Source: Bacteroidota bacterium (lineage in GTDB: Bacteria; Bacteroidota; Bacteroidia; Flavobacteriales; TMED113). From it: 64,000 nucleotides of DNA. The notes under the pieces were generated by a model, which was not told where the DNA came from, ran no database searches, and saw nothing but the letters and a program-made list of their open reading frames with translations. Positions 1 to 64,000 of this stretch are shown here, one piece after another; the first letter of the stretch is position 1, and the number at the start of each line of letters is the position of its first letter. The position numbers and the translations under genes were made by a program. The stretch is taken from NCBI GenBank assembly GCA_036158635.1, contig JAYYFR010000010.1, positions 13,138 to 77,137 on the forward strand. Direction: 5' to 3'.

Positions 1-2
1 GT

Positions 3-10
3 TATATTTG
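3..10 (+). promoter_or_regulatory. Candidate Bacteroidetes -7 promoter box (TATATTTG) only 5 nt upstream of the ABC transporter ATG
   Basis: Exact match to TAnnTTTG at 3-10 and ATG at 16. The window edge prevents checking the -33 region. Confidence 0.25.
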
Positions 11-15
11 AATAA

Positions 16-1845
16 ATGTCAGATTTAATAAAAATAGCACCTTTTTTAAGACCATATAAGCATTTTATAGCTTTGAACTTTATTTTTAATTTACTATCCG
101 TTATTTTTTCTCTTTTTTCTATCTCTTTAATTATCCCAGTATTAGGGATTTTATTTGGAACAATTGAATTTAACCCAGAAGAAGTTGAAAAATTATTAAC
201 CCTTTCTGTTTTTTCTTTTGAGTATTTTAAAATTTGGCTATATAACTTAATATATAATTTAATTGTAACAAAAAGTGAAATTTTTGCTTTAGGTGTAATT
301 TGTTTTTTTGTCATTGTATTTTCTTTGTTAAAAAATATAACAAGATATTTAGCTTTATTTTTCTTAACCCCACTACGTAACGGAGTTGTTCAAGACATAA
401 GAAATTATTTGAAAACTAAATTATTAAATATTCCAATGTCATTTTTTAATAAATTTAAAAAGGGTGATATGATTTCAAGAATTACAAATGATGTCACTGA
501 AATTGAATGGTCAATTATTGCATTATTAGAGTTAATTTTAAAAGACCCGATACATATTATTATATTTTTAATTGGACTATCATTAATCAACTTCAAATTA
601 ACTTTAATTTGTTTTTTATTATTTCCTGTTACAGGATTTATCATTGCGCTAATTGGAAAAAACTTGAAAAAAAATGCAGTCTTAAATCAAGAAAAAATTA
701 GCGAATTAATTTCTATCATAGACCAAAATATTTCAGGAATTAAAATTATTAAAGCATTTAATAAAGAAAATTTTATTTTAAATATATTTAAAACAGAAAA
801 CGAAAAACAAAAAAAAATTGCTAATAAAGTTCTTTGGAAAAAAGACTTATCCTCTCCAATGAGTGAGAGTTTAAGCACAATTACAATGGTTATTATTATT
901 TGGATTGGAGGCTTTATGGTTTTAAATAATACTCTTCAAGCCGAATCTTTTATTGGATTTACTATTATGTTCTCACAGATTATCCCACCTACAAAATCCT
1001 TAACCTCATCTTATTATTCTATTAAAAAAGGTTCAGCTGCTTTAAATAGAATTAATGAATTTATTTTAATTAAAAATGAAAAGGAAAATCTAATTCAAAA
1101 TGACATTGAAGCTTTTAATAACGAAATCTCATTCTCAAAAGTTAATTTTTCACATGATAAACAATTAATACTTAACAATTTTTCTTTTTCTATAAAAAAA
1201 GGGGATAAAGTCGCTATAGTCGGTGAATCTGGTTGCGGAAAAACTACTATAATTGATTTATTGTTGAAATTTTACACAATTGATAATGGAAAAATACAAA
1301 TCGACTCTGTTAATATTGAAAATAAAGATTTAAGTAAATTAAGATCAATGTTTGGTATAGTTAGTCAAGATGTTTTTTTATTTAATGATAGTATTGCCAA
1401 TAATATAAGCCTTGGCAAACAATATATTGATTTTGAGAAAGTTGTTGACTCTTCTAAAAAAGCTAATGCGCATAAATTTATTTCTAGTCTTGAAGATAAA
1501 TATGACACGCAAATCAAAAACCAAGGAAAGAACTTTTCTGCTGGAGAAAAACAAAGAATTAGTATTGCTAGAGCCATTTACGGAGACTATCCAATTCTAA
1601 TTTTTGATGAAGCGACTTCATCTCTTGATACAAAATCAACCAATCATATTCAAAATATTATTAACAATATTGGGAAGGAGAAAACATGTATTATTATTTC
1701 TCATAAATTAAGATCCGTAAAAAACTTAGATAAAATTTTTGTCATGTCAAATGGTAAAATTATTGCTGAAGGAAATCATGAATTCTTAATTAATTCTTGT
1801 GCAAAATACCAACAACTTTATAAATTTGATAAATATAATGATTAA
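16..1845 (+). CDS. ABC transporter, fused permease/ATPase (MsbA-like exporter family)
   Basis: 609-aa ORF with a hydrophobic N-terminal half. Walker A GESGCGKTT, ABC signature FSAGEKQRISIARA, Walker B ILIFDEATSSLD. Confidence 0.9.
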   Translation: MSDLIKIAPFLRPYKHFIALNFIFNLLSVIFSLFSISLIIPVLGILFGTIEFNPEEVEKLLTLSVFSFEYFKIWLYNLIYNLIVTKSEIFALGVICFFVIVFSLLKNITRYLALFFLTPLRNGVVQDIRNYLKTKLLNIPMSFFNKFKKGDMISRITNDVTEIEWSIIALLELILKDPIHIIIFLIGLSLINFKLTLICFLLFPVTGFIIALIGKNLKKNAVLNQEKISELISIIDQNISGIKIIKAFNKENFILNIFKTENEKQKKIANKVLWKKDLSSPMSESLSTITMVIIIWIGGFMVLNNTLQAESFIGFTIMFSQIIPPTKSLTSSYYSIKKGSAALNRINEFILIKNEKENLIQNDIEAFNNEISFSKVNFSHDKQLILNNFSFSIKKGDKVAIVGESGCGKTTIIDLLLKFYTIDNGKIQIDSVNIENKDLSKLRSMFGIVSQDVFLFNDSIANNISLGKQYIDFEKVVDSSKKANAHKFISSLEDKYDTQIKNQGKNFSAGEKQRISIARAIYGDYPILIFDEATSSLDTKSTNHIQNIINNIGKEKTCIIISHKLRSVKNLDKIFVMSNGKIIAEGNHEFLINSCAKYQQLYKFDKYND

Positions 1846-2254
1846 TAAAAAAATTGACCATATTGCTATAGCAGTTAAAAATCTTGATGATTCAGGAAGA
1901 TTATTTAAGAAACTTTTAAATACTGAACCTTCAAAAACTGAAACCATAGAAAGTGAAAAAGTGAAAGTTCAGTTTTTTGAAACTAACAATTCAAAAATTG
2001 AACTGTTAGAAGGAATCGGAGAAGATAGTTCGGTGACAAAATTTATAAAAAAAAGAGGGGAAGGAATTCATCATATAGCTTTTGAAGTAGAAGATATATA
2101 TAAAGAAATTGAGAGATTAAAACAGTTAGGTTTCAAAACTATTAGTGAATCAATTTCAATGGGAGCAAACAATAAATTGATTTCTTTTTTACACCCCAAA
2201 GAAACAAATGGTGTACTAATTGAAATCTGTCAAAAAAAATTAAATGGAATTTAG
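1838..2254 (+). CDS. Methylmalonyl-CoA epimerase / glyoxalase (VOC) family protein
   Basis: ORF 1799-2254, with the start moved to the ATG at 1838 (MINKKIDHIAIAV). Motifs IDHIAIAV and GEGIHHIAFEV are typical of VOC/MCE proteins. 8-nt overlap with the upstream stop. Confidence 0.75.
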   Translation: MINKKIDHIAIAVKNLDDSGRLFKKLLNTEPSKTETIESEKVKVQFFETNNSKIELLEGIGEDSSVTKFIKKRGEGIHHIAFEVEDIYKEIERLKQLGFKTISESISMGANNKLISFLHPKETNGVLIEICQKKLNGI

Positions 2255-2606
2255 AACACGCAAACTTATTAAACCTGAAGATTTAAATGCAGGTCATACT
2301 TTATTTGGAGGTCAATTATTAAAATGGATTGATGAAGAAGCAGCTATTTATGCTATGTGCCAATTAAATAATAGAAGAGTTACAACAAAATTTATGTCAG
2401 AAATTAATTTTATATCCCCGGCAAGACTAGGCGATGTTGTAGAAATTGGTATTGAAACAATAAAGATAGGAGTCACATCAATAACTTTTAAATGCGAAGC
2501 TAGAGTAAAAGATTCAGAAAAAGCAATAATACAAATTGATGAAATTGTTTTCGTTAATTTAAATGAAAATGGAACACCAACTCCCCACAATAAGAATAAA
2601 TTGTAA
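2244..2606 (+). CDS. Acyl-CoA thioesterase, hotdog fold (YciA-like)
   Basis: 120-aa ORF. LFGGQLLKWIDEEAAIYA is a hotdog thioesterase N-terminal motif. Overlaps the upstream gene by 11 nt. Confidence 0.75.
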   Translation: MEFRTRKLIKPEDLNAGHTLFGGQLLKWIDEEAAIYAMCQLNNRRVTTKFMSEINFISPARLGDVVEIGIETIKIGVTSITFKCEARVKDSEKAIIQIDEIVFVNLNENGTPTPHNKNKL

Positions 2607-2653
2607 GTTTATTTTTGTTTGATGTCTAATCTTTTACTAATATTGTTTTTTTG

Positions 2654-2727
2654 GGGCCCATAGCTCAGCTGGTTAGAGCACTTGACTCATAATCAAGGGG
2701 TCGCTGGTTCAAGCCCAGCTGGGCCCA
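2654..2727 (+). tRNA. tRNA with CAT anticodon, probably tRNA-Ile2 (lysidine-modified) rather than elongator Met; not an initiator
   Basis: Cloverleaf read by hand. Acceptor GGGCCCA/TGGGCCC plus discriminator A. D-arm TAGCTCAGCTGGTTAGAGCA. Anticodon stem-loop CTTGA-CTCATAA-TCAAG. T-arm GCTGGTTCAAGCCCAGC. The C4-G69/C5-G68 pairs and the T-arm resemble E. coli ileX. The anticodon stem lacks the three G-C pairs of an initiator. Confidence 0.9.
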
Positions 2728-2753
2728 CAAAAAAATTGCCAATTTTACTACTG

Positions 2754-3365
2754 ATGAACAAAAAACATAATAAAGAAGAAGTCCTAAACAGTGGAATGAA
2801 TTTGTTTTGGAAAAAAGGTTACAAGTCTGTTGGAATTAATGAAATATGTAATGTTACAGGCATGACTAAAGGCGCATTTTATAATAAATTTAAAGGTAAA
2901 GAACAATTTCTGAACGAAACAATCGAATTATACGGAAAAATTAATTCACAACTGATTAAAGAATACTTTCAGAGTCTTAATAAACTTTCTAATTATGAAA
3001 AATTATTAAAATTTTATTCTGATCTTTTTTTAAGACAACCAAAAATTAATTTTATTGGCTGTTTCATGAATAATATCATGTCAGAAATGGGAATATTAAA
3101 TAAGAAGATAGGTGAAGTTTCGTCTAAAGTATATGATAATTTTATTAATGATATTGAACCAATAGTAAAAAAAGCTCAAGATGAAAACGAAATAACTGAT
3201 ACTATAAATTCTAAAAATATAACAGAACTATTACAATCTTCTTATTATGGTGCTCTAACTAGAGCTCAAAGTTCAAAAAATTATAAAAAAGGAATTAGTA
3301 TAATAAAAATCTTACTCAGTAGCCTAAAACCAAATAATCATAATCTAAGATTGAAAAAAGGCTGA
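2754..3365 (+). CDS. TetR/AcrR family transcriptional regulator
   Basis: ORF 2682-3365 trimmed to the ATG at 2754 because the 5' extension runs through the tRNA. The N-terminal HTH KKGYKSVGINEICNVTGMTKGAFYNKFKGKEQF is a classic TetR signature. Confidence 0.85.
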   Translation: MNKKHNKEEVLNSGMNLFWKKGYKSVGINEICNVTGMTKGAFYNKFKGKEQFLNETIELYGKINSQLIKEYFQSLNKLSNYEKLLKFYSDLFLRQPKINFIGCFMNNIMSEMGILNKKIGEVSSKVYDNFINDIEPIVKKAQDENEITDTINSKNITELLQSSYYGALTRAQSSKNYKKGISIIKILLSSLKPNNHNLRLKKG

Positions 3366-3391
3366 AAATTCCATTAAATTAACTTAATGTT

Positions 3392-3429
3392 AAATAAATA
3401 TTTTTTTAAAATTTATTTATTTTTTTTTG
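3392..3429 (+). terminator. Weak AT-only hairpin plus T9 tract downstream of the TetR gene
   Basis: AAATAAAT (3392-3399) pairs with ATTTATTT (3411-3418), followed by TTTTTTTTT at 3421-3429. The stem has no G-C pairs, so stability is doubtful. Confidence 0.25.
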
Positions 3430-3498
3430 TACAGACCATTCTGTTTAAATAAATTAGCTTTACTGTTTATTTTAATGAAATTTAAATAAATCAATGCT

Positions 3499-6400
3499 AT
3501 GAAAAATACTATTCTATCCTCTATATCATTAATTTCATTTTTTTTATTTTTTTCACCCATTATTTCTTTTAGTCAAGATGTTGACTGTACTGAATCAAAC
3601 ATTGGATGTATGGATGAAATTGCTTGTGACTACAACCCCGATGCATTGTGCCCGGGAGAATGTAATTATGATTGCTATGGTTGCCTTGATCCTGAAGCTT
3701 GCAATTACAATCCAAACGCCACACTATCTTATAATTATTGCGCATACACCGACCTAGGATGTGGTTGTGGATTTCCAGCTGCAGAACCAGGATACGATTG
3801 TTACGGAAATTGCATAGTAGATGAAAATGGCGATGGAATCTGTGATGAAATTTATGGATGTACAGATCCAATTGCACCTAATTATGTTCAAGAAGCAAAC
3901 ATTGATGATGGATCTTGTGAAGAGGTAATATATGGTTGTATAAATCCATTCGCTGAAAATTTTGATGAAAATGCAAATACTAATGACGGAAGTTGCGAGT
4001 TAATTGGATGCATGTCAGAGGGGGCTTTAAATTATTCTGAAGCAGCAACCATTGATAACGGTGACTGTGTTTGGTTAGAACCGGTTGTTGAAAACACATG
4101 TAACGGAAGATACCTTGATAAAATATTTCCTGAAGTAGAAGTTGAAACGGTTACTTACTCAGATATTTATGGTTTACAACTTGATATTTATACTGGAGTT
4201 GGAGATACAATTGTTGAAGACAGACCTCTTATAGTATATATTCATGGAGGTGCCTTCATTTCTGAATTTGGAGACAGAACTGGTCCTCAAGCAACTTATG
4301 TGGCCACTGAAATGGCACAAAGAGGATATGTTGTTGCATCAATTGACTACAGAAAAGCGAGTTTATTTCAAATTCTTTGTGGAGGGTTATGTGATCAAGG
4401 TTTTGGAGATATAACTCCCTGGGCTCCATGGCAATATTGGGACTACATTGGTGACCATATAGGAAAAGCCTTTAGTGACTCTAAAGCAGCAATTAGGTAT
4501 TTTAGAAAATCTGTTGCAGAAAATAATCCTTATAGAATAGATCCAAACCATATATATGTGGGGGGGCACTCCGCAGGGGGAATTATTTCGAACCATATTA
4601 TATTAGAAAGTAATGAAGATATTAACCCATCACATCCAATATATGATTACATAATGGATAATGGGGGATATTTTGGTGATAGTGGAAATTTTGGATTTTC
4701 ACATGATGTAGCAGGTGGTTTTCCTTTGGCAAGTGCTATTTTCCCAACTGATTTTAGTAATATAACTGAGGATGATTTTGATAAACTTTATATTTCTGTT
4801 CATGGTGAAGCTGATAATATTGTTCCTTATGGATTTGGTCAAATAATCCCTATTGTGTCTTTTCCTTTTTCTGGTTTAATATTTCCAAATTGCCAGGGTA
4901 GTGGAGCAATGTCTAACTATATGGATGATATAGGAATGGAAAATCATCACTTATCCTTCCAAGGAGACCCTTGGTTTACTGCCGGGCACAATTTTGAACA
5001 ATGGGGGCCAAATGGTCAAGAAGCTATGATTACTTTTGTAACCACTCACTTGTTCAACAACTTACCATGTTCTGCGGGGGACATTGGATGTACTGATGAA
5101 ACAGCATGTAATTATAGTCCGAGTGCAATAAACGATGATGGATCTTGTTCGCAAATAAGTGGATGTACAGACCCAAATGCTTGTAACTTTGATATCAATG
5201 CAGGATGTGATGATGGATCTTGTATTGGACTTGCCGGATGTATGGATGCAAATGCTTTCAATTACAATGAAATCGCAACTTGTCAGTTATCAAATGCATG
5301 TATTGAAATTATTGAGGGTTGCACTTATTTATACGCAAATAATTATAGCGAAATAGCAAATACTGATGATGGTAGTTGTCAAATAGAAGGCTGTACGGAT
5401 TCATCTGCATCTAACTACAACCCTGAGGCAACTGATGATAACGGATCGTGTTACTTCACCCCTGACTGTATACAAATAACAACTGAATTTATTAGTGAAT
5501 GTGGTTCTTATACTTGGTTTGAAGAAAATATTGACACTACTGGATTATATAGTCCTAGTTTTTTAAGCCCGATTAGTCCTGATTATGGAGGTTTTGATGT
5601 AGATATGTCCAATCCTTCTTCTTTATTAGTAGGAAAACCTGAAGAAAATAATAATGATGGTTTGATAAGTATGTATATAAGAAACGGAGATGAATGGATT
5701 CAAAAAGGTGATGATTTATTAGGGCAGGGTTTAGATAATTCAGAAATTGGAGATCAATTTGGTTTCTCAGTCGCTATGGGAGATGTTAATACAATTGCAA
5801 CTTCTTCTCCATATTCAGACTACATGTATACAGTTTGTGGAAACCCGTATTGGACAATTAATTGTGAATGGTCGTGCCCTGCTTGGCCATTTTGGTGTCC
5901 TGGTTTAATATGCTTTCCATCTTTCCAGCAAGACTGTGACAATATATATCAAAACAACAAAGGAATAGTAAATGTTTATAGTTGGGTGAATAATCAATGG
6001 GAATTAAAAGGAGAAACAATATGGGGGGAATTTGAAGAAGATTTTAGTGGGAATGAAATTGATATGGCAGACTCAAATACAATTGCAATCGGCTCGTCAA
6101 ATACTGGTCTTACAGAGTCTGGATTTATTGGTAATTTAAAAGTTTTCAGTTTTCAAGAAAATGGATGGGTTCAAAAAGGTGAAAATTTCTATGGTGAAGA
6201 AGGTGGAGATGAAGTTGGAAAGGGATTCAGTATGGGCGATAAAAATACCATTGCAATATCCTATAAAAATCAAAACAAAGTCAAAGTATTCGAGTGGAAT
6301 GGAAACGATTGGTTACAAAAGGGACCACCAATTATTGTAGGAAATTTAAGCCAATCAGTTTCAATGTTCAATAATTCTTCATTAGCAATTTCAGGAGATT

Positions 6401-9400
6401 CTCAAACAGAAGTTTATGATTGGAATGGCACTTATTGGGTAATAAAAGGCAGCCCTATTTTATTTTCTGGGGGTGAAAGTGTTAGTATGGGTGGACCAAA
6501 TACTATTTCGGTTACAAGCTCAGAGTCTATTGCTTTATTTAGATTTGAAAATGAAGAATGGTTACTAAAAACCCAAACATATAATAATCCTGGTACAGTT
6601 GTTATGGGTAACCCTAATATTCTTGCAATACCAGGTCAAGTGTTTGAGTATATTCCTGAAGTTAATGAGGACGGATGTCAGGAATTTACTATGATTAATT
6701 TAACTATTGATGACCCGGCCACTTCAGGTTGTACTAACCCTTTAGCTTGCAACTACGATGAAACTGCTATTTGTGATGATGGTTCATGCTCAGAAATAAG
6801 TGGGTGTACTGAACCCACTGCATGTAATTACAACCCAAATGCGGGTTGCGATGACGGTTCCTGCTCTGAAGTTAGTGGATGTACAGACCCAAATGCTTGT
6901 AATTATAATCCAGATGCAGGCTGTGATGATAACACCTGCTATAACAATGACTTGGGTTGTGGTTGTGATCAACCAGCAGCTGAACCAGGATATGATTGCT
7001 TCGGAAATTGCTTAACTGACTCAGATGGTGATGGAATATGTGATGAATTTGAAATACTTGGTTGTTTGGATGTTAACGCTTGTAACTATGACTCTAATCC
7101 TACAACAGACGAAGATAATTCTTTATGTAATTATTTGGATGGCATTTGTGATACATGTCTCAATGGAATTATTATCGATAATGATGCAGATAATGATGGA
7201 GTCTGTGATGACGATGAAGTATTAGGTTGCACTGATAATAACGCTTGTAACTATAATGAACTAGCCACTGAAAATGATAACACCTGTTATAATAATGATT
7301 TGGGTTGTGGTTGTGATCAACCAGCAGCTGAACCAGGATATGATTGCTTCGGAAATTGCTTAACTGACACAGATGGAGATGGAATTTGTGATGAATTTGA
7401 AATACTTGGTTGTTTAGATATTAACGCTTGTAACTATGACTCTAATCCTACAACAGACGAAGATAATTCTTTATGTAATTATTTAGATGGTATTTGTGAT
7501 ACATGTGTTAATGGAATTATTATCGATAATGATGCAGATAATGATGGAGTCTGTGATGACGATGAAGTATTAGGTTGTACTGATGATAGTGCATGTAACT
7601 ACAATGAATTAGCTACAAATGGTTATGATGACTGGTATCTTCCTTCATATGATGAACTTTATTTAATGTATCAAACCATAGGGCAAGGTTCTGATAATAT
7701 AGCACAGTTTGGTAATGGTTGGTATTGGTCTTCTACATATGGTTATGGTAACCCTGAATCAGGAATAAATGTTGTAGTAAATATGAGCAATGGAAATACT
7801 TACGGACAAGGTTTTTATAATTCTGACATTGTAAATGTGAGACCAATCAGAAGTTTTAATACAAATTCAACTACACTACCTAATATTGGCGATTTTTATG
7901 AAGGGGGTATAGTTTTTGATATTAATGATGATGGAACCGGCCTCGTTGCAAATTTAAGTGACTTAGAAAGTTCAAACTACTCCACAGCAATTGATAATAT
8001 TAGTAATTATACTGCAGAAAATGACGTAATCTGCGATTATGAGTCATGCGTTGGTTGTATGGATACAAATGCATGTAATTATGATGAAACCTTTACCCAA
8101 GCTAATAACTTAGAGTGTAATTATTTAGATGGGATTTGTGATACATGTGTTAATGGAATTATTATCGATAATGATGCAGATAATGATGGAGTCTGTGATG
8201 ACGATGAAATATTAGGTTGTACTGATGATAGTGCATGTAACTACAATGAATTAGCTACTGAAAATGATAACACCTGCAATTACTTGGAACCTTATTTGGA
8301 AGGTATTGACAATATTGATTTCACAATAGAAAACTGTGACTTGTTCTCTGATCAAGTCTCAAATCCAGAAGACTGGCCATATGCATTTGTAGCTACTGGT
8401 CCATGGCAACCAAATAGTAATTTAGCACAAAATTTTGTAATTAATATTAATTCTTTACCACCGGGAGGAGCTAATTATCGGGTTGTAAAAACAGTTGCTA
8501 ATGGTAATTGGGATGTAGGTCCAACTACACCATTAAATTTAGGTTTTAATTATATGAATGTGGAAGAAGTTGATTATGAAAGAATTGTACGTTTTACTTT
8601 TTCAAGTGGTGAAATTGGATTTGATAGTATATTTCTAAATGATATAGAACAAAATTGTAATATATACTTATACGATTGTGATAATAACTGCTTTAATGAT
8701 TTAGATGGCGATGGCATTTGTGATGAATTAGAAATAACTGGTTGTACAGATAGTGCAGCGTGCAATTATGATAATACTGCTACAGATGATGATGGTAGTT
8801 GCTTATTAGGTTATCAATCTTTTACTTTAGTTCTTTATGACTCTTATGGAGACGGTTGGGCAGCAAATAATGGACAAACCCATACCTTGTCGATTAACGG
8901 TTCAATTTATGGTAATGATTTTACAGATGGAACAATAGCAAGTTATATTGGTGGTGATCAATTATCATATGAAATATGTTTAAATACTCAAGAATGTAAT
9001 ATTTTTGATTTTTCAGATAATGGCCAATACGAAAATGAATGTTCCTGGGAATTATATGATGAAAATAGTACTTTGGTTTTAAGCTCTGGACCTTCTATAC
9101 TTACAAATCAGTACCTAGGTGATTTATGTTTTGGGTGTACAAGTCCAATTGCATGCAACTACGATTCAAATGCTCTTGTAAACGATATAAATGATCCATG
9201 TATTTTTCCAAGTTTTGGTTATGACTGTAATAATAATTGCATAAATGATTCAGACGGTGATGGTGTTTGTAATGTATTTGAAATTATTGGATGTCAAGAT
9301 CAAACGGCATGTAATTACAACCCAGAGGCAACTGATCAGGGACCCTGCACATATACCGATGGAATATGTGAAGACTGTATTGGTGGAATTATAATTGATA

Positions 9401-11895
9401 ATGATTTAGATAATGACGGTGTGTGTAATAATGATGAAATACTTGGTTGCCAAGATTTAAATGCTTGTAATTATAATCCAGATGCCACAGATGAAGCTAC
9501 TTGTATTTATTTAGATGGAATTTGTGATTCGTGCTTTAACGGAGTTATAATTGACAATGATGCTGATAATGATGGTGTTTGTGATAATGATGAAGTTGCA
9601 GGTTGTCAAGATTTAAGCGCTTGTAATTACAACCCTGTTGCTACTGATGATGATAATTCTTGTTTTTATCCTGCAGAACAATATCTTGACTGTTATGGGA
9701 ACTGTATTAATGATGGCGATGGTGATGGAATCTGTAACGAATTAGAAATTCTTGGTTGTACTGACGCTAACGCATGTAACTATGATTTTAATTCAACAGA
9801 AAATGATGGTTCTTGTACATACTCTGTCGTTGGTTTAGATTGCTTTGGAAATTGTATAAATGATTTAGATAATGATGGTGTTTGTGATGAAAATGAAATC
9901 TTGGGATGTACAAACCCAAGTGCTGTTAACTTTAATAATTTAGCAACCGAGGATAACAATTCATGTGATTTTGGTCCATTCGGAGAAATAAACGAGACTG
10001 ATTGTATAATGACTATTGTTTTTTCTGAAGACTTTAGCTTAAGTTATGGTAATCAAGTCTTTTCTGAAGGTTGGATTGGTGTTACAGACGCAGATGGAAA
10101 TATCTATGGTTCAACATTTTGGTCGGAAGGTCAAAATAATTCTATCATGGTATATGGATCTAATATTAATAATGAAGGTATCGCATACAATGAAGAATTA
10201 AATTGGATTTTTTCATTTAATAATAACAATATTATTATGTCCCCTGTTTATGGTTTTGCAGACGGAATTTTTTCTTGTAGTGATTTAGCTATAATTGAGT
10301 CACTGTCCTCTGATCTACCTGGTTGCCTTGATGGCGAGGCATTTAATTTTAATAACCTTGCAAATATTGATGATAATTCATGTGATTATGGGCCTTGGGA
10401 CGAAATACCTAACACTGATTGTAATATGACTATATTAATTCCTGGAGACGCAAATATTTCAATTGACGGAGAGCAAATACTTGATGCATGGATTGGCTTA
10501 TCTGACTCTGATGGGAATATTTGTGGAAGTACTTATTGGACTTACGGAGAAACTGGCGCAATTGCAGCATGGGGAGAAGATGATGGCACATTTGGATTTG
10601 AAGTTGGTGAAACCATTAATTGGATTATTTCTACTCCTGAAGGAGATTTATTTGGTAATGCATCATTATCTTTTGGTAGCAATGAATATGCTTGTAATGC
10701 TTTGGCTGGAATTAATTCGATTGACTTTGGTTTACAAAATTATACTCAAGAAATTGAACTATATACCGGATGGAATATGTGGTCAACATATATTGAGCCA
10801 CAAAATAATAACATTGAAAATTTATTCTCTGGAGTTAGTAATAATTTATTAATTGTTAAAGACGAAAATGGTTCTGTTTATTGGCCACTTTTTGGCTTAA
10901 ATACTATTGGAGATTTAACTAAAGGAAAGGGTTATCAAACAAAAATGTCAAATGATGATGTTTTAATTGTTGAGGGTAATTTGATTCCTTCTAATTATTC
11001 TTTCAATATACCAATTGGATGGAGTATAATTGGATATTTACATACTACTTGCTATAACGCAAGTGACATGATGTCACCACTAGCTAATCAAATCATTATT
11101 TTAAAGGACGAAAGTGGTTTAGTTTTTTGGCCGACTTTTGGTTTGAATACTATTGGAGATATGTGTCCAGATAAAGGGTACCAAATCAAAATGTTGGAAG
11201 AATCTGTATTTAATTATCCAAGCTATTCAAGATTTGGTTACTCCAATATTGACATCATTGACAAAACAGTTTACTATGATGAGGCTAAAAATACAGGAAA
11301 TAACATGATAATTGGACTTCCAATTGAATCTTGGAATACTCTACCAAAAATTGGTGATGAAATCGCAGCATATGATAATGTCGGAAATTTAGTTGGTAGC
11401 ACAACGTTTAATGGAGATCACATCGCTTTAACTGTTTGGGGAAATGATGCCACAACAAATGTTAAAGATGGTTTGTACGAAAACGAAGAATTAGTTTTCC
11501 GAGTTTGGAGTTCTGATCAAAATGAGGAATATTCAATGAGAATCACTAATTGGCAGAGTGGAAGTAATATTTATATAACTGATAATATAAATATTGCATC
11601 CAATATTGTAATTGACACAGTAAATAAAAATGATTTATCAATTTTATTTCAAAATTCACCAAATCCGTTTAGTGAATCAACAAAGATTGAATTTTTTGTG
11701 CCCAAAAAATGTTTAATTAATTTTACTTTACACAATATAATGGGAGAAAAAATTAAAACTATTTCTAATTCAGAATTTGAATCAGGTAATCACGAAATAA
11801 TATTTAGACCAGACAACTTAAGTCCAGGTACTTATTTTATTAACATGCAAACTAAAAATTATACTAAAACTTTAAAGATAAACCTAACGAAATAA
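3499..11895 (+). CDS. Giant (2798 aa) secreted multidomain protein, T9SS cargo: Cys-rich modules, alpha/beta-hydrolase esterase, beta-propeller-like repeats, DUF1566-like module, T9SS C-terminal domain
   Basis: Uninterrupted 8397-nt ORF. Signal peptide ends at FSQ/D. Esterase motifs are HGGAF (H249) and GGHSAGG (S358, nt 4570-4572). Six W-x-x-K-G repeats span aa 733-1021. DUF1566 motifs are DWYLPSYDEL, YWSST and VRPIRSF. The C-terminus NSPNPFSESTKIEFFV...GTYFINMQT matches a type-A T9SS sorting domain. Confidence 0.9.
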   Translation: MKNTILSSISLISFFLFFSPIISFSQDVDCTESNIGCMDEIACDYNPDALCPGECNYDCYGCLDPEACNYNPNATLSYNYCAYTDLGCGCGFPAAEPGYDCYGNCIVDENGDGICDEIYGCTDPIAPNYVQEANIDDGSCEEVIYGCINPFAENFDENANTNDGSCELIGCMSEGALNYSEAATIDNGDCVWLEPVVENTCNGRYLDKIFPEVEVETVTYSDIYGLQLDIYTGVGDTIVEDRPLIVYIHGGAFISEFGDRTGPQATYVATEMAQRGYVVASIDYRKASLFQILCGGLCDQGFGDITPWAPWQYWDYIGDHIGKAFSDSKAAIRYFRKSVAENNPYRIDPNHIYVGGHSAGGIISNHIILESNEDINPSHPIYDYIMDNGGYFGDSGNFGFSHDVAGGFPLASAIFPTDFSNITEDDFDKLYISVHGEADNIVPYGFGQIIPIVSFPFSGLIFPNCQGSGAMSNYMDDIGMENHHLSFQGDPWFTAGHNFEQWGPNGQEAMITFVTTHLFNNLPCSAGDIGCTDETACNYSPSAINDDGSCSQISGCTDPNACNFDINAGCDDGSCIGLAGCMDANAFNYNEIATCQLSNACIEIIEGCTYLYANNYSEIANTDDGSCQIEGCTDSSASNYNPEATDDNGSCYFTPDCIQITTEFISECGSYTWFEENIDTTGLYSPSFLSPISPDYGGFDVDMSNPSSLLVGKPEENNNDGLISMYIRNGDEWIQKGDDLLGQGLDNSEIGDQFGFSVAMGDVNTIATSSPYSDYMYTVCGNPYWTINCEWSCPAWPFWCPGLICFPSFQQDCDNIYQNNKGIVNVYSWVNNQWELKGETIWGEFEEDFSGNEIDMADSNTIAIGSSNTGLTESGFIGNLKVFSFQENGWVQKGENFYGEEGGDEVGKGFSMGDKNTIAISYKNQNKVKVFEWNGNDWLQKGPPIIVGNLSQSVSMFNNSSLAISGDSQTEVYDWNGTYWVIKGSPILFSGGESVSMGGPNTISVTSSESIALFRFENEEWLLKTQTYNNPGTVVMGNPNILAIPGQVFEYIPEVNEDGCQEFTMINLTIDDPATSGCTNPLACNYDETAICDDGSCSEISGCTEPTACNYNPNAGCDDGSCSEVSGCTDPNACNYNPDAGCDDNTCYNNDLGCGCDQPAAEPGYDCFGNCLTDSDGDGICDEFEILGCLDVNACNYDSNPTTDEDNSLCNYLDGICDTCLNGIIIDNDADNDGVCDDDEVLGCTDNNACNYNELATENDNTCYNNDLGCGCDQPAAEPGYDCFGNCLTDTDGDGICDEFEILGCLDINACNYDSNPTTDEDNSLCNYLDGICDTCVNGIIIDNDADNDGVCDDDEVLGCTDDSACNYNELATNGYDDWYLPSYDELYLMYQTIGQGSDNIAQFGNGWYWSSTYGYGNPESGINVVVNMSNGNTYGQGFYNSDIVNVRPIRSFNTNSTTLPNIGDFYEGGIVFDINDDGTGLVANLSDLESSNYSTAIDNISNYTAENDVICDYESCVGCMDTNACNYDETFTQANNLECNYLDGICDTCVNGIIIDNDADNDGVCDDDEILGCTDDSACNYNELATENDNTCNYLEPYLEGIDNIDFTIENCDLFSDQVSNPEDWPYAFVATGPWQPNSNLAQNFVININSLPPGGANYRVVKTVANGNWDVGPTTPLNLGFNYMNVEEVDYERIVRFTFSSGEIGFDSIFLNDIEQNCNIYLYDCDNNCFNDLDGDGICDELEITGCTDSAACNYDNTATDDDGSCLLGYQSFTLVLYDSYGDGWAANNGQTHTLSINGSIYGNDFTDGTIASYIGGDQLSYEICLNTQECNIFDFSDNGQYENECSWELYDENSTLVLSSGPSILTNQYLGDLCFGCTSPIACNYDSNALVNDINDPCIFPSFGYDCNNNCINDSDGDGVCNVFEIIGCQDQTACNYNPEATDQGPCTYTDGICEDCIGGIIIDNDLDNDGVCNNDEILGCQDLNACNYNPDATDEATCIYLDGICDSCFNGVIIDNDADNDGVCDNDEVAGCQDLSACNYNPVATDDDNSCFYPAEQYLDCYGNCINDGDGDGICNELEILGCTDANACNYDFNSTENDGSCTYSVVGLDCFGNCINDLDNDGVCDENEILGCTNPSAVNFNNLATEDNNSCDFGPFGEINETDCIMTIVFSEDFSLSYGNQVFSEGWIGVTDADGNIYGSTFWSEGQNNSIMVYGSNINNEGIAYNEELNWIFSFNNNNIIMSPVYGFADGIFSCSDLAIIESLSSDLPGCLDGEAFNFNNLANIDDNSCDYGPWDEIPNTDCNMTILIPGDANISIDGEQILDAWIGLSDSDGNICGSTYWTYGETGAIAAWGEDDGTFGFEVGETINWIISTPEGDLFGNASLSFGSNEYACNALAGINSIDFGLQNYTQEIELYTGWNMWSTYIEPQNNNIENLFSGVSNNLLIVKDENGSVYWPLFGLNTIGDLTKGKGYQTKMSNDDVLIVEGNLIPSNYSFNIPIGWSIIGYLHTTCYNASDMMSPLANQIIILKDESGLVFWPTFGLNTIGDMCPDKGYQIKMLEESVFNYPSYSRFGYSNIDIIDKTVYYDEAKNTGNNMIIGLPIESWNTLPKIGDEIAAYDNVGNLVGSTTFNGDHIALTVWGNDATTNVKDGLYENEELVFRVWSSDQNEEYSMRITNWQSGSNIYITDNINIASNIVIDTVNKNDLSILFQNSPNPFSESTKIEFFVPKKCLINFTLHNIMGEKIKTISNSEFESGNHEIIFRPDNLSPGTYFINMQTKNYTKTLKINLTK
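6931..7626 (+). repeat. In-frame tandem duplication, 2 x 348 bp (116 codons), inside the giant ORF
   Basis: Manual alignment of 6931-7269 against 7279-7617 gives 21 mismatches in 339 nt, mostly synonymous third positions. Confidence 0.9.
8116..8280 (+). repeat. Third, partial copy of the 348-bp unit; its first 143 nt are nearly identical to 7474-7616
   Basis: 8116-8258 against 7474-7616 has 2 mismatches in 143 nt by manual alignment. The offset is 642 nt, which is 214 codons and in frame. Confidence 0.9.
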
Positions 11896-11939
11896 CTTTA
11901 TTAAGAAATTATTTTGTTTTTTTAATAAAAAATTAAACT

Positions 11940-12443
11940 ATGAAATTAATACTTAAAATTCTTTTTTTTACAATTGTGACTAATTTAAGCTACTCACAAG
12001 AAACAGTTTGTGATTGTGTTGAAATTGGAATTCAAACTTTCAAAATGATTGAAAGTGGAACTTCTGAAGAAGAGACACAAAAAATCTTTGAGAAAAAAAA
12101 CAATAAGTGTATGGAAATCAAAAATAAACTCGGAAATGATTTTGAAAAAAAAATGACAGGTTGCGAAAACTTCAAAGATCTAATTAAAATTACAACTGGC
12201 TTAATTGGAAATTCTGAAGTTAACCCTGAAGTATGTGAATGCGTTGATTTTTCTATCGAGACTATGGAACTTATGAAGAAAGGTATCACCGAAAAAGAGC
12301 TTGAAAAAAAGTATAAAAGCAAACGAGACATTTGTGAAAAATTAAATTCCGATTTAGGAGCTGAAAATTTTGGAATGCAAATGATGAATTGTGAAAATTT
12401 CAGTCAATTAATGGAACTTATGTTATCTGAGCAAGACAACTAG
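11940..12443 (+). CDS. Small secreted protein with an internal duplication of a 4-Cys, roughly 62-aa unit; function unknown
   Basis: 167-aa ORF starting 44 nt after the giant ORF, with no terminator seen between them. Signal peptide ends LSYSQ/E. The repeats VCDCVEIG...C...GCENFKDL and VCECVDFS...C...NCENFSQL align. Confidence 0.7.
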   Translation: MKLILKILFFTIVTNLSYSQETVCDCVEIGIQTFKMIESGTSEEETQKIFEKKNNKCMEIKNKLGNDFEKKMTGCENFKDLIKITTGLIGNSEVNPEVCECVDFSIETMELMKKGITEKELEKKYKSKRDICEKLNSDLGAENFGMQMMNCENFSQLMELMLSEQDN

Positions 12444-13718
12444 TTAAGCTATCTTAATTACAAAATAATTTTTTTTTCCTTTCTGAAATAAAAGATACTT
12501 ATCATTTAGCAAGTCTTTGATATTTATTTTTTTATTCAAGTCTATTTTTTCTTTATTTAGGCTGATTGCGTTTGATTGTAACATTCTTCGCAGCTCACCT
12601 TTTGATTTGAAAATAGGTGCTTTTTCTGTTAAAAGGCTAAGTACATCAATATCTTTATATAAAATTTCTTTAGAAATCTCATAAGTCGGAACGCCTTCAA
12701 AATACATTAAGAAATCTTTTTCGGACACTTTTTCTAATATCTCTTTAGTTTTTGAGCCAAATAAAATTTTACTACCTTCTAAAGCCTTTTCATATAAATC
12801 TTTTCCATGTATTCTAATTGTCATTTCTTTTGCAAGTTCATTTTGAAGAATTCTTAAATGAGGTTCATTATCATGACTATCTTCAATGTTTAATATTTCA
12901 TCCTTTTGCTTAACAGAAAAAAATCTTATACATTTCTTAGCATCTTCATCAGAAATATTTAACCAGTACTGAAAAAATTTATAAGGTGAAGTTCTGTTTG
13001 GATCTAACCAAACATTTCCATCTTCAGTCTTGCCAAATTTAGTACCATCAGATTTTGTTAAAAGAGGACAGGTAAGCGCATAACTATTTTTATTTTCTTT
13101 TTTTCTTATTAATTCAATCCCTGTTGTAATATTACCCCATTGATCTGAGCCGCCAATTTGAACAGCGCAATTATTATTATTAAGCAAATGAAGAAAATCG
13201 TAAGCTTGAACTAATTGATATGAAAATTCTGTGAATGAAATACCAGATTCCATTCTATTTTTCACGGAATCCTTGGATAACATATAGTTAATTGTAATAT
13301 ACTTTCCTATATTTCTTAAAAATGAATTAAAGTTCATTGATTGCATCCAATCTAAATTATTTACAAATTCAGCATGATTTTTTTTTGTTTCAAAATCTAA
13401 AAATTTTTGTAACTGTTTTTTTATTGAAAGTAAATTAGAATTTATTTCATCGGCATCTAATAATTGCCTTTCATTAGATTTTCCAGAAGGATCACCTATC
13501 ATTGCAGTAGCTCCTCCAAGAAGTAAAATTGGTTTATGTCCATAATTCTGAAAGTGAGTTAACAGCATCACAGGCGCCAAATTACCAATATGTAAAGAAG
13601 AAGCAGTTGGGTCAAATCCAACATATGCAGAACAAACTCCAGATGATAAATATTCTTTTAAACCTGGGGTTAAATCATTTATCATCCCCCTCCACTTTAA
13701 CTCGTCAATGAAATCCAT
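12444..13718 (-). CDS. tyrS: Tyrosine--tRNA ligase
   Basis: ORF 12444-13763 trimmed to the ATG at 13718 (MDFIDELKWRG). Has the HIGN motif (SLHIGNL), the KMSKS-equivalent KFGKT and an S4-like C-terminus. Confidence 0.92.
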   Translation of the reverse strand: MDFIDELKWRGMINDLTPGLKEYLSSGVCSAYVGFDPTASSLHIGNLAPVMLLTHFQNYGHKPILLLGGATAMIGDPSGKSNERQLLDADEINSNLLSIKKQLQKFLDFETKKNHAEFVNNLDWMQSMNFNSFLRNIGKYITINYMLSKDSVKNRMESGISFTEFSYQLVQAYDFLHLLNNNNCAVQIGGSDQWGNITTGIELIRKKENKNSYALTCPLLTKSDGTKFGKTEDGNVWLDPNRTSPYKFFQYWLNISDEDAKKCIRFFSVKQKDEILNIEDSHDNEPHLRILQNELAKEMTIRIHGKDLYEKALEGSKILFGSKTKEILEKVSEKDFLMYFEGVPTYEISKEILYKDIDVLSLLTEKAPIFKSKGELRRMLQSNAISLNKEKIDLNKKINIKDLLNDKYLLFQKGKKNYFVIKIA

Positions 13719-13781
13719 ATTTTTTATTTTTGTAAAAATATAAATTATAGTATGGAATAACATAATTTTATAAAATTAGAA

Positions 13782-14753
13782 ATGAAAAATATTTTTTTAA
13801 CAGGTGGAACAGGATTTTTAGGAAGTCATATATTATATGAACTATCTATTCTTGAATATAATATTACTGCTATAAAAAGAAAAAAAAGTGATTTGAGTTT
13901 AATTAAAAATTTATTTTTAATTAACAATCAAGAACATAAATTCAAAAAAATTAAATGGATTAATTGTGACATTACTGATCTTTTTAAATTAGAAAGTTTA
14001 ATCTGTAAAAATGATATTGTTATTCATTGTGCTGGTTATATCTCGTTTGAAAAAAGAAAAAAAAATCAAATTTTTGATATCAATTATTATGCTACAAGAA
14101 ATTTAGTTAACATCTGTTTAAAAAAGCAAATTTCAAAATTTTGCTACATAAGTTCAATTGCAACTTTATTTAATAAAAAAAACTCCATAGCAGATGAAAA
14201 TAGTTGGTTTTCAAATTCCAATACAAAATCATATTATGCCAAATCTAAATATATGGGAGAGATGGAGGTCTGGAGAGGTTTCGCTGAAGGCCTAAATGGT
14301 TTTATTATTAATCCATCTTTAGTTATAGGCCCCGGTGATAAAAATAGTTTATTTGGAAAAATGATTTCAAAATTAAAAAAAAGAACTTTATTCTACCCTG
14401 GAGGGGGTACAGGTTTTGTAGATGTAAGAGACGTCTCAAGCGTAATGATAAAACTTATAAATAAAAAAGTTAATCACAAAAGATATATAATTAACAGCCA
14501 AAATTTGAGCTTTAAAGAGCTTCTAACTATATATGCTAAACAAGTAAACGGACCTATTCCATCGATTAAAATCAATAATAATATAATTAAAATCGCTATT
14601 CTTCTAAGTAAAATATTTAATCCTTATAATAACTTAAGTTTTAGCATGGTTGACTTTTTTAAAACAAAATCAAGATACAGTAATTTAAAAATAAAACAGG
14701 AATTAAATTATAAGTTTATTTCTGTTCAGAGATCTATTATTGATATTATTTAA
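13782..14753 (+). CDS. NAD-dependent epimerase/dehydratase (extended SDR) family protein
   Basis: 323-aa ORF with the Rossmann motif TGGTGFLGSH at the N-terminus and YxxxK as YAKSK. Confidence 0.8.
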   Translation: MKNIFLTGGTGFLGSHILYELSILEYNITAIKRKKSDLSLIKNLFLINNQEHKFKKIKWINCDITDLFKLESLICKNDIVIHCAGYISFEKRKKNQIFDINYYATRNLVNICLKKQISKFCYISSIATLFNKKNSIADENSWFSNSNTKSYYAKSKYMGEMEVWRGFAEGLNGFIINPSLVIGPGDKNSLFGKMISKLKKRTLFYPGGGTGFVDVRDVSSVMIKLINKKVNHKRYIINSQNLSFKELLTIYAKQVNGPIPSIKINNNIIKIAILLSKIFNPYNNLSFSMVDFFKTKSRYSNLKIKQELNYKFISVQRSIIDII

Positions 14754-14755
14754 AA

Positions 14756-15073
14756 TTATTTATTATCCTCAATTTCAGCTTGAAACTCCTTTAATAATAA
14801 CTCGAAATCTGATAAGTTATTTATATAGTAATTTAGTTCTTTATTGTAATCATCCTCAGATAAGTTATTTTTTTTAAATATTTCTTCTCTCAAAATTTTG
14901 TACGTAGAATCATTCAAATTTCCTAATTCATACTTTACATTTAAATACTCTAAATCCTTAAAAATTTTAGCAAAATCTTCACTATACATTTTCTTCTTAT
15001 CAACTAAATTTGAACAAGAAAAAAAATTAATGTTAAGAATTAAAAGTAAGCAAAGAACCCATTTTATTTTCAT
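14756..15073 (-). CDS. Small lipoprotein (DUF4296-like by size and position next to dihydroorotase)
   Basis: ORF 14756-15085. The lipoprotein signal MKIKWVLCLLLILNINFFSC starts at the ATG at 15073. The family call rests on my memory of gene context only. Confidence 0.55.
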   Translation of the reverse strand: MKIKWVLCLLLILNINFFSCSNLVDKKKMYSEDFAKIFKDLEYLNVKYELGNLNDSTYKILREEIFKKNNLSEDDYNKELNYYINNLSDFELLLKEFQAEIEDNK

Positions 15074-16361
15074 TAAACTTTCCATTTTTATATACTAAAT
15101 TTCCATTTATAAAAGTATGAGTGATTTTATACTTCAAAACTCTTCCTTCAAACGGAGACCAACCACACTTATATAATAAATTATGTTTTGCTATTTCGTA
15201 CTTTGATTTATCAAATAACACTAAGTCTGCATAATAACCCTCTTTTATGTATCCTCTTTTATTTACTTTAAAACACTTGGCGGGAGCATGGCACATCTTA
15301 TTTACAAGTTCTTCCAGTTTTATTTTGCCATTAGACATATGTTCTAACATAATAGGCAAAGAATGTTGTACTAACGGCCCCCCAGAAGGAGATTCTAAAT
15401 ATTTATTTTGTTTTTCTGAAATTGTATGTGGAGCGTGATCTGTTGCTATTATATCCAATCTGTTATCTAATAATCCTTTCCATAAAGCATCATTGTCTTT
15501 TTTTGTTTTAACTGCTGGATTCCATTTTATTAAAGATCCTAAATTTTTGTAATCTTCATCTGTAAATGATAGGTGGTGAACACATACTTCAGATGTAATT
15601 CTTTTTTCTTCTAAAGGAATTTGATTTGTAAATAAATCTAATTCCTCCATAGTCGAAATGTGAAGAACGTGTAATCTAGTATTATATTTTTTTGCTAAAC
15701 TAACAGCAAGATCTGATGACTTAAAACAAGCTTCTCTAGATCTTATAATTGGATGTTGATCGAATGGAATATTTTGTCCAAATTTTACTTTTGCTTTTGA
15801 AATATTTTTTTTAATTGTTTCTTCATCTTCGCAATGAGTCGCGACTAAACCTTCACATTTTGAAAAAATATTATTCAAAGTTGTGAAATCATCAACTAGC
15901 ATATTTCCTGTTGAAGATCCCATAAATATTTTTAAGCCAGGGCAAGTTTTAAAATCAATTTTTAATACCTCTTCTAAATTGTCATTAGATGCACCAAAGA
16001 AAAAAGAAAAATTGGCCAGAGAGGTGTTTTTTCCTATTTCTATTTTTTGTTCAAGCAATTCCTTTGTTAAAGTTTGAGGAATTGTATTTGGCATTTCCAT
16101 ATAAGAGGTAATTCCACCGGCTACAGCAGCACGAGACTCTGAGAAAATATTTGCCTTATGAGTTAAACCAGGCTCTCTAAAATGTACTTGATCATCAATT
16201 ACTCCCGGAATTAAATAACATTCATTGGCATCAATAATATTGTGGTTTTTACTATCAATGTTTTTTGCAACTTTTGATATTAATTCTTTTTCAATTAAAA
16301 GGTCACCTTCAATTATATTTCCTTCGTTAACTATTTTTGCGTTTTTAATTAATGTTCCCAT
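15033..16361 (-). CDS. pyrC: Dihydroorotase (amidohydrolase superfamily)
   Basis: 442-aa ORF. Metal-binding motif VIDDQVHFREPG, plus TDHAPH and the overall amidohydrolase pattern. Confidence 0.85.
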   Translation of the reverse strand: MGTLIKNAKIVNEGNIIEGDLLIEKELISKVAKNIDSKNHNIIDANECYLIPGVIDDQVHFREPGLTHKANIFSESRAAVAGGITSYMEMPNTIPQTLTKELLEQKIEIGKNTSLANFSFFFGASNDNLEEVLKIDFKTCPGLKIFMGSSTGNMLVDDFTTLNNIFSKCEGLVATHCEDEETIKKNISKAKVKFGQNIPFDQHPIIRSREACFKSSDLAVSLAKKYNTRLHVLHISTMEELDLFTNQIPLEEKRITSEVCVHHLSFTDEDYKNLGSLIKWNPAVKTKKDNDALWKGLLDNRLDIIATDHAPHTISEKQNKYLESPSGGPLVQHSLPIMLEHMSNGKIKLEELVNKMCHAPAKCFKVNKRGYIKEGYYADLVLFDKSKYEIAKHNLLYKCGWSPFEGRVLKYKITHTFINGNLVYKNGKFNENKMGSLLTFNS

Positions 16362-17103
16362 TATTTTTTCTTTTAAATTCTTTTGGGAAAAAAATATTTC
16401 TTAACACTAATCTAAAAACTCCAAATACTCCTTCCCAAATTATTTTATTACTAATTTTTGAATCTCCTTTTTCTCTGTCTCTAAAAATAATAGGAATTTC
16501 TTTAATACTATAGTCCATCTTCCATGACCGATATTTCATTTCAATTTGAAAACCATAACCAACAAATTTAACTTTAGAAAAATCAATGTTTTGCAATATT
16601 TCTTTTTTATATCCATTAAACCCTGCTGTGGAATCTGAAACTTTCATTCTTGTGAAAAATCTTACGTATTTTGAAGCAAAATACGAAAGTAGAACCCTAC
16701 TCATTGGCCAGTTTACAACATTAACACCTGTTAAATATCTTGAGCCAACCACCATGTCAAAATCATTATTTGCAACTTCATTATAAAGTCTTATTAAATC
16801 ATTTGGATCGTGAGAAAAATCACAATCCATTTGGAAAAAAAATTTATAATTTTTTTTCAAACCCCAATTAAAACCAGCAATATAAGCAGCTCCTAGTCCT
16901 ATTTTTTTTTCTCTCTCTAATAAAAATAAATTATTACTAAATTTTTTTTGAAGCTCTTTAACCAGTAGAGCGGTTCCATCAGGAGAAGAGTCATCAACTA
17001 CTAAAATATGAAAACTTGAATGCAAAGAAAATATTTTTTCAATCATTAAAGTCACATTCTGTGACTCATTATAAGTAGGTATAATTACTAAACAATCTGA
17101 CAT
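16345..17103 (-). CDS. Family-2 glycosyltransferase, polyprenol-phosphate mannose synthase-like
   Basis: 252-aa ORF. Motifs VIIPTYNES, VVDDSSPDGT and MDCDFSHDP are typical of Dpm1-like GT2 enzymes. Confidence 0.8.
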   Translation of the reverse strand: MSDCLVIIPTYNESQNVTLMIEKIFSLHSSFHILVVDDSSPDGTALLVKELQKKFSNNLFLLEREKKIGLGAAYIAGFNWGLKKNYKFFFQMDCDFSHDPNDLIRLYNEVANNDFDMVVGSRYLTGVNVVNWPMSRVLLSYFASKYVRFFTRMKVSDSTAGFNGYKKEILQNIDFSKVKFVGYGFQIEMKYRSWKMDYSIKEIPIIFRDREKGDSKISNKIIWEGVFGVFRLVLRNIFFPKEFKRKNNGNIN

Positions 17104-17121
17104 AACATTTACAAAAGTAAA

Positions 17122-17143
17122 TAATTAACATTAATGTTAATTA
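17122..17143. promoter_or_regulatory. Perfect 22-bp palindrome TAATTAACATTAATGTTAATTA in a divergent promoter region; candidate operator
   Basis: All 11 base pairs checked by hand around the centre at 17132/17133. It lies 19 nt upstream of the GT2 ATG (17103) and 30 nt upstream of the -7 box at 17173. Confidence 0.4.
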
Positions 17144-17172
17144 AAATTAATAGTATTACTCATTCAATTTAG

Positions 17173-17180
17173 TATATTTG
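17173..17180 (+). promoter_or_regulatory. Candidate -7 promoter box (TATATTTG) for the LTD / TonB receptor / endonuclease operon
   Basis: Exact TAnnTTTG match 24 nt upstream of the ATG at 17205. Confidence 0.35.
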
Positions 17181-17204
17181 GACACATCACTAATTTATAT
17201 TGTT

Positions 17205-18191
17205 ATGAAAAAACTTTTACTTGTTACTCTTTTTTTATTTACAAATTCATTTGGTCAAGAATGCTCTCAATTATTCTTTTCAGAATATGTAGAGGGTTGG
17301 TCAAATAATAAGGCACTGGAAATTTATAATCCTACTTCAGAATCTATTGACTTGTCGTCCTATTCTATTTCTAGGTACGCTAATGGGGGGACAACACCAA
17401 GTACTACTCAGCTAACTGGAATTATTAATGCATATGAAACATTTGTTGTATGTTTAGATAAACAAGATCCTAACGGTGAAGGTTATGAAGCTCCTGTATG
17501 GGACGGGTATTTTACTTACATTGATTCACTTACAAATGAAGAAGTTACAATTTATGATGAAGAAACAGATTTACAAAGTAAAGTAGATTTGTTTTTAAAT
17601 CCCATTTATTACTTTGGAACTGATCCTGATTCAGCTGCTGCTTTTCCAACTACTATGTATTTCAACGGAAATGACGCTATAACTCTAGAATTATTAGGTA
17701 CTGGTATAGTTCTTGACTTAATTGGTAAAGTTGGTGAAGACCCAGGTGCATCATGGAATGATTCAGAAGGAAATTATTGGACTAAAGATCATACATTAAT
17801 TAGAAAACCTTTCATTTCTCAAGGTGTTTCTATGAACCCAACTTTATTTGACCCAACTTTAGAATGGGACTCACTACCTGTTAATTCATTCATGAATCTA
17901 GGTTTTCATGACTGTGATTGTAATATAAACTCTGAACTTAATGAATTAAATAATAATTTGGAAATTTATCCAAATCCTACTAATGGAAAAAAACAGGTTT
18001 ATATTTCAAATGATTATGTGATTAAAGAATTATTATTAATAGACCAGTTAGGTAAAGTAATTTCAATCCAAAAAGCTGATAATACTAGAACATCTATTGA
18101 TATTTCTAAATATTCATCTGGTCTGTACTTTATTTCAATTATTGATAAATATGGGATCAAAACTAGACCTATTATATTAAAAAATGAATAA
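17205..18191 (+). CDS. Lamin-tail-domain (LTD) protein with T9SS C-terminal sorting domain; no catalytic domain seen
   Basis: ORF 17178-18191 trimmed to the ATG at 17205 (MKKLLLVTLF signal peptide). LFFSEYVEGWSNNKALEIYNPT...NGNDAITLE...DLIGKVGEDPG...TLIRK matches the LTD found at the N-terminus of ExeM/Xds-type nucleases. The C-terminus LEIYPNPTNG...GLYFISI is a T9SS domain. Confidence 0.75.
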   Translation: MKKLLLVTLFLFTNSFGQECSQLFFSEYVEGWSNNKALEIYNPTSESIDLSSYSISRYANGGTTPSTTQLTGIINAYETFVVCLDKQDPNGEGYEAPVWDGYFTYIDSLTNEEVTIYDEETDLQSKVDLFLNPIYYFGTDPDSAAAFPTTMYFNGNDAITLELLGTGIVLDLIGKVGEDPGASWNDSEGNYWTKDHTLIRKPFISQGVSMNPTLFDPTLEWDSLPVNSFMNLGFHDCDCNINSELNELNNNLEIYPNPTNGKKQVYISNDYVIKELLLIDQLGKVISIQKADNTRTSIDISKYSSGLYFISIIDKYGIKTRPIILKNE

Positions 18192-20994
18192 ATATTTTGT
18201 ATTAATATTTTTTTTATGTTTTCATTTTTTATTTAGTCAAAATGAATTACCAATTGTTTTTGAAGGCATTGTTATTGATAAAAACTCTTCAGAGACTCTT
18301 CCTTTAGCTAACATTATCATAAATGATGCTTCGGGTAAAATGATTTCTGGAACTACAGCAAATACATTTGGAGAGTTTCAATTTTTATTAAGCCCAAACA
18401 ATTCTAAAATAACTATTACTGTCTCTTACATTGGCTATAAAGATTATAAAAAAACTTTAGAGCTAAGCTCAAATGATAAACTCACGATAAAAATGTCAAC
18501 TGAAGAACTAAATGTTGTAAATATAATTAGTGACCAGGCAGAGTTTAGAAAAACACCTGTTTCTTTAAGTAATGTTAAACTTGAAAAAATTGAGAGAGAA
18601 TTAGCTGGTCAAGAGATCCCAATGTTATTAAATTCAACTCCAGGTGTATACGCAACACAAACTGGGGGTGGTGATGGAGATGTTAGAATAAATATTAGGG
18701 GCTTCAATCAAAGAAATGTTGCAGTTATGATTGATGGTGTACCTATGAATGATATGGAAAATGGCTGGGTTTACTGGTCAAATTGGTTTGGGTTAGATGG
18801 TTTAACTCGAACAATACAAGTTCAAAGAGGCTTAGGTGCATCGAAATTAGCTTTACCATCTGTTGGCGGGACTATAAATATAATAACAAAAGGAGTTGAT
18901 GCTAAAGAAGGGGGAAGAATAAAACAAGAAATAGGTAATGGAAATTCCTTAAGGACATCTTTATCATATACTACAAGAGATTTTAAAATTGGAAAATTCA
19001 ACTTTGCTACATCTTTTAAAAGATCTGATGGTTTAATTGACCAAACCTCATCAATGGGGTTTTTCTATTATTTAAAGTGGCAAAAACAATTTAAAAACCA
19101 CATATTTTCTTTGTCTGCCTTTGGTGCTCCACAAGAACATGATCAACGAAAATACCAGACTGGAATGGCAGTTTATGACAAAGAATATGCTGCTGAACAA
19201 GGTGTTGACACATTATCTTTAGAGGGGGGATACGGATTAACATACAATCCAAATTGGGGTACATACAATGATTACGAAGTTATTTTTGAAAATGGGCTAG
19301 CTGTCGATACAATTAATGGAACTAAACAATATGTTAACAGGTTTAAAAATTATTATCATAAACCAAACTTTAACTTTCAACATTTATGGAATATTAATGA
19401 AAAATCCTCATTAACAAACGTTCTTTATTATTCCACAGGGCATGGAGGGGGCACTGGCCTTCACGGTGGAATGCTAACATATACACCAAATAATCAAATT
19501 AACTTTCAAAATATTTATGATGTTAACCACGGAAATATTTGGAATTCATTTATTAATCCTGGTGGACCTGCAATTGATTTAGCATATAGTGAAACAGAAA
19601 AAAAATCGACTAGTATTTTATATTCCTCCATAAATAATCACTATTGGGGTGGCTTACTTTCTACATACAATCACAAAATAAATAATAATTTTGATTTAGC
19701 ATCGGGTATTGATTTAAGAACATATAGAGGAGAGCATTACAGAGAAGTCTATGATTTGTTAGGCGGAGACTACTATGCTGGATCATTAGGTTCTGGCTCA
19801 AAAAATTCAGTCGGGGAAAACTCCAGTAATTTAATTTTAAGAGAGGGTGATAAGATGTATTATCACAATGACGGTTTAGTTAGATGGTATGGTGCTTTTG
19901 GTCAATTAGAATACAACTACAAAGATATTTCTGCTTTCATTAATATTACAGGTTCGCAAACTTTGTATAAAAGAGTTGATTACTTCAAAAAACAAGATTT
20001 AGTTCTTTCAGATACTATTTTTACTCAGGCTATTGGTATAAATGATACAATAATATATAACGGAAAAGAATACACATCTGATTCTAAAGAAACAAGGTAT
20101 ACTGAAACAAATTGGGAGAAATTTCCTGGATTTACTTTCAAGACTGGAGCTAACTGGAATATTGATGAATCTAACAATATTTTCGTTAATTCTGGAATCC
20201 TGTCCAAAGCTCCAAGATTTAATAATGTATTTAATTATGATAACGAAACATATTTTAATACTAAAAATGAAATTGTAAAAGCAATTGAATTTGGCTATGG
20301 TTATAAGTCTAATAAATTCTCTTTAAACTTAAATATATATAATACTGCGTGGGAAAATAAACCGCAATCTGGGACCACTGTTCTTGATGGAGGTGAAACA
20401 GCATCTTATAATATCAATGGCATTAATGCTCTCCACCAGGGAATAGAATTAGATTTTGCTTGGAAAATTTCAAAGTCATTTAAATATGAATTTCTTAGTT
20501 CAATTGGAAATTGGAGATGGAATTCAGGAGATACTGTAAACTTTTACTTAAATCAACAACTAATTGAAAGTGATTATTTTGACGCTAGAGGAGTATCGGT
20601 TGGGGACTCACCACAAACTCAAATTGGTTCTAGTGTTAGTTATAATTACAAACTAAGTAAAAATACGAGAGGTTATATTAAATTAAAAGGTATTTACTCT
20701 GACAGATTTTTTTCTGACTTTGATCCATTTACTTTAAATGAAGAAAAAACTGTTTGGCAAATTCCAGGCTATGCTCTATTTAGTTTACACATGGGGCAAA
20801 ATATTTATTTTAAAGATTCTTCCATCAATTTAAAACTTAATGTTTTAAATTTATTTAATACTACTTACATTAGTGATGCTCAAAATAATTCAAGTTATGT
20901 TGAAGACTCACCAATGAATTCTGACGCTTCCTCAGCATCGGTTTTTTTTGGTATGCCACGAAGAATAATTGCTTCAATTGAATATAAATTTTAA
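18184..20994 (+). CDS. TonB-dependent receptor with N-terminal carboxypeptidase-regulatory-like domain
   Basis: 936-aa ORF. CarbopepD_reg-like segment GIVIDKNSSETLPLANIII...VSYIGYK, plug motif IRGFNQRNVAVMIDGVPMND, long beta-barrel, terminal EYKF. The start overlaps the upstream stop by 8 nt. Confidence 0.88.
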   Translation: MNKYFVLIFFLCFHFLFSQNELPIVFEGIVIDKNSSETLPLANIIINDASGKMISGTTANTFGEFQFLLSPNNSKITITVSYIGYKDYKKTLELSSNDKLTIKMSTEELNVVNIISDQAEFRKTPVSLSNVKLEKIERELAGQEIPMLLNSTPGVYATQTGGGDGDVRINIRGFNQRNVAVMIDGVPMNDMENGWVYWSNWFGLDGLTRTIQVQRGLGASKLALPSVGGTINIITKGVDAKEGGRIKQEIGNGNSLRTSLSYTTRDFKIGKFNFATSFKRSDGLIDQTSSMGFFYYLKWQKQFKNHIFSLSAFGAPQEHDQRKYQTGMAVYDKEYAAEQGVDTLSLEGGYGLTYNPNWGTYNDYEVIFENGLAVDTINGTKQYVNRFKNYYHKPNFNFQHLWNINEKSSLTNVLYYSTGHGGGTGLHGGMLTYTPNNQINFQNIYDVNHGNIWNSFINPGGPAIDLAYSETEKKSTSILYSSINNHYWGGLLSTYNHKINNNFDLASGIDLRTYRGEHYREVYDLLGGDYYAGSLGSGSKNSVGENSSNLILREGDKMYYHNDGLVRWYGAFGQLEYNYKDISAFINITGSQTLYKRVDYFKKQDLVLSDTIFTQAIGINDTIIYNGKEYTSDSKETRYTETNWEKFPGFTFKTGANWNIDESNNIFVNSGILSKAPRFNNVFNYDNETYFNTKNEIVKAIEFGYGYKSNKFSLNLNIYNTAWENKPQSGTTVLDGGETASYNINGINALHQGIELDFAWKISKSFKYEFLSSIGNWRWNSGDTVNFYLNQQLIESDYFDARGVSVGDSPQTQIGSSVSYNYKLSKNTRGYIKLKGIYSDRFFSDFDPFTLNEEKTVWQIPGYALFSLHMGQNIYFKDSSINLKLNVLNLFNTTYISDAQNNSSYVEDSPMNSDASSASVFFGMPRRIIASIEYKF

Positions 20995-20997
20995 ACT

Positions 20998-23211
20998 ATG
21001 AAAAATCTTATTAACACAATTTTACTAACAATTCCCTTTACTATTTTTTCACAAACAGTTGACTATTATCAATCCTGCTTTGGACTATACGGAGAAGAGT
21101 TACGTTCTGAACTCCATGAGTTAATTAGTGACCATACATCATATTCATATACAACAACAAAAAATATTTTGCGAGAATCTGATGAAGACCCTGACAATCC
21201 TTCAAATATTATTTTAGTTTACACAGGTAATTCGATTGACAAATTTGATTTTTCATCAAATCTTGAACCAGACTTTTGGAATAGAGAACATGTATGGCCT
21301 AAATCACACGGAGAATTTGACAACGGAGATCCTTTTGAAGAACCAGCTTACACAGATGTTCACAATTTGAAACCTGTTGACAGCAGTATAAATACTATTC
21401 GGGGAGAGAAAGATTTTGATATGGGAGGAGATCCAGTATTCAATGGATCTATTGAAACTACATGTTTTTCTACAAATAATACTTTTGAACCTAGAGATGA
21501 AGTTAAGGGAGATATTGCTAGAATTATTTTATACATGGATGTTAGGTACGAGGGAGGAATTGGTGAACCTAATTTAGTTTTAGTAGATGGTTTAACGACC
21601 TATCCTTACCCTCAATTAGGGGATAAATCTACTTTACTTCAGTGGCATGAACAAGATCCTCCTGATGCATTTGAAAAAAGAAGAAATGATGTAATTTTTA
21701 AATGGCAAGGAAATAGAAATCCATTTATTGATTACCCTGAGTTTGCAGATTACATATTCTATGAAAACGAACCAAATGTTAATCCTATTCAATTTACAAA
21801 TGTTACTATAAATCCAGAGAGTATTGAAGGAGGATCAACTTTTACTATAAGTGCAAATATTTCTAGTATAATAAATTGCCCTGTTGTTTCTATGAATTTG
21901 AATTATGGCAACTCTTGGTGGGATAATTCTAATAGTTTATCAATGAACATTAATGCAAATGGCGATTACGAATGTCAAGTCCCCGCTCAACCATATAATA
22001 CTATGTTTTGTTACTCCATAACCGCAACAATTTGTGATGAAGTATCACAAACTTTTTATGGCTCTGAAATTATTCCACCTTTCCCTTTTGAAGGTGTTAT
22101 CACACCTATAAGTGAAATTCAAGGGGGTGTAGAAGCATCTCCTTTTGAAGGGGAAGTTGTAAATACTTCAGGTATTGTAACAGGAGCTTTTGCAAATAGT
22201 TTTTACATCCAAAATGGATCAGAGCCTTGGTCAGGAATATACGTATATAGTAGCGCGGGTTTACCTCAAATGGGAGATAGTGTAATTGTCGTAGGTGAAG
22301 TCAGTGAATTCTGTTGGGATGACGGTTCTTTATGTGACGGCCCAGGAACTACAGAGATATATCAGCCTGATGACATATATATAATTAGCAATAATAATCC
22401 TATTCCAGAACCTATTCTAGTTTCAAGCGGTGAGGCTCTTCAAGAGCAATACGAGGGAGTACTAATTAAAATGAACGATGTAGAATGTATTTCCAACGCA
22501 AATGGGTATGGTGTTTGGAATGTAAATGATGGTTCTGGGGTTTGCGGAATTCATAACACCCCTGATGGGTATGAACATAACGAAGAAATTGGTGAAGTAT
22601 ATTCAATTACCGGGGTTGTTTCATCAACGTTTAATGATTGGAAAGTTGATTTACGTATGGAATCTGATGTAGAGTCTGGAGCAGATACCACCCCTCCCTA
22701 CATTGCAAATCATGAATGTTATGAAGTAGGTGAAAATTACTATATATACTTATTTTTTAATGAAGAAATAGATACTGATTTTGTTAGTGATTTTTACTTC
22801 TATGTCAGTGGAGGAGACATCCAAAGTGTCTCGATGGATATGTTTGATCCAACAAAAGTAATAGTTGCATTATCTAATGTTAACTCTACTAGTTTTATTG
22901 TTAACGTCTTTGAGATGTACGATTTAAATGGAAATCAAGCTCAAAATATTTTTTATCAATTCGATTGTAATTTTAACATAGGAATTGATGACATTAATGA
23001 CAACTCTTTATTGTTTCCTAACCCTGCTAAAGGATTGTTTAATTTAAACTTAAAAGAAGATTTAAATACTGTTAAAATATATAATCTTCAGGGCAAATTG
23101 ATTACTGATAAAATACTTGAAAAAGGATTTAATCAATTAGAAATAAATGAGAAAGGATTTTTCTTTATAGAAATTAATCAGAGTAACTATATTCCATTAA
23201 TTATTAATTAA
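20998..23211 (+). CDS. Extracellular endonuclease I family nuclease with OB-fold-like modules and T9SS C-terminal domain
   Basis: 737-aa ORF starting 3 nt after the receptor stop. Endonuclease I motifs are NREHVWPKSHG, HNLKPVDSSINTIRGEKDF, EPRDEVKGDIARIILYM and WQGNRNPFIDYPE. The module ISEIQGG..SPFEGEVVNTSGIVTGAF..FYIQ..WSGIYVY..GDSVIVVGEVSEF resembles the OB-fold of ExeM-type nucleases. The C-terminus LLFPNPAKGLFNL is a T9SS domain. Confidence 0.85.
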   Translation: MKNLINTILLTIPFTIFSQTVDYYQSCFGLYGEELRSELHELISDHTSYSYTTTKNILRESDEDPDNPSNIILVYTGNSIDKFDFSSNLEPDFWNREHVWPKSHGEFDNGDPFEEPAYTDVHNLKPVDSSINTIRGEKDFDMGGDPVFNGSIETTCFSTNNTFEPRDEVKGDIARIILYMDVRYEGGIGEPNLVLVDGLTTYPYPQLGDKSTLLQWHEQDPPDAFEKRRNDVIFKWQGNRNPFIDYPEFADYIFYENEPNVNPIQFTNVTINPESIEGGSTFTISANISSIINCPVVSMNLNYGNSWWDNSNSLSMNINANGDYECQVPAQPYNTMFCYSITATICDEVSQTFYGSEIIPPFPFEGVITPISEIQGGVEASPFEGEVVNTSGIVTGAFANSFYIQNGSEPWSGIYVYSSAGLPQMGDSVIVVGEVSEFCWDDGSLCDGPGTTEIYQPDDIYIISNNNPIPEPILVSSGEALQEQYEGVLIKMNDVECISNANGYGVWNVNDGSGVCGIHNTPDGYEHNEEIGEVYSITGVVSSTFNDWKVDLRMESDVESGADTTPPYIANHECYEVGENYYIYLFFNEEIDTDFVSDFYFYVSGGDIQSVSMDMFDPTKVIVALSNVNSTSFIVNVFEMYDLNGNQAQNIFYQFDCNFNIGIDDINDNSLLFPNPAKGLFNLNLKEDLNTVKIYNLQGKLITDKILEKGFNQLEINEKGFFFIEINQSNYIPLIIN

Positions 23212-24449
23212 CTTACATATTGCATTAATATGCCACAAAACCAAGCGGCATAAGTGCCTAAAGCATAACCTAATACTGCTAAAAGTACTCCAACAGGTGC
23301 CAGTGATGGATGAAAAGCAGAAGCAACAACTGGTGCTGAGGCAGCCCCACCCACATTAGCTTGACTACCTACTGCAACAAAGAAAAAAGGAGCTTTAATT
23401 AATTTAGCAATAGACAACAATAAAATAACATGAATTAACATCCATATAAATCCTAAAATAAACAGACCGGGATTATCAAGAATTGCAAGTGCATCCATTT
23501 TCATCCCTATAGTAGCAACTAATACATATAAAAAAACGCTCCCTATCGTCGAAGCCCCAGCTCCTTCATACTTTCTAAAATTTGTAAAAGATAAAACAAG
23601 CCCACCAGTAGTCGCAATAACTATTAACCAAAAAAACGGACTAGTTAAACTGAATTTTTCTAAATACGGAAAGTTATTTTGAATAAAAGGGCTAATTATG
23701 TCTGAACAAAAATGTGCAAAGCCAGTAATTCCAAATCCTATAGCAAGAATTATCATAAAATCTAAAAGAGATGGAATTCTTTGATTTTTCTTTTTATAAT
23801 TAATTAATTTATTTTTCAAATCTTCTATCGCAGATGAATCTGCTTTTAGCCATTTATCAACACGTTGATTGATACCAGCTCCAAAAAGTAAAAAGCCCAT
23901 CCATACATTCGCTACAATTACATCTACAGTAATCATCGAGCTAAATATTTGATCATCTACATTAAACATTTCTTTCATAGCCGCTTGATTGGCTCCTCCA
24001 CCAATCCAACTCCCAGCAACTGTGGTTAAACCTCTCCATAAATCTTCTGGATTAATTGGAACTATTCCAAAGTAAGAAGCAATTATTAAACTTATAGGAC
24101 CACCTATTAAAATACCAGCTGTTCCTGTTAAAAACATTATAATTGCTTTAGGTCCAAGATTAATTATACTTTTCAAATCAATACTTAAAGTCAACAAAAC
24201 TAAACTTGCTGGCAATAAATACCTAGAAGCAACATAATATAAATTTTTAGAAACTTCAGGGGACACAAGGTTTAAACTATTTAAAATTGAAGGAATAAAA
24301 TAACATAACAAAAGACCAGGAATGTATTTAAAAAATTTTACTAAGAAATTATTAGTACTTTTTTCAGCATAAAAAATTAATGATAAAATAATAATTAATA
24401 TTCCTAAAACTGGTGCTTCAGAATTAAGAAAAAATGTAGATAGTTCCAT
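23208..24449 (-). CDS. Polytopic inner-membrane protein (DUF819-like)
   Basis: 413-aa ORF, hydrophobic throughout with at least 10 predicted TM segments. The family name comes from memory of similar Flavobacteriia proteins and is not verified. Confidence 0.6.
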   Translation of the reverse strand: MELSTFFLNSEAPVLGILIIILSLIFYAEKSTNNFLVKFFKYIPGLLLCYFIPSILNSLNLVSPEVSKNLYYVASRYLLPASLVLLTLSIDLKSIINLGPKAIIMFLTGTAGILIGGPISLIIASYFGIVPINPEDLWRGLTTVAGSWIGGGANQAAMKEMFNVDDQIFSSMITVDVIVANVWMGFLLFGAGINQRVDKWLKADSSAIEDLKNKLINYKKKNQRIPSLLDFMIILAIGFGITGFAHFCSDIISPFIQNNFPYLEKFSLTSPFFWLIVIATTGGLVLSFTNFRKYEGAGASTIGSVFLYVLVATIGMKMDALAILDNPGLFILGFIWMLIHVILLLSIAKLIKAPFFFVAVGSQANVGGAASAPVVASAFHPSLAPVGVLLAVLGYALGTYAAWFCGILMQYVS

Positions 24450-24455
24450 ATTTAT

Positions 24456-25220
24456 TTATTTTTTTAATATTTTTTTTAACTCAACTATAAACTGTTCTCT
24501 TTGGTCAAAATGAACCCAATGATTTGCATTAGCAATAGTAAGCAACTTAGAGTTTAAAAAATATTTTTTGATTAGATTTTTATCTGAATCTAAAATATAG
24601 TTTGATTCTGAGCCTCTAATAAAAAAACATACACCACTCCAAGTATTATCTAAATAATTAAAACTCATCAGTTCTTCTATAGAATTTTCTATTGCATTAA
24701 TATTAAAACGAAATTGTAGTTTTTCATCCTTCCAAAATAAATTTTTTAACAAAAATTGGATTGTTTGGTTGTCAATCTTTTGGTTCTCTAAATTTAATTG
24801 AGCTTGTTTTCTAGAGTTTAAGTTAGCGTTATTTATTTTAATCAGATGAGAAATTAATAAACTATAGTTATTAATATATTTTTTTGGAGCTATATCAATT
24901 ATAATTAGTTTTTTTAAACTATTAGGATAATGAAAAGAAAACGCCATTGCTGTCTTTCCTCCCATAGAATGACCTAAAATAATAGGATCTTTTATTTCAT
25001 TATGTTGAATATAATTATATAAATCATTACTCATTAAATCATAATTGTGATTATTATGATGAAAAGACTTTCCATGATTTCTTTGGTCTATAATATGAAC
25101 TTGAAAAGATTTTGATAATTCTTTCGCAATACTATACCAATTATCTAATGAACCAAATAGACCATGTAAAATAATTAATGACTCATCACTGTCTCCTAAT
25201 ATCTTAGAATTTAAAATCAA
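24456..25220 (-). CDS. Alpha/beta hydrolase fold protein
   Basis: 254-aa ORF. HG oxyanion motif IILHGLFGS, nucleophile elbow GHSMGG, C-terminal NANHWVH. Confidence 0.8.
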   Translation of the reverse strand: MILNSKILGDSDESLIILHGLFGSLDNWYSIAKELSKSFQVHIIDQRNHGKSFHHNNHNYDLMSNDLYNYIQHNEIKDPIILGHSMGGKTAMAFSFHYPNSLKKLIIIDIAPKKYINNYSLLISHLIKINNANLNSRKQAQLNLENQKIDNQTIQFLLKNLFWKDEKLQFRFNINAIENSIEELMSFNYLDNTWSGVCFFIRGSESNYILDSDKNLIKKYFLNSKLLTIANANHWVHFDQREQFIVELKKILKK

Positions 25221-25930
25221 TTTAAGTTTCGTTTATACATTTGAATAGTATTTTCTAAGCCAAAATATAGTGCATCACAAATTAATGCATGACCTATTGA
25301 AACTTCTTTTAGAGTTCGAACTTTTGTTTTAAAATAATTTAAATTTTGAAGATTTAAATCGTGACCAGCATTAATTTCTAATCCCAGACTGTGAGCTAAA
25401 TCTGCTGACTTGATAAAAGGTTTAATTGAATTTTCTTTATTTCTTTGAAAATTATTAGCATAACTTTCAGTATATAATTCTACTCTATCCGTTCCTATTT
25501 CCTTTGCAGATTTAATCATGTCTTCAATTGGATCTATAAATATTGAAGTTCTTATTTTATGCTCTTTTATTCTAAAAATTATATCCTTCAAAAATGAATA
25601 ATTTTTAATGGTATCCCAGCCTGAATTTGAAGTTAATACATCAGGAGGGTCAGGTACTAAAGTGACTTGTTTTGGCTTTACTTTTAAAACCAAATCTATA
25701 AAATCCATAGAAGGATAACCTTCAATATTTAATTCCGTTGTTATAACGTCTTTTAATAAGAACACGTCCTCTTTTCTAATGTGTCTCTCATCAGGTCTTG
25801 GGTGTACAGTAATACCATCTGCACCATATTTTTCACAATCCTTTGCAAATTGAATCAGATCGGGATTATTCCCCCCCCTCGCGTTCCTTAGTGTTGCAGC
25901 TTTATTTATATTAACACTTAGTCTAATCAT
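25217..25930 (-). CDS. pdxJ: Pyridoxine 5'-phosphate synthase
   Basis: ORF 25217-26080 trimmed to the ATG at 25930 (MIRLSVNINKAATLRNARGG, the canonical PdxJ N-terminus). The longer extension would overlap the divergent CBS gene. Confidence 0.88.
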   Translation of the reverse strand: MIRLSVNINKAATLRNARGGNNPDLIQFAKDCEKYGADGITVHPRPDERHIRKEDVFLLKDVITTELNIEGYPSMDFIDLVLKVKPKQVTLVPDPPDVLTSNSGWDTIKNYSFLKDIIFRIKEHKIRTSIFIDPIEDMIKSAKEIGTDRVELYTESYANNFQRNKENSIKPFIKSADLAHSLGLEINAGHDLNLQNLNYFKTKVRTLKEVSIGHALICDALYFGLENTIQMYKRNLN

Positions 25931-25954
25931 ATTAATAATTTTATATAAAAATAG

Positions 25955-25962
25955 TAAGTTTG
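25955..25962 (+). promoter_or_regulatory. Candidate -7 promoter box (TAAGTTTG) for the CBS-nadK gene string
   Basis: Exact TAnnTTTG match 18 nt upstream of the ATG at 25981. Confidence 0.3.
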
Positions 25963-25980
25963 TTATAATATAGTCAATGT

Positions 25981-26634
25981 ATGAAACTAAAAAGTTTATT
26001 AAAAAATGATATTCCAACAATAAACCCAAATACCACGGGAAATATGTCGCTTTTAATAATGGAAGAATACAAAACCTCACATCTAATTATTCTTTCTGAT
26101 ACTGAATTTAAAGGAATAATTGACCAAGATTCAATCTTAGATATGGAGGACATGACAAAGGAGATTAACACTGTAATCAATAAATCTAAAAAAATATCAT
26201 TAAATATTAATAATCATATTTGCACAGCATTAAAAACATTTAGTGAAAATAAAATTTCAATTATTCCAATATTTAATGAAAATAAATACTTTGGTTACAT
26301 AACTATTTCAGACATAATCTATAGAATTGGTGAACCTTATCAATTAACAGAGATTGGTATAATAACGATAAAAAGCACAATGGAAGATTATTCACTTTCA
26401 GAAATAAGTAGATTAGTTGAACAAAATGAAGGAAAAGTTATTAGTTCATTTATTCAAATGAACCCAAATTCAAAAAATATAAATATTGATATAATCATTA
26501 ACAAAAAAGATTTAACTAGAATAATTAAATCTTTGCAAAGGTTTAATTGGAATATTATTGAAACATATGACTCCTCATTAGTTGACAACTTAGATAATAG
26601 ATTTGACTCATTTTTGAGATATTTAAATACATAG
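25981..26634 (+). CDS. CBS-domain pair protein
   Basis: 217-aa ORF with two CBS-like units (SHLIILSDTEFKGIIDQDSIL and ISIIPIFNENKYFGYITISDIIYRI). Conserved position between pdxJ and nadK in Bacteroidota. Confidence 0.7.
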   Translation: MKLKSLLKNDIPTINPNTTGNMSLLIMEEYKTSHLIILSDTEFKGIIDQDSILDMEDMTKEINTVINKSKKISLNINNHICTALKTFSENKISIIPIFNENKYFGYITISDIIYRIGEPYQLTEIGIITIKSTMEDYSLSEISRLVEQNEGKVISSFIQMNPNSKNINIDIIINKKDLTRIIKSLQRFNWNIIETYDSSLVDNLDNRFDSFLRYLNT

Positions 26635-26638
26635 ATAT

Positions 26639-27520
26639 ATGAACATTCTATTATACTGCCCTAATTTAACTATTGAAAACTCTATTTACATTAAAGTTTT
26701 TTTTGATGAATTGAGTAAATATAAAGCTGAATTATTTGTTCTAGAAAAATTTATTGAGGATGCTAAAAATAAACTTAAACTTCCAAAAAAAATAACAACA
26801 ATTAAAAATCTTAATGAGATTAATAAAATAGATTTTTTAATTTGTTTTGGAGGTGATGGAACAATGTTAAAAGCATCACATTTAATTGAAAATTTAAAAA
26901 CACCTATTGTCGGAATAAATACAGGAAGACTTGGTTTTTTAGCAAATATTCCTAAAGAAAGTATTGGAAATTTAATTAAAGACCTTTTCAACAAAAATTA
27001 TCATATTAGTGCAAGAAGTTTAATTAACGTAACAACTAAGCCCAAATTAAAAAAACAAATATTTCAATTTGCATTAAACGAAGTTTCCATTTCTGAAAAA
27101 AATCACTTATCGATGATTAGTATTAATACATATATAAATGACACCTTCTTGAACACTTACTGGGGAGACGGATTAATAGTCTCTACCCCAACAGGTTCTA
27201 CTGCTCATTCATTAAGTTGCGGGGGGCCTATAGTTATGCCTGATTCTGATAACTTTATAATTACTCCTATTTCTTCACACAATTTAAATGTAAGGCCTCT
27301 TATTTTATCTGATGACAATATCATTAAAATTCATCTTGATCAAAGATTTAAATCATTTAATCTTTCTCTAGATGGTAAATCTGAGATTATATCTAACAAA
27401 CATATTATAATAATAAAAAAAGAGAATTTTAAAATAAACTTACTAATAACTAAAACTAATAACTATTTTGACACACTTAGAAACAAATTACTTTGGGGAT
27501 TGGATAAAAGAAATGGTTAA
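26639..27520 (+). CDS. nadK: NAD kinase
   Basis: 293-aa ORF. Has the GGDGTML motif, the GxNxGxLGFL motif (GINTGRLGFL) and STPTGSTAHSLSCGGP. Confidence 0.9.
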   Translation: MNILLYCPNLTIENSIYIKVFFDELSKYKAELFVLEKFIEDAKNKLKLPKKITTIKNLNEINKIDFLICFGGDGTMLKASHLIENLKTPIVGINTGRLGFLANIPKESIGNLIKDLFNKNYHISARSLINVTTKPKLKKQIFQFALNEVSISEKNHLSMISINTYINDTFLNTYWGDGLIVSTPTGSTAHSLSCGGPIVMPDSDNFIITPISSHNLNVRPLILSDDNIIKIHLDQRFKSFNLSLDGKSEIISNKHIIIIKKENFKINLLITKTNNYFDTLRNKLLWGLDKRNG

Positions 27521-27571
27521 TCACGCATATATTTAACAATTCCGTATATTGTACTTTATTAAGTAAATAAT

Positions 27572-28399
27572 ATGAAAATTTTAAAGAAAATAATTTTATT
27601 ATTTTTTTTTCTTTTAAGTTCCTTTAGTTTTTCACAAACTGAAATAGGATTTTATTTTGGCACCTCATTTTTTCACGGAGATGTTGGATACAACTCTTTA
27701 ACATTTGGTAACACTAATAAATTATTTACTAATTCTACAATATCTTTAGGGTTAAATTTTAGACAAAATATAAATACTAGATTTTCTTACAATTTTAAAC
27801 TCCAAAGAGGCAAAATTACTTCATATGACAGTAACTCTGAAGACTTATTTATTGTCCAAAGAAATTTAGATTTTCAATCAAATATCACAGAATTTTCTTC
27901 TAACATTGAATTTAATTTTTCCCATTATAAAATTGGATCAAAAAAATTAAATAAGACACTTTATGTGTTTTCTGGTATTAGTGGATTCAAATTTAATCCA
28001 AAAGGTTATTACAACGGTTCGTGGATTGAATTACAACCTCTAGGAACTGAAGGTCAAGGAAGTTTTTTATATCCTGATAGAGAAAAATATAATTTATTTT
28101 CTTTAGGAATTCCTATTGGAGTTGGGTATAAACTAAATTTAAATAATTATTTGGCTTTGAATATATCATGGTCTTGGACTCTAACAACAACAGATTACAT
28201 TGATGATGTAAGTTTAGATTATGTAAACCCAAATTTATTGAGCAGTCAAGCTCAAAATTTAGCAGATAAATCGTATTCAGGATTTTTGGAAGGAGCACAA
28301 AGAGGGAACTCTGAAAATAAGGATAAATTTGGTTTTTTTGGATTTAGTGTTGTTTATAAAATACCAAAAAAAACATTCTGCTCACAGATAAACTTTTAA
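27572..28399 (+). CDS. Outer-membrane beta-barrel protein (DUF6089-like)
   Basis: 275-aa ORF. Signal peptide ends FSFSQ/T, followed by alternating aromatic and polar beta-strand patterns. Sits in the conserved slot between nadK and uppS. Confidence 0.6.
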   Translation: MKILKKIILLFFFLLSSFSFSQTEIGFYFGTSFFHGDVGYNSLTFGNTNKLFTNSTISLGLNFRQNINTRFSYNFKLQRGKITSYDSNSEDLFIVQRNLDFQSNITEFSSNIEFNFSHYKIGSKKLNKTLYVFSGISGFKFNPKGYYNGSWIELQPLGTEGQGSFLYPDREKYNLFSLGIPIGVGYKLNLNNYLALNISWSWTLTTTDYIDDVSLDYVNPNLLSSQAQNLADKSYSGFLEGAQRGNSENKDKFGFFGFSVVYKIPKKTFCSQINF

Positions 28400-29127
28400 T
28401 GACTTTATTTTCTAAAATAAACTTAAATTCTGTTCCAAATCACGTTTGTATTATTATGGATGGTAATGGAAGATGGGCTAAAATAATAGGAAAAAATAGA
28501 TCTTTTGGTCATCAAAAGGGAATTTATTCTGTAAAAAAAATTTTAGAGCAGTCAATCAAATTAGGTATAAAACATTTAACATTATTCGCATTTTCAAAAG
28601 AAAATTGGGGCAGACCAAAATTAGAGATTAGTGCTATTATGAAATTACTAGCAAATTCTATTTTAAAGTATAAAAAAGATTTAATTGATAATGACGTTAA
28701 ATTAAATACCATTGGAGACTTAAATGATTTACCTTTGGGTTCCAAAAATGCTATAGAACAAGTTAAAAAAATAACTAATAAAAATAAAAATATAACGTTA
28801 ACTATAGCACTAAGCTATAGTTCTAAGTGGGAAATTGTAAATGCAATAAAAAAAATAACAAGCGATTGCCTAAATAAAAAAATTAATTCTAAAAATATTA
28901 ATGAAAAATTGGTAAATAGTTACCTTTGCACGTATAATTTACCAGAGCCTGATCTTTTAATTAGAACTGGAGGGGAAAAAAGAATAAGTAATTTTTTACT
29001 TTGGCAATTGGCTTATGCTGAATTGTATTTTTGTGAAAAAAACTGGCCAGATTTTGATGAAGAAGATTATTATAAAGCAATTATCGAATTTCAAAATAGA
29101 GATAGAAGGTTTGGAAAATTAAATTAA
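28399..29127 (+). CDS. uppS: Isoprenyl transferase / undecaprenyl-diphosphate synthase
   Basis: 242-aa ORF with motifs IIMDGNGRWA and IRTGGEKRISNFLLWQLAYAELYF. Confidence 0.92.
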   Translation: MTLFSKINLNSVPNHVCIIMDGNGRWAKIIGKNRSFGHQKGIYSVKKILEQSIKLGIKHLTLFAFSKENWGRPKLEISAIMKLLANSILKYKKDLIDNDVKLNTIGDLNDLPLGSKNAIEQVKKITNKNKNITLTIALSYSSKWEIVNAIKKITSDCLNKKINSKNINEKLVNSYLCTYNLPEPDLLIRTGGEKRISNFLLWQLAYAELYFCEKNWPDFDEEDYYKAIIEFQNRDRRFGKLN

Positions 29128-29129
29128 AA

Positions 29130-31577
29130 ATGAAAAAATTTTATTTAAATATATTTTTTTTAATACTTATTGGTAACAATTTCAATTTAATAAGCCAATC
29201 CAAAATTGATTTTGGAAATCAATATATGATTGGAGGAATTAGTTTTTCAGGAAATTCGAATCTTGATAGCAATACTATTTTATCATTAATTGACTTAAAA
29301 GTTGGAGATAATATTTTCGTTCCCGGTGAGGAAATTCCCACAGCAATAAAAAATTTATGGAAGCAAAATATGTTTTCTGACATACAGATTTTTCAAACTA
29401 AAACAGAGGGAAATATAATTTTCTTAGAAATATATTTAGATCAATTGCCCAAATTAGAAAAATTTCAATTTAAAGGACTCAAGAAATCTGAAATTGACAA
29501 ACTTCGTGAAGAACTTAACTTAAGTAGAGGAATTTACGTTAGTAATCAAATTAAAAATAAAACTGAAAACTATATAATTAAATACTTTAAAGAAAAGGGT
29601 TTTTTAAATGTAACTTGTTCTGTAAATGAAGAAACGAGCCAAGATTTAAATTCATCAACTTTAATTATTGACGTAAATAAAAACGAGAGGGTTAAAATAA
29701 AAAAAATTACTATTTCTTCTGATGAAAATACTTTTAAGCAAGGTAAACTTAAAAGACAGTTTAAAAATACTAAAGAAACTGGGATTAAAAATATTTTTAG
29801 TTCTTCAAAATTTATTGAAAGTGATTTTGATGAAGATTTACAAAATTTAATTTCAATGTATGGAGAAAATGGTTATAGAGATGCTAAAATAATTGGTTAC
29901 AAAACTTCATTTAATAATAATGGCGAATTATTATTAAATATTGAAGTAACTGAGGGTGAAAAATATTTTTTTGGTGATATTAAATGGATTGGGAATTCAA
30001 AATATGACTCTGAAAAATTAAACGAATTATTATCAATAAAAGAAGGAGAGATTTTTGACCAAAAACTACTAGAAGAAAGGTTATTTATGAGCAGAAATGG
30101 AAATGATATAAGCTCATTATACATGGATGATGGTTATCTATTCTTTCAAGCTAACCCTGTTGAATCAAGTATCATAGATCAAAAAATTAATTTAGAAATT
30201 AGAATTAATGAAGGAAAGAGAGCAATTGTAAATAATGTTACAGTAGTAGGAAATACTAAAGTTAAAGACCACGTAATAATGAGGGAGGTAAGGTCATTAC
30301 CAGGTTCTATGTTTAAAAGATCTGATATCATTAGAACACAAGAGGAATTTAATCGTCTTGGCTATTTTAACCCTGAAACACTTGGTGTTAATCCAGTACC
30401 TGACCCTGAAACTGGAACTGTTGATATAGAATACAGTGTAGAATCAAAATCATCAGATCAACTTGAACTTCAAGGTGGTTGGGGAAATGGAATGGTTGTC
30501 GGAGCATTTTCTGTTGTTTTTAATAACTTTTCTACAAAAAACTTTTTTAAAAAAGATAACTGGAACCCTATGCCACATGGAGATGGTCAAAAAATTAGAC
30601 TTCGTGCCGCTTCAAATGGTTCTTATTACCAAAACTACAGTTTATCGTTTGAGGAACCTTGGATGGGTGGAGCCAAACCTAATAGTTTTTCTGTATCACT
30701 TTGGAAAACAATTCAATCTTTCAATGAGGGTTCAAAAATGGATATTTCAGGACTTAGTATTGGTTTTGGAAAAAGACTTAATTGGCCGGACGATTATTTT
30801 ACAATTACTCATTCTGTTAACTTTCAAAGATATAATCTAGAAAATTATCAAACTAGTTTATTTGACTTTAGTGATGGTTTTTCAAACAATATAAATTACG
30901 CTACAACATTTTCAAGAAATTCAATTTTCAACCCTATATATCCAAGAAACGGATCAAAGTTTACTCTTTATTTTGAGCTCACTCCACCTTATTCATTGTT
31001 TAAAGAAAAAGATTATTATAAAAATCTAGACGATGATCAAGAAAGATATAAATTTCTAGAGTATAATAAATTTAAATTTGATGGAACTTGGTACAATTCA
31101 CTAATAGGAGACTTAGTAATTAGAACGCACTTTGAGTTTGGTTTCTTAGGAACATATAATCAGTCTGTTGGCCTACCCCCATTTGAAAGATTTTTTGTGG
31201 GTGGTGATGGGCTAAGTGGCTATTCTATAGATGGAAGAGAAATTATTGCTTTAAGAGGTTATCCAAATGGAGCACTAAGTTCTGATTCCGGTGATGCATT
31301 ATACAATAAATATAATCTTGAGTTAAGATATCCTATTTCATTAAACCCTAACTCGACTATATATGGTCTTTTGTTTACTGAGGCAGGAAACTCATGGACA
31401 AATTATGATAATTTTAACCCATTTGAATTGAAAAGGTCTGCTGGTTTGGGACTACGTATTTTTATGCCCATGTTTGGTTTACTCGGTTTAGATTTTGCAC
31501 ATGGATTTGATAATTTATCTAACTCAAATATTAAAAGTGGATGGCAAACACATTTTATTATTGGTCAACAATTTTAA
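29130..31577 (+). CDS. bamA: Outer membrane protein assembly factor BamA
   Basis: 815-aa ORF. Signal peptide, POTRA-like repeats, Omp85 barrel, C-terminal HFIIGQQF. Followed by two skp genes. Confidence 0.88.
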   Translation: MKKFYLNIFFLILIGNNFNLISQSKIDFGNQYMIGGISFSGNSNLDSNTILSLIDLKVGDNIFVPGEEIPTAIKNLWKQNMFSDIQIFQTKTEGNIIFLEIYLDQLPKLEKFQFKGLKKSEIDKLREELNLSRGIYVSNQIKNKTENYIIKYFKEKGFLNVTCSVNEETSQDLNSSTLIIDVNKNERVKIKKITISSDENTFKQGKLKRQFKNTKETGIKNIFSSSKFIESDFDEDLQNLISMYGENGYRDAKIIGYKTSFNNNGELLLNIEVTEGEKYFFGDIKWIGNSKYDSEKLNELLSIKEGEIFDQKLLEERLFMSRNGNDISSLYMDDGYLFFQANPVESSIIDQKINLEIRINEGKRAIVNNVTVVGNTKVKDHVIMREVRSLPGSMFKRSDIIRTQEEFNRLGYFNPETLGVNPVPDPETGTVDIEYSVESKSSDQLELQGGWGNGMVVGAFSVVFNNFSTKNFFKKDNWNPMPHGDGQKIRLRAASNGSYYQNYSLSFEEPWMGGAKPNSFSVSLWKTIQSFNEGSKMDISGLSIGFGKRLNWPDDYFTITHSVNFQRYNLENYQTSLFDFSDGFSNNINYATTFSRNSIFNPIYPRNGSKFTLYFELTPPYSLFKEKDYYKNLDDDQERYKFLEYNKFKFDGTWYNSLIGDLVIRTHFEFGFLGTYNQSVGLPPFERFFVGGDGLSGYSIDGREIIALRGYPNGALSSDSGDALYNKYNLELRYPISLNPNSTIYGLLFTEAGNSWTNYDNFNPFELKRSAGLGLRIFMPMFGLLGLDFAHGFDNLSNSNIKSGWQTHFIIGQQF

Positions 31578-31613
31578 ATGATTAAATTTGATATGTTTTT
31601 TAATACTAAAATT

Positions 31614-32132
31614 ATGCAACTAAATAAAATTAGTTTAACAATAATTGCTTTTATTTTTACCACCATAAGCATTTCTCAAAAAATTGCTTATGTTGATTCA
31701 AAATATATTTTAAGTAATATTCCTGAATTTACAACTGCTCAAGAAGAAATTCAAGAGCTATCTGATAAGTGGGAAACAGAAATCCAAAGCTTATATTTAG
31801 ATATTGAAAAAATGTATAAAAGTTATAAAGCAGAAAAATACCTTCTTCCCGAAAAAGAAAAAAAGATAATAGAAGAGAATATTATTAATAAAGAAAAAGA
31901 AGTTAGAGAGTACCAAAAAAGTTTATTCGGACCTAACGGAAAGCTGTATGAAAAACAACGGGAAAAAATTGAGCCAATTCAAGAAATTATTTATAATGCT
32001 ATTCAAGAATTTGCAGAAAAAAATAGATATGAAATTATTTTCGATAAATCATCTGAATTAATAATGTTATATTCAAATAAAGATTTAGACGTAAGTAATG
32101 ATATTTTAGATCAACTAGGTTATAATTATTAA
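31614..32132 (+). CDS. OmpH/Skp family periplasmic chaperone
   Basis: ORF 31578-32132. The signal peptide fits better from the ATG at 31614 (MQLNKISLTIIAFIF). Lys/Glu-rich coiled-coil body with IAYVDSKYIL, a typical Skp N-terminus. Confidence 0.8.
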   Translation: MQLNKISLTIIAFIFTTISISQKIAYVDSKYILSNIPEFTTAQEEIQELSDKWETEIQSLYLDIEKMYKSYKAEKYLLPEKEKKIIEENIINKEKEVREYQKSLFGPNGKLYEKQREKIEPIQEIIYNAIQEFAEKNRYEIIFDKSSELIMLYSNKDLDVSNDILDQLGYNY

Positions 32133-32143
32133 AAAATTTAAAT

Positions 32144-32656
32144 ATGAAAAAATTAATTTTAAGTTCGGTATTTTGTTTATTTACCGTTTTCGCTATCGCT
32201 CAACAAAAAATAGGGCACGTTAATTCTCAACAGATTATGTCTAATATGCCAGACATAAAGGTAATAGAAACAAAAATCCAAAATGAAAGTAAGAAGATGG
32301 ATGAAATGTACGCTGAAATGATGCAAAAAGCACAAGAAGCTGCTCAAGCTTTTCAAAAAGCTCAAAATGATAAAGAAAGTGAAGCTGTAATTAAAGCGAA
32401 ATATGAAGAAGCTTTAAATCTTGAACAAAGAATGCAAGTTTTTGCACAAGATGCTCAAAAAGAATTACAGACACTACAGAACGACTTACTTGCTCCAGTT
32501 GTTGAAAAAATACAAAATGCTATAAATGACGTAGCAAAAGATGGGAAGTACTCTTACATTCTGGATACTGGTAGCGGTTTCAATGTTATTTTATATAATG
32601 ACGGACCTAATTCAAATGACATAACTGATGAAGTAAAAAAGAAATTAAAATTATAA
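32144..32656 (+). CDS. OmpH/Skp family periplasmic chaperone (second copy)
   Basis: 170-aa ORF. Signal peptide, KIGHVNSQQIM motif and a coiled-coil-rich body. Confidence 0.8.
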   Translation: MKKLILSSVFCLFTVFAIAQQKIGHVNSQQIMSNMPDIKVIETKIQNESKKMDEMYAEMMQKAQEAAQAFQKAQNDKESEAVIKAKYEEALNLEQRMQVFAQDAQKELQTLQNDLLAPVVEKIQNAINDVAKDGKYSYILDTGSGFNVILYNDGPNSNDITDEVKKKLKL

Positions 32657-32660
32657 ATAT

Positions 32661-33473
32661 TTGAATTCTAATTTACCAATAGGGATTTTTGATTCTGGTA
32701 TTGGCGGGCTTACCGTAGCAAGAGAAATTATAGACCTAATGCCGAATGAAAAAATTATCTACTTTGGAGACACTCTTCACTTACCATATGGAGAAAAATC
32801 AAAGAAAAAAGTTATCAATTATTGCTTAAAAATATGTCAGTTTTTGCGAAGCAAAAATTGCAAAGCTATCGTTATAGCGTGTAATTCGGCATCTTCATTA
32901 GCACTTAAAAAAATTAAAAAAGAATTTGAGGAAAGATCTATTATTTTTAATGTAATAGACCCTGTAATTAATTGTATTAAAAAATTAGAAACTAAAAAAA
33001 TTGGGGTTATAGGTACAAACGCAACAATTAGTTCTAATATCTATGAAAATAAAATTAACAGTTTGAATGATAATTACTTGGTTAATTCATTAGCTACCCC
33101 ACTACTAGCTCCAATGATAGAGTCAGGATTTCATGACGATTCAATTAAAAAAAAAATTATAGCAACATATTTAAAAAAAAGTGAATTATCTGAAATTGAG
33201 ACTTTAATTCTTGGATGTACTCACTATCCACTGATTCAGAAGGAAATTAAAGAAATATATAATAACAAAATTGATATAATTAATTCTCTGAATGCAATTG
33301 GACAATTTATTAGCGAAAAACTTGAAAAAAATAACTTGTTGAATCAAAATAACATTAAAAAAACTCATGAATTTTATGTATCAGATTTAACTTTAAGTTT
33401 TCAAAAAAGTGCTAAGCTTTTTTTTAAAAACAAAATAACTTTAAAGGAAAAAAATATATTTGATGAAAAATAA
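32661..33473 (+). CDS. murI: Glutamate racemase
   Basis: 270-aa ORF with a TTG start. Motifs IFDSGIGGLTV, IACNSAS and LGCTHYP. Confidence 0.9.
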   Translation: MNSNLPIGIFDSGIGGLTVAREIIDLMPNEKIIYFGDTLHLPYGEKSKKKVINYCLKICQFLRSKNCKAIVIACNSASSLALKKIKKEFEERSIIFNVIDPVINCIKKLETKKIGVIGTNATISSNIYENKINSLNDNYLVNSLATPLLAPMIESGFHDDSIKKKIIATYLKKSELSEIETLILGCTHYPLIQKEIKEIYNNKIDIINSLNAIGQFISEKLEKNNLLNQNNIKKTHEFYVSDLTLSFQKSAKLFFKNKITLKEKNIFDEK

Positions 33474-34050
33474 AATTTACACTATATATTCAGAATACAC
33501 GCCAAATCCTGAAGTCATGAAATTTGTCTCAAATCAAATTTTAACAGAAGAAATGATAGAGTTTGAAACAATTCCAAAGCAAAACGAATATCCACTTATA
33601 TATGATTTATTTATGTTTCCATTTGTTGAAAACATTTTTTTAGGATTAAATTTTATTTCAATTGAAAAAAATAATAAAGTGAACTGGGATGACATTTCAT
33701 ATGAAATAAGAGTACTTATTCAAGAAAAATTAAACAAGGGGGTTTTTGTTAAGTCTGAGGGTGTAGTAACAAAAAAACAGGACATAAAAAGAAATGTTAC
33801 AGTAAATCGAAAAAGAACAAAAAAAGAATTGATAATTGAAGATATTTTTGAACAACAGATACGACCATACGTGATGCAAGATGGAGGTGACATTTCCTTA
33901 GTCTCATATGAAAAAGGAATTGTAAAAGTCCTTCTTCAAGGTGCATGTAATGGTTGCCCATCGTCTACTTACACATTGAAACAAGGTATTGAAACTAAAT
34001 TAAAACAAATCTTAGGTGAAGAAATAAAAGAAGTTATTCCTGTTAATTAG
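33460..34050 (+). CDS. NifU/Nfu-type Fe-S cluster scaffold protein
   Basis: 196-aa ORF with an Nfu N-terminal-like region and a C-terminal NifU motif GACNGCPSS. Confidence 0.8.
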   Translation: MMKNKIYTIYSEYTPNPEVMKFVSNQILTEEMIEFETIPKQNEYPLIYDLFMFPFVENIFLGLNFISIEKNNKVNWDDISYEIRVLIQEKLNKGVFVKSEGVVTKKQDIKRNVTVNRKRTKKELIIEDIFEQQIRPYVMQDGGDISLVSYEKGIVKVLLQGACNGCPSSTYTLKQGIETKLKQILGEEIKEVIPVN

Positions 34051-34100
34051 CATTATTTTATATATTTACTTTTAAACTTCTACACCACAATTACTTAAAA

Positions 34101-35618
34101 ATGAAAAAAATAAACAGCGCTTTTATTTCTGTTTTCAATAAAGAAAATTTAAACCCACTTGTTTCATTATTAGTTAAATTAAATATTAAACTATTCTCGT
34201 CTGGTGGAACTAAAATTGCTTTAGAAAAGTTAGGTTGTAAAGTCACTTCAGTTGAAGATATTACACAGTACCCCTCTATTCTAGGTGGAAGAGTTAAAAC
34301 TCTTCACCCAAAAGTTTTTGGTGGAATTTTAAATAGAAGAGATAAAAAAAGTGACTTAGAAGATATAGAAAAGTATGATATCCCAAGTTTTGACTTAGTT
34401 GTTGTCGACTTATATCCTTTTGAAGATACAGTTAAAAATAATTCTAATGAAGATGAAATTATAGAAAAAATTGATATCGGTGGAATCTCCCTCATTAGAG
34501 CTGCCGCTAAAAACTATAAGGACGTAATGATTATTCCCACCAAGGAATTGATTCCAAATTGTACGAGCATAATTGAAAAAAATAATGGTCACACTACTTT
34601 AGAAGAAAGATTGTTTTTTGCAAAAAAGGCTTTTGAAATATCTTCTCATTATGACACTAATATTTTTTCATGGTTTAGTAATGATTTTGATGAATCTTTA
34701 AAAATATCTATTTCAGAGAAAAAAATATTACGATACGGAGAAAATCCTCATCAAAAAGGAATTTATTATGGGAACCTTGGTGAAGTAGTAAAAAAATTAA
34801 ATGGAAAAGAAATTTCCTATAATAATTTATTAGACATTGATGCTGCCATAAATTTAATTAATGATTGTAAAGAACCTACGTTTGCAATTTTAAAACATAA
34901 CAATGCTTGTGGAATTGCTATAGATAATAACGTTTATGAAGCTTGGAAGAAAGCATTAGCTGGTGATCCAATATCTGCATTTGGTGGTATTTTAATTACA
35001 AATCAAGAATTAAATTCTAAAACAGCTGAAAGCATTAATAAATTATTTTTTGAAATTATAATTTCACCTAAGTTTTCAACTAATGCTTTTGATATTCTGA
35101 AAACCAAAAAAAATAGAATCATCTTAGAGCTAATGTCTCAAAATAAAATTAGTAATAAACAATACAGATCAATTTTAAATGGAATTTTGACACAAGAAAA
35201 AGATATTTTGATTGATTCCGAGGAAATTTTAGAGAAAATAACTAAATTAAAACCTTCCAAATCTCAAGTTGAAGATTTATTGTTTGCTAGTACCATATGT
35301 AAGCACACAAAATCTAATGCTATTGTTTTGGTAAAAAATAAACAATTAATTGGAATTGGATGTGGACAAACATCAAGAGTAGATGCACTTAAACAAGCTA
35401 TTGAAAAAGCAAAAAATTTTAATTTTAATTTAGAAAATAGTGTTATGGCCTCAGATGCATTTTTTCCGTTTCCAGATTGTATAGAAATTGCTGCTAAAGA
35501 ACAAATTTCAGCTGTTATTCAACCTGGCGGCTCAATTAACGATCAACTATCAATAGATTGTTGTAATAAAAATAATATTAGTATGGTTTTAACAAAAACT
35601 AGACACTTTAAACACTAA
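34101..35618 (+). CDS. purH: Bifunctional AICAR formyltransferase / IMP cyclohydrolase
   Basis: 505-aa ORF. MGS-like N-terminus (ISVFNKENL, SSGGTKIAL, KTLHPKVFGGIL), then RYGENPHQ and the C-terminal TKTRHFKH. Confidence 0.92.
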   Translation: MKKINSAFISVFNKENLNPLVSLLVKLNIKLFSSGGTKIALEKLGCKVTSVEDITQYPSILGGRVKTLHPKVFGGILNRRDKKSDLEDIEKYDIPSFDLVVVDLYPFEDTVKNNSNEDEIIEKIDIGGISLIRAAAKNYKDVMIIPTKELIPNCTSIIEKNNGHTTLEERLFFAKKAFEISSHYDTNIFSWFSNDFDESLKISISEKKILRYGENPHQKGIYYGNLGEVVKKLNGKEISYNNLLDIDAAINLINDCKEPTFAILKHNNACGIAIDNNVYEAWKKALAGDPISAFGGILITNQELNSKTAESINKLFFEIIISPKFSTNAFDILKTKKNRIILELMSQNKISNKQYRSILNGILTQEKDILIDSEEILEKITKLKPSKSQVEDLLFASTICKHTKSNAIVLVKNKQLIGIGCGQTSRVDALKQAIEKAKNFNFNLENSVMASDAFFPFPDCIEIAAKEQISAVIQPGGSINDQLSIDCCNKNNISMVLTKTRHFKH

Positions 35619-35629
35619 AAAAAATAGAT

Positions 35630-36661
35630 ATGGGTATACTTGATTTTATGAATCTTACAGAAGATATTGCAATTGATTTAGGTACTGCTAATACGTTAAT
35701 AATTCACAACGATAAAGTAGTGGTTAATGAGCCCTCTATTGTTGCCATGGAGACAAAGACGGGCAAATTTATAGAGGTTGGTGTTAAAGCCCAGCAAATG
35801 CATGGAAAAGCTCACAAGGGTATTGAAACTACAAGACCCCTAAAAGACGGTGTTATCGCTGATTTTGATGCTGCAGAATCAATGATTAGAGAATTTATAA
35901 AAAAAATACCTGCTTTAAAAAGACGAATATTCTCACCTGCTTTACGAATGGTAATATGTATCCCATCTGGAATAACTGAAGTTGAAAAGCGTGCTGTCAG
36001 AGATTCAGCAGAACATTCGGGAGCTAAAGAAGTGTATTTAATTCATGAACCTATGGCCGCTGCAATAGGAATTGGAATTGATGTTCAAGAACCCAAAGGG
36101 AATATGGTAATTGATATCGGGGGGGGGACTACTGAAATAGCTGTGATATCGTTAGGTGGAATTGTATGTGATAAATCTGTAAAGGTCGCTGGAGATATTT
36201 TTACATCAGATATAAAATTTTATATGAGAACTCATCATAATTTAGTTGTTGGTGATCGTTCTGCTGAAGAAATTAAAATTCAATGTGGTGCTGCAACACA
36301 AGTATTAGAAAATCCACCTGAAGATTGGCCAGTTCAAGGAAGAGATCTAACTACGGGAAAACCTAAGCAAGTTATTGTTTCGTATAAGGAAATAGCACAG
36401 GCACTTGATTCGTCAATTTGTTCAATTGAAGATGCCATTATGCAAGCTTTAGCAATGACTCCGCCAGAACTTGCCGCTGATATTTATAACACTGGAATAT
36501 ATTTAGCCGGGGGAGGCTCGATGTTAAGAGGTCTAGAAAAACGTATTTCTGCTAAAACAGACCTAGCAGTATTTATTGCAGAAGATCCTTTGAAAGCAGT
36601 AGTGAGAGGAACTGGAATTGCTCTGAAAAACGTTGATCATTATACATTCTTAATGAGATAA
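35630..36661 (+). CDS. mreB: Rod shape-determining protein MreB
   Basis: 343-aa ORF with actin-fold motifs IDLGTANTL, EPMAAAIG and DIGGGTTE. Confidence 0.95.
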   Translation: MGILDFMNLTEDIAIDLGTANTLIIHNDKVVVNEPSIVAMETKTGKFIEVGVKAQQMHGKAHKGIETTRPLKDGVIADFDAAESMIREFIKKIPALKRRIFSPALRMVICIPSGITEVEKRAVRDSAEHSGAKEVYLIHEPMAAAIGIGIDVQEPKGNMVIDIGGGTTEIAVISLGGIVCDKSVKVAGDIFTSDIKFYMRTHHNLVVGDRSAEEIKIQCGAATQVLENPPEDWPVQGRDLTTGKPKQVIVSYKEIAQALDSSICSIEDAIMQALAMTPPELAADIYNTGIYLAGGGSMLRGLEKRISAKTDLAVFIAEDPLKAVVRGTGIALKNVDHYTFLMR

Positions 36662-36674
36662 TTAATTTGAATAT

Positions 36675-37517
36675 ATGCGATTTTTAATTGAAATTTTAAT
36701 TAAACATCATGTTTTTTTTATTTTTATTTTTTTAGTTTTTTTTTGTCTTTCTCTAATTCTCAAAATTAATCCCTATAACGAAGTAAAACTTTTAAATGGA
36801 GTCAGAAATTTGATTTATACATCATTAGCAACAGAAAATAATTTAGTTGAATATTTCAAATTAAAAAAAATAAATTTGAAACTTAGTGAAGAAAATAATC
36901 AGCTAATTTCAGACAACGAGCAATTAAAATTTGAAAACGCTGAACTTCAAATTTTTAAAAAAAATAAAGATTTAATATTCCAAAAAAATCAAGAAAGATT
37001 CAATTATATTCCAGCAAAAATTGAAAAAAAAAACTGGACTCTAGCTAATAATATTCTTATTCTAAACAAAGGTAGAAAACATGGAGTGCTAAAAAATATG
37101 GGTGTTATTAACACTAAGGGAGTCGTGGGAATAGTAAGTAATACTACAGATCATTTTTGTGAGGTTACAACAATAATAAGTAACCACACTAGATTATTGA
37201 CGTCTATAAAAACAAAAAACGGAATATTAAACGAAGGAATATTAAAATGGAACGGAAAGTCTCATAAGCATGGAAGTTTAGAAGGTGTGGGAAATGAAAT
37301 AGAAGTTTCGTTGGGGGACTCAATATTTACTCATTCAGAATCTAAAAGTTTTTATAGCGGTATTTTCATTGGAACTATATCAAATTTTGAAAAAAAAATA
37401 AGTTCTAACTCTTTTAAAATTGATATTTTATTTGGAGTAGACTTTAAAAATATAAATAACGCCGTAATAATTAAAGATAGATTAAAAAGTGAATTAAATT
37501 TTTATGAAAACAAATAA
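36675..37517 (+). CDS. mreC: Rod shape-determining protein MreC
   Basis: 280-aa ORF. N-terminal TM, coiled coil (ENNQLISDNEQLKFENAELQ) and a beta-rich C-terminus. Positioned between mreB and mreD. Confidence 0.8.
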   Translation: MRFLIEILIKHHVFFIFIFLVFFCLSLILKINPYNEVKLLNGVRNLIYTSLATENNLVEYFKLKKINLKLSEENNQLISDNEQLKFENAELQIFKKNKDLIFQKNQERFNYIPAKIEKKNWTLANNILILNKGRKHGVLKNMGVINTKGVVGIVSNTTDHFCEVTTIISNHTRLLTSIKTKNGILNEGILKWNGKSHKHGSLEGVGNEIEVSLGDSIFTHSESKSFYSGIFIGTISNFEKKISSNSFKIDILFGVDFKNINNAVIIKDRLKSELNFYENK

Positions 37518-38001
37518 TTCGATTTTATTTTGTTTTTTTGGAAATGTAATTTTCCAAATTTTTGTTCTAAACCAGTTTTTATTTAGTAATTGGATAAACC
37601 CACTATACTACGTAATTTTTATATTATTTATCCCCACCAAAAAAAGTCACCTATTTATCATTTTGTCATCTTTTCTAATTGGTTTATTAGTTGATATTGG
37701 AACGGGTACATTAAGCTCAAGTGGTCCAATTCATGCATTAAGTAGTATGATTTTAGGATATTTTAGACCAAAGTATATAAAATTTATTTCCACAAGGGGA
37801 AATAGTATATCAGAATTAAACTTTAATAATTTAAATTTCAGCAGAGTCTTTTTCTATATTATTATTGGAGTTTTTTTTCACCATTTTTTATTATTTATTT
37901 TTTCAGGTTTAAATTTTAAAAATATACTAATCAGTACATTTCTAAGTTCATTTTTTACCTCCACACTTTTAATGTTTTCATATTATACATTCAAGAAATG
38001 A
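37504..38001 (+). CDS. mreD: Rod shape-determining protein MreD
   Basis: 165-aa polytopic membrane ORF between mreC and the PBP2 gene. The call relies mainly on position. Confidence 0.65.
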   Translation: MKTNNSILFCFFGNVIFQIFVLNQFLFSNWINPLYYVIFILFIPTKKSHLFIILSSFLIGLLVDIGTGTLSSSGPIHALSSMILGYFRPKYIKFISTRGNSISELNFNNLNFSRVFFYIIIGVFFHHFLLFIFSGLNFKNILISTFLSSFFTSTLLMFSYYTFKK

Positions 38002-39878
38002 AAGGAAATTTTATACTGGCTAATAGAAGATTTTTTATTTATTTTTTAATTTTCTTTGTTTCTTCAATTTTTATTTCAAAATTATTTTATATACAAATAA
38101 TTCAAAATTCATATTATGAAAACTTAGCAGAAAATAATGCAAAAAGAAGGATTCTTATACCACCAGAAAGAGGATTAGTTTATGATAGAAATAACAAATT
38201 AATTGCAAAAAATGATAGTATAATTGATATTATGATAATTCCTAAAGAATTAAAATTGACTACACTGGAAGACTCAATTAACTTATGTAATTACTTTAAT
38301 ATATCTATATCTCAACTATCAAAAAAAATTGAAAAAGCTAAACAATATTCATATAGTAAAGGATCTATCTTTCTTGAAGAAGTTCCATTTTCAATTCTTG
38401 AAAATTTATTTCAATTTTCTGGTCTTTACGAACAACCTAGAATGGTAAGAAAATATAATACTAAATACGCCGCAAATATTTTAGGTTACATTGGTATAAT
38501 TAATAATGTTAAAATAAGCGATAAATATTATGAAAGTGGAGATAGAATAGGAAAATCTGGAGTTGATAAATCTTACGAAAAGTTTTTAAGAGGAAAGAAG
38601 GGTGTCAAACACATTATCCAGGACGTAACTGGAAAACAAATGCCATTTAAAAATGGAGAACTAGATACTCTTTCCATCCCTGGAAATTCAATAACTCTTA
38701 CCATCGATTTAGAACTACAAGAGTTTGGAGAAAAAATCATGAAAAATTACACTGGCAGTATTGTTGCTATTGAACCTAGTTCTGGGGAAATTCTATGTTT
38801 AGTTACTAGCCCTTCGTATGATCCATCTGACTTCATTGGAAATAAAAGAAATGAAATTTATCCTAGTTTAAGAGACAACCCTAATAAACCTCTTTTTGAT
38901 AGAACTATATTATCTACATATGCCCCTGGATCAACAATAAAAATGTTAACTGCACTAATAGGTTTACAAGAAAATATTATTTCGACTAAAACTAAAATTA
39001 ACTGTAACTTTGGATGGAACTACGGGAAAAGAATGAAAGTCGCCTGCCATGGAACTGATCATCCTCCGATGAATATTACTAATGCTTTAGCAGAATCATG
39101 TAATGCTTATTTTTGCGAAATGTTTTACAGGTTAGTGAAAAGTAAAAAAACAAGCAGTGAAGGGGTTGATATATGGGCTAAATACTTAAAGGAATTCGGC
39201 TTTGGTAATTTTCTTAATAACGATCTACACGCTGGTGTACCAGGAAAAGTTCCAGACGGAAATTACTACAATAAAATTTATGATGGGTTTAGATGGGGTC
39301 CCTCGAATTGTATTTCACTAGGAATAGGGCAAGGTGAATTATTAACAACTCCCATTCAACTAGCAAATTATACAGCAATTCTTGCAAATAGAGGTTATTT
39401 TTTCACCCCCCATATTTTAAAAAATATGAAAGGTGTTAACTCAATTAGTAAAATTTTAGAATTAGAATTAATTAAAAAAAAGTTTAAAGAAAAAAAGAAA
39501 GTCTCAATTTCAAAAAAATATTTTGATTATGTTATAAAAGGAATGGAAAAAGTGATTTACGGAATAAATGGGACTGCAAAAAAAACAAAAATAACTAATA
39601 TTGAAATTTGTGGAAAGACTGGCACTGTTGAAAATTCTAAAAATAGAATTAAACAAATAGACCATTCAGTATTCACCGCTTTTTCCCCTAAAAATAACCC
39701 TGAGATTGCTATTGCAGTATATATAGAAAATGGAGGAGACGGTGGAGATGCAGCAGCGCCAATTGCAAATTTGTGTATTGAGAAATATCTCAATAGGAAT
39801 ATCGATTTATCATTTAAAAATAAACCAGCGTATGATTTAAAATTTAAAAATTATATTAAAAATATTTTTGAGAAATGA
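37998..39878 (+). CDS. mrdA: Penicillin-binding protein 2 (elongasome transpeptidase)
   Basis: 626-aa ORF. N-terminal TM, SxxK as GSTIKM, SxN as ESCN, and KTGT as GKTGTVE. Confidence 0.9.
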   Translation: MKGNFILANRRFFIYFLIFFVSSIFISKLFYIQIIQNSYYENLAENNAKRRILIPPERGLVYDRNNKLIAKNDSIIDIMIIPKELKLTTLEDSINLCNYFNISISQLSKKIEKAKQYSYSKGSIFLEEVPFSILENLFQFSGLYEQPRMVRKYNTKYAANILGYIGIINNVKISDKYYESGDRIGKSGVDKSYEKFLRGKKGVKHIIQDVTGKQMPFKNGELDTLSIPGNSITLTIDLELQEFGEKIMKNYTGSIVAIEPSSGEILCLVTSPSYDPSDFIGNKRNEIYPSLRDNPNKPLFDRTILSTYAPGSTIKMLTALIGLQENIISTKTKINCNFGWNYGKRMKVACHGTDHPPMNITNALAESCNAYFCEMFYRLVKSKKTSSEGVDIWAKYLKEFGFGNFLNNDLHAGVPGKVPDGNYYNKIYDGFRWGPSNCISLGIGQGELLTTPIQLANYTAILANRGYFFTPHILKNMKGVNSISKILELELIKKKFKEKKKVSISKKYFDYVIKGMEKVIYGINGTAKKTKITNIEICGKTGTVENSKNRIKQIDHSVFTAFSPKNNPEIAIAVYIENGGDGGDAAAPIANLCIEKYLNRNIDLSFKNKPAYDLKFKNYIKNIFEK

Positions 39879-41116
39879 ATAGAAACCCTGACTATAAATT
39901 TATTGACTTTAAAATATTTTTTTCTTATATAGGATTAGTCTTGTTAGGCCTTTATGCTATATTCGTGGTAGAGTATGATCCTAGCGTCCCTTTTTCTTTA
40001 TACTCTGAATTTGGAAAACAAATAATATTTCATCTTATATCTCTTTTGATTGGCATATTTATTTTATTATTAGACGGTAAATTTTTAATGAGGTTATCGT
40101 ACTTAATTTATTTTTTTTCCATTTTACTTTTAATTAGTGTTTTAATTTTTGGAGAAACTAAACATGGAGCAAAATCTTGGTTTGATTTTGGGTCTTTTGG
40201 ATTTCAACCAGCAGAATTTGCTAAATTTGGTACTGTCCTTGCTTTAAGTAAATTTTTATCAAAATTTGATGTAGTATTATCTAATAGAAGAGACTTAGTA
40301 AAAGCGTCACTTATAATTTTTTTCCCTGTGTTTTTAATTTTTTTACAGCCAGATTTAGGCTCGTGTTTAGTATTCACTTTTTTAATAATTCCTCTTTTTA
40401 GAGAGGGGTTAAACAAATTTATTCCAATTATAATTTTTACTTTAGCATTATTATTTATTCTTACAGTTTTATTATCACTTAAATACGTAATAATAGCTAT
40501 TTTCATAACTTCTTTGTTATTTTTCTTTTTTAAAAAAAGTTCATTAAAGTATACTTTAACTTTTTTTTTAATTTGCTCTTTGTGTTCTTTTTTCTTTCAA
40601 TACTCTTTTGAAAACTTACTTAAACCCCACCAACAAACACGGATTAATGTTCTTTTAGGGAAAAATATAAGTAAATCTGAAAGATATAATTTAGATCAAT
40701 CTTTAATTGGAATTGGATCGGGTGGTTTTTTTGGTAAAGGTTTTTTACAAGGAACTCAAACAAAAGGAGACTACATTCCAGAACAAAGTACTGATTTTAT
40801 TTTTTGCGCAGTAGGGGAAGAAATTGGATTTTTTGGTTCATTAATTTCTATATTATTATTTGTTTTTTTTATGATTCGAATAATAATAATCAGCGAGAGA
40901 CAAAGATCAAAATTTTCTAGAATTTTTGGATATAGTTTTTTAGGAATATTCTTTAGCCACTTTTCTATCAATATAGGTATGATTCTTGGTTTATTTCCCG
41001 TAGTAGGTATACCTCTACCGTTTGTAAGTTACGGAGGAACTGCTTTAGTAAGTATGACTATTTTTCTTTTCTTTTTCTTGAAATTAGATTCTTACAGAAT
41101 GGAAATATTAAAATGA
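39875..41116 (+). CDS. rodA: Rod shape-determining protein RodA (SEDS family)
   Basis: 413-aa polytopic ORF with an FtsW/RodA-like C-terminal region (PEQSTDFIF, GIPLPFVSYGGTALV). Directly follows mrdA. Confidence 0.88.
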   Translation: MNRNPDYKFIDFKIFFSYIGLVLLGLYAIFVVEYDPSVPFSLYSEFGKQIIFHLISLLIGIFILLLDGKFLMRLSYLIYFFSILLLISVLIFGETKHGAKSWFDFGSFGFQPAEFAKFGTVLALSKFLSKFDVVLSNRRDLVKASLIIFFPVFLIFLQPDLGSCLVFTFLIIPLFREGLNKFIPIIIFTLALLFILTVLLSLKYVIIAIFITSLLFFFFKKSSLKYTLTFFLICSLCSFFFQYSFENLLKPHQQTRINVLLGKNISKSERYNLDQSLIGIGSGGFFGKGFLQGTQTKGDYIPEQSTDFIFCAVGEEIGFFGSLISILLFVFFMIRIIIISERQRSKFSRIFGYSFLGIFFSHFSINIGMILGLFPVVGIPLPFVSYGGTALVSMTIFLFFFLKLDSYRMEILK

Positions 41117-43114
41117 CATGTGTAACATTTCAATTTGATCCTCATTCTTTGATTGATTTATCACATTTAATTTGAATTCTGATTTCGCGGAGTTAATTAG
41201 CTGTTGCTTATTTCCCAATACTGCATCATCTGAAAATTCTGATGTAATGATATCACCTTTCAAGAAAATGAAAACTCCTCTATTTCCAACATAAGGTTGA
41301 GATAATATATCTTTTTTCGTACTAAAAAAGAAACCTGTTGCACCAGGATCATTTCCACCGTCAGAAAAATTAGAAGCATTAAATGAAAAATTGGAAGCAT
41401 TACTAACTGTTTTATTGAGATTTTTAGCTAATAGATTAATATCTTCTGACCAATTTTTACTTATTCTTTCTTTAATAAGTTCAGATTTTTTTAAATCAAT
41501 AATTTTCTTTTTAATCTCAAATTTAACTGATTGAAAATCTTTATACTTTCCATCTTTAATTTCTTTTACAAAAATCACAACATCATCATATATATTTGAG
41601 GTAAATCTTTTTACTTGACCTAATTCTCTCTCTTCAAAATCTACTGAAGTAAATGGTAAAGCAGTATTTATATTATTAGGAATTCCATAAATCCATCTTA
41701 TAATTTCTCTGGAGTTTCCTTTGATACCTGTTATTTCCGTATCTAAGTCTGAAATAGAAATGTTTTTTTTAATAATTACGTTTTTGAGTTTTTTTGCGCT
41801 ATTTTCTAATTCTTCAGATGTTTTGTTAGAAAATGCAAAATCTTTAGCTTTTCTAAAGTTTTTTTCAGTTGTATTTTCATCAAGATAAATATCTTTATTC
41901 AAAAATACAACATCCACTGAGTCCTTATATTGATTTATTATTATTCCTATTTTAACAATATCATCTTCAACCATTGGGCCAAAAAATGAGTTTCCTAGTT
42001 CATTATTTAAGTTGTTATTATATTGGTTGATATCCGTAAAAGATTTTTTTTCTAATTCAACAGAGCTCTTAATAACTGATTTTTCCCTAACATATTCTAA
42101 TAATGCTTTACTTGAGTTGGTTGTATCAGAAATTAAAGCTTGGAAATTTTTTAGATTATTTTTTACCTGAGCTATAATTTGATTTTTTGCCTTAGCTACA
42201 TCATCAATACTTGGTTTGGATTCAAAATAATAATAATCAATTATTCTTGTTTTATTATCATTTAAATAATCTTCTAAATTAGAGTTGTAGTAATTCATTA
42301 ACTCATCATCTGTAATCTCAATTTCTGTATCTTTAATTTCTCTAAAAGGAATAAAAATATATTTTCCGTTTAACCTTTTTTGTGAATCTTTATATTCTTT
42401 TTCTAAATATAATTTAGGAGCAAAAGTTCCTAGATCGTAAAGTGATATAAACCTATTTATTTCATTATTTGATATTTGAAAAGGTTTGAACATAAAATTA
42501 TAGTTAAGATAATTAGCCTGATTTTGATTTACTTTACTATTTTCCATCCAAACTGCTATACTATCCTCTAATATTTTTCCGTCAATATTAGTATCAACTT
42601 CTCCCTCATCATTTGTTCTTAATGCCCTCCACCATGAATTGAAAAAAGGAGCTGCATTATCTATACCAGTGATTGTTCCCTTGACTAAATCTATTTTTTC
42701 TACTTCAGAATACCTATATTCTAAAGTTTTCATCTCATTTTTGATAAATGATCTCTGAGAAAAATGATCCCATATATTATTTAAATTTCTTTTGTTTGAG
42801 TTAACAGCGTTTTGAGATTGCTGAATAAATTCTAAATAAGTTAGATGAGCTTGTAAAGCAATATCTTCAGGGTTTGAAACAAAATAACTACCCCCCCTTG
42901 AATTAGGTCTTTCATAAGAATTATATAGTTGATAACCATGTGAAGAGCCTAAAGAGTTTATTTCTAATTCATTGTTATTACCAGAAAAAATCATTCCAAA
43001 GGTTTTAAAAGCGTCAAATTGAGGATCAACAAATAAGTACATACCAACTCCAATGATAAAAAAAGTAATTCCTTTTAAAATTTTATTTGTTCTTAAAGTA
43101 TTTAATACTGCCAT
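41108..43114 (-). CDS. PpiD/SurA-like periplasmic chaperone, N-terminally membrane-anchored
   Basis: 668-aa ORF with an N-terminal TM (ITFFIIGVGMYLF). Size and position downstream of the CNNM gene match Bacteroidota PpiD-like genes. I could not see a clear parvulin signature by eye. Confidence 0.5.
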   Translation of the reverse strand: MAVLNTLRTNKILKGITFFIIGVGMYLFVDPQFDAFKTFGMIFSGNNNELEINSLGSSHGYQLYNSYERPNSRGGSYFVSNPEDIALQAHLTYLEFIQQSQNAVNSNKRNLNNIWDHFSQRSFIKNEMKTLEYRYSEVEKIDLVKGTITGIDNAAPFFNSWWRALRTNDEGEVDTNIDGKILEDSIAVWMENSKVNQNQANYLNYNFMFKPFQISNNEINRFISLYDLGTFAPKLYLEKEYKDSQKRLNGKYIFIPFREIKDTEIEITDDELMNYYNSNLEDYLNDNKTRIIDYYYFESKPSIDDVAKAKNQIIAQVKNNLKNFQALISDTTNSSKALLEYVREKSVIKSSVELEKKSFTDINQYNNNLNNELGNSFFGPMVEDDIVKIGIIINQYKDSVDVVFLNKDIYLDENTTEKNFRKAKDFAFSNKTSEELENSAKKLKNVIIKKNISISDLDTEITGIKGNSREIIRWIYGIPNNINTALPFTSVDFEERELGQVKRFTSNIYDDVVIFVKEIKDGKYKDFQSVKFEIKKKIIDLKKSELIKERISKNWSEDINLLAKNLNKTVSNASNFSFNASNFSDGGNDPGATGFFFSTKKDILSQPYVGNRGVFIFLKGDIITSEFSDDAVLGNKQQLINSAKSEFKLNVINQSKNEDQIEMLHMSF

Positions 43115-43149
43115 CTTAAAAATATTTTTTGGGGATACGAATATACAAT

Positions 43150-44394
43150 TTATTTACTATTTAAAACAAGTATTACTTCCTCTATAAGGTTATCTGATAC
43201 TTTAGAGACTAAAAAAATATGATTTTTAATATTTATTTTCTCATTTTTTTCTGGCAAATTACTTAGTGATGATAGAATTAAGCCACCTAAAGTTTCATAC
43301 TCTGCTGAGTCAGGTAGAGAAAGGTTATATTTTTCATTTAAATAACTTACTTTAACTTTTCCACTGAACTTAATTTTATCAGTTGAAACTTTTACTTCTA
43401 CTTCCTCAGTGACATCGTGTTCATCCTGAATTTCACCAAATAATTCTTCTACTATATCTTCTAAACAAATAATACCTGACGTTCCCCCATATTCATCTAA
43501 AACAATAGCAATACTCCTTCTATCTTTTAATAGTTGATCTAAAACTTTTTTTACCAACATACTTTCTGGTACAAAAGAGATTGGCAATAACATATCACGA
43601 ATTTTTTTTGGATTTTTGAATAATTCAAAAGAGTGTACATAACCTAATACAAAATCAATACTTTCTTTGTATATAATGATTTTTGAATGACCTGACTTTA
43701 TAAAACTTTTTTGCAAATTTTCTATACTGTCATTTAAATCCATGCTTATTACTTCTGTTCTAGGAATCATACAATCTCTTACTCTAATTTTTGAAAAATC
43801 AAGTGCATTTTTTAAAATTTCCACCTCTGGATTTATGTTTTCTTGATTTTCCGTGTAATGTTGTTCTAAATAATTATCTAAGTCTATTCTATTAAAATCT
43901 ATTTTTCTTTCTAATATTTTTACCCCAAATGTTTTAATTATTAAACTTGAAATAAAAGACATAACATAAACTATAGGGGTAAGTATTTTGTACATTAAAG
44001 AAGCTGGTATTGCAAAAACTTTTAACATTTTATTTGAGAGTGTAGAAAAGATGGCTTTTGGTATAAACTCTGCAATAATTAAAACTAAAATAGATGCCAA
44101 TAAAATTTCTAGAATTCCAATTAAAAATTGATTTTTAATAAAATTTGAAAGCGATACATTTAAAACCTTTGCCATAAATAATCCATATACTACCAAAGCA
44201 ATATTATTTCCAATTAACATTGTTGTTATAAAATGAGACTGATTATTTAAAAAATTGAAAATTATTTTTTCAGATTTTGTTCCACTTTCCTTATCTAAAG
44301 CAATTTTTAATTTATTTGAAGAAAAAAACGCTATTTCCATTCCTGAAAAGAAAGCCGAAAAAATTAATGAAATGATAATTATAGTTGCATCCAT
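43150..44394 (-). CDS. CNNM/HlyC-CorC family protein (DUF21 + CBS pair + CorC domain)
   Basis: 414-aa ORF. N-terminal DUF21-type TM region, a CBS pair (VRDCMIPRTEV...; SIAIVLDEYGGTSGIICLEDIVEELFGEI) and a CorC-like C-terminus. Confidence 0.8.
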   Translation of the reverse strand: MDATIIIISLIFSAFFSGMEIAFFSSNKLKIALDKESGTKSEKIIFNFLNNQSHFITTMLIGNNIALVVYGLFMAKVLNVSLSNFIKNQFLIGILEILLASILVLIIAEFIPKAIFSTLSNKMLKVFAIPASLMYKILTPIVYVMSFISSLIIKTFGVKILERKIDFNRIDLDNYLEQHYTENQENINPEVEILKNALDFSKIRVRDCMIPRTEVISMDLNDSIENLQKSFIKSGHSKIIIYKESIDFVLGYVHSFELFKNPKKIRDMLLPISFVPESMLVKKVLDQLLKDRRSIAIVLDEYGGTSGIICLEDIVEELFGEIQDEHDVTEEVEVKVSTDKIKFSGKVKVSYLNEKYNLSLPDSAEYETLGGLILSSLSNLPEKNEKINIKNHIFLVSKVSDNLIEEVILVLNSK

Positions 44395-44403
44395 AAAATA
44401 TAA

Positions 44404-45024
44404 CTATTCTTGATCAATTTGTATAATACCATCAATATTAAAGATCTTATAATTTTTAAAATTATCATCGGAGTAAAAACCACAACCATTAATTACTTTA
44501 TCAGATGTTTTAATTAAAACAGTATCCAAAGATAAAATATTGTTAGTTTCTATATTCCAAAATAACTGATTTGTTTTAAGAAGATCTCCGTTATAATTTT
44601 TTAATTGTACATTATTTGTTAATTCAATAATATCTTTACTAACGTAATGAATTAGTTTTTGTGAAGATACTTCAAATACCGAATCTCCTAAATTATTGTA
44701 ATTTATTACTAAAACAGAGTCATCGAAAAAAGAAATGTCATACACGGAATCTTCTAATATAAACTGGGGTTCTAATTTATACAAAATTGTGTCCATAAAA
44801 CACGAGTTATTATAATCTTTATTTAAATAAGCATAATCTTTGTAAGATTCCATGTTTTTAGTTTGAAGGAAAAACCTTTTACTACCATTTGAAAAATAAT
44901 TCATTTCTAGATTTGAAGCTTTTTCATGACTAGATAACTCATTGTTTAAAAAATCATAATTAATTTCTTTATTTGAGCATGCAGAAATCAAGAAATAAAA
45001 AATAAAAAATAAATATTTTTTCAA
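44404..45024 (-). CDS. Lipoprotein, possibly LptC-like
   Basis: 206-aa ORF with the lipobox LISAC. The LptC suggestion comes only from size and the conserved coaX...lptC-CNNM-ppiD context in Bacteroidota. Confidence 0.4.
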   Translation of the reverse strand: MKKYLFFIFYFLISACSNKEINYDFLNNELSSHEKASNLEMNYFSNGSKRFFLQTKNMESYKDYAYLNKDYNNSCFMDTILYKLEPQFILEDSVYDISFFDDSVLVINYNNLGDSVFEVSSQKLIHYVSKDIIELTNNVQLKNYNGDLLKTNQLFWNIETNNILSLDTVLIKTSDKVINGCGFYSDDNFKNYKIFNIDGIIQIDQE

Positions 45025-46496
45025 AATCTTACTCTTACATTTTCAGAGTACCAACAATTAATCTTATAAGTTTTTGCGTCAGGATTACTTACATTATCTC
45101 TCCACATACTTTTGGTAGGTACTCTTTTTGAATAATCTGAAATTAATTTATTGGCTTCTTTTTCACAAGATTTGTCTATTTTTTTGGCTAATTGAAATTT
45201 ATCAATGGCAGCCCAATAACCAGCTTTTTTTGATGCGGGATCATTTCCACACTTAGAAGCTGTTTGAGCATATAATTTTCCAATAAGAATATAGGGATCT
45301 CCCCAATTTTTTCTGTAATTAGTAGCTTTAAGAGCATATGATCTTGCTGTCGAATTACTACCAACTAAAGCAGAGGCTGCTGCTGAATAAAATGCATACT
45401 TAGATTTATTAATATTATTAAGCTCTTCATTTTCATAAGCTTCAACAAAATAATTAATTGCATCTTTGTATTCTTTTTTTGCATATTGTCTTTTTCCCAT
45501 TTTAAATGCAGATTCGGGTGTTGGATTCATTTCATGTAATAAAGTAACAACTTTGAGATAAAAGTCACTATCCATACAATCTTTCTTAATAAATATTTCT
45601 GCTGTTCTATTTAACCACTTTAGATCTTTTATTGAGTCCCCACTACTTATAAAATCAGTATAAAATTTATCATACTTTTCATTTTTTTTATTCCACTCTT
45701 GTTTAATTGTGAATCTGTTAAAACCTTCATATAATGCAACAAGTTGATCGCAACTTGTAATAATTTTTTCAAAATTTTTATTTACACTTTTTTTTGCCTT
45801 TTCAATTCTCTCTAATTCAGCTTTTAATTTAGATATTTCTTTTTTTTCTTTAGCTGTTAATAATTTTGTGCTATCAGAATTCAAATTAAAAATTTCTTGA
45901 GAGATACTGGCTTCACGGTATTCTACAACCTCAGAAACATCAGAAAATAAAGTCATTAAATCTTGTTTATCAATTTCTTTTTGTTGAAAAAGTTTTAAAG
46001 AGACATTAAAAAAATAATTTATTGTAGTTGCAGTACTATTTAAACCATCTGTCTCGAAAGAATTTTGTAAAACTAAACGACAGGCTTTCAATTCTTCAAT
46101 TGTACTAGATTTATATTTATACATATCTTTTCCTTTGAGGGCTAAAACATATCCTTCTTTTCCTGGATAATATTTTAATCTTAAATCATATATATTTAAC
46201 AAATCTTGAATTAAATTATCTTTTTCTGCATCATCTTCACTTTTTTCAATTAAGCCTTTTAAAATTTTTGGCCCATGTAAGTATAAATTTTTTGTTCTTT
46301 GCGGCGAGTTTTCTACTAACCATTTCCAAGGTTCATAGGCATCTGAAAAACTTTTCTGTTTATAATACTCAGTGTAATTGCTTAAGAAATTGTTAGTTTT
46401 AACAGTATCACATCCATATACTAAATCTAAACACTGTGAATTTGTTTGTATTATGTTGAAAATAAAAAATATTAAAATAAAGTTTACTTGTTTCAT
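45021..46496 (-). CDS. Secreted helical-repeat (TPR-like) protein, function unknown
   Basis: 491-aa ORF. Signal peptide, helix-rich sequence with TPR-like stretches (KKEYKDAINYFVEAYE). Confidence 0.6.
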   Translation of the reverse strand: MKQVNFILIFFIFNIIQTNSQCLDLVYGCDTVKTNNFLSNYTEYYKQKSFSDAYEPWKWLVENSPQRTKNLYLHGPKILKGLIEKSEDDAEKDNLIQDLLNIYDLRLKYYPGKEGYVLALKGKDMYKYKSSTIEELKACRLVLQNSFETDGLNSTATTINYFFNVSLKLFQQKEIDKQDLMTLFSDVSEVVEYREASISQEIFNLNSDSTKLLTAKEKKEISKLKAELERIEKAKKSVNKNFEKIITSCDQLVALYEGFNRFTIKQEWNKKNEKYDKFYTDFISSGDSIKDLKWLNRTAEIFIKKDCMDSDFYLKVVTLLHEMNPTPESAFKMGKRQYAKKEYKDAINYFVEAYENEELNNINKSKYAFYSAAASALVGSNSTARSYALKATNYRKNWGDPYILIGKLYAQTASKCGNDPASKKAGYWAAIDKFQLAKKIDKSCEKEANKLISDYSKRVPTKSMWRDNVSNPDAKTYKINCWYSENVRVRF

Positions 46497-46498
46497 TA

Positions 46499-47803
46499 TT
46501 ATTGAATTTTACGTTTATTAAACCATTTATCATTGAAAGTCATTGAAAATATAAAATTTATATATCTTTCACTAATTAACATTCCTTGACTTGACCCCCT
46601 ACTCCCTATTTGACAACTTAAATTTAACTGACTCATATTTTTTGGGATTGGTAAACCTATTCCAAAACTTAATTTAAAATCCTTCAGTAAACCCGCTTTA
46701 TTCAATTCAAAAGAATCTAAATTCAAATAGCCAGATGAGTATGAAAAACCTAATCTGTACTGAACCCTATTCCAATAATTGTGAATATCATCTATTTTTG
46801 GAATATAATAACCTCCAACTATAAACTCACTTAAGTCCTCAATATAATTTGATGAAGTGTTAAACTGTTTATAACTAGACCAATTTGAATAATTATAATC
46901 GAATCCAACTAACCAATTATCATTATTATAAAAATTTATTCCTGCGCTTAAAAAAGTTGGTAATTCCAGAAAACCACTTTGTTCGATAAAATTATTAATT
47001 GTATCTCCAAAATATTCATATTGTCCCGATAACGTGTAAGTGTGGGAATATAAATTTTCAGTAGAATTTAACTTACTTTTAGGGGTGTAAATAAATCCTA
47101 TTGATAGGTTAGTACTGGAAATTTGCTTGTCTAAAATGAGGCCATAACTTAACTGAAAATCTCTAACTTTTGCAGATCGATTTTCTCTGTAATTATTAAA
47201 TCCCACTGAATCAATTTCAATAGAGTTAAATCTTGAAATTGTGCCAAAATAATAATTGAGATTAACACCAGCAGAAATAATAAAACTTTCATTTAACTGT
47301 AGTTTGTGTGCAGAGCCAAATATTATCTTGTTTAACCCACCATTTCCTGAAAAATTGTACGTAATCTGTGTAAAGTCTAAATCATTAAATTGTTGATCTT
47401 GATTGTCATTATATTCAACATTATAACCAATAACGCTGTAAGGCCTGAAGCCAAGCGAAACAGACGAGCTATTAGAGACAGGAAAACCTAAGCCAAAACC
47501 AACTATATTACCTAGTAAATCTGATTTTTTTAAATCTTCTTGAAGCATTGTATAGTTGCTTATTTGAAAACCTAATTCAGCAGATGTTAGTTTTAAAAAA
47601 GAATAACTTGCTGGATTCTGAAAATTTAAATGATAATTATCATTTAAAGCGTTGGAAATACCACTCATACCTATGTTTTGAGATAAACCTGTTTGACTTA
47701 TATTTCCAAGACCATAAAATGAATAAGGTGAGTTTGTGTTTACTTGAGAGTTTGCCAAACAAGTAATGAGTATAAAAACTATATATAAACTATTATTTAA
47801 CAT
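46499..47803 (-). CDS. Outer-membrane beta-barrel (porin-like) protein
   Basis: 434-aa ORF. Signal peptide, the N-terminal motif NSPYSFYGLGN common in Bacteroidota barrel proteins, and alternating beta-strand patterns. Confidence 0.6.
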   Translation of the reverse strand: MLNNSLYIVFILITCLANSQVNTNSPYSFYGLGNISQTGLSQNIGMSGISNALNDNYHLNFQNPASYSFLKLTSAELGFQISNYTMLQEDLKKSDLLGNIVGFGLGFPVSNSSSVSLGFRPYSVIGYNVEYNDNQDQQFNDLDFTQITYNFSGNGGLNKIIFGSAHKLQLNESFIISAGVNLNYYFGTISRFNSIEIDSVGFNNYRENRSAKVRDFQLSYGLILDKQISSTNLSIGFIYTPKSKLNSTENLYSHTYTLSGQYEYFGDTINNFIEQSGFLELPTFLSAGINFYNNDNWLVGFDYNYSNWSSYKQFNTSSNYIEDLSEFIVGGYYIPKIDDIHNYWNRVQYRLGFSYSSGYLNLDSFELNKAGLLKDFKLSFGIGLPIPKNMSQLNLSCQIGSRGSSQGMLISERYINFIFSMTFNDKWFNKRKIQ

Positions 47804-48521
47804 TGTGTTCTAATAACAAATTTAATCCTTTCATTAATATGTCATTATCAAAATTGACATTTTTAATTCTTTTTTTAAAAAAAACAGAGTCACCCCCAGT
47901 AATTACAGTGTTAAGATTTTTAAACTTATTATTATAGAGTAGAATTCTTGAAATAATTTCGTCATAAATACCAAAAAAAACCCCAGACTGAATACTTTCA
48001 AATGTAGATTTTCCCAAAAATTTATATGGCTCTTGAAATTTTAAATTTGGTAATTTACTATTTACACCAGATAATGATTTCAATCTTAAATTAATTCCAG
48101 GACTTATTTGCCCTCCTTTGTAAATTTTATTTGAAACTATGTCGTATGTTATACAAGTACCTATATCAATAATCAAATGATTTTTAAAATTAGGAAAAGT
48201 AAATAATGCCCCAATGGAACCCCCAATTCTATCATAACCCAAACTATCAATTTTGTCGTATTCTATGTCTATCATAAATTTGCTAATGTTATCCCAGTAA
48301 AAGATTTTAACAGATTTGTCATTAATTATATTGTTTAGATGTTTATTTAAACTTTTATTTTGTCCACAAAAAAGAATGTACTTAATTTTATAGAATCTTG
48401 ATAAGATTGGTGATAAATCTATTTCTTGAATTGATTTATAAATATATTTTTTTAATATATTTTGTTTATCAAATACAGCTAGTTTTATATTAGTATTTCC
48501 AATATCTATTATTAATTTCAT
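47793..48521 (-). CDS. coaX: Type III pantothenate kinase
   Basis: 242-aa ORF with the N-terminus LIIDIGNTNIKLAVF and the motifs GYDRIGG and IIDIGTCITYD. Confidence 0.88.
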   Translation of the reverse strand: MKLIIDIGNTNIKLAVFDKQNILKKYIYKSIQEIDLSPILSRFYKIKYILFCGQNKSLNKHLNNIINDKSVKIFYWDNISKFMIDIEYDKIDSLGYDRIGGSIGALFTFPNFKNHLIIDIGTCITYDIVSNKIYKGGQISPGINLRLKSLSGVNSKLPNLKFQEPYKFLGKSTFESIQSGVFFGIYDEIISRILLYNNKFKNLNTVITGGDSVFFKKRIKNVNFDNDILMKGLNLLLEHNVK

Positions 48522-48581
48522 TTTTCTAGAAACAATATTTAGAATAAATTTATAAAAACATACAATATTATTTATTCTAAA

Positions 48582-48597
48582 TAATGTTATATATTTG
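48582..48597 (+). promoter_or_regulatory. Candidate tRNA-Phe promoter: TAATGTTA followed by the -7 box TATATTTG
   Basis: Exact TAnnTTTG at 48590-48597, 13 nt upstream of the mature tRNA 5' end. The 16-mer recurs with one mismatch at 51092-51107. Confidence 0.45.
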
Positions 48598-48610
48598 AAG
48601 ACATTTTTAT

Positions 48611-48683
48611 GGTACCATAGCTCAGTTGGTAGAGCAAAGGACTGAAAATCCTTGTGTCCCTGGTTCGATTCCTGGTGGTACCA
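48611..48683 (+). tRNA. tRNA-Phe (GAA)
   Basis: Acceptor GGTACCA/TGGTACC plus discriminator A. D-arm TAGCTCAGTTGGTAGAGCA. Anticodon stem-loop AGGA-CTGAAAA-TCCT. T-arm CTGGTTCGATTCCTGG. Confidence 0.95.
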
Positions 48684-48690
48684 CTACCAT

Positions 48691-48721
48691 AAAACTCTCT
48701 TTTAAAAGAGAGTTTTTTTTT
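48691..48721 (+). terminator. Rho-independent terminator after tRNA-Phe, possibly bidirectional
   Basis: Perfect inverted repeat AAAACTCTCTTT / AAAGAGAGTTTT centred at 48703/48704. Followed by a T-run to 48721 and preceded by an A-run. Confidence 0.7.
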
Positions 48722-48831
48722 GATAATTTTCTTTGACTTATAAAAAAGTGAAAGTAAATATATATAAAAACACTAAAAACTATTTTTTAAGAATATAATT
48801 TTTATTTAAAAAAAATAGTCGTATTGCAATT

Positions 48832-50352
48832 TTAAATGATTAATAATTTTGTATTGATAAATTCATTTAAAAATTTTATTTTGACTCTTTCCTGACTCAT
48901 ATCATCTCTATTTCTAAATGTTACGCTATCATCTTCTAACGTGTTGTGGTCAACAGTTATGCAAAACGGTGTACCTATCGCATCTTGTCTTCTGTATCTT
49001 TTACCAATAGAATCTTTTTCTTCATAATAACAATTAAATTCTTTATTTAATTTGTTGAAAATTTGTTTTGCTATTTTGGGTAAATTATCTTTTTTAACTA
49101 GCGGTAAGATTGCAACTTTGAATGGGGCTAAAATTGGTGGTAATTTTAAAAGTACTCTTTTTTCATTATTTTCTGTTTCCTCACAGTAAGATTGACAAAT
49201 TATAGCAAGAAACATTCTATCGAGTCCTATGGAAGTTTCAACTACATAAGGAGTATAACTCTTATTTAGTTTTGAGTCAAAATATTGAATTTTTTTATTG
49301 GTCTCATTAGAATGATTTTTTAAGTCAAAGTCTGTTCTAGAGTGAATCCCTTCGATTTCTTTAAAACCAAATGGAAATTTAAACTCAATATCAGTTGCTG
49401 CATTTGCATAGTGAGCTAATTTTTCGTGATCATGAAACTTCAAATTAGATTGAGAAATTCCTAGATTTTTATGCCATTTGATTCTTTCTTCTTTCCAATA
49501 ACTGAACCACTCTTCTTCTCTTCCTGGTTCAACAAAAAATTGCATTTCCATTTGTTCGAACTCTCTCATCCTAAAAATGAATTGACGAGCTATAATTTCA
49601 TTTCTAAATGCTTTTCCAATCTGAGCTATACCAAATGGCACTTTCATTCTAGCAGTTTTTTGTACATTAAGAAAGTTTACAAATATTCCTTGTGCTGTTT
49701 CAGGTCTTAAAAAAAGTTCTACTGCTTCATCAGCTACGGAACCAACCTTGGTGCCAAACATCAAATTAAATTGTCGAATATCTGTCCAATTACACGTACC
49801 TGATACTGGGCATACAATTTTTAAATTTTCAATCAATTGTTTTAGTCCATTATAATCTTCATTTTCTAAAAATTCACTCATTTCTTTTGTAACAACTTCT
49901 ATCTGACTTAGATACTTAACTATACGTGGTGATGTTTTGTAAAATTTTTCCATATCAAAATTTTCACCAAATCTTTTTTGAGCCTTATGAGTCTCTTTTT
50001 CAATTTTGATATTTAATTTTTGAATATAAGTTTCAATTAATTCATCTGCTCTGTATCTTTTTTTGGAATCTTTATTGTCAATTAGTGGGTCATTAAAAGC
50101 ATCTGTGTGACCAGAAGCTTTCCATATTTTAGGATGCATGAAAATGGCAGAATCCAAACCTACAACATCGGTTCTGTACTGAACCATTGATTTCCACCAT
50201 TGTTTTTTAATATTGTTCTTTAACTCTACTCCATTTGGACCATAATCATAAAAAGCAGAGAGGCCATCATAAATTTCACTTGAAGGAAAAACAAATCCAT
50301 ACTCTTTACAATGTGAAATAATTGATTTTAAAGTTTGTTCTTTTTTACTCAT
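48832..50352 (-). CDS. glyQS: Glycine--tRNA ligase (dimeric class II type)
   Basis: ORF 48832-50679 trimmed to the ATG at 50352 (MSKKEQTLKSIISHCKEYGFVFPSSEIYDGL, the canonical GlyRS N-terminus). Class II motif 2 is AFRNEIIARQFIFRMREFEQMEMQFF. The 109-aa upstream extension is low-complexity and overlaps the divergent gene. Confidence 0.92.
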   Translation of the reverse strand: MSKKEQTLKSIISHCKEYGFVFPSSEIYDGLSAFYDYGPNGVELKNNIKKQWWKSMVQYRTDVVGLDSAIFMHPKIWKASGHTDAFNDPLIDNKDSKKRYRADELIETYIQKLNIKIEKETHKAQKRFGENFDMEKFYKTSPRIVKYLSQIEVVTKEMSEFLENEDYNGLKQLIENLKIVCPVSGTCNWTDIRQFNLMFGTKVGSVADEAVELFLRPETAQGIFVNFLNVQKTARMKVPFGIAQIGKAFRNEIIARQFIFRMREFEQMEMQFFVEPGREEEWFSYWKEERIKWHKNLGISQSNLKFHDHEKLAHYANAATDIEFKFPFGFKEIEGIHSRTDFDLKNHSNETNKKIQYFDSKLNKSYTPYVVETSIGLDRMFLAIICQSYCEETENNEKRVLLKLPPILAPFKVAILPLVKKDNLPKIAKQIFNKLNKEFNCYYEEKDSIGKRYRRQDAIGTPFCITVDHNTLEDDSVTFRNRDDMSQERVKIKFLNEFINTKLLII

Positions 50353-50358
50353 AATGAC

Positions 50359-50366
50359 CAAAAATA
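50359..50366 (-). promoter_or_regulatory. Candidate -7 promoter box (TATTTTTG on the minus strand) 6 nt upstream of the glyQS ATG
   Basis: The plus-strand CAAAAATA at 50359-50366 is the reverse complement of TATTTTTG. ATG at 50352. Confidence 0.3.
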
Positions 50367-50407
50367 ATGAAAAAAGAATTACTATTTTTAATGTAATAAT
50401 TATAATA

Positions 50408-50968
50408 ATGATTTTTGTTAAAAACACACTTATTAGTAAAGAAATTTTGGAGAAAAAATTTGTTTGTGATTTAAAAGCATGTAAAGGCGCTTGTTGCGTT
50501 GAAGGTGAATCTGGAGCCCCTCTGGAAAAAAAAGAAATATTGGATATTAAAAATTCGTTCGGAAAAATTAAAAAAAGATTAAGCAAGCAAAGTTTAGAGC
50601 AAATAAAAAAGGAAGGTATGTATGTCGAGTTACAAAATGGAGAACTAGAAACACCTCTTAATAATGGGAAAGAGTGCATTTATTCTATTAAAAAAAACGG
50701 TTTAACAAAATGTGTTTTTGAAGAAAGTTATAACAAAGGCGAAATAAATTTTAAAAAACCTATTTCATGTCATTTATATCCAATAAGAGTTGAAAAGAAA
50801 AATATATTTGATAAACTAAATTACGAACATTGGAGTATATGTAATCATGCCTGTAGTTTAGGTGAAAAACTAAAAGTCCCTGTTTTTATTTTTTTAAAAG
50901 AGGCATTGATTAGGAAATATGGCAAGGATTGGTATCAGGATCTAATTTCAAAAGTTGAAACTTACTAA
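50408..50968 (+). CDS. Cys-rich DUF3109-like protein
   Basis: ORF 50354-50968 trimmed to the ATG at 50408, which leaves a 55-bp divergent promoter region. Motifs CDLKACKGACCVEGESGAPL and CHLYPIRV. The family name is from memory. Confidence 0.6.
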   Translation: MIFVKNTLISKEILEKKFVCDLKACKGACCVEGESGAPLEKKEILDIKNSFGKIKKRLSKQSLEQIKKEGMYVELQNGELETPLNNGKECIYSIKKNGLTKCVFEESYNKGEINFKKPISCHLYPIRVEKKNIFDKLNYEHWSICNHACSLGEKLKVPVFIFLKEALIRKYGKDWYQDLISKVETY

Positions 50969-50987
50969 ATGTTACTTTCAACTTTTT
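50951..50987 (+). terminator. Hairpin spanning the DUF3109-like stop codon; possible terminator
   Basis: AAAGTTGAAA (50951-50960) pairs perfectly with TTTCAACTTT (50976-50985) across a 15-nt loop, followed by TT. Confidence 0.35.
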
Positions 50988-51091
50988 AACAATTATTCAA
51001 ATATATTTTCATGACTTATTAATTATAAACTGTACTAAATTGTTAATAAGTATTTCATTTTTTTTACATAAGTATGTTGTTCAATTTAATT

Positions 51092-51107
51092 TAATGTTAA
51101 ATATTTG
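51092..51107 (+). promoter_or_regulatory. Promoter-like block TAATGTTA-AATATTTG inside the nrd upstream gap
   Basis: 15 of 16 positions match the tRNA-Phe promoter block at 48582-48597. The -7 box is one mismatch from TAnnTTTG. Confidence 0.35.
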
Positions 51108-51158
51108 TCATGCGTAGTTATCCTACGTTAAAATAGAATTTTTTCTAACCATTAATAC

Positions 51159-51192
51159 GGCAATACAACTTGTAGTTGCCTGGAGATTTTTT
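51159..51192 (+). terminator. Terminator-like hairpin plus T6 tract inside the nrd upstream gap (attenuator or sRNA 3' end?)
   Basis: GGCAATACAA / TTGTAGTTGCC stem (51159-51180, one bulge and one G-U pair), then TGGAGA and TTTTTT at 51187-51192. Confidence 0.4.
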
Positions 51193-51325
51193 GACTTAAT
51201 TTTTTTAGTATTAAGAAAAAAAAAAAAACAAACAAATAATCTTCACAGGTTTGTTGACAATTTTTATGAAAAAAAAATTGTTGAAAAGAGATTTTAAATA
51301 ATAATAAAACAATATTGTTTAATTG

Positions 51326-51333
51326 TAATTTTG
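51326..51333 (+). promoter_or_regulatory. Candidate -7 promoter box (TAATTTTG) proximal to nrdB
   Basis: Exact TAnnTTTG match 36 nt upstream of the nrdB ATG at 51370. Confidence 0.3.
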
Positions 51334-51369
51334 GAAGAATAGTTAGACCAAAAATTAAAAAAATATAAT

Positions 51370-52644
51370 ATGCAAGTAGAAAGTATTTTTAAACGAAGCC
51401 ACGAAAAAAGACAATTCAAATTAGAGAAAATAACTGACGCTATTCTTAAAGCGATGATTTCTGTTGATAACGGAAATTTAAGTGACGCTGAACATATTGC
51501 AGCTGAAGTAAATAAAAGCCTAATCGCTCGTGCTATCAAAATACCCAACTACACACCAAACGTAGAAGAAATTCAAGACTTAGTTGAAAAAAAATTGATG
51601 CAAAGTGAATTCTTAGACGTTGCAAAGGCATATATTCTTTATAGAAATACTCAAAATCAAAAACGAAAGAGAAATGTTTTTGAAAAAAGAATCACTCTCA
51701 AACCATTTGAATATCCTGAATTATATGATTACGTTCCTGCAATTAGGCATTCCTATTGGATTCATACTGAATTTAATTTCACAAGTGATATACAAGATTT
51801 CAAAACCCGCCTAACTGACACAGAAAAAAATGCTATAAAAAATACCATGCTTGCAATTTCTCAAATAGAAGTTGCTGTTAAAAGTTTTTGGGGTGATATT
51901 TATCACAAAATTCCAAAACCAGAAATTGGCTCTGTTGGAGCAACTTTTGCTGAAAGTGAAGTTAGGCATGCTGATGCTTACTCACACCTTCTAGAAATTC
52001 TGGGTCTAAACGAAGAATTTAAAGATCTCAAGAAAAATCCAGTAATTATGAAAAGAGTTAGGTACTTAGAATCAGCTCTTGCCAGTTCAAAAAGCGAAGA
52101 AAATAAGGAATATGCAGAAGCAGTTCTTCTATTTTCTCTTTTTATTGAACACGTTTCTCTATTTTCACAATTTCTAATTATTATGGCCTTTAATAAACAT
52201 AAAAATATGCTCAAGGGAGTCTCAAATGTTGTTGAAGCAACATCTAAAGAAGAGCAAATACATGGAGATTTTGGAATTGATCTTATAAAAATCATTAAAT
52301 CTGAGAACCCAGAATGGTTTGATGTATTATATGAAAGTAGAATTCAAGAAATGTGTAAGAACGCTTATGAAGCTGAAAGCGCAATTATTGATTGGATCTT
52401 TGAAAAAGGAGAATTAGATTTCTTACCAAAAGAAGAAATTAACGAATTTATAAAAGACAGATTCAATAGATCTTTGGAGAGCATTGGTGTTGATAAAATC
52501 TTCGAAACAAACCAATCAATATTAGAAAAAACAGAATGGTTTAATGACGAACTAATCGCTACAAAACACGGAGATTTTTTCGTCAAGAGATCAATAAATT
52601 ACAGCAAAAAATCACAAAGTATAACAGGAGAAGACCTATTTTAA
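51370..52644 (+). CDS. nrdB: Ribonucleotide reductase radical-generating (beta) subunit with N-terminal ATP-cone
   Basis: 424-aa ORF. The first ~100 aa fit the ATP-cone pattern (IFKRSHEKRQFKLEKITDAILKAM ... VEEIQDLVEKKLMQSEFLDVAKAYILYRN). Ferritin-like metal motifs are ESEVRHADAYSHL and SKEEQIHGDFG. Confidence 0.88.
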   Translation: MQVESIFKRSHEKRQFKLEKITDAILKAMISVDNGNLSDAEHIAAEVNKSLIARAIKIPNYTPNVEEIQDLVEKKLMQSEFLDVAKAYILYRNTQNQKRKRNVFEKRITLKPFEYPELYDYVPAIRHSYWIHTEFNFTSDIQDFKTRLTDTEKNAIKNTMLAISQIEVAVKSFWGDIYHKIPKPEIGSVGATFAESEVRHADAYSHLLEILGLNEEFKDLKKNPVIMKRVRYLESALASSKSEENKEYAEAVLLFSLFIEHVSLFSQFLIIMAFNKHKNMLKGVSNVVEATSKEEQIHGDFGIDLIKIIKSENPEWFDVLYESRIQEMCKNAYEAESAIIDWIFEKGELDFLPKEEINEFIKDRFNRSLESIGVDKIFETNQSILEKTEWFNDELIATKHGDFFVKRSINYSKKSQSITGEDLF

Positions 52645-52645
52645 C

Positions 52646-54418
52646 ATGGAAAAATTACTTAAGCAAACAGCAAAAGAAAATCTCACTAACCAACAAATAA
52701 ATGACAATAATAATACAATAGGTAAGGAGAAATTAGAAAATAATAATTTTAAATGGTTAACGGAACACAGTAGACAATTTTTAGCTGCAGGTTATATAGA
52801 CCCTGAAGTATCTGCCGAAACCAGAATCAGAGAAATTGCGGATAGAGCTGAAGAAATTTTAGGAATTAAAGGTTACGGAGATAAGTTTTTTAAGTACATG
52901 TCAGAAGGGTTTTACTCATTAGCATCGCCTGTGTGGTCAAACTTCGGAAAAAAAAGAGGTCTTCCAATTAGCTGCTTTGGATCTAACGTCTCTGATGATA
53001 TGGGTAATATTTTATATAGTCAGTCTGAAGTTGGAATGATGTCAAAACTTGGAGGGGGTACTTCTGGTTATTTTGGCCACATTAGACACCGTGGTGCTGC
53101 AGTAACTAACAATGGAGAAGCATCCGGTTCAGTTCATATTATGCAGTTGTTTGAAAGTATGGTTGATGTAGTTAGTCAAGGTTCTGTCAGAAGAGGTCGG
53201 TTTTCTCCCTACCTTCCAATTGAACATAAAGACATTTCTGAATTTCTTGACATTGGAACTGAGGGCAACCCTATTCAAGAACTTACTCATGGAGTTACAG
53301 TTACTGACAAATGGATGGAAGAAATGATTGAAGGAGATCAAGAAAAAAGAAATCTTTGGGCAAAGGTTATACAAAGAAGAGGTGAAATAGGCTATCCATA
53401 CATTTTTTTTAAAGATAAAGCTAATCAAGGGGCTCCTGAAGTTTTTAAGGATAATAATCACTCAATTAATGCAAGTAATTTATGTACTGAAATTATGTTA
53501 CCAACTAATGACAATTGGTCTTTTGTCTGTGTTTTATCGTCTTTAAATGTCCTTCATTATGATAAGTGGAAGGATACTGATGCAGTTGAAACAATGGTTT
53601 ACTTTCTTGATGCTATCATTACGGAATTTCTTGAAAAACTTGAAAACTATAGAAACTCAAAGAGTAAAGATGATCAACAAACATTTCTATTTATGGAAAG
53701 AGCTTACAATTTTGCTAAAGAAAATAGAGCACTTGGCTTAGGGGTTCTTGGCTGGCACTCACTTCTACAATCAAAAATGCTTCCATTTAATAGTCCCGAA
53801 TCTTTTAAAATAAATAATGAAGTATTCAAACTTATACAAGAAAAATCTTACAAGGCCTCTAAAGATTTGGCAGAAACTTTTGGTGAGCCAAAAACGCTCA
53901 AGGGATACGGAAGGAGAAATGCAACATTGAATGCTATTGCTCCAACAACATCATCTGCTTTTATTTTAGGCCAAGTTTCTCAAGGAATTGAACCAATATG
54001 GTCAAATATTTATGTTAAAGATATAGCCAAGGTAAAAACCACTATAAAAAACCCATTTTTACTTAAATTATTAAAAGATAAAAATAAAGATTCAAAAGAA
54101 GTTTGGGATACTATAAGAGACGCTGATGGTTCTGTTCAAAATTTGGATTTTTTAAATTCCAAGGAAAAAGAAGTTTTTAAAACATATGCCGAAATTGACC
54201 AAATGGATATAATACTTCAAGCCGCAGGAAGGCAAGCGTATATTGATCAAGGTCAATCATTAAATGTCATGATTAGTCCAAATATGACTGCAAAAGAAAT
54301 AAATAAACTTTACATTACAGCCTGGAAATTAGGCCTTAAATCATTATACTATCAACACAGCATGAACGCAGCACAAAAATTTGCACAAACTAAGGAATGT
54401 AAAAGTTGTGAAGCTTAG
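52646..54418 (+). CDS. nrdA: Ribonucleotide reductase catalytic (alpha) subunit, short form without ATP-cone
   Basis: 590-aa ORF starting 1 nt after the nrdB stop. Active-site motif ASNLCTEIMLP and C-terminal Cys pair CKSCEA. No ATP-cone-like N-terminus. Confidence 0.88.
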   Translation: MEKLLKQTAKENLTNQQINDNNNTIGKEKLENNNFKWLTEHSRQFLAAGYIDPEVSAETRIREIADRAEEILGIKGYGDKFFKYMSEGFYSLASPVWSNFGKKRGLPISCFGSNVSDDMGNILYSQSEVGMMSKLGGGTSGYFGHIRHRGAAVTNNGEASGSVHIMQLFESMVDVVSQGSVRRGRFSPYLPIEHKDISEFLDIGTEGNPIQELTHGVTVTDKWMEEMIEGDQEKRNLWAKVIQRRGEIGYPYIFFKDKANQGAPEVFKDNNHSINASNLCTEIMLPTNDNWSFVCVLSSLNVLHYDKWKDTDAVETMVYFLDAIITEFLEKLENYRNSKSKDDQQTFLFMERAYNFAKENRALGLGVLGWHSLLQSKMLPFNSPESFKINNEVFKLIQEKSYKASKDLAETFGEPKTLKGYGRRNATLNAIAPTTSSAFILGQVSQGIEPIWSNIYVKDIAKVKTTIKNPFLLKLLKDKNKDSKEVWDTIRDADGSVQNLDFLNSKEKEVFKTYAEIDQMDIILQAAGRQAYIDQGQSLNVMISPNMTAKEINKLYITAWKLGLKSLYYQHSMNAAQKFAQTKECKSCEA

Positions 54419-55597
54419 TTAAGAGAAAGCATTTTCACCGGTTATATCTAATCCGGTAATTAATAAATGTATATCATGTGTTCCCTCATAGGTAATAACT
54501 GACTCTAAATTCATCATGTGACGCATTATAGAATATTCACCTGTAATACCCATACCTCCAAGAATCTGTCTAGCATTTCGTGCAATGTCAAGAGCTATTT
54601 CAACATTGTTTCTTTTGCACATAGATATTTGAGCAGAAGTGGCTTTATCTTCATTTCTTAAAACACCTAAACGCCATGTTATAAATTGTGCTTTTGTAAT
54701 TTCAGTTATCATTTCTGCTAATTTCTTTTGTTGTAATTGAAAAGAAGCTATGGGTTTACCAAATTGAATACGTTGCTTAGAATATCTAAGGGCAGTATCA
54801 TAGCAATCCATTGCGCATCCAATCGCTCCCCAAGCAATACCAAATCTAGCAGAATCTAGACAACCTAGAGGAGCACCTAAACCATCTTTTTCCGGTAATA
54901 AATTTTCTTTAGGTACCTTTACATTATCAAAAACTAACTCACCTGTTGCAGATGCTCTTAAACTCCACTTGTTGTGAGTCTCTGGAGTTGAAAATCCTTC
55001 CATTCCTCTTTCAACTATTAATCCCTTGATTCTTCCTTGTTCATTCTTTGCCCATACAATAGCAATATCAGCAAATGGGGAATTTGAAATCCACAACTTC
55101 GCTCCATTAAGTAGAAAATAATCTCCTTTGTCTTCAAAACTAGTAACCATACCACCAGGGTTAGATCCAAAATCAGGTTCTGTTAATCCAAAACAACCTA
55201 CCATTTCACCAGATGCTAACTTTGGTAAATATTTATTTTTTTGAGCCTCAGATCCGTATTTAAAAATAGGGTACATTACAAGAGATGATTGGACAGAAGC
55301 TGTAGATCTTATTCCACTATCTCCTCTTTCAAGTTCTTGCATAATAAGACCATAAGAAATTTGATCCATACCAGCCCCGCCATATTTACTGGGAATGTAG
55401 GGACCAAAAGCTCCAATATCAGCTAAACCTTTAATTAAGTGTTTAGGGAATTCTGCTTTTTGACAACTATCTTCAATAATTGGAGAAACCTCTTTTTTTA
55501 CCCAATTCCTAGTTGTATCACGAACTAGCTTGTGTTCCATTGTTAATAAATCATCTAACTTAAAATAATCTGGTGATTCAAATAAATCTACTGACAT
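54419..55597 (-). CDS. gcdH: Acyl-CoA dehydrogenase, glutaryl-CoA dehydrogenase-like
   Basis: 392-aa ORF. GCFGLTEPDFGSNPGG and TYEGTHDIHLLITG closely match the signatures I recall for glutaryl-CoA dehydrogenases. Confidence 0.8.
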   Translation of the reverse strand: MSVDLFESPDYFKLDDLLTMEHKLVRDTTRNWVKKEVSPIIEDSCQKAEFPKHLIKGLADIGAFGPYIPSKYGGAGMDQISYGLIMQELERGDSGIRSTASVQSSLVMYPIFKYGSEAQKNKYLPKLASGEMVGCFGLTEPDFGSNPGGMVTSFEDKGDYFLLNGAKLWISNSPFADIAIVWAKNEQGRIKGLIVERGMEGFSTPETHNKWSLRASATGELVFDNVKVPKENLLPEKDGLGAPLGCLDSARFGIAWGAIGCAMDCYDTALRYSKQRIQFGKPIASFQLQQKKLAEMITEITKAQFITWRLGVLRNEDKATSAQISMCKRNNVEIALDIARNARQILGGMGITGEYSIMRHMMNLESVITYEGTHDIHLLITGLDITGENAFS

Positions 55598-55614
55598 TGT
55601 TTAATTTTTTTTTA

Positions 55615-55622
55615 CAAAAATA
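55615..55622 (-). promoter_or_regulatory. Candidate -7 promoter box (TATTTTTG on the minus strand) for the acyl-CoA dehydrogenase gene
   Basis: The plus-strand CAAAAATA at 55615-55622 lies 17 nt upstream of the ATG at 55597. Confidence 0.3.
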
Positions 55623-55678
55623 GGACATAAATTTTTCAAATTCAATTTTATTAACTTTGAAATTTAAAATACTTATTT

Positions 55679-56299
55679 GTGTCTTTTTATAATCACGATT
55701 TTTACTCAGTTTTATTAATATTTATACTTTTTTTAATCTCCATTGCTTTTAATAACAATAGAAGACAAACAAATAGCTTATTACGTATTCCTTTTAATAA
55801 TAAGGAAACTTATGGCTCGCTATATTTTCAAAGAAACACTAATATTAGCTTTACTAGATTTTTATATTTTAATATTATGGCTTTAACTACAAGTTCTTAT
55901 TTAGGCCTATTATTTAAAAAAATGAATTTTTATGATTTTATTTTTTTGTCGTTATTGATTACAATTTTTTTTGTCATTAAAAATGTTACTATTCTAACTT
56001 TTGGAATCATTTTAAAAAAATATTCTATTTTTAAAAAAATCATAATAGTTAGTATTGATATCAATACATTTATTTCTATATATTTTTATCCCATTCTATT
56101 ATTTGTTTCCTACTCAAAATTTGAAAATGTAAATTTTCAAATTTATATCTCACTAATATATTTGGTTGTTTTTTTCATAACAAAATTTTTTTTTATAATA
56201 AAAACAAACATTTTATCTAGCTTAAATTTAATTCATATTATTTGTTATATTTGTATTCTTGAAATTATCCCTTTAGTATTACTCTACGTTATCCTATAA
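55679..56299 (+). CDS. Polytopic membrane protein (DUF4271-like)
   Basis: 206-aa hydrophobic ORF with a GTG start. It precedes a HemD-like gene, as in many Bacteroidota. Confidence 0.55.
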   Translation: MSFYNHDFYSVLLIFILFLISIAFNNNRRQTNSLLRIPFNNKETYGSLYFQRNTNISFTRFLYFNIMALTTSSYLGLLFKKMNFYDFIFLSLLITIFFVIKNVTILTFGIILKKYSIFKKIIIVSIDINTFISIYFYPILLFVSYSKFENVNFQIYISLIYLVVFFITKFFFIIKTNILSSLNLIHIICYICILEIIPLVLLYVIL

Positions 56300-57042
56300 T
56301 GAAAAAAATTAAAAAAATATTAATTTCTCAACCTGAACCTCAAAGTAAAAATCACCCTTATTCTGAACTAGCTAAAAAACATAATATTAAAATAAAGTTC
56401 GATCCTCTTATTGAAATTATTGGACTAAATGTTCGTGATATAAGACTACAAAAAATTAATGTAAATAACTTCTCTGCTATTATTTTTACAAGCAGAATTG
56501 CAATTGACCACTTTTTCAGAATTTGTGAAGAAATGAGATTTACAGTTCCTAACACCATGAAATATTTTTGTGTTTCTGAAGCAATATCATTTTATCTTCA
56601 AAAATATACAGCTTATAGAAAGAGAAAAATATACGTTGGTGGAAAAAAAATTCAAGATTTACAAGAAGTGATTGAGAAACACAATACAGAAAAATTTTTA
56701 TTACCTTCTGCTGAAAATACAAATTCGAAGACTATTGAATTTTTAGATAGCCTTCAAATTAATTATACCAGGGGTATTTTTTTTAAAACTCTTCCCAAAA
56801 AAACATCAATCAAACGATTTTCATATGAAATGGTGGTACTGTTCAGCCCTATTGATGTTGATTCAATTATTCAAAATTTTCCTGAGTTATTTAGTAAAGA
56901 CCATGAAGTTTTAATTGCTTGCTTTGGAAGTGTTACACAAAACTATGCTGAAGGTAAAGGTTTAAATGTAGCCCTGAAAGCTCCCAACGAAAAAAACTTA
57001 TCTATGTTGTCATGTCTTGATAATTATCTATCAAAAAAATAA
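56299..57042 (+). CDS. Uroporphyrinogen-III synthase (HemD) family protein
   Basis: 247-aa ORF. N-terminal ILISQPEPQSKNHPY and FTSRIAIDHFF resemble Bacteroidota HemD-like proteins. Assignment is by weak motif and context. Confidence 0.5.
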   Translation: MKKIKKILISQPEPQSKNHPYSELAKKHNIKIKFDPLIEIIGLNVRDIRLQKINVNNFSAIIFTSRIAIDHFFRICEEMRFTVPNTMKYFCVSEAISFYLQKYTAYRKRKIYVGGKKIQDLQEVIEKHNTEKFLLPSAENTNSKTIEFLDSLQINYTRGIFFKTLPKKTSIKRFSYEMVVLFSPIDVDSIIQNFPELFSKDHEVLIACFGSVTQNYAEGKGLNVALKAPNEKNLSMLSCLDNYLSKK

Positions 57043-57058
57043 TCAACATTTTTTTACA

Positions 57059-57394
57059 ATGAAATCAAAAAGCTTTAAAATGATTTCTTCTAAGAAAGAA
57101 ATAGAATTAATATTTAAAAATGGAAAACATTTTTCAGGTAAATATCTAAACTTTATCTACTTAAAAGATTTAGAAAAACAAAATTATTTTCAACTATTAA
57201 TTTCTATTCCCAAAAAAAAAATAAAACTTGCTGTTAATAGAAATAAAATAAAAAGAAGAATAAAAGCGTTTTATTATCTAAGAAAAAATATGAATGATTC
57301 ATCTCTTAGTGTAATTGTTTTATACAAATATTTTAAACCAGTAAAATATATAAAATTAGAAAAGGATCTTCTTCTATTTGAAAATTTAAATTAA
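57059..57394 (+). CDS. rnpA: Ribonuclease P protein component
   Basis: ORF 57017-57394 trimmed to the ATG at 57059. Basic protein with the RNR-like motif AVNRNKIKRRIKA. Immediately followed by yidD. Confidence 0.7.
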   Translation: MKSKSFKMISSKKEIELIFKNGKHFSGKYLNFIYLKDLEKQNYFQLLISIPKKKIKLAVNRNKIKRRIKAFYYLRKNMNDSSLSVIVLYKYFKPVKYIKLEKDLLLFENLN

Positions 57395-57601
57395 ATGAAA
57401 TATATACTGATTATACTTATTAAAATCTATCAATTTACTATTTCACCTTTAATCGGAAGCAATTGTAGATTCTCGCCTACATGTTCAAACTATTGTATAC
57501 AATCATTACAAAAACATGGAACATTCAAAGGTTTATTTTTATCATTTAAAAGAATTATAAAGTGTCACCCTTGGGGGGGATCAGGTCACGACCCAGTTTA
57601 A
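57395..57601 (+). CDS. yidD: Membrane protein insertion efficiency factor YidD
   Basis: 68-aa [28 protein letters not shown]...HPWGG is the YidD signature. Confidence 0.88.
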
Positions 57602-57613
57602 AAATTATATACT

Positions 57614-59245
57614 ATGAACTTAAAATTTATTTCAAATTCCATCTTAACTTTTCTTATCATTAGTTCTATATCTTACAGTCAATCTACTTATTTTGAAATA
57701 AGTAAGAACTTAGAAATTTTTAACAACGTATTTAAAGAGCTTAATACATATTATGTTGACGACACTGAGCCTGGTAAGTTAATGGAAAAAGCAATTGACT
57801 CAATGCTTAAAGAATTAGATCCTTATACTCAATATATTCCTGAATCAGAAATTGAAGATTTTAGATTCCAAACTACTGGTCAATATGGTGGGATTGGGTC
57901 TTTAATTAGAAAAGTGGGGGAATATGTTGTGATTGCAGAACCATATAAAAATTTTCCAGCAGATAAAGCTGGACTAAAAATAGGAGATAAGATAATTAAA
58001 ATTGATAATATTCCTATGCATAATAAAGATGTTGAAGATGTAAGTAAACTATTAAAAGGAGAGCCTGGAAAATCTGTTAATATTTTAGTTGAAAGATTAA
58101 ATATTAATGAATTACTAAGTATAGAAATAGAAAGAGAAAAAATAAAAATTTCTAGCGTACCATTTTATGGAATGATTAAAAAATTTGGATATATAAAATT
58201 ATCAAGATTTACTAGGAATTGTACAAATGAAGTTCGATCAGCAATTTTAGATCTAGAATCAAAAAATAATGTTGAAGGATTAATTTTAGACCTAAGAGGA
58301 AATCCAGGCGGTCTTTTAAACGAAGCAATTAAATTATGTAATTTATTTATTGAAAAAAATACAGTTGTTGTTGAAACAAAAGGCCGAAATACAGACTGGA
58401 ATAAGTTATATAAAACAAAAGAAAATCCTTACAATACTGAAATCCCTCTAGTAATTTTAGTTAACGAAGGATCAGCCTCAGCATCTGAGATTGTTGCAGG
58501 TACAATGCAAGACTTAGATAGAGGGATAGTGATTGGAAAGCAAACTTTCGGTAAGGGATTAGTTCAACAAACAAAAAAATTAAATTATAATTCTCAATTA
58601 AAATTAACAGTAGCTAAATATTATACCCCTTCCGGAAGATGCATTCAAACCATCAATTATTCTGATTCAAATAAAATTGTTCCAGACTCATTAAGAACTG
58701 AATATAAAACAAAGAATAATCGTTCTGTTTATGATGGAGGGGGAATTGATCCTGACATAGAAGTTGAGCGGGATAGTATTCCTAAAATAATTTATAGCTT
58801 GTTGCAAAAACAACTTATTTTTGAATTTGGAAACTTTTATGCCGCAATTACAAAAGAAGTTGAGCAACCAAAATCACTTGATGTTTCTGAAGAAATATAT
58901 ACAAAATTTAAAGAATTTATTTATGAAAAAAGTTTTGACTTTGTTACGAACTCTGAAGAAAAAATAGATGACTTGATTGATGTCTTAAGCTTTGAGGGTT
59001 ATAAAGACTCAATCAATAATAGTGGATTAATTCAACTTTTGAAAGATGAAATTCAAAAATTAAAAATAACTGACATAGAAAAATATAAAAAAGAAATAAG
59101 TCAACTTATCTTATCCGACATTGCTGTGAGATATTATTATAACGAAGGAAGAATTGAGGCATTAATGAAGTATGATGATGAAATTAAATCTGCTATAAAT
59201 ACATTAGAAAATAAAAAGAGTTATAAAAAAATTCTAGGATATTAA
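57614..59245 (+). CDS. S41 family C-terminal processing peptidase with PDZ domain
   Basis: 543-aa ORF. Signal peptide, PDZ (GLKIGDKIIKIDN), catalytic region NEGSASASEI and TFGKGLVQ. Confidence 0.85.
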   Translation: MNLKFISNSILTFLIISSISYSQSTYFEISKNLEIFNNVFKELNTYYVDDTEPGKLMEKAIDSMLKELDPYTQYIPESEIEDFRFQTTGQYGGIGSLIRKVGEYVVIAEPYKNFPADKAGLKIGDKIIKIDNIPMHNKDVEDVSKLLKGEPGKSVNILVERLNINELLSIEIEREKIKISSVPFYGMIKKFGYIKLSRFTRNCTNEVRSAILDLESKNNVEGLILDLRGNPGGLLNEAIKLCNLFIEKNTVVVETKGRNTDWNKLYKTKENPYNTEIPLVILVNEGSASASEIVAGTMQDLDRGIVIGKQTFGKGLVQQTKKLNYNSQLKLTVAKYYTPSGRCIQTINYSDSNKIVPDSLRTEYKTKNNRSVYDGGGIDPDIEVERDSIPKIIYSLLQKQLIFEFGNFYAAITKEVEQPKSLDVSEEIYTKFKEFIYEKSFDFVTNSEEKIDDLIDVLSFEGYKDSINNSGLIQLLKDEIQKLKITDIEKYKKEISQLILSDIAVRYYYNEGRIEALMKYDDEIKSAINTLENKKSYKKILGY

Positions 59246-59263
59246 ATATTATACTAATTCATT

Positions 59264-60592
59264 TTGATAAGTACTTATAAATTTAATTTTTCGAAAACTT
59301 TAAAAAGTATTTCTACTCGCAATTTAGCTTTATTTTTATTTGCATTTTTTTTAAGTGTTTCTAATAGCTTCTCATCTATTATTATAATATTTTTTTTTAT
59401 TTCTTTAATTAATTCAAAAGATTTAAACAAAAATCTTAACAGAGTAATAAATAATAAAGTTAATCAGTCCATATCAATTTTTTTCTTGTATATTCTTTTA
59501 AGTTATTTTTGGAAAGAAAATAACTTTTTTCAAGATACAATAATTAAATACTCTATTCTTCTTCTTGTTCCCTTACTAGATGTATTAAATTTTAAAAACA
59601 AGGATAAAGAAGTAGCAAAATATTTCTTTATAGGTGGTGTACTTTTTAATATATTGTATTCAATAATTATTTCTTTTCTATATAAACTTAGAATTATTAA
59701 TAATTTATATTTTCTCAAAACAGATCATTACGAAAATATTTTGTTTTTAAGAGGTTTTATTGACCACTCTAATCTTTCTGTTTTTATAGCATTTTCAATT
59801 TTTCTTTTAATAGATTTTTTATTTAATCAAAAAAAGATTACTAGATTAAATATCATAGTATTTATTTTAATTTTTATACAGATTCTTTTTCTATTAAATG
59901 GTTACGGAAGAACTGGTTTATTTATTTTTATTACTCTTTTTCCAATTTATATAATAATTAAAAACCCTAAAAAAATAAAATTGATTCTTTCAATTTCAAT
60001 TGTTACTTTAATTATTTTAATTTCTATATCTAGTCCCTTTGTTGACCGTATTAAAACTACATTTTATATGTCTCAAACTACGTCAAACGATGAAAAAATA
60101 AAAAAAGATGCAATATATATGTCTGATTCCTTGGGACATGGCGTTAAATATTGGGAAAAAATGATAAATAAAGATATTAAATGGAAGAATGAGATAATTA
60201 AAAAAAATGAAAAAAGTAGTTTAGAAAAAAGATTTCTTATATGGAAAAATTATAAAGCGCCACTCTTAAATAAAAAATGGTTTGGCGAAGGAGCGGGTGG
60301 AGTAAAAAAAATTACAAACGAACAAAAAATCAAATATCCTCACAATAGCTATATATATATAATTACTGAGTTTGGTATAATTGGTATGTTATTATTTATT
60401 AATATTTTTTATTCATTATTTAAAAATTATACTGACGAAGGAAAAAAAAATATACTTAAATTCATTTTTCCTATTCTATTTTTATTGTGTATGATGATAA
60501 ACGACTATTTAATAATATATAATACAGCTTGTTTTTTGAGTTTATTCATATTTCTTTTTTATACTGGAGGGGCTAAACTAAAATCCTCCTAA
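59264..60592 (+). CDS. O-antigen ligase (Wzy_C) family membrane protein
   Basis: 442-aa polytopic ORF with a TTG start. Has a large loop and the motif YPHNSYIYIITEFGIIG, typical of O-antigen ligase/polymerase-like proteins. Confidence 0.6.
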   Translation: MISTYKFNFSKTLKSISTRNLALFLFAFFLSVSNSFSSIIIIFFFISLINSKDLNKNLNRVINNKVNQSISIFFLYILLSYFWKENNFFQDTIIKYSILLLVPLLDVLNFKNKDKEVAKYFFIGGVLFNILYSIIISFLYKLRIINNLYFLKTDHYENILFLRGFIDHSNLSVFIAFSIFLLIDFLFNQKKITRLNIIVFILIFIQILFLLNGYGRTGLFIFITLFPIYIIIKNPKKIKLILSISIVTLIILISISSPFVDRIKTTFYMSQTTSNDEKIKKDAIYMSDSLGHGVKYWEKMINKDIKWKNEIIKKNEKSSLEKRFLIWKNYKAPLLNKKWFGEGAGGVKKITNEQKIKYPHNSYIYIITEFGIIGMLLFINIFYSLFKNYTDEGKKNILKFIFPILFLLCMMINDYLIIYNTACFLSLFIFLFYTGGAKLKSS

Positions 60593-61673
60593 TTCTTTTT
60601 GATAATCCCGATGTAATCTCATAAGGTATAGTTTTCAAACTTTTTGATAACTTAAAAATACATCTTGACTCACCAAAAAGTGTAACACTATCTCCCTCTT
60701 TCACTTCTTTTATTTTTGATAGATCAATAACGCAACTATCCATTGATATTTCTCCTAAAACTGGAAGTTTAATATTATTTAAAGAGAAATATAATTTTTT
60801 ATCTACCCAATCCCGTCTTAAACCATCAGCATAACCAATAGGAATAATACCAATTTTCATGATTTTTTTAGAAATAAATCTTCTATTATAACCTACTGAA
60901 TCTCCTTTGTTAATTACTTTAATTTGAGAAATGGAGGATTTTAATTGTCCTATACAATATGTATGCTTATTATTAAATCCGTAATATAAACCAAATCCCA
61001 CCCTTATCATTTCTGAATTTGAATCCATATAATTTATTGCACCGTAAGAATTTGAAATATGTGATTTTATTTTATATGAAAATTCTTTTTGAATCATACT
61101 TTTTTGATAATTGAACTTTTGAATTTGATTAAGAGTAAACCTCTTATGATTTTTCAACTTAGATGAAGATAAGTGAGAAAATACTGATTTTATTTTTAAA
61201 TTTTTTTGTTTTTTGATTTTACAAATAACTTCTTTAATGTTTTCTTCTAAAAAACCATAACGATTCATTCCAGTATCAATTTTTAAATGAAATGTTACTA
61301 GTTTTTTACGCTTTTTTGCGTGAAAAATTAACTTATTCAGCATCTCTAAACTATATATAGAAGGCTCAAGTTTATTATCTATAATTGGCTTCAAATTTCT
61401 TAACGCTGGATACATGATCATTATAGGAACATTTATTTTATTTTTTCTTAAACGTAACCCTTCCTCAAAATCAGCAACAGCAATTTTAGTTATTCCATGT
61501 TTAATAATTTCTTTTGATAAAATAATATCACCAAAACCATAAGCGTTTGCCTTTAATACAGCAATTATTTCTTTGTTATTTCCGATATTTTTCTTTAAAA
61601 AATCAATATTATTTTTTAAATTTTTTTTACTTAATTCTAGTCTAGTTGAAAAATATTTATCTAGCATTTTCAT
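60573..61673 (-). CDS. alr: Alanine racemase
   Basis: 366-aa ORF. PLP-lysine motif AVLKANAYGFG and the C-terminal YEITSGLSKRIRR pattern. Confidence 0.88.
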   Translation of the reverse strand: MKMLDKYFSTRLELSKKNLKNNIDFLKKNIGNNKEIIAVLKANAYGFGDIILSKEIIKHGITKIAVADFEEGLRLRKNKINVPIMIMYPALRNLKPIIDNKLEPSIYSLEMLNKLIFHAKKRKKLVTFHLKIDTGMNRYGFLEENIKEVICKIKKQKNLKIKSVFSHLSSSKLKNHKRFTLNQIQKFNYQKSMIQKEFSYKIKSHISNSYGAINYMDSNSEMIRVGFGLYYGFNNKHTYCIGQLKSSISQIKVINKGDSVGYNRRFISKKIMKIGIIPIGYADGLRRDWVDKKLYFSLNNIKLPVLGEISMDSCVIDLSKIKEVKEGDSVTLFGESRCIFKLSKSLKTIPYEITSGLSKRIRRILV

Positions 61674-62187
61674 AACATTTTTTACATAAAGGTTCGTAAG
61701 CGTCTTTATGTCCTAATAAAATTGTTGATTTTTCCTTAACTATTCTGTAAGATCTAGATGCTGGAGCAGAACATCTGTTGCAAACTGCATATAATTTTGT
61801 CAATTTATCTGCTATTTTAATCAAGCCGGAGACTGATTTAAATTCTTTATTTAAATAATCTTTATTTAATCCAGCAATAATTATTCTTTTACCTAAACTT
61901 TTTAATTTTAAAGAATCATTAATTATTGAAGATGAAAAAAACTGCGCTTCATCAATACCAATCACATTAATATTACTAATATTATCAAAAGCATCTGATA
62001 TAGAACTCACTACTTTAGCTGATTTTTTTATCCCAGAGTGAGTTGATACATCAGAGAGACCATATCTTGTGTCAATTTTTGGCTTTAACAATAAATAATC
62101 TTGCGAACAGTTATTTAATCTGTTTAATAGTTCTGTCGACTTACCAGAAAACATGCAACCTGTAATAATTTCAATTTTACCTAACAT
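61657..62187 (-). CDS. tdk: Thymidine kinase
   Basis: 176-aa ORF. P-loop GCMFSGKSTEL, IGIDEAQFF, and zinc ribbon CNRC...CKKC. Confidence 0.9.
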   Translation of the reverse strand: MLGKIEIITGCMFSGKSTELLNRLNNCSQDYLLLKPKIDTRYGLSDVSTHSGIKKSAKVVSSISDAFDNISNINVIGIDEAQFFSSSIINDSLKLKSLGKRIIIAGLNKDYLNKEFKSVSGLIKIADKLTKLYAVCNRCSAPASRSYRIVKEKSTILLGHKDAYEPLCKKCYENAR

Positions 62188-62301
62188 TAAATAATATTAT
62201 TTAAATTATATTGACAATACAATTTAATAAGAAAACAACTATTTTAATTATTTAAAAAAAAATAATTAATTAAATTCGATTATTATCAACTGATTTATTT
62301 C

Positions 62302-62970
62302 ATGCTATATATCATCCCAACTCCAATAGGAAACTTAAAGGACATTACATTGAGATGTATAGAGAAATTAAAAAACACCGAACTCATTATTGTAGAAAAT
62401 TACAATAAAAGTAAAATTTTATTTAAAGAGTATAATATATCCGCTCCTTACATCATAAATAATACGTTTAATGAGTCTTCTAAACTAGATTATATCATAT
62501 CTAAAATTAAATCCGTTAGTGATTGTTGTTTAATTACTGATTCCGGAACTCCTGGGATTTCTGATCCCGGATTTTTGATTATTAGAAAATGTGTTGAGCT
62601 TGAAATTGATGTTAAATGTCTTCCTGGCCCCACTGCTTTAATTCCCGCTCTAATTCAATCTGGATTTCCATGTGAAAAATTTGTTTTCGAAGGATTTCTA
62701 CCTAAAAAAAAAGGTAAATTAAAGAGATTAGATTATTTACTTAATGAAACAAGAAGTGTAATTATATATGAGTCGCCTCACAGAATATTAAAAACTTTAG
62801 AAATTATTAACAACTTAACTCCTAACAAAAAAATTGTTGTAATAAAAGAATTAACTAAAATTCACGAAAACATATATAGAGGAATTTCTAAAGAAATTAT
62901 AAAAAACTTAGAAATAAGTAAGTTAAGAGGAGAATTTATAATAATTATAAATGGAAGTGATGAAAAATAA
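62302..62970 (+). CDS. rsmI: 16S rRNA (cytidine1402-2'-O)-methyltransferase
   Basis: 222-aa ORF with the N-terminus LYIIPTPIGNLKDITLR and the motifs DSGTPGISDPG and YESPHR. Confidence 0.88.
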   Translation: MLYIIPTPIGNLKDITLRCIEKLKNTELIIVENYNKSKILFKEYNISAPYIINNTFNESSKLDYIISKIKSVSDCCLITDSGTPGISDPGFLIIRKCVELEIDVKCLPGPTALIPALIQSGFPCEKFVFEGFLPKKKGKLKRLDYLLNETRSVIIYESPHRILKTLEIINNLTPNKKIVVIKELTKIHENIYRGISKEIIKNLEISKLRGEFIIIINGSDEK

Positions 62971-63697
62971 AAAAATAATTATTGCTGGGCCATGTAGTAT
63001 TAGCTCAAAAAAAGAATTAAATGATACATTTATAAATATTTACGATAAAGTTGATTTTTTTAGATGTGGAATTTGGAAAGCTCGCACTAATTTTAATCAC
63101 TTCCAAGGAATTGGAGAAAAAGGTTTAGTATGGCTATCTGAATTAAAAAAAAAATATCAAACTCCAATTGCAATTGAAGTTGGGACTCCTCAACATGTTG
63201 AGAAGGCTCTTAAACATAATATTAATATATTTTGGATAGGAGCAAGAACAACTGTTAATCCATTTTACGTTCAAGAAATTTGTGAATGTGTAAGAGGACA
63301 TGAAATTGAAATTTGGATAAAAAACCCCATTTACCCAGATAAAAATTTATGGATTGGTGCAATTGAAAGATTTAAAAATACAGGAGTTAAAGAGATTAAG
63401 GCTATTCATAGAGGTTATTTTTCTATTTCTGAAAAAGTTTACAGGAATAAACCCTATTGGAAAATAACTAATGATGTTAGAAAATTATTCCCTGAAATAA
63501 AATTTATTTGTGACCCAAGTCATATTTGTGGTAGTAAAAAACTTCTATATGGGGTTTCAAAAAAAGCAATTTCTTTGAGTTTTGATGGATTAATGATTGA
63601 AACTCACTCATTTCCAAAAAAAGCATTAAGTGATGCAAAACAACAAGTTAATTGTAAAGAATTTAAAGAATTAATTAATAAATTAAACATATACTAA
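62951..63697 (+). CDS. 3-deoxy-7-phosphoheptulonate (DAHP) synthase, type I-beta (KdsA/AroG-like), no fused chorismate mutase
   Basis: 248-aa ORF. Motifs IIAGPCSI, WKARTNFNHFQGIG, IGARTT, AIHRG, CDPSH and ETH...ALSDAKQ. Confidence 0.75.
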   Translation: MEVMKNKKIIIAGPCSISSKKELNDTFINIYDKVDFFRCGIWKARTNFNHFQGIGEKGLVWLSELKKKYQTPIAIEVGTPQHVEKALKHNINIFWIGARTTVNPFYVQEICECVRGHEIEIWIKNPIYPDKNLWIGAIERFKNTGVKEIKAIHRGYFSISEKVYRNKPYWKITNDVRKLFPEIKFICDPSHICGSKKLLYGVSKKAISLSFDGLMIETHSFPKKALSDAKQQVNCKEFKELINKLNIY

Positions 63698-64000
63698 CAT
63701 TCTCTACCAACCTGTTTATGTAAATTTCTAGATAATTCTGTTAACTTAGAAAATCTATTTAATTCTTCTTTTTTTTCTCTTTCACTTTCTAATAAGGGAA
63801 TTCGTGCTAAGATTTCTGATGTTATAACAGAAATTCTTTTTAATTTAAACCTAATTAATCCTTCTTTTAACAAGGAAAATAAAATGTCTTCTTCTTTCTT
63901 TACTTTTATATTTTTTAATTCCCAATTGTCCATTTTATATTTTTCTTCTGTAAGAAAAATAGTTGTTTTTGAAATTTCTAAATCTTTATGATTTATAAAG
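63694..64000 (-). CDS. 3' part of a CDS that runs off the window edge; product unknown
   Basis: The track lists 63694-63933, but I translated upstream in frame (…FINHKDLEISKTTIFLTEEKYK-MDNWEL…) and found no stop before position 64000. The gene may therefore start outside the window. Confidence 0.45.
   Translation of the reverse strand, partial: FINHKDLEISKTTIFLTEEKYKMDNWELKNIKVKKEEDILFSLLKEGLIRFKLKRISVITSEILARIPLLESEREKKEELNRFSKLTELSRNLHKQVGREC

Follow-up and report, generated by a model that had tools for sequence, protein, structure and literature searches.

A giant, cysteine-rich putative T9SS cargo protein of a Flavobacteriales bacterium with predicted esterase, propeller and β-sandwich stalk modules

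Introduction

What might a planktonic bacterium do with a single gene of 8.4 kb? Organic matter from algae is consumed to a large extent by uncultured planktonic Flavobacteriales, a group in which some genomes are apparently only about 1.6 Mb in size, as judged from contigs of around that length. The gene considered here lies on contig JAYYFR010000010.1 of a low-GC, uncultured marine Bacteroidota bacterium (assembly GCA_036158635.1; Flavobacteriales, TMED113), within a 64,000-nucleotide stretch that was analysed as a whole and is referred to below as the window. Open-reading-frame listing places an ATG-started frame at 3499–11895 on the forward strand, which runs without interruption through 2,798 residues and whose product is identical to GenBank entry MEC8537480.1, automatically named there "T9SS type A sorting domain-containing protein". 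The reading that we favour, with a probability of roughly 55%, is that the gene encodes a T9SS cargo protein forming a surface fibre that binds Ca2+, is held by disulfide bonds and presents an esterase together with binding modules.

Results

Integrity, conservation and genomic context of the gene

A chance origin of a frame of this length can be excluded, since the window has a GC content of 28% and stop codons are AT-rich. The original prediction of a single uninterrupted mosaic frame stands, with nearly all of the listed parts recovered. The encoded protein is strongly acidic, with 451 Asp and Glu against 62 Lys and Arg residues, and contains 152 cysteines. All module coordinates given below refer to the forward strand of the window.

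A long frame rich in internal repeats could also be an assembly chimera or a decaying pseudogene, as might be suspected from a conspecific TARA scaffold in which a gap of 100 Ns falls exactly across the repeat zone (window 6915–8399) and from one 1.67-Mb contig where gene calling splits the giant gene (P0511 and P0271). Five independent conspecific assemblies, however, show the same repeat zone and junctions, and an independent protein from a metagenome-assembled genome, P0498, aligns without gaps to residues 510–2798 with 68 differences. The junctions of the Lcl_C module described below recur in P0500, P0501 (a GOS scaffold), P0506, P0508 and P0511, and they are present in proteins from ENA, NCBI, TARA and GOS, while a back-translated pattern across the junction found no match in the JGI metagenome contigs. 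A chimera at the Lcl_C insertion was rejected because independent assemblies hold both junctions at equal length. Full-length orthologues of 2,674–2,790 residues also occur in other species. Since independent assemblies confirm both the repeat zone and the Lcl_C junctions, an assembly chimera is excluded, and the probability left to this explanation, decay included, is negligible.

The immediate neighbours are as originally described: a TetR-family regulator upstream (2682–3365, forward strand; TetR_N, 40.5 bits) and downstream a small secreted protein of 167 residues with two four-cysteine repeats and no Pfam match (11940–12443, forward strand). In at least four related assemblies the order TetR, giant gene, small Cys protein and TyrRS is preserved. 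Orthologues of the small Cys protein flank the giant gene in assemblies L001, L002, L004 and L005, the last of which has one copy on each side and likewise keeps the TetR–giant gene order, and in the metagenome-assembled genome SP39 the gene cluster is immediately preceded by a TetR orthologue with 83% identity, beyond which the upstream genes are unlike those of the window. The third-position GC content of the giant gene is 0.196, compared with 0.16–0.21 in the neighbouring genes, and the extra GC at codon positions 1 and 2 reflects the many Gly, Asp and Cys residues of the protein. A horizontally acquired island was rejected on the grounds that the third-position GC content equals that of the neighbours and that the gene is syntenic in relatives. 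For the same reasons the description of the gene as an accessory feature has to be abandoned, the variable portion being the middle part only. Scans for sigma-70 promoters and terminators returned sites no more often than in shuffled sequence, Bacteroidota promoters lying outside the coverage of the tool.

Among the orthologues, modules are gained and lost in the middle of the protein, whereas its head and tail stay conserved, as would be expected if the middle is a spacer or display region.

Export signals and the C-terminal tail

The N-terminus of the protein, MKNTILSSISLISFFLFFSPIISFSQD, has the form of a Sec signal peptide (residues 1–25; 3499–3573), its charged residues being followed by a hydrophobic stretch and the sequence SFS-QD. 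The assignment, judged by reading the translation by eye, agrees with the signal peptide proposed originally, and an equivalent N-terminus is present in the orthologues. At the opposite end, residues 2713–2798 with the stop codon (11635–11895) match the T9SS type A sorting domain model TIGR04183 at 26.6 bits (cut-off 23) and are modelled by AlphaFold as a β-sandwich, which supports the sorting domain of the original prediction, while the score against Pfam PF18962 is 23.3 bits and below its cut-off of 27. A single-sequence search of the PDB with this domain returned no match. No genes for T9SS machinery were found among the window ORFs scanned; the window encodes two further proteins with a T9SS sorting domain (17178–18191 and 20998–23211), which suggests that the host organism uses the system and provides indirect support for its T9SS competence.

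The region preceding the sorting domain (residues 2157–2712; 9967–11634) was one of those for which the original prediction could name no family. In the AlphaFold model it is an all-β string consisting of domain C1, an ACNY-type knot and domains C2, C3, C4 and C5, with a pLDDT of 84.4, and its best PDB match by Foldseek is the adhesin extender 6xi3; arrays of complement and α2-macroglobulin MG domains are matched as well. The unnamed stretch of some 550 residues models confidently as serial β-sandwich domains, and the C-terminal 640 residues that include it resemble adhesin extender regions. There are 111 homologues of the tail at E ≤ 0.001, many of them spanning residues 2273–2798 and differing in their N-terminal parts; the cassette from about residue 2273 onward is common to more than 80 other proteins, and most of those that are complete at the C-terminus end in a T9SS domain. 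The surface stalk guessed at originally fits the tail model, and such a β-sandwich cassette ahead of a T9SS domain may serve generally as a stalk for attachment.

The same termini bear on two other possible fates of the protein. First, the sorting domain might be cleaved and the protein released as a soluble exoenzyme, an esterase with binding modules in which the Cys and Ca modules would serve as protease-resistant linkers. Some type A T9SS cargo is indeed soluble after release, for example the Flavobacterium johnsoniae chitinase, and besides the sorting domain no anchoring signal was seen in the window. A diffusing protein of 2,798 residues would, however, be costly for a planktonic cell with a small genome, and a conserved tail common to proteins with different N-terminal parts looks like an attachment stalk, which makes release an unlikely outcome, albeit one that deserves some weight. 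Second, being large, repetitive and equipped with a T9SS signal, the protein could be a gliding-motility adhesin akin to SprB or RemA that the gliding machinery transports over the cell, and some homologues with the same Cys modules also bear SprB repeats (PF13573). Pfam and NCBIfam scans nevertheless find neither the SprB repeat nor a type B sorting domain in the giant protein, and among gliding-related families the window yields a single match, a GldE-like protein scoring 197.7 bits against a cut-off of 376, so a role in gliding appears very improbable. A fibre that stays attached to the surface remains our preferred reading.

Cysteine knots and calcium-type loops

Much of the protein consists of repeat modules that have no description in any domain database. 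Motif scanning identifies 25 modules of the GCxDxxACNY type and exactly 12 DxDxDG[IV]C[DN] loops, in line with the Cys-rich stretches and the approximately 12 Asp-rich loops noted originally; one ACNY-type module, at residues 2274–2296 in the tail, had been overlooked in the first reading. The N-terminal Cys-rich block (residues 27–195; 3577–4083) holds 20 cysteines, with four ACNY-type knots, a GCGC motif and one Ca loop, and block 2 (residues 525–672; 5071–5514) contains four regex-matched knots and a degenerate fifth (residues 606–627). Block 3 (residues 1061–1373; 6679–7617) includes a tandem duplication of a 348-nucleotide, 116-residue unit (6926–7225 against 7274–7573, 96% nucleotide identity). 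Block 4 (residues 1513–1596; 8035–8286) is followed further on by a 48-residue unit of one Ca loop and one ACNY knot (residues 1723–1770; 8665–8808), and in block 6 (residues 1877–2156; 9127–9966) six ACNY knots alternate with five Ca loops.

The combined ACNY and Ca-loop unit has no model in Pfam or NCBIfam. An AlphaFold model of residues 1126–1263 (pLDDT 80.6) is compact and almost devoid of regular secondary structure, and it found no PDB match by Foldseek, a method that is weak on small folds of low secondary structure; a rod-like geometry of the unit is our assumption. A search of a library of 1.84 billion proteins (50%-identity cluster representatives) gave 4,980 hits, but was swamped by the 48-residue Cys unit, which drove most of them, and the number thus measures the spread of that unit. 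The ACNY knot matched residues 332–357 of MPEG1/perforin-2 weakly (E 0.23).

The resemblance of the Asp-rich loops to thrombospondin type 3 repeats, as put forward originally, does not extend beyond the motif. The DxDxDGxxDxxE loop is common to thrombospondin type 3 and bacterial TSP3 repeats (PF02412, PF18884) and to the Ca site of anthrax PA and C2-II (PF03495). All Ca-loop families nonetheless score below their cut-offs, the loops matching TSP3_bac (21.7 bits, cut-off 25), Binary_toxB and the C2-toxin Ca site weakly; a 50-sequence profile of the unit, run against the PDB with E-values of up to 10 allowed, retrieves no thrombospondin chain and gives weak matches to an "EF hand protein" chain and to the C2/PA-toxin Ca site. 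Membership in the thrombospondin type 3 family was rejected on the TSP3_bac score and the profile result. In comparison with TSP3 repeats, the loop of the giant protein carries a conserved cysteine and is present in 12 copies, and, unlike in TSP3, the loops alternate with the GCxDxxACNY...DDGSC knot, which is absent from Pfam and NCBIfam.

The esterase and the propeller

The segment between the first two Cys-rich blocks (residues 196–524; 4084–5070) scores above the cut-offs for both BD-FAE (48.5 bits, cut-off 26.8) and Abhydrolase_3 (33 bits, cut-off 25), bearing out the original assignment to the α/β-hydrolase esterases. With these hormone-sensitive-lipase-like enzymes, such as the Thermogutta esterase 5AO9, it has in common the HGG oxyanion motif (residues 249–251), a GxSxG nucleophile (Ser358 in GGHSAGG) and a triad completed by Asp439 and His497. 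The triad is intact; the HGG, GGHSAGG, Asp and His motifs do not vary among four orthologues, and all three motif segments align with 5AO9 in a profile search. The domain is probably an active serine esterase. It is distant from every solved enzyme, the best PDB profile match having an E-value of 2e-8, and differs from its BD-FAE and Abhydrolase_3 relatives in being very divergent and in having insertions, including a Cys pair at residues 294–298. Unlike the 5AO9-type enzymes, it is one module within a giant, probably fibrous protein.

Next to block 2 lies the propeller region (residues 673–1060; 5515–6678). The region itself scores 14.7 bits against PF14312 (FG-GAP_2), below the cut-off of 23, but it has 196 homologues at E ≤ 0.001, the best at about 8e-78, and among the 120 of them that were listed PF14312 is found in nearly all and PF18962 in most. 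Since these homologues, with E-values of about 1e-78 to 1e-21, nearly all belong to PF14312, membership is here a matter of transitive homology. The β-propeller-like region noted originally is upheld by this homology to FG-GAP_2 proteins with T9SS domains, whereas the number of repeats has to be revised from six to seven: seven V-x-M...N-T-I strands are joined by six WxxKG linkers, and the family consensus likewise has seven repeats. The domain is accordingly, as far as can be read from its sequence, a putative seven-bladed propeller of the FG-GAP_2 type. Stand-alone FG-GAP_2 proteins with T9SS domains, of about 490–610 residues in Bacteroidota, have the same number of repeats and the same consensus at 28–35% identity, whereas in the giant protein the propeller is internal and contains a 40-residue insertion with many Cys and aromatic side chains (residues 776–815; 5824–5943).

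The modules of the variable middle

A lectin-like module between blocks 3 and 4 (residues 1374–1512; 7618–8034) had been described as a rearranged DUF1566 domain, and this proves well founded. The motifs GYDDWYLPS...EL...YWSS...VR.IR and IGD..GGIVF..DGTGL of the DUF1566/Legionella Lcl C-terminal domain (PF07603, Lcl_C) are both found, but, unlike in the canonical domains, the halves are swapped, the C-part preceding the N-part, whereas in the canonical copies P0344 and P0348 the N-part comes first. The native sequence scores 27–32.1 bits, below the Pfam cut-off of 34.9, while the re-permuted sequence reaches 34.9 bits, equal to the cut-off exactly. The module is, on this comparison, a circular permutation. 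It is absent from P0001, L005, SP39 and P0002 and among the orthologues is found in this species alone.

Two further stretches that could not originally be assigned to any family are now partly resolved, in addition to the tail. U1 (residues 1597–1722; 8287–8664) is an uncharacterised module of about 115 residues which, according to matches in the 1.84-billion-protein library, occurs in tandem copies in other proteins, some of them with a terminal T9SS domain. Matches of the U1-bearing proteins to Big_13, Big_14 and FN3-like families are no more than weak, and a U1 profile yielded nothing meaningful against PDB sequences. U2 (residues 1771–1876; 8809–9126) is a "YGDGW" module whose alignment has the invariant features D-x-x-G-D-G-W, C...C and E..W, and profile searches of Pfam and of PDB sequences likewise returned nothing meaningful. 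For both modules, few relatives were recovered from the library.

A tract of about 300 nucleotides overlapping U2 (approximately 8734–9033) is dimorphic, with two divergent allele classes in conspecific assemblies that occur in genes otherwise 97–100% identical. Per 30 codons, 9 synonymous and 12–15 non-synonymous changes are found. A diversity-generating retroelement acting on the tract was rejected because the synonymous changes are dense too, as expected if a divergent allele had been imported.

The two divergent alleles, together with the gain and loss of modules between close species and the occurrence of related giant genes in tandem in 1.6-Mb contigs, could be taken to mean that the fibre is mainly a structural or protective coat, or a phage or grazer target or decoy, with the esterase secondary and the variable middle and YGDGW alleles being products of an arms race. 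The strict conservation of the catalytic triad and the propeller in the orthologues argues instead for selection on enzyme and binding function, and we regard a predominantly protective or decoy role as quite unlikely.

Discussion

The modules can be assembled into a model that we infer for the secretion, anchoring, Ca2+ binding, rigidity, substrate and ecological role of the protein. The Sec system would export it via the N-terminal signal peptide, and folding would take place in the periplasm, where the 152 cysteines would probably form about 70 disulfide bonds. The type A sorting domain would then carry the protein across the outer membrane, after which it would most likely remain attached to the surface by its C-terminal end, with the β-sandwich domains as the stalk closest to the cell. 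In the very acidic middle, some 25 disulfide knots (GCxDxxACNY...C) would alternate with the 12 DxDxDGxCDxxE loops, and in seawater these Asp-rich loops should bind Ca2+ and keep the chain extended. The far end would present the probably active serine esterase and the seven-bladed FG-GAP propeller, while the permuted DUF1566 lectin-like module, U1 and the YGDGW module would be positioned along the fibre. Such a structure would likely serve to capture organic matter, polymeric or particulate, and to strip it of ester groups. Attachment to particles or algal surfaces, the example given originally, remains a conjecture.

In this architecture the protein resembles known systems in part. With the T9SS type A cargo of Bacteroidota, such as gingipains, ChiA of F. 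johnsoniae and RemA, it has in common a signal peptide and a β-sandwich TIGR04183 domain of about 80 residues, yet it is far larger, consists in large part of Cys/Ca and other modules for which no models exist, and has a conserved β-sandwich cassette of about 440 residues ahead of the sorting domain. With the Ca-stiffened giant adhesins, namely the ice-binding adhesin of Marinomonas primoryensis (6xi3), LapA and SiiE, the common features are a serial β-sandwich extender, many Ca sites, which are predicted here, and distal ligand-binding modules. Those adhesins, however, use type I secretion and have RTX repeats and uniform Ig-like repeats, and no Pfam or NCBIfam match to RTX nonapeptide repeats, a type I secretion signal or uniform Ig-like repeats was found in the giant protein, which instead has a T9SS signal and the opposite polarity, its tip being N-terminal, and which adds disulfide knots as well as a catalytic domain.

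A broader proposal, which we regard as possible but put forward only tentatively, is that the ACNY knot and the Ca loop together make up an undescribed extracellular repeat fold that streamlined marine Flavobacteriales use to build Ca2+-dependent surface fibres. The present gene would then be a conserved core-genome example, co-inherited with the TetR regulator and a dedicated small eight-Cys partner, and the two alleles of its exposed YGDGW module might be kept by balancing selection, whether for ligand specificity or under phage or grazer pressure.

A literature search found no description of these proteins or modules. The giant gene is a well-documented representative, as yet uncharacterised, of a known protein type, and current concepts are unchanged by it. 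Given that a small-genome lineage keeps an 8.4-kb gene in place and that its relatives hold several in tandem, the fibres probably matter for how these bacteria meet their substrates. Defining the repeat modules, which account for most of the approximately 5,000 library hits, would improve the annotation of many "hypothetical" marine proteins.

Integrity of the reading frame and of the repeat zone

The giant gene at 3499–11895 (+) is a single open reading frame of 2,798 codons with an ATG start, as taken from the ORF listing of the window, and since stop codons are AT-rich and the overall GC content of the window is 28%, an open frame of this length cannot be due to chance. By inspection, the N-terminus has the form of a Sec signal peptide, and the protein contains 152 Cys, 451 Asp and Glu, and 62 Lys and Arg residues. 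The sequence is already public, under an automatic name only, as the identical GenBank entry MEC8537480.1 encoded on an 83.6-kb contig; literature searches turned up nothing that describes the proteins or their modules.

Within the gene lies a 348-nt tandem duplication (6926–7225 versus 7274–7573, 96% identical) with further, more diverged copies. A conspecific TARA scaffold (L004) matches the window at 3771–6914 and 8400–15712 and has a 100-N gap spanning the repeat zone at 6915–8399, which made an assembly chimera plausible. Independent assemblies rule this out: the database protein P0498 (MDA9726909.1) aligns without gaps to residues 510–2798 with 68 differences, and P0500 (TARA), P0501 (GOS scaffold), P0506, P0508 and P0511 have the same junctions at one end or both ends of the DUF1566 insert. 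That the long frame is an artefact therefore appears extremely improbable. The 6915–8399 region is breakpoint-prone for short-read assemblies, and many database entries of the gene are fragments. The corresponding 116-aa unit occurs once or twice among orthologues, and is single-copy in the metagenome contig L005 and the MAG SP39. Copies within a genome have species-specific residues in common, as in the orthologue P0001, whose two copies agree at residues absent from those of the window, a pattern that suggests concerted evolution or recurrent duplication.

Domain architecture

The mosaic of signal peptide, esterase, propeller, DUF1566 and sorting domain recognized in the original prediction is borne out by the uninterrupted frame and by the domain matches. 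The esterase (residues 196–524) scores above the cut-off for both BD-FAE (48.5 bits) and Abhydrolase_3 (33 bits), and its HGG249–251, Ser358 (GGHSAGG), Asp439 and His497, which align to the esterase 5AO9, do not vary in four orthologues. The sorting domain (residues 2713–2798) passes the TIGR04183 cut-off of 23 with 26.6 bits. An esterase exported in this way might also be released as a soluble enzyme, which we consider unlikely; retention at the cell surface appears the more probable fate.

The propeller (residues 673–1060) itself reaches only 14.7 bits with FG-GAP_2. It has homologues (best E-value 8e-78) in a large family of 490–610-aa proteins; among the matches listed, PF14312 is present in nearly all and a T9SS domain in most. 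Its seven V-x-M...N-T-I strands and six WxxKG linkers, together with the seven-repeat family consensus, suggest seven blades and not the six first proposed. One blade contains a 40-aa insertion (residues 776–815, nt 5824–5943) rich in Cys, aromatics, Trp, Pro and Phe, with six Cys, that is found in orthologues but not in the stand-alone FG-GAP_2 family and may be a binding knob. The DUF1566/Lcl_C module (residues 1374–1512) is indeed rearranged: canonical members (P0344, P0348) read IGD..GGIVF..DGTGL followed by GYDDWYLPS...VR.IRSF, whereas here the halves are swapped, and re-permuting raises the score from 32.1 bits, below the cut-off of 34.9, to 34.9.

A motif scan yielded 25 GCxDxxACNY-type knots, with an extra knot at residues 2274–2296, and exactly 12 DxDxDG[IV]C[DN] loops, in agreement with the approximate count made earlier. 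The unit consensus from a 50-sequence alignment is GCTDxxACNYxxxAxxDDGSC, six residues, and YDCxGxCLxDxDGDGVCDExEI; its AlphaFold model (pLDDT 80.6) has almost no regular secondary structure, and Foldseek found no PDB match for it. The likeness to thrombospondin type 3 repeats holds as motif resemblance and not as family membership, since the unit profile found no thrombospondin chain and TSP3_bac, like Binary_toxB, stays below cut-off. The profile matches, all weak, were a C2-toxin Ca site and a GCTD.. stretch in MPEG1. For the two-Cys knot version GCTDxxxxNYxxxANxDDGSC (for example residues 119–140), the match to residues 332–357 of mammalian MPEG1/perforin-2 (E 0.23) is a lead and not significant. 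The unit is very common: the first homology search gave 788 proteins at E≤1e-10, and in a library of 1.84 billion proteins a 280-aa query with one unit matched 4,980 cluster representatives, for the most part through that unit.

The regions previously without a name are in part accounted for. The C-terminal 642 residues are modelled (54-sequence alignment, pLDDT 84.4) as an all-beta chain in which some six beta-sandwich domains precede the sorting domain, and Foldseek matches serial domains of the adhesin extender 6xi3, complement/alpha2-macroglobulin MG arrays and SdrD B domains. The cassette at residues ~2273–2798 (10315–11892), comprising an ACNY knot, beta-sandwich domains C2 to C5 and the sorting domain, is common to more than 80 proteins whose N-terminal parts are unrelated (SprB repeats, LTD, trypsin, GH16 or PKD domains), and looks like a common stalk preceding the T9SS signal; C3 and C4 have the conserved motif KDENGxVYWPxFGLNxIG...GxGYQxKM. 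That the giant protein is itself a gliding adhesin is very doubtful. U1 (residues 1597–1722) occurs in tandem in other proteins, some with a terminal T9SS domain; these give weak Ig/FN3-like matches, and the U1 profile found no PDB match. U2 (residues 1771–1876), a "YGDGW" module, contains two conserved Cys that form a pair in the alignment, and neither Pfam nor PDB gave a match for it.

Gene context and evolution

The gene has a GC content of 34% versus 24–29% in its flanks, and its GC3 of 0.196 equals that of its neighbours, so amino-acid composition, rather than a foreign source, accounts for the excess. The local order of ABC exporter, glyoxalase, thioesterase, TetR, giant gene, small 8-Cys protein, TyrRS(−) and epimerase recurs in SAG AG-333-I18 (L001), the 132-kb contig L005 and the TARA scaffold; in SP39 different genes lie upstream of TetR, yet the linkage of TetR with a small-protein paralogue and the giant gene is kept. 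Orthologues agree in the head (signal peptide, Cys, esterase, Cys, propeller) and in the tail and differ in the middle: of those compared, the permuted DUF1566 module is present in this species alone, and LTD and one further domain of other orthologues are missing here. Conserved ends, synteny and native GC3 show that the gene is native and conserved, with a plastic middle, rather than the accessory feature it had been called. Of 185,579 genomes, just two species representatives carry the esterase head, so the orthologue group is narrow.

Conspecific copies are 97–100% identical, ungapped, over 1,113 residues apart from one ~300-nt tract at 8734–9033 (residues ~1750–1845, the YGDGW module) with ~40% nucleotide divergence. 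Synonymous and non-synonymous changes are both dense there, and two allele classes exist, one of the window and P0506 and the other of P0241 and P0498. The pattern suggests that an allele of this exposed module was imported or is balanced. That the protein mainly forms a protective or decoy coat seems improbable.

The small secreted protein gene (11940–12443; ~165–190 aa, two CxC...C...C repeats, no Pfam match) always adjoins the giant gene, with counterparts in L001 (8613–9107), the related locus L002 (8888–9406) and, on both sides, L005 (8836–9405 and 17494–17988); none was found beside the two further giant genes with Cys modules in L010 and L011. The product may be a dedicated partner of the giant protein. 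In L010 and L011 (ENA ERZ28548084, contigs of 1.61–1.65 Mb), giant genes of 1,486 to at least 2,416 aa, in L011 in a run of three, adjoin P0068 and P0005, which have Cys modules in common with the giant protein; with contigs of only ~1.6 Mb, a notable share of coding capacity is spent on such genes.

Elsewhere in the window, two further T9SS cargo genes, one LTD and one Endonuclease I protein, each with a sorting domain, flank a TonB-dependent receptor at 17178–23211, a trio that also follows in L001 and may be a locus for extracellular-DNA scavenging. The ORFs at 41108–43114 (−, 668 aa), 45021–46496 (−, 491 aa) and 59264–60592 (+, 442 aa) have no NCBIfam match, nor was a Pfam match found for the first.

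Proposed role

The best-supported reading, to which we assign a probability of roughly 0.55, is a T9SS-exported, probably surface-tethered Ca-binding fibre with an esterase. The T9SS would export the protein and probably tether it to the cell surface, with the beta-sandwich stalk near the cell, followed by a long acidic, disulfide-bonded and putatively Ca-binding spacer, smaller binding modules strung along it, and the esterase and propeller at the N-terminal far end. Family knowledge and composition are the basis for inferring export, anchoring, Ca binding, rigidity and substrate. The giant protein belongs with T9SS type A cargo and would work like the giant Ca-stiffened adhesins; it falls outside the RTX, SprB and TSP3 families.

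Follow-up and report, generated by a model that had tools for sequence, protein, structure and literature searches.

Water and sediments, where Bacteroidota are leading polymer degraders, contain a large reservoir of organic phosphorus and nitrogen in the form of dissolved DNA. The uptake of nucleic-acid fragments across their outer membrane has just recently been addressed, for gut Bacteroides only. The ddbABCDEF locus of Bacteroides thetaiotaomicron mediates TonB-dependent DNA utilization (Sharan et al., PNAS 2025, PMC12478041) and is needed for the depletion of exogenous DNA. Its surface proteins are lipoproteins with an SPII and an export signal, and it encodes three separate nucleases, one of them periplasmic; no LTD protein has been reported there. 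Membership in the Ddb group requires >50% identity and >75% coverage to one of four DdbC subtypes, which share just ~25% identity with each other (PMC12478041). In Riemerella anatipestifer, which belongs to the Flavobacteriales, RA0C_RS04915 and RA0C_RS04920 encode an outer-membrane barrel with an N-terminal CarboxypepD_reg domain and, after it, a DUF5689 protein; the two genes, which have a nuclease gene as neighbour, are essential for transformation (PMC8459023). RS04920 combines DUF5689 with DUF5017 ('choice-of-anchor J') and lacks a nuclease domain, and no LTD gene has been described with the pair. The genes of DdbD, the separate DUF5689 protein of ddb, and of RS04920 each come right after that of a TonB-type barrel, and depletion or uptake of DNA depends on the respective protein (PMC12478041, PMC8459023).

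In the ExeM, Xds and NucH nucleases (PMC6746945, NF033680/NF033681, 9sf8), an LTD, an OB module and an EEP domain are joined in one polypeptide. Xds depends on its OB domain for activity, and neither activity nor localization requires the LTD (PMC6746945). Enzymes of the endonuclease I type, such as Vvn, EndA/Dns and the T9SS-exported AS87_RS02625 of Riemerella, are single-domain proteins of about 210-230 aa with no transporter coupling. DNase and RNase activity have been measured for the Riemerella T9SS endonuclease I (PMC12398890), and F. johnsoniae induces LTD-fused endonuclease I proteins when phosphate is depleted (PMC8115612).

The locus described here joins genes for an LTD protein, a TonB-dependent receptor and an endonuclease I. 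Its preliminary description held that TonB-dependent uptake of DNA breakdown products was not an established pathway; the ddb locus (PMC12478041) and the transformation genes of Riemerella (PMC8459023) contradict this. What is new about the trio is a T9SS-based, LTD-containing variant, widespread in environmental Bacteroidota, and not the pathway.

Organization of the locus

In the window, the whole 64-kb stretch of DNA that was analyzed, the three genes follow each other on one strand (Table 1). Their tight packing, claimed beforehand, agrees with the ORF positions: genes 1 and 2 overlap by 8 nt and a gap of 3 nt separates genes 2 and 3. The neighbours on both sides, GT2 upstream and DUF819 downstream, are on the opposite strand, and DUF819 shares 4 nt with the end of gene 3; the trio thus forms a closed three-gene block. 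The flanks are made up of housekeeping genes, and no nucleotidase gene was found within the trio operon in the window.

Table 1. Positions of the genes, domains and upstream elements of the locus in the window.
Feature	Position	Strand	Description
Perfect 20-bp palindrome AATTAACATTAATGTTAATT	17123..17142	.	Candidate operator, ~30 bp upstream of the -7 box
Candidate Bacteroidetes-type -7 element TATATTTG	17173..17180	+	Read from sequence, 24 nt before the gene 1 ATG
Gene 1	17205..18191	+	328 aa, LTD protein with T9SS tail
Gene 2	18184..20994	+	936 aa, TonB-dependent outer-membrane receptor
Gene 3	20998..23211	+	737 aa, predicted T9SS-secreted multidomain endonuclease I
Endonuclease I catalytic domain	21091..21741	+	aa 32-248, Pfam E 4e-40
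Tandem OB-fold module	22090..22677	+	aa ~365-560; divergent DUF5689 / ExeM-N-terminal domain, putative nucleic-acid-binding part
T9SS type A C-terminal sorting domain of gene 3	23011..23187	+	aa 672-730; Pfam Por_Secre_tail E 8e-8, TIGR04183 E 7e-7

Conservation of the trio

The trio arrangement recurs far beyond chance. Synteny was followed in the best 80 of at least 590 receptor relatives, from named genomes of several orders, at 38-75% identity. In 73 of 76 evaluable loci the receptor is directly preceded by an LTD gene, and in 68 of 72 it is directly followed by a T9SS nuclease gene, at median gaps of 53 and 22 nt, respectively; most exceptions are rearrangements inside the cluster. The co-occurrence that had been proposed as a check is thereby borne out across orders. 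Receptor homologues at 73%, 53% and 46% identity each have an LTD-CTD gene upstream and a nuclease-CTD gene downstream, and when the nuclease served as anchor, a homologue at 33% identity was again adjoined by both partners. No gene family besides the trio is common to more than 17 of the 80 loci, which argues for selection on the unit rather than residual synteny. Receptor and LTD distances correlate only moderately in a mirror-tree comparison (Pearson 0.76, Spearman 0.34).

The catalytic domain alternates between endonuclease I and a PLD domain with two HKD motifs, the LTD and receptor genes staying in place. At least eight such switches are seen on the receptor tree, and NucT nucleases are the best named matches of the PLD domains. 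In fifteen loci, genes for a 5_nucleotid_C lipoprotein and a Tat-signal Metallophos protein come next; by domain content, the two together are a UshA-type periplasmic 5'-nucleotidase. A search for a cultured host among the NCBI-sourced homologues returned MAGs only, all close relatives being in uncultured MAGs. A candidate trio in F. johnsoniae, between two Pi-induced LTD-EndoI genes, was discarded: Fjoh_4722 is a 21.7-kDa protein and no receptor.

The receptor

The product of gene 2 has a signal peptide, a CarboxypepD_reg-like N-terminal extension (aa 27-110; CarbopepD_reg_2, E 1e-11), a plug (aa ~122-235; E 3.5e-13) and a beta-barrel reaching to aa 936. The TonB_dep_Rec barrel match (aa 386-890) scores 26.1 bits, slightly below the Pfam cut-off of 27. 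A TonB-box-like LNVVNIISD is located at aa ~108-116, with 'EVxVVSD' in the family consensus. Plug, barrel region and this motif place the protein among TonB-dependent receptors. Its PDB relatives align only with the N-terminus and plug. The source annotation of the family, with at least 590 relatives in species-representative genomes, is generic (iron or cobalamin receptor); these names were assigned automatically and correspond to no curated family.

SusCD-type systems for polysaccharide and phosphate use, represented by PULs and by Flavobacterium PusCD (PMC8115612), likewise co-encode a surface enzyme and a TonB importer, in some loci with periplasmic finishing enzymes. The trio differs from them in lacking the SusC signature, a SusD lid, and a hybrid sensor or ECF regulator. 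No match of gene 2 to SusC/RagA (TIGR04056) or another specific NCBIfam model was obtained at E<=0.01, and its neighbours are the LTD and nuclease genes, with no SusD-family lipoprotein gene nearby. The earlier view of a receptor without a SusD partner is thus upheld. PULs with T9SS-secreted enzymes exist, e.g., the chitin locus of F. johnsoniae.

The nuclease and its OB module

The product of gene 3 is predicted to be a non-specific, Mg2+-dependent endonuclease I with an intact active site. It scores 138 bits against Endonuclease_1 (PF04231; cut-off 25) and shares the catalytic fold and residues of Vvn, EndA/Dns and AS87_RS02625, the last of which is also a precedent for T9SS export. Alignment to 1ouo/1oup identifies E97-H98 and N132, the equivalent of the Vvn Mg2+ ligand N127, all invariant across 19 orthologues. 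The C-terminal tail matches the solved CTD 8glk_D of an F. johnsoniae T9SS substrate named 'Endonuclease I'. Genes 1 and 3 both encode an N-terminal Sec signal and a TIGR04183/PF18962 tail, the features of T9SS type A cargo, which points to export by the type IX secretion system. A lipobox cysteine is absent from the signal-peptide cleavage site of both. From these signals, the two proteins probably remain attached to the cell surface.

The two OB-fold-like modules read earlier at aa ~367-555 are confirmed by an AlphaFold (AF2) model of aa 358-559, a tandem beta-barrel with a pLDDT of 91.7. All its Foldseek matches in the PDB are nucleic-acid-binding OB folds (HIN-200/dsDNA, SSB, RPA, AspRS), at modest scores (E ~1e-3, TM ~0.35). 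For the four-domain middle region of gene 3, Foldseek returned only generic Ig/FnIII strings (TM ~0.2). The direct Pfam match to DUF5689 is weak (E 0.05, below threshold), and seven of 22 family members match DUF5689 directly. In hhalign comparisons with bona fide DUF5689 modules, the probability was 97% and then 99.6% (E 2.5e-24, 165 columns). By profile homology the OB module is a divergent DUF5689, the DdbD-type domain. Its profile also matches the N-terminus of the solved EEP nuclease 9sf8 (E 7e-12), and residues 391-504 match the N-terminus of the ExeM/NucH model, partially (23 bits vs a 300-bit cut-off). The DdbD-type assignment suggests that the nuclease, rather than the LTD protein, is the best candidate for a DNA-binding partner of the receptor. 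With a pI of ~4 and a net charge of about -27 to -30, the extracellular domains are all very acidic. On electrostatic grounds, nothing favours DNA binding by the LTD protein or the OB module, although the acidity of the bona fide nuclease domain is no lower.

About 15 loci are without the OB module and have another N-terminal domain instead, so the module is no indispensable lid. The N-terminal domain of these 'EndoI-only' variants was considered as a hidden DUF5689 and rejected, just the signal peptides being aligned; it gives weak choice-of-anchor J and Riemerella T9SS DNase matches. A profile search of a representative library found 17,694 proteins with the OB module. The short ones examined are T9SS tandem-module proteins, not DdbD-like lipoproteins. 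The module was dismissed as a universal marker of TonB receptors, since non-nuclease proteins carrying it do not adjoin receptors.

With ddb, the trio shares a PUL-like logic applied to DNA, a transporter gene followed directly by a DUF5689/HIN-like tandem-OB gene, and a secreted nuclease in the locus; the receptor shares with DdbC, as with RS04915, at least the general TonB-receptor fold. In contrast to ddb, T9SS tails replace the lipoprotein signals in genes 1 and 3, DUF5689 is fused to the nuclease, the most conserved partner is a stand-alone LTD protein, and the hosts are environmental Bacteroidota instead of gut Bacteroides. The domain content of genes 2 and 3 likewise parallels the Riemerella pair, a CarboxypepD_reg barrel beside a DUF5689 protein. 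The LTD and OB module of ExeM, Xds and NucH are also present, but split over two genes around the receptor. No EEP domain was found in the trio, where catalysis would be by endonuclease I or, in other loci, by PLD.

The LTD protein

Gene 1 had been described as essentially an LTD plus a T9SS domain, and Pfam finds both (LTD, PF00932, E 1e-12; Por_Secre_tail, E 6e-10), as does TIGR04183 for the tail. The protein comprises a signal peptide (aa 1-18), an LTD with an insertion (aa ~21-235) and a CTD (aa 254-326). Its LTD matches the ExeM model partially and far under the cut-off (64 vs 1300 bits). The family counts 3373 homologues, all LTD+CTD and all named 'hypothetical'.

The LTD protein would be an obligatory third surface component; as a best guess, it would capture the substrate or pass it on to the receptor. 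A more ambitious proposal, which must be called doubtful, is that T9SS delivers it to the surface as a new kind of partner for a TonB-dependent transporter, working much like a lid of the SusD/DdbD type or a binder of the SusE/F type. The cassette would then be the main dissolved-DNA uptake route of abundant uncultured marine and freshwater Bacteroidota, as a P/N source or for intact fragments in transformation. If true, the reading of the LTD as a transporter partner would provide the first function for a bacterial LTD.

Function of the cassette

The trio probably is one operon for the cell-surface use of extracellular nucleic acids, following PUL logic, and most likely the cassette would digest extracellular DNA or RNA and import the pieces as food. 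The link to nucleic acids comes from the DUF5689 homology and the OB/HIN-like fold, which tie the module to DdbD and Riemerella RS04920. At the cell surface, DNA or RNA would be held by the OB module, which may dock on the receptor in the way proposed for DdbD on DdbC. The gene 3 nuclease would cut the polymer into oligonucleotides, which the receptor would bring into the periplasm with TonB energy. Periplasmic nucleotidases and phosphatases, located in the same operon in some lineages and presumably elsewhere in this genome, would release nucleosides and phosphate for uptake. A PUL-like DNA system had previously been read from adjacency; the synteny, the displacement of the nuclease and the 5'-nucleotidase extension support that link, while a DNA-binding role of the LTD protein (pI ~4) gains no support.

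The same parts could form an outer-membrane DNA-uptake machine for natural transformation, in which dsDNA would be caught by the OB module and trimmed or nicked by the nuclease, with the receptor handing long DNA on to the periplasm, from where its import would depend on ComEC. DUF5689 directly downstream of a CarboxypepD_reg-type barrel parallels the Riemerella genes essential for transformation (PMC8459023), the authors of the Ddb study see DNA utilization and transformation as evolutionarily related functions (PMC12478041), and the PLD-type variants resemble NucT. However, an intact non-specific endonuclease I tethered beside the pore would destroy transforming DNA, competence genes are absent from the conserved unit in the 80 loci, a catabolic step, the 5'-nucleotidase, extends the operon in 15 loci, and related LTD-endonuclease I proteins sit in the phosphate-starvation response (PMC8115612). 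Transformation is therefore an unlikely purpose.

Alternatively, the nuclease and LTD protein might remodel extracellular DNA or help the cell escape it, be it in biofilm matrix, in traps or from competitors, and the receptor might anchor T9SS cargos or import an unrelated ligand, nutrient import not being the purpose. Without transport, however, it would be hard to explain why a plugged, TonB-boxed receptor has been kept between both genes in over 70 genomes of free-living taxa (marine, freshwater and sludge). The known T9SS anchoring barrels are of the PorP/SprF type, unlike this receptor, and the 5'-nucleotidase extension suggests catabolism. An unrelated ligand would fit the iron or cobalamin names, but for their automatic origin. 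Remodeling is quite improbable, even though biofilm formation and virulence have been linked to nucleases that Bacteroides and Riemerella secrete (PMC8851478, PMC12398890).

General phosphate scavenging from another phosphodiester polymer or a lipid, with the PLD variants as phospholipases or teichoic-acid-type phosphodiesterases, is very improbable: PLDc_2 domains do include phospholipases, one homologue is source-named a cardiolipin-synthase-like enzyme and Flavobacterium has Pho-regulon TonB systems for organic phosphorus (PMC8115612), but endonuclease I, the catalytic domain with which PLD alternates, acts specifically on nucleic acids, the PLD domains best match NucT nuclease models and are fused to the OB/HIN-like module, and the enzyme added in extended loci is a 5'-nucleotidase.

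As a system for feeding on nucleic acids, the cassette would carry the concept of DNA utilization to environmental lineages, with T9SS display and different parts. It would offer testable functions for a receptor family labelled 'iron' or 'cobalamin' in at least 590 species-level genomes, for an unannotated LTD family of more than 3000 sequence clusters and for a set of multidomain nucleases. It might also be a metagenome marker of DNA-scavenging potential, and the LTD split from its nuclease is a natural experiment on what bacterial lamin-tail domains do.

Upstream elements

The claim of one candidate promoter can be traced only in part. A candidate -7 box, TATATTTG, is present, which we take to follow the Bacteroidetes consensus TAnnTTTG; a sigma-70 promoter scan of the region was no richer than shuffled sequences (42 vs 36.9). 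A terminator scan was also no better than shuffles. A Bacteroidota Pho-box consensus was sought for comparison with the upstream palindrome, and none was found. The palindrome arm, AATTAACA/TGTTAATT, is the top-enriched 8-mer in the 200 nt upstream of LTD genes, occurring in 15 of 75 loci, a count that includes some instances from near-identical genomes, vs 67 of 2205 background windows (p 8e-9). The ATG start of gene 1 gives a canonical signal peptide and agrees with M1-K2 of the orthologues; the TTG at 17178 is merely an upstream in-frame alternative.

Organization of the Gene Cluster

The three open reading frames, the 8-nt overlap of genes 1 and 2 and the 3-nt gap between genes 2 and 3 are as given in the preliminary description, and profile results agree with its domain calls. 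The ORF listing puts the start of gene 1 farther upstream, at a TTG (17178); starting instead at the ATG (17205), the protein has a canonical signal peptide, MKKLLLVTLFLFTNSFGQ, and the same M1-K2 that is invariant in 21 homologues. Across the family of LTD proteins (alignment A5), C20 and C239 never vary and C237 hardly does. C237 and C239 form an HDCxC motif immediately ahead of the T9SS tail, and the cysteines possibly make a disulfide closing the domain of the LTD protein. The SusC/RagA signature was absent from gene 2 in the domain-model search, and no curated NCBIfam model was found for gene 1 or gene 2. Source annotations name the receptor an iron receptor, a cobalamin receptor or "hypothetical". 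The trio is flanked by opposite-strand housekeeping genes, upstream a family-2 glycosyltransferase and an amidohydrolase and downstream a DUF819 membrane protein overlapping the end of gene 3 by 4 nt. Another T9SS cargo of the same genome is a giant ORF of 2798 aa.

Features of the window and of loci in other genomes (L-numbers) examined around receptor relatives
Feature	Position	Strand	Description
Palindrome AATTAACATTAATGTTAATT	17123-17142		Perfect, 20 bp; about 30 bp upstream of the -7 box
Candidate -7 box TATATTTG	17173-17180	+	Bacteroidetes type, upstream of gene 1, read from sequence
Gene 1	17205-18191	+	LTD (E 1e-12), T9SS type A tail
Gene 2	18184-20994	+	CarboxypepD_reg-like extension, Plug (E 3.5e-13), TonB barrel
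Gene 3	20998-23211	+	Endonuclease_1, aa 32-248 (E 4e-40), T9SS tail
Giant ORF	3499-11895	+	N-terminal esterase-like (BD-FAE/Abhydrolase_3), Lcl_C-like, T9SS tail
Palindrome AATGATAATTATCATT	47629-47644		Perfect, 16 bp
L034 nucleases	9599-16532		Tandem T9SS nuclease genes after receptor
L044 nucleases	9643-15176		Tandem T9SS nuclease genes after receptor
L061 nucleases	9692-16655		Tandem T9SS nuclease genes after receptor
L008 nuclease	9774-12866		Endonuclease I + OB; C-terminal end also matches LTD HMM
L058 extra protein	3013-5019		LTD + DUF5689 + CTD, upstream
L088 slot	7001-9807		CBM_4_9 + OB-module + CTD protein; second CTD protein
L087 EEP gene	11858-12886	-	Exo_endo_phos_3
L088 EEP gene	9958-11013	-	Exo_endo_phos_3

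Conservation of the Trio

Receptor homologues taken from separate metagenomes (73%, 53% and 46% identity) all sit directly between an upstream LTD-CTD gene and a downstream T9SS nuclease gene. A receptor-alignment scan, with one genome per species, returned at least 590 relatives, of which the best 80 (38-75% identity, all MAGs) were compared using HMMs built from the window and three relatives. Their hosts belong to the Flavobacteriales, Crocinitomicaceae, Cryomorphaceae, Saprospiraceae, Bacteroidales, Prolixibacteraceae, Lentimicrobiaceae and others. The LTD-CTD gene lies immediately upstream of the receptor in 73 of the 76 loci with enough sequence (median gap 53 nt), and the nuclease gene immediately downstream in 68/72 (median gap 22 nt). 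Most of the exceptions have a rearranged cluster: the nuclease gene precedes the LTD gene in L018 and L041, a gene intervenes in L064, and in L034 and L061 the LTD gene sits at a distance of 0.6-1 kb. When the ORFs of the 80 loci were clustered, any family beyond the trio was common to at most 17 of them; the trio is thus retained as a unit amid changing surroundings. Anchoring in reverse, on a nuclease homologue of only 33% identity, recovered both the LTD and the receptor partners. The synteny across Bacteroidota that had been put forward as a check is therefore present. The cluster is a real feature, and its functional coupling, first proposed from adjacency in one genome, is now strongly supported.

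In L088, the slot beside the glycosyltransferase (GT2) and amidohydrolase genes holds neither receptor nor nuclease, which suggests that the cassette was replaced there at a conserved site. A gene of the EEP family lies a few kb from the cassette or slot in L087 and L088.

Exchange of Nucleases and Operon Extensions

The downstream gene always encodes a T9SS nuclease, whose domain make-up varies among loci. Endonuclease I may be followed by the OB module, the tandem OB-fold stretch of gene 3 (the window type), or preceded by it; the module may precede a two-HKD PLD domain; and endonuclease I may carry a different N-terminal domain. The best matches of the PLD domains are NucT nuclease models, and about 15 loci are without the OB module. 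A rough neighbour-joining tree of the receptors requires the catalytic type to have switched at least eight times, and its clade nearest the window mixes three nuclease architectures. That the nuclease fold is swapped while the LTD protein and receptor stay constant argues strongly for nucleic-acid cleavage as the function under selection. The active site of the endonuclease I domain is intact: E97-H98 are invariant, and N132 aligns with N127, a Mg2+ ligand in Vvn.

Three Bacteroidales loci (L034, L044, L061) have two or three different nuclease genes in tandem, of the types EndoI+OB, EndoI and OB+PLD, recalling the multiple nucleases of ddb, the DNA-utilisation locus of Bacteroides thetaiotaomicron. 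The L008 and L058 proteins indicate that LTD and OB module are sometimes fused, as in the extracellular nucleases ExeM/Xds.

In 15 loci (L045, L046, L048, L052, L055, L059, L060, L062, L063, L073, L075, L077, L078, L080, L085), two further genes directly follow the nuclease gene, encoding a 5_nucleotid_C lipoprotein and a Tat-signal Metallophos protein. Judged by their domains, the pair corresponds to a UshA-type periplasmic 5'-nucleotidase divided in two. The window's own operon has no such extension. Import of nucleotides or oligonucleotides would be expected to lead on to this step, and the extension favours catabolism.

The OB Module and the Secreted Domains

A direct Pfam search of the middle region of gene 3 gave no match. 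Residues 391-504 match the N-terminus of the ExeM/NucH model, and some gene 3 orthologues have DUF5689 matches below threshold. Against the bona fide DUF5689 of a PLD-type relative, the gene 3 family profile scored a probability of 97%, and a domain-only alignment against twelve bona fide DUF5689 modules reached 99.6% (E 2.5e-24, 165 columns). The OB-module profile also hits the first 230 residues of an EEP nuclease of known structure (9sf8/9sf9; E 7e-12). Together these results mark the module as a divergent DUF5689. Modelled alone with AlphaFold, it forms a tandem beta-barrel (pLDDT 91.7, pTM 0.89). Its fold matches in the PDB are modest (E about 1e-3, TM about 0.35) and all are nucleic-acid-binding OB folds: HIN-200 domains, including dsDNA complexes, p202, SSB, RPA/CST and the anticodon-binding domains of Asp/AsnRS. 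Outside the module, the middle region is modelled as Ig-like domains. The module itself occurs very widely, 17,694 representative proteins matching at E<=1e-3, often in several copies; in carriers without a nuclease domain, receptors were not adjacent.

The secreted domains of genes 1 and 3 all have a very low calculated pI (~4.05-4.3) and a net charge of about -27 to -30 each (alignments A4, A5, A7), and this extreme acidity extends to those that cleave DNA and those that putatively bind it. Nucleic-acid binding probably depends on divalent cations, and the charge lends no support to the idea that the LTD binds DNA.

Relation to Known Systems and Proposed Function

The preliminary description regarded TonB-dependent uptake of DNA breakdown products as not established, a view overtaken by work on ddbABCDEF, without which exogenous DNA is not depleted (Sharan et al., PNAS 2025, PMC12478041). 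Besides DdbE and three nucleases, this locus encodes a TonB-dependent transporter, DdbC, and a DUF5689 protein, DdbD, which was modelled as a lid and whose fold resembles that of the p202 HIN domain; the authors explicitly describe the locus as PUL-like and related to the Riemerella transformation genes (PMC12478041). In Riemerella, the CarboxypepD_reg-type barrel RS04915 and the DUF5689/DUF5017 protein RS04920 are both essential for natural transformation (PMC8459023). The cassette shares this logic, the DUF5689 domain and its placement directly downstream of the barrel. Because the pathway concept was already known, the cassette is a variant and not a new pathway. In contrast to ddb, it uses T9SS tails instead of lipoprotein export for surface display, its DUF5689 is fused to the nuclease, and its hosts are environmental. 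Its most conserved partner is a stand-alone LTD protein, which neither the ddb nor the Riemerella paper mentions. By domains the cassette resembles ExeM/Xds, with the LTD, OB and catalytic parts split around a transporter and the catalytic domain exchanged. Xds needs its OB domain for activity, whereas neither activity nor localisation depends on its LTD (PMC6746945). T9SS export of endonuclease I is known in Riemerella, where DNase and RNase activities were measured (PMC12398890), and the translocon-bound structure of a Flavobacterium johnsoniae endonuclease I tail has been solved (8glk_D). In F. johnsoniae, phosphate depletion induces endonuclease I proteins that carry a fused LTD (PMC8115612); no receptor lies alongside their genes. 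No description of an LTD-receptor-nuclease cassette was found in the open-access literature. What is new is a T9SS-dependent, LTD-containing cassette for DNA/RNA utilisation, widespread in uncultured Bacteroidota and effectively unannotated.

The trio probably couples surface digestion with TonB-dependent import of nucleic-acid fragments for nutrition. This reading draws on the observed domain identities, export signals, intact active site, conservation of the unit, nuclease swaps and nucleotidase extension. The T9SS-exported proteins would stay at the cell surface, and the OB module would dock on the receptor; how large the imported species are, which nutrient is supplied and whether the LTD protein has any role are matters of conjecture. 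DNA uptake of the transformation type, suggested by the likeness to the Riemerella genes, is unlikely, the nucleotidase extension favouring catabolism. Remodelling of extracellular DNA, with the receptor unrelated or anchoring, is quite improbable, given that the cassette keeps its receptor within a conserved unit. A non-nucleic-acid phosphodiester as substrate has very little likelihood beside the exchange of one nuclease fold for another.

Regulatory Sequences

The -7 box is assigned by the Bacteroidetes consensus; generic sigma-70 and terminator scans were uninformative. The 20-bp palindrome upstream of it has the form AATTAACA-N4-TGTTAATT, and ahead of the LTD genes of 75 loci no 8-mer is more strongly enriched than its arm (AATTAACA/TGTTAATT). 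The arm occurs in 15 of these against 67 of 2205 background windows (p 8e-9), a statistic inflated because some instances come from near-identical genomes. The instances span several orders and lie near -80 or -160 relative to the start codon; besides the window, the LTD genes with the arm upstream are those of L010, L013, L036, L048, L050, L054, L055, L065-L068, L071, L072 and L086. A Bacteroidota Pho-box consensus was sought for comparison and none was found. The palindrome is tentatively a candidate operator. A second enriched word, CTGAAACC(AC), occurs in 8/75 loci. Elsewhere in the window, the 16-bp palindrome resembles a Fur box (GATAATGATAATCATTATC-type).
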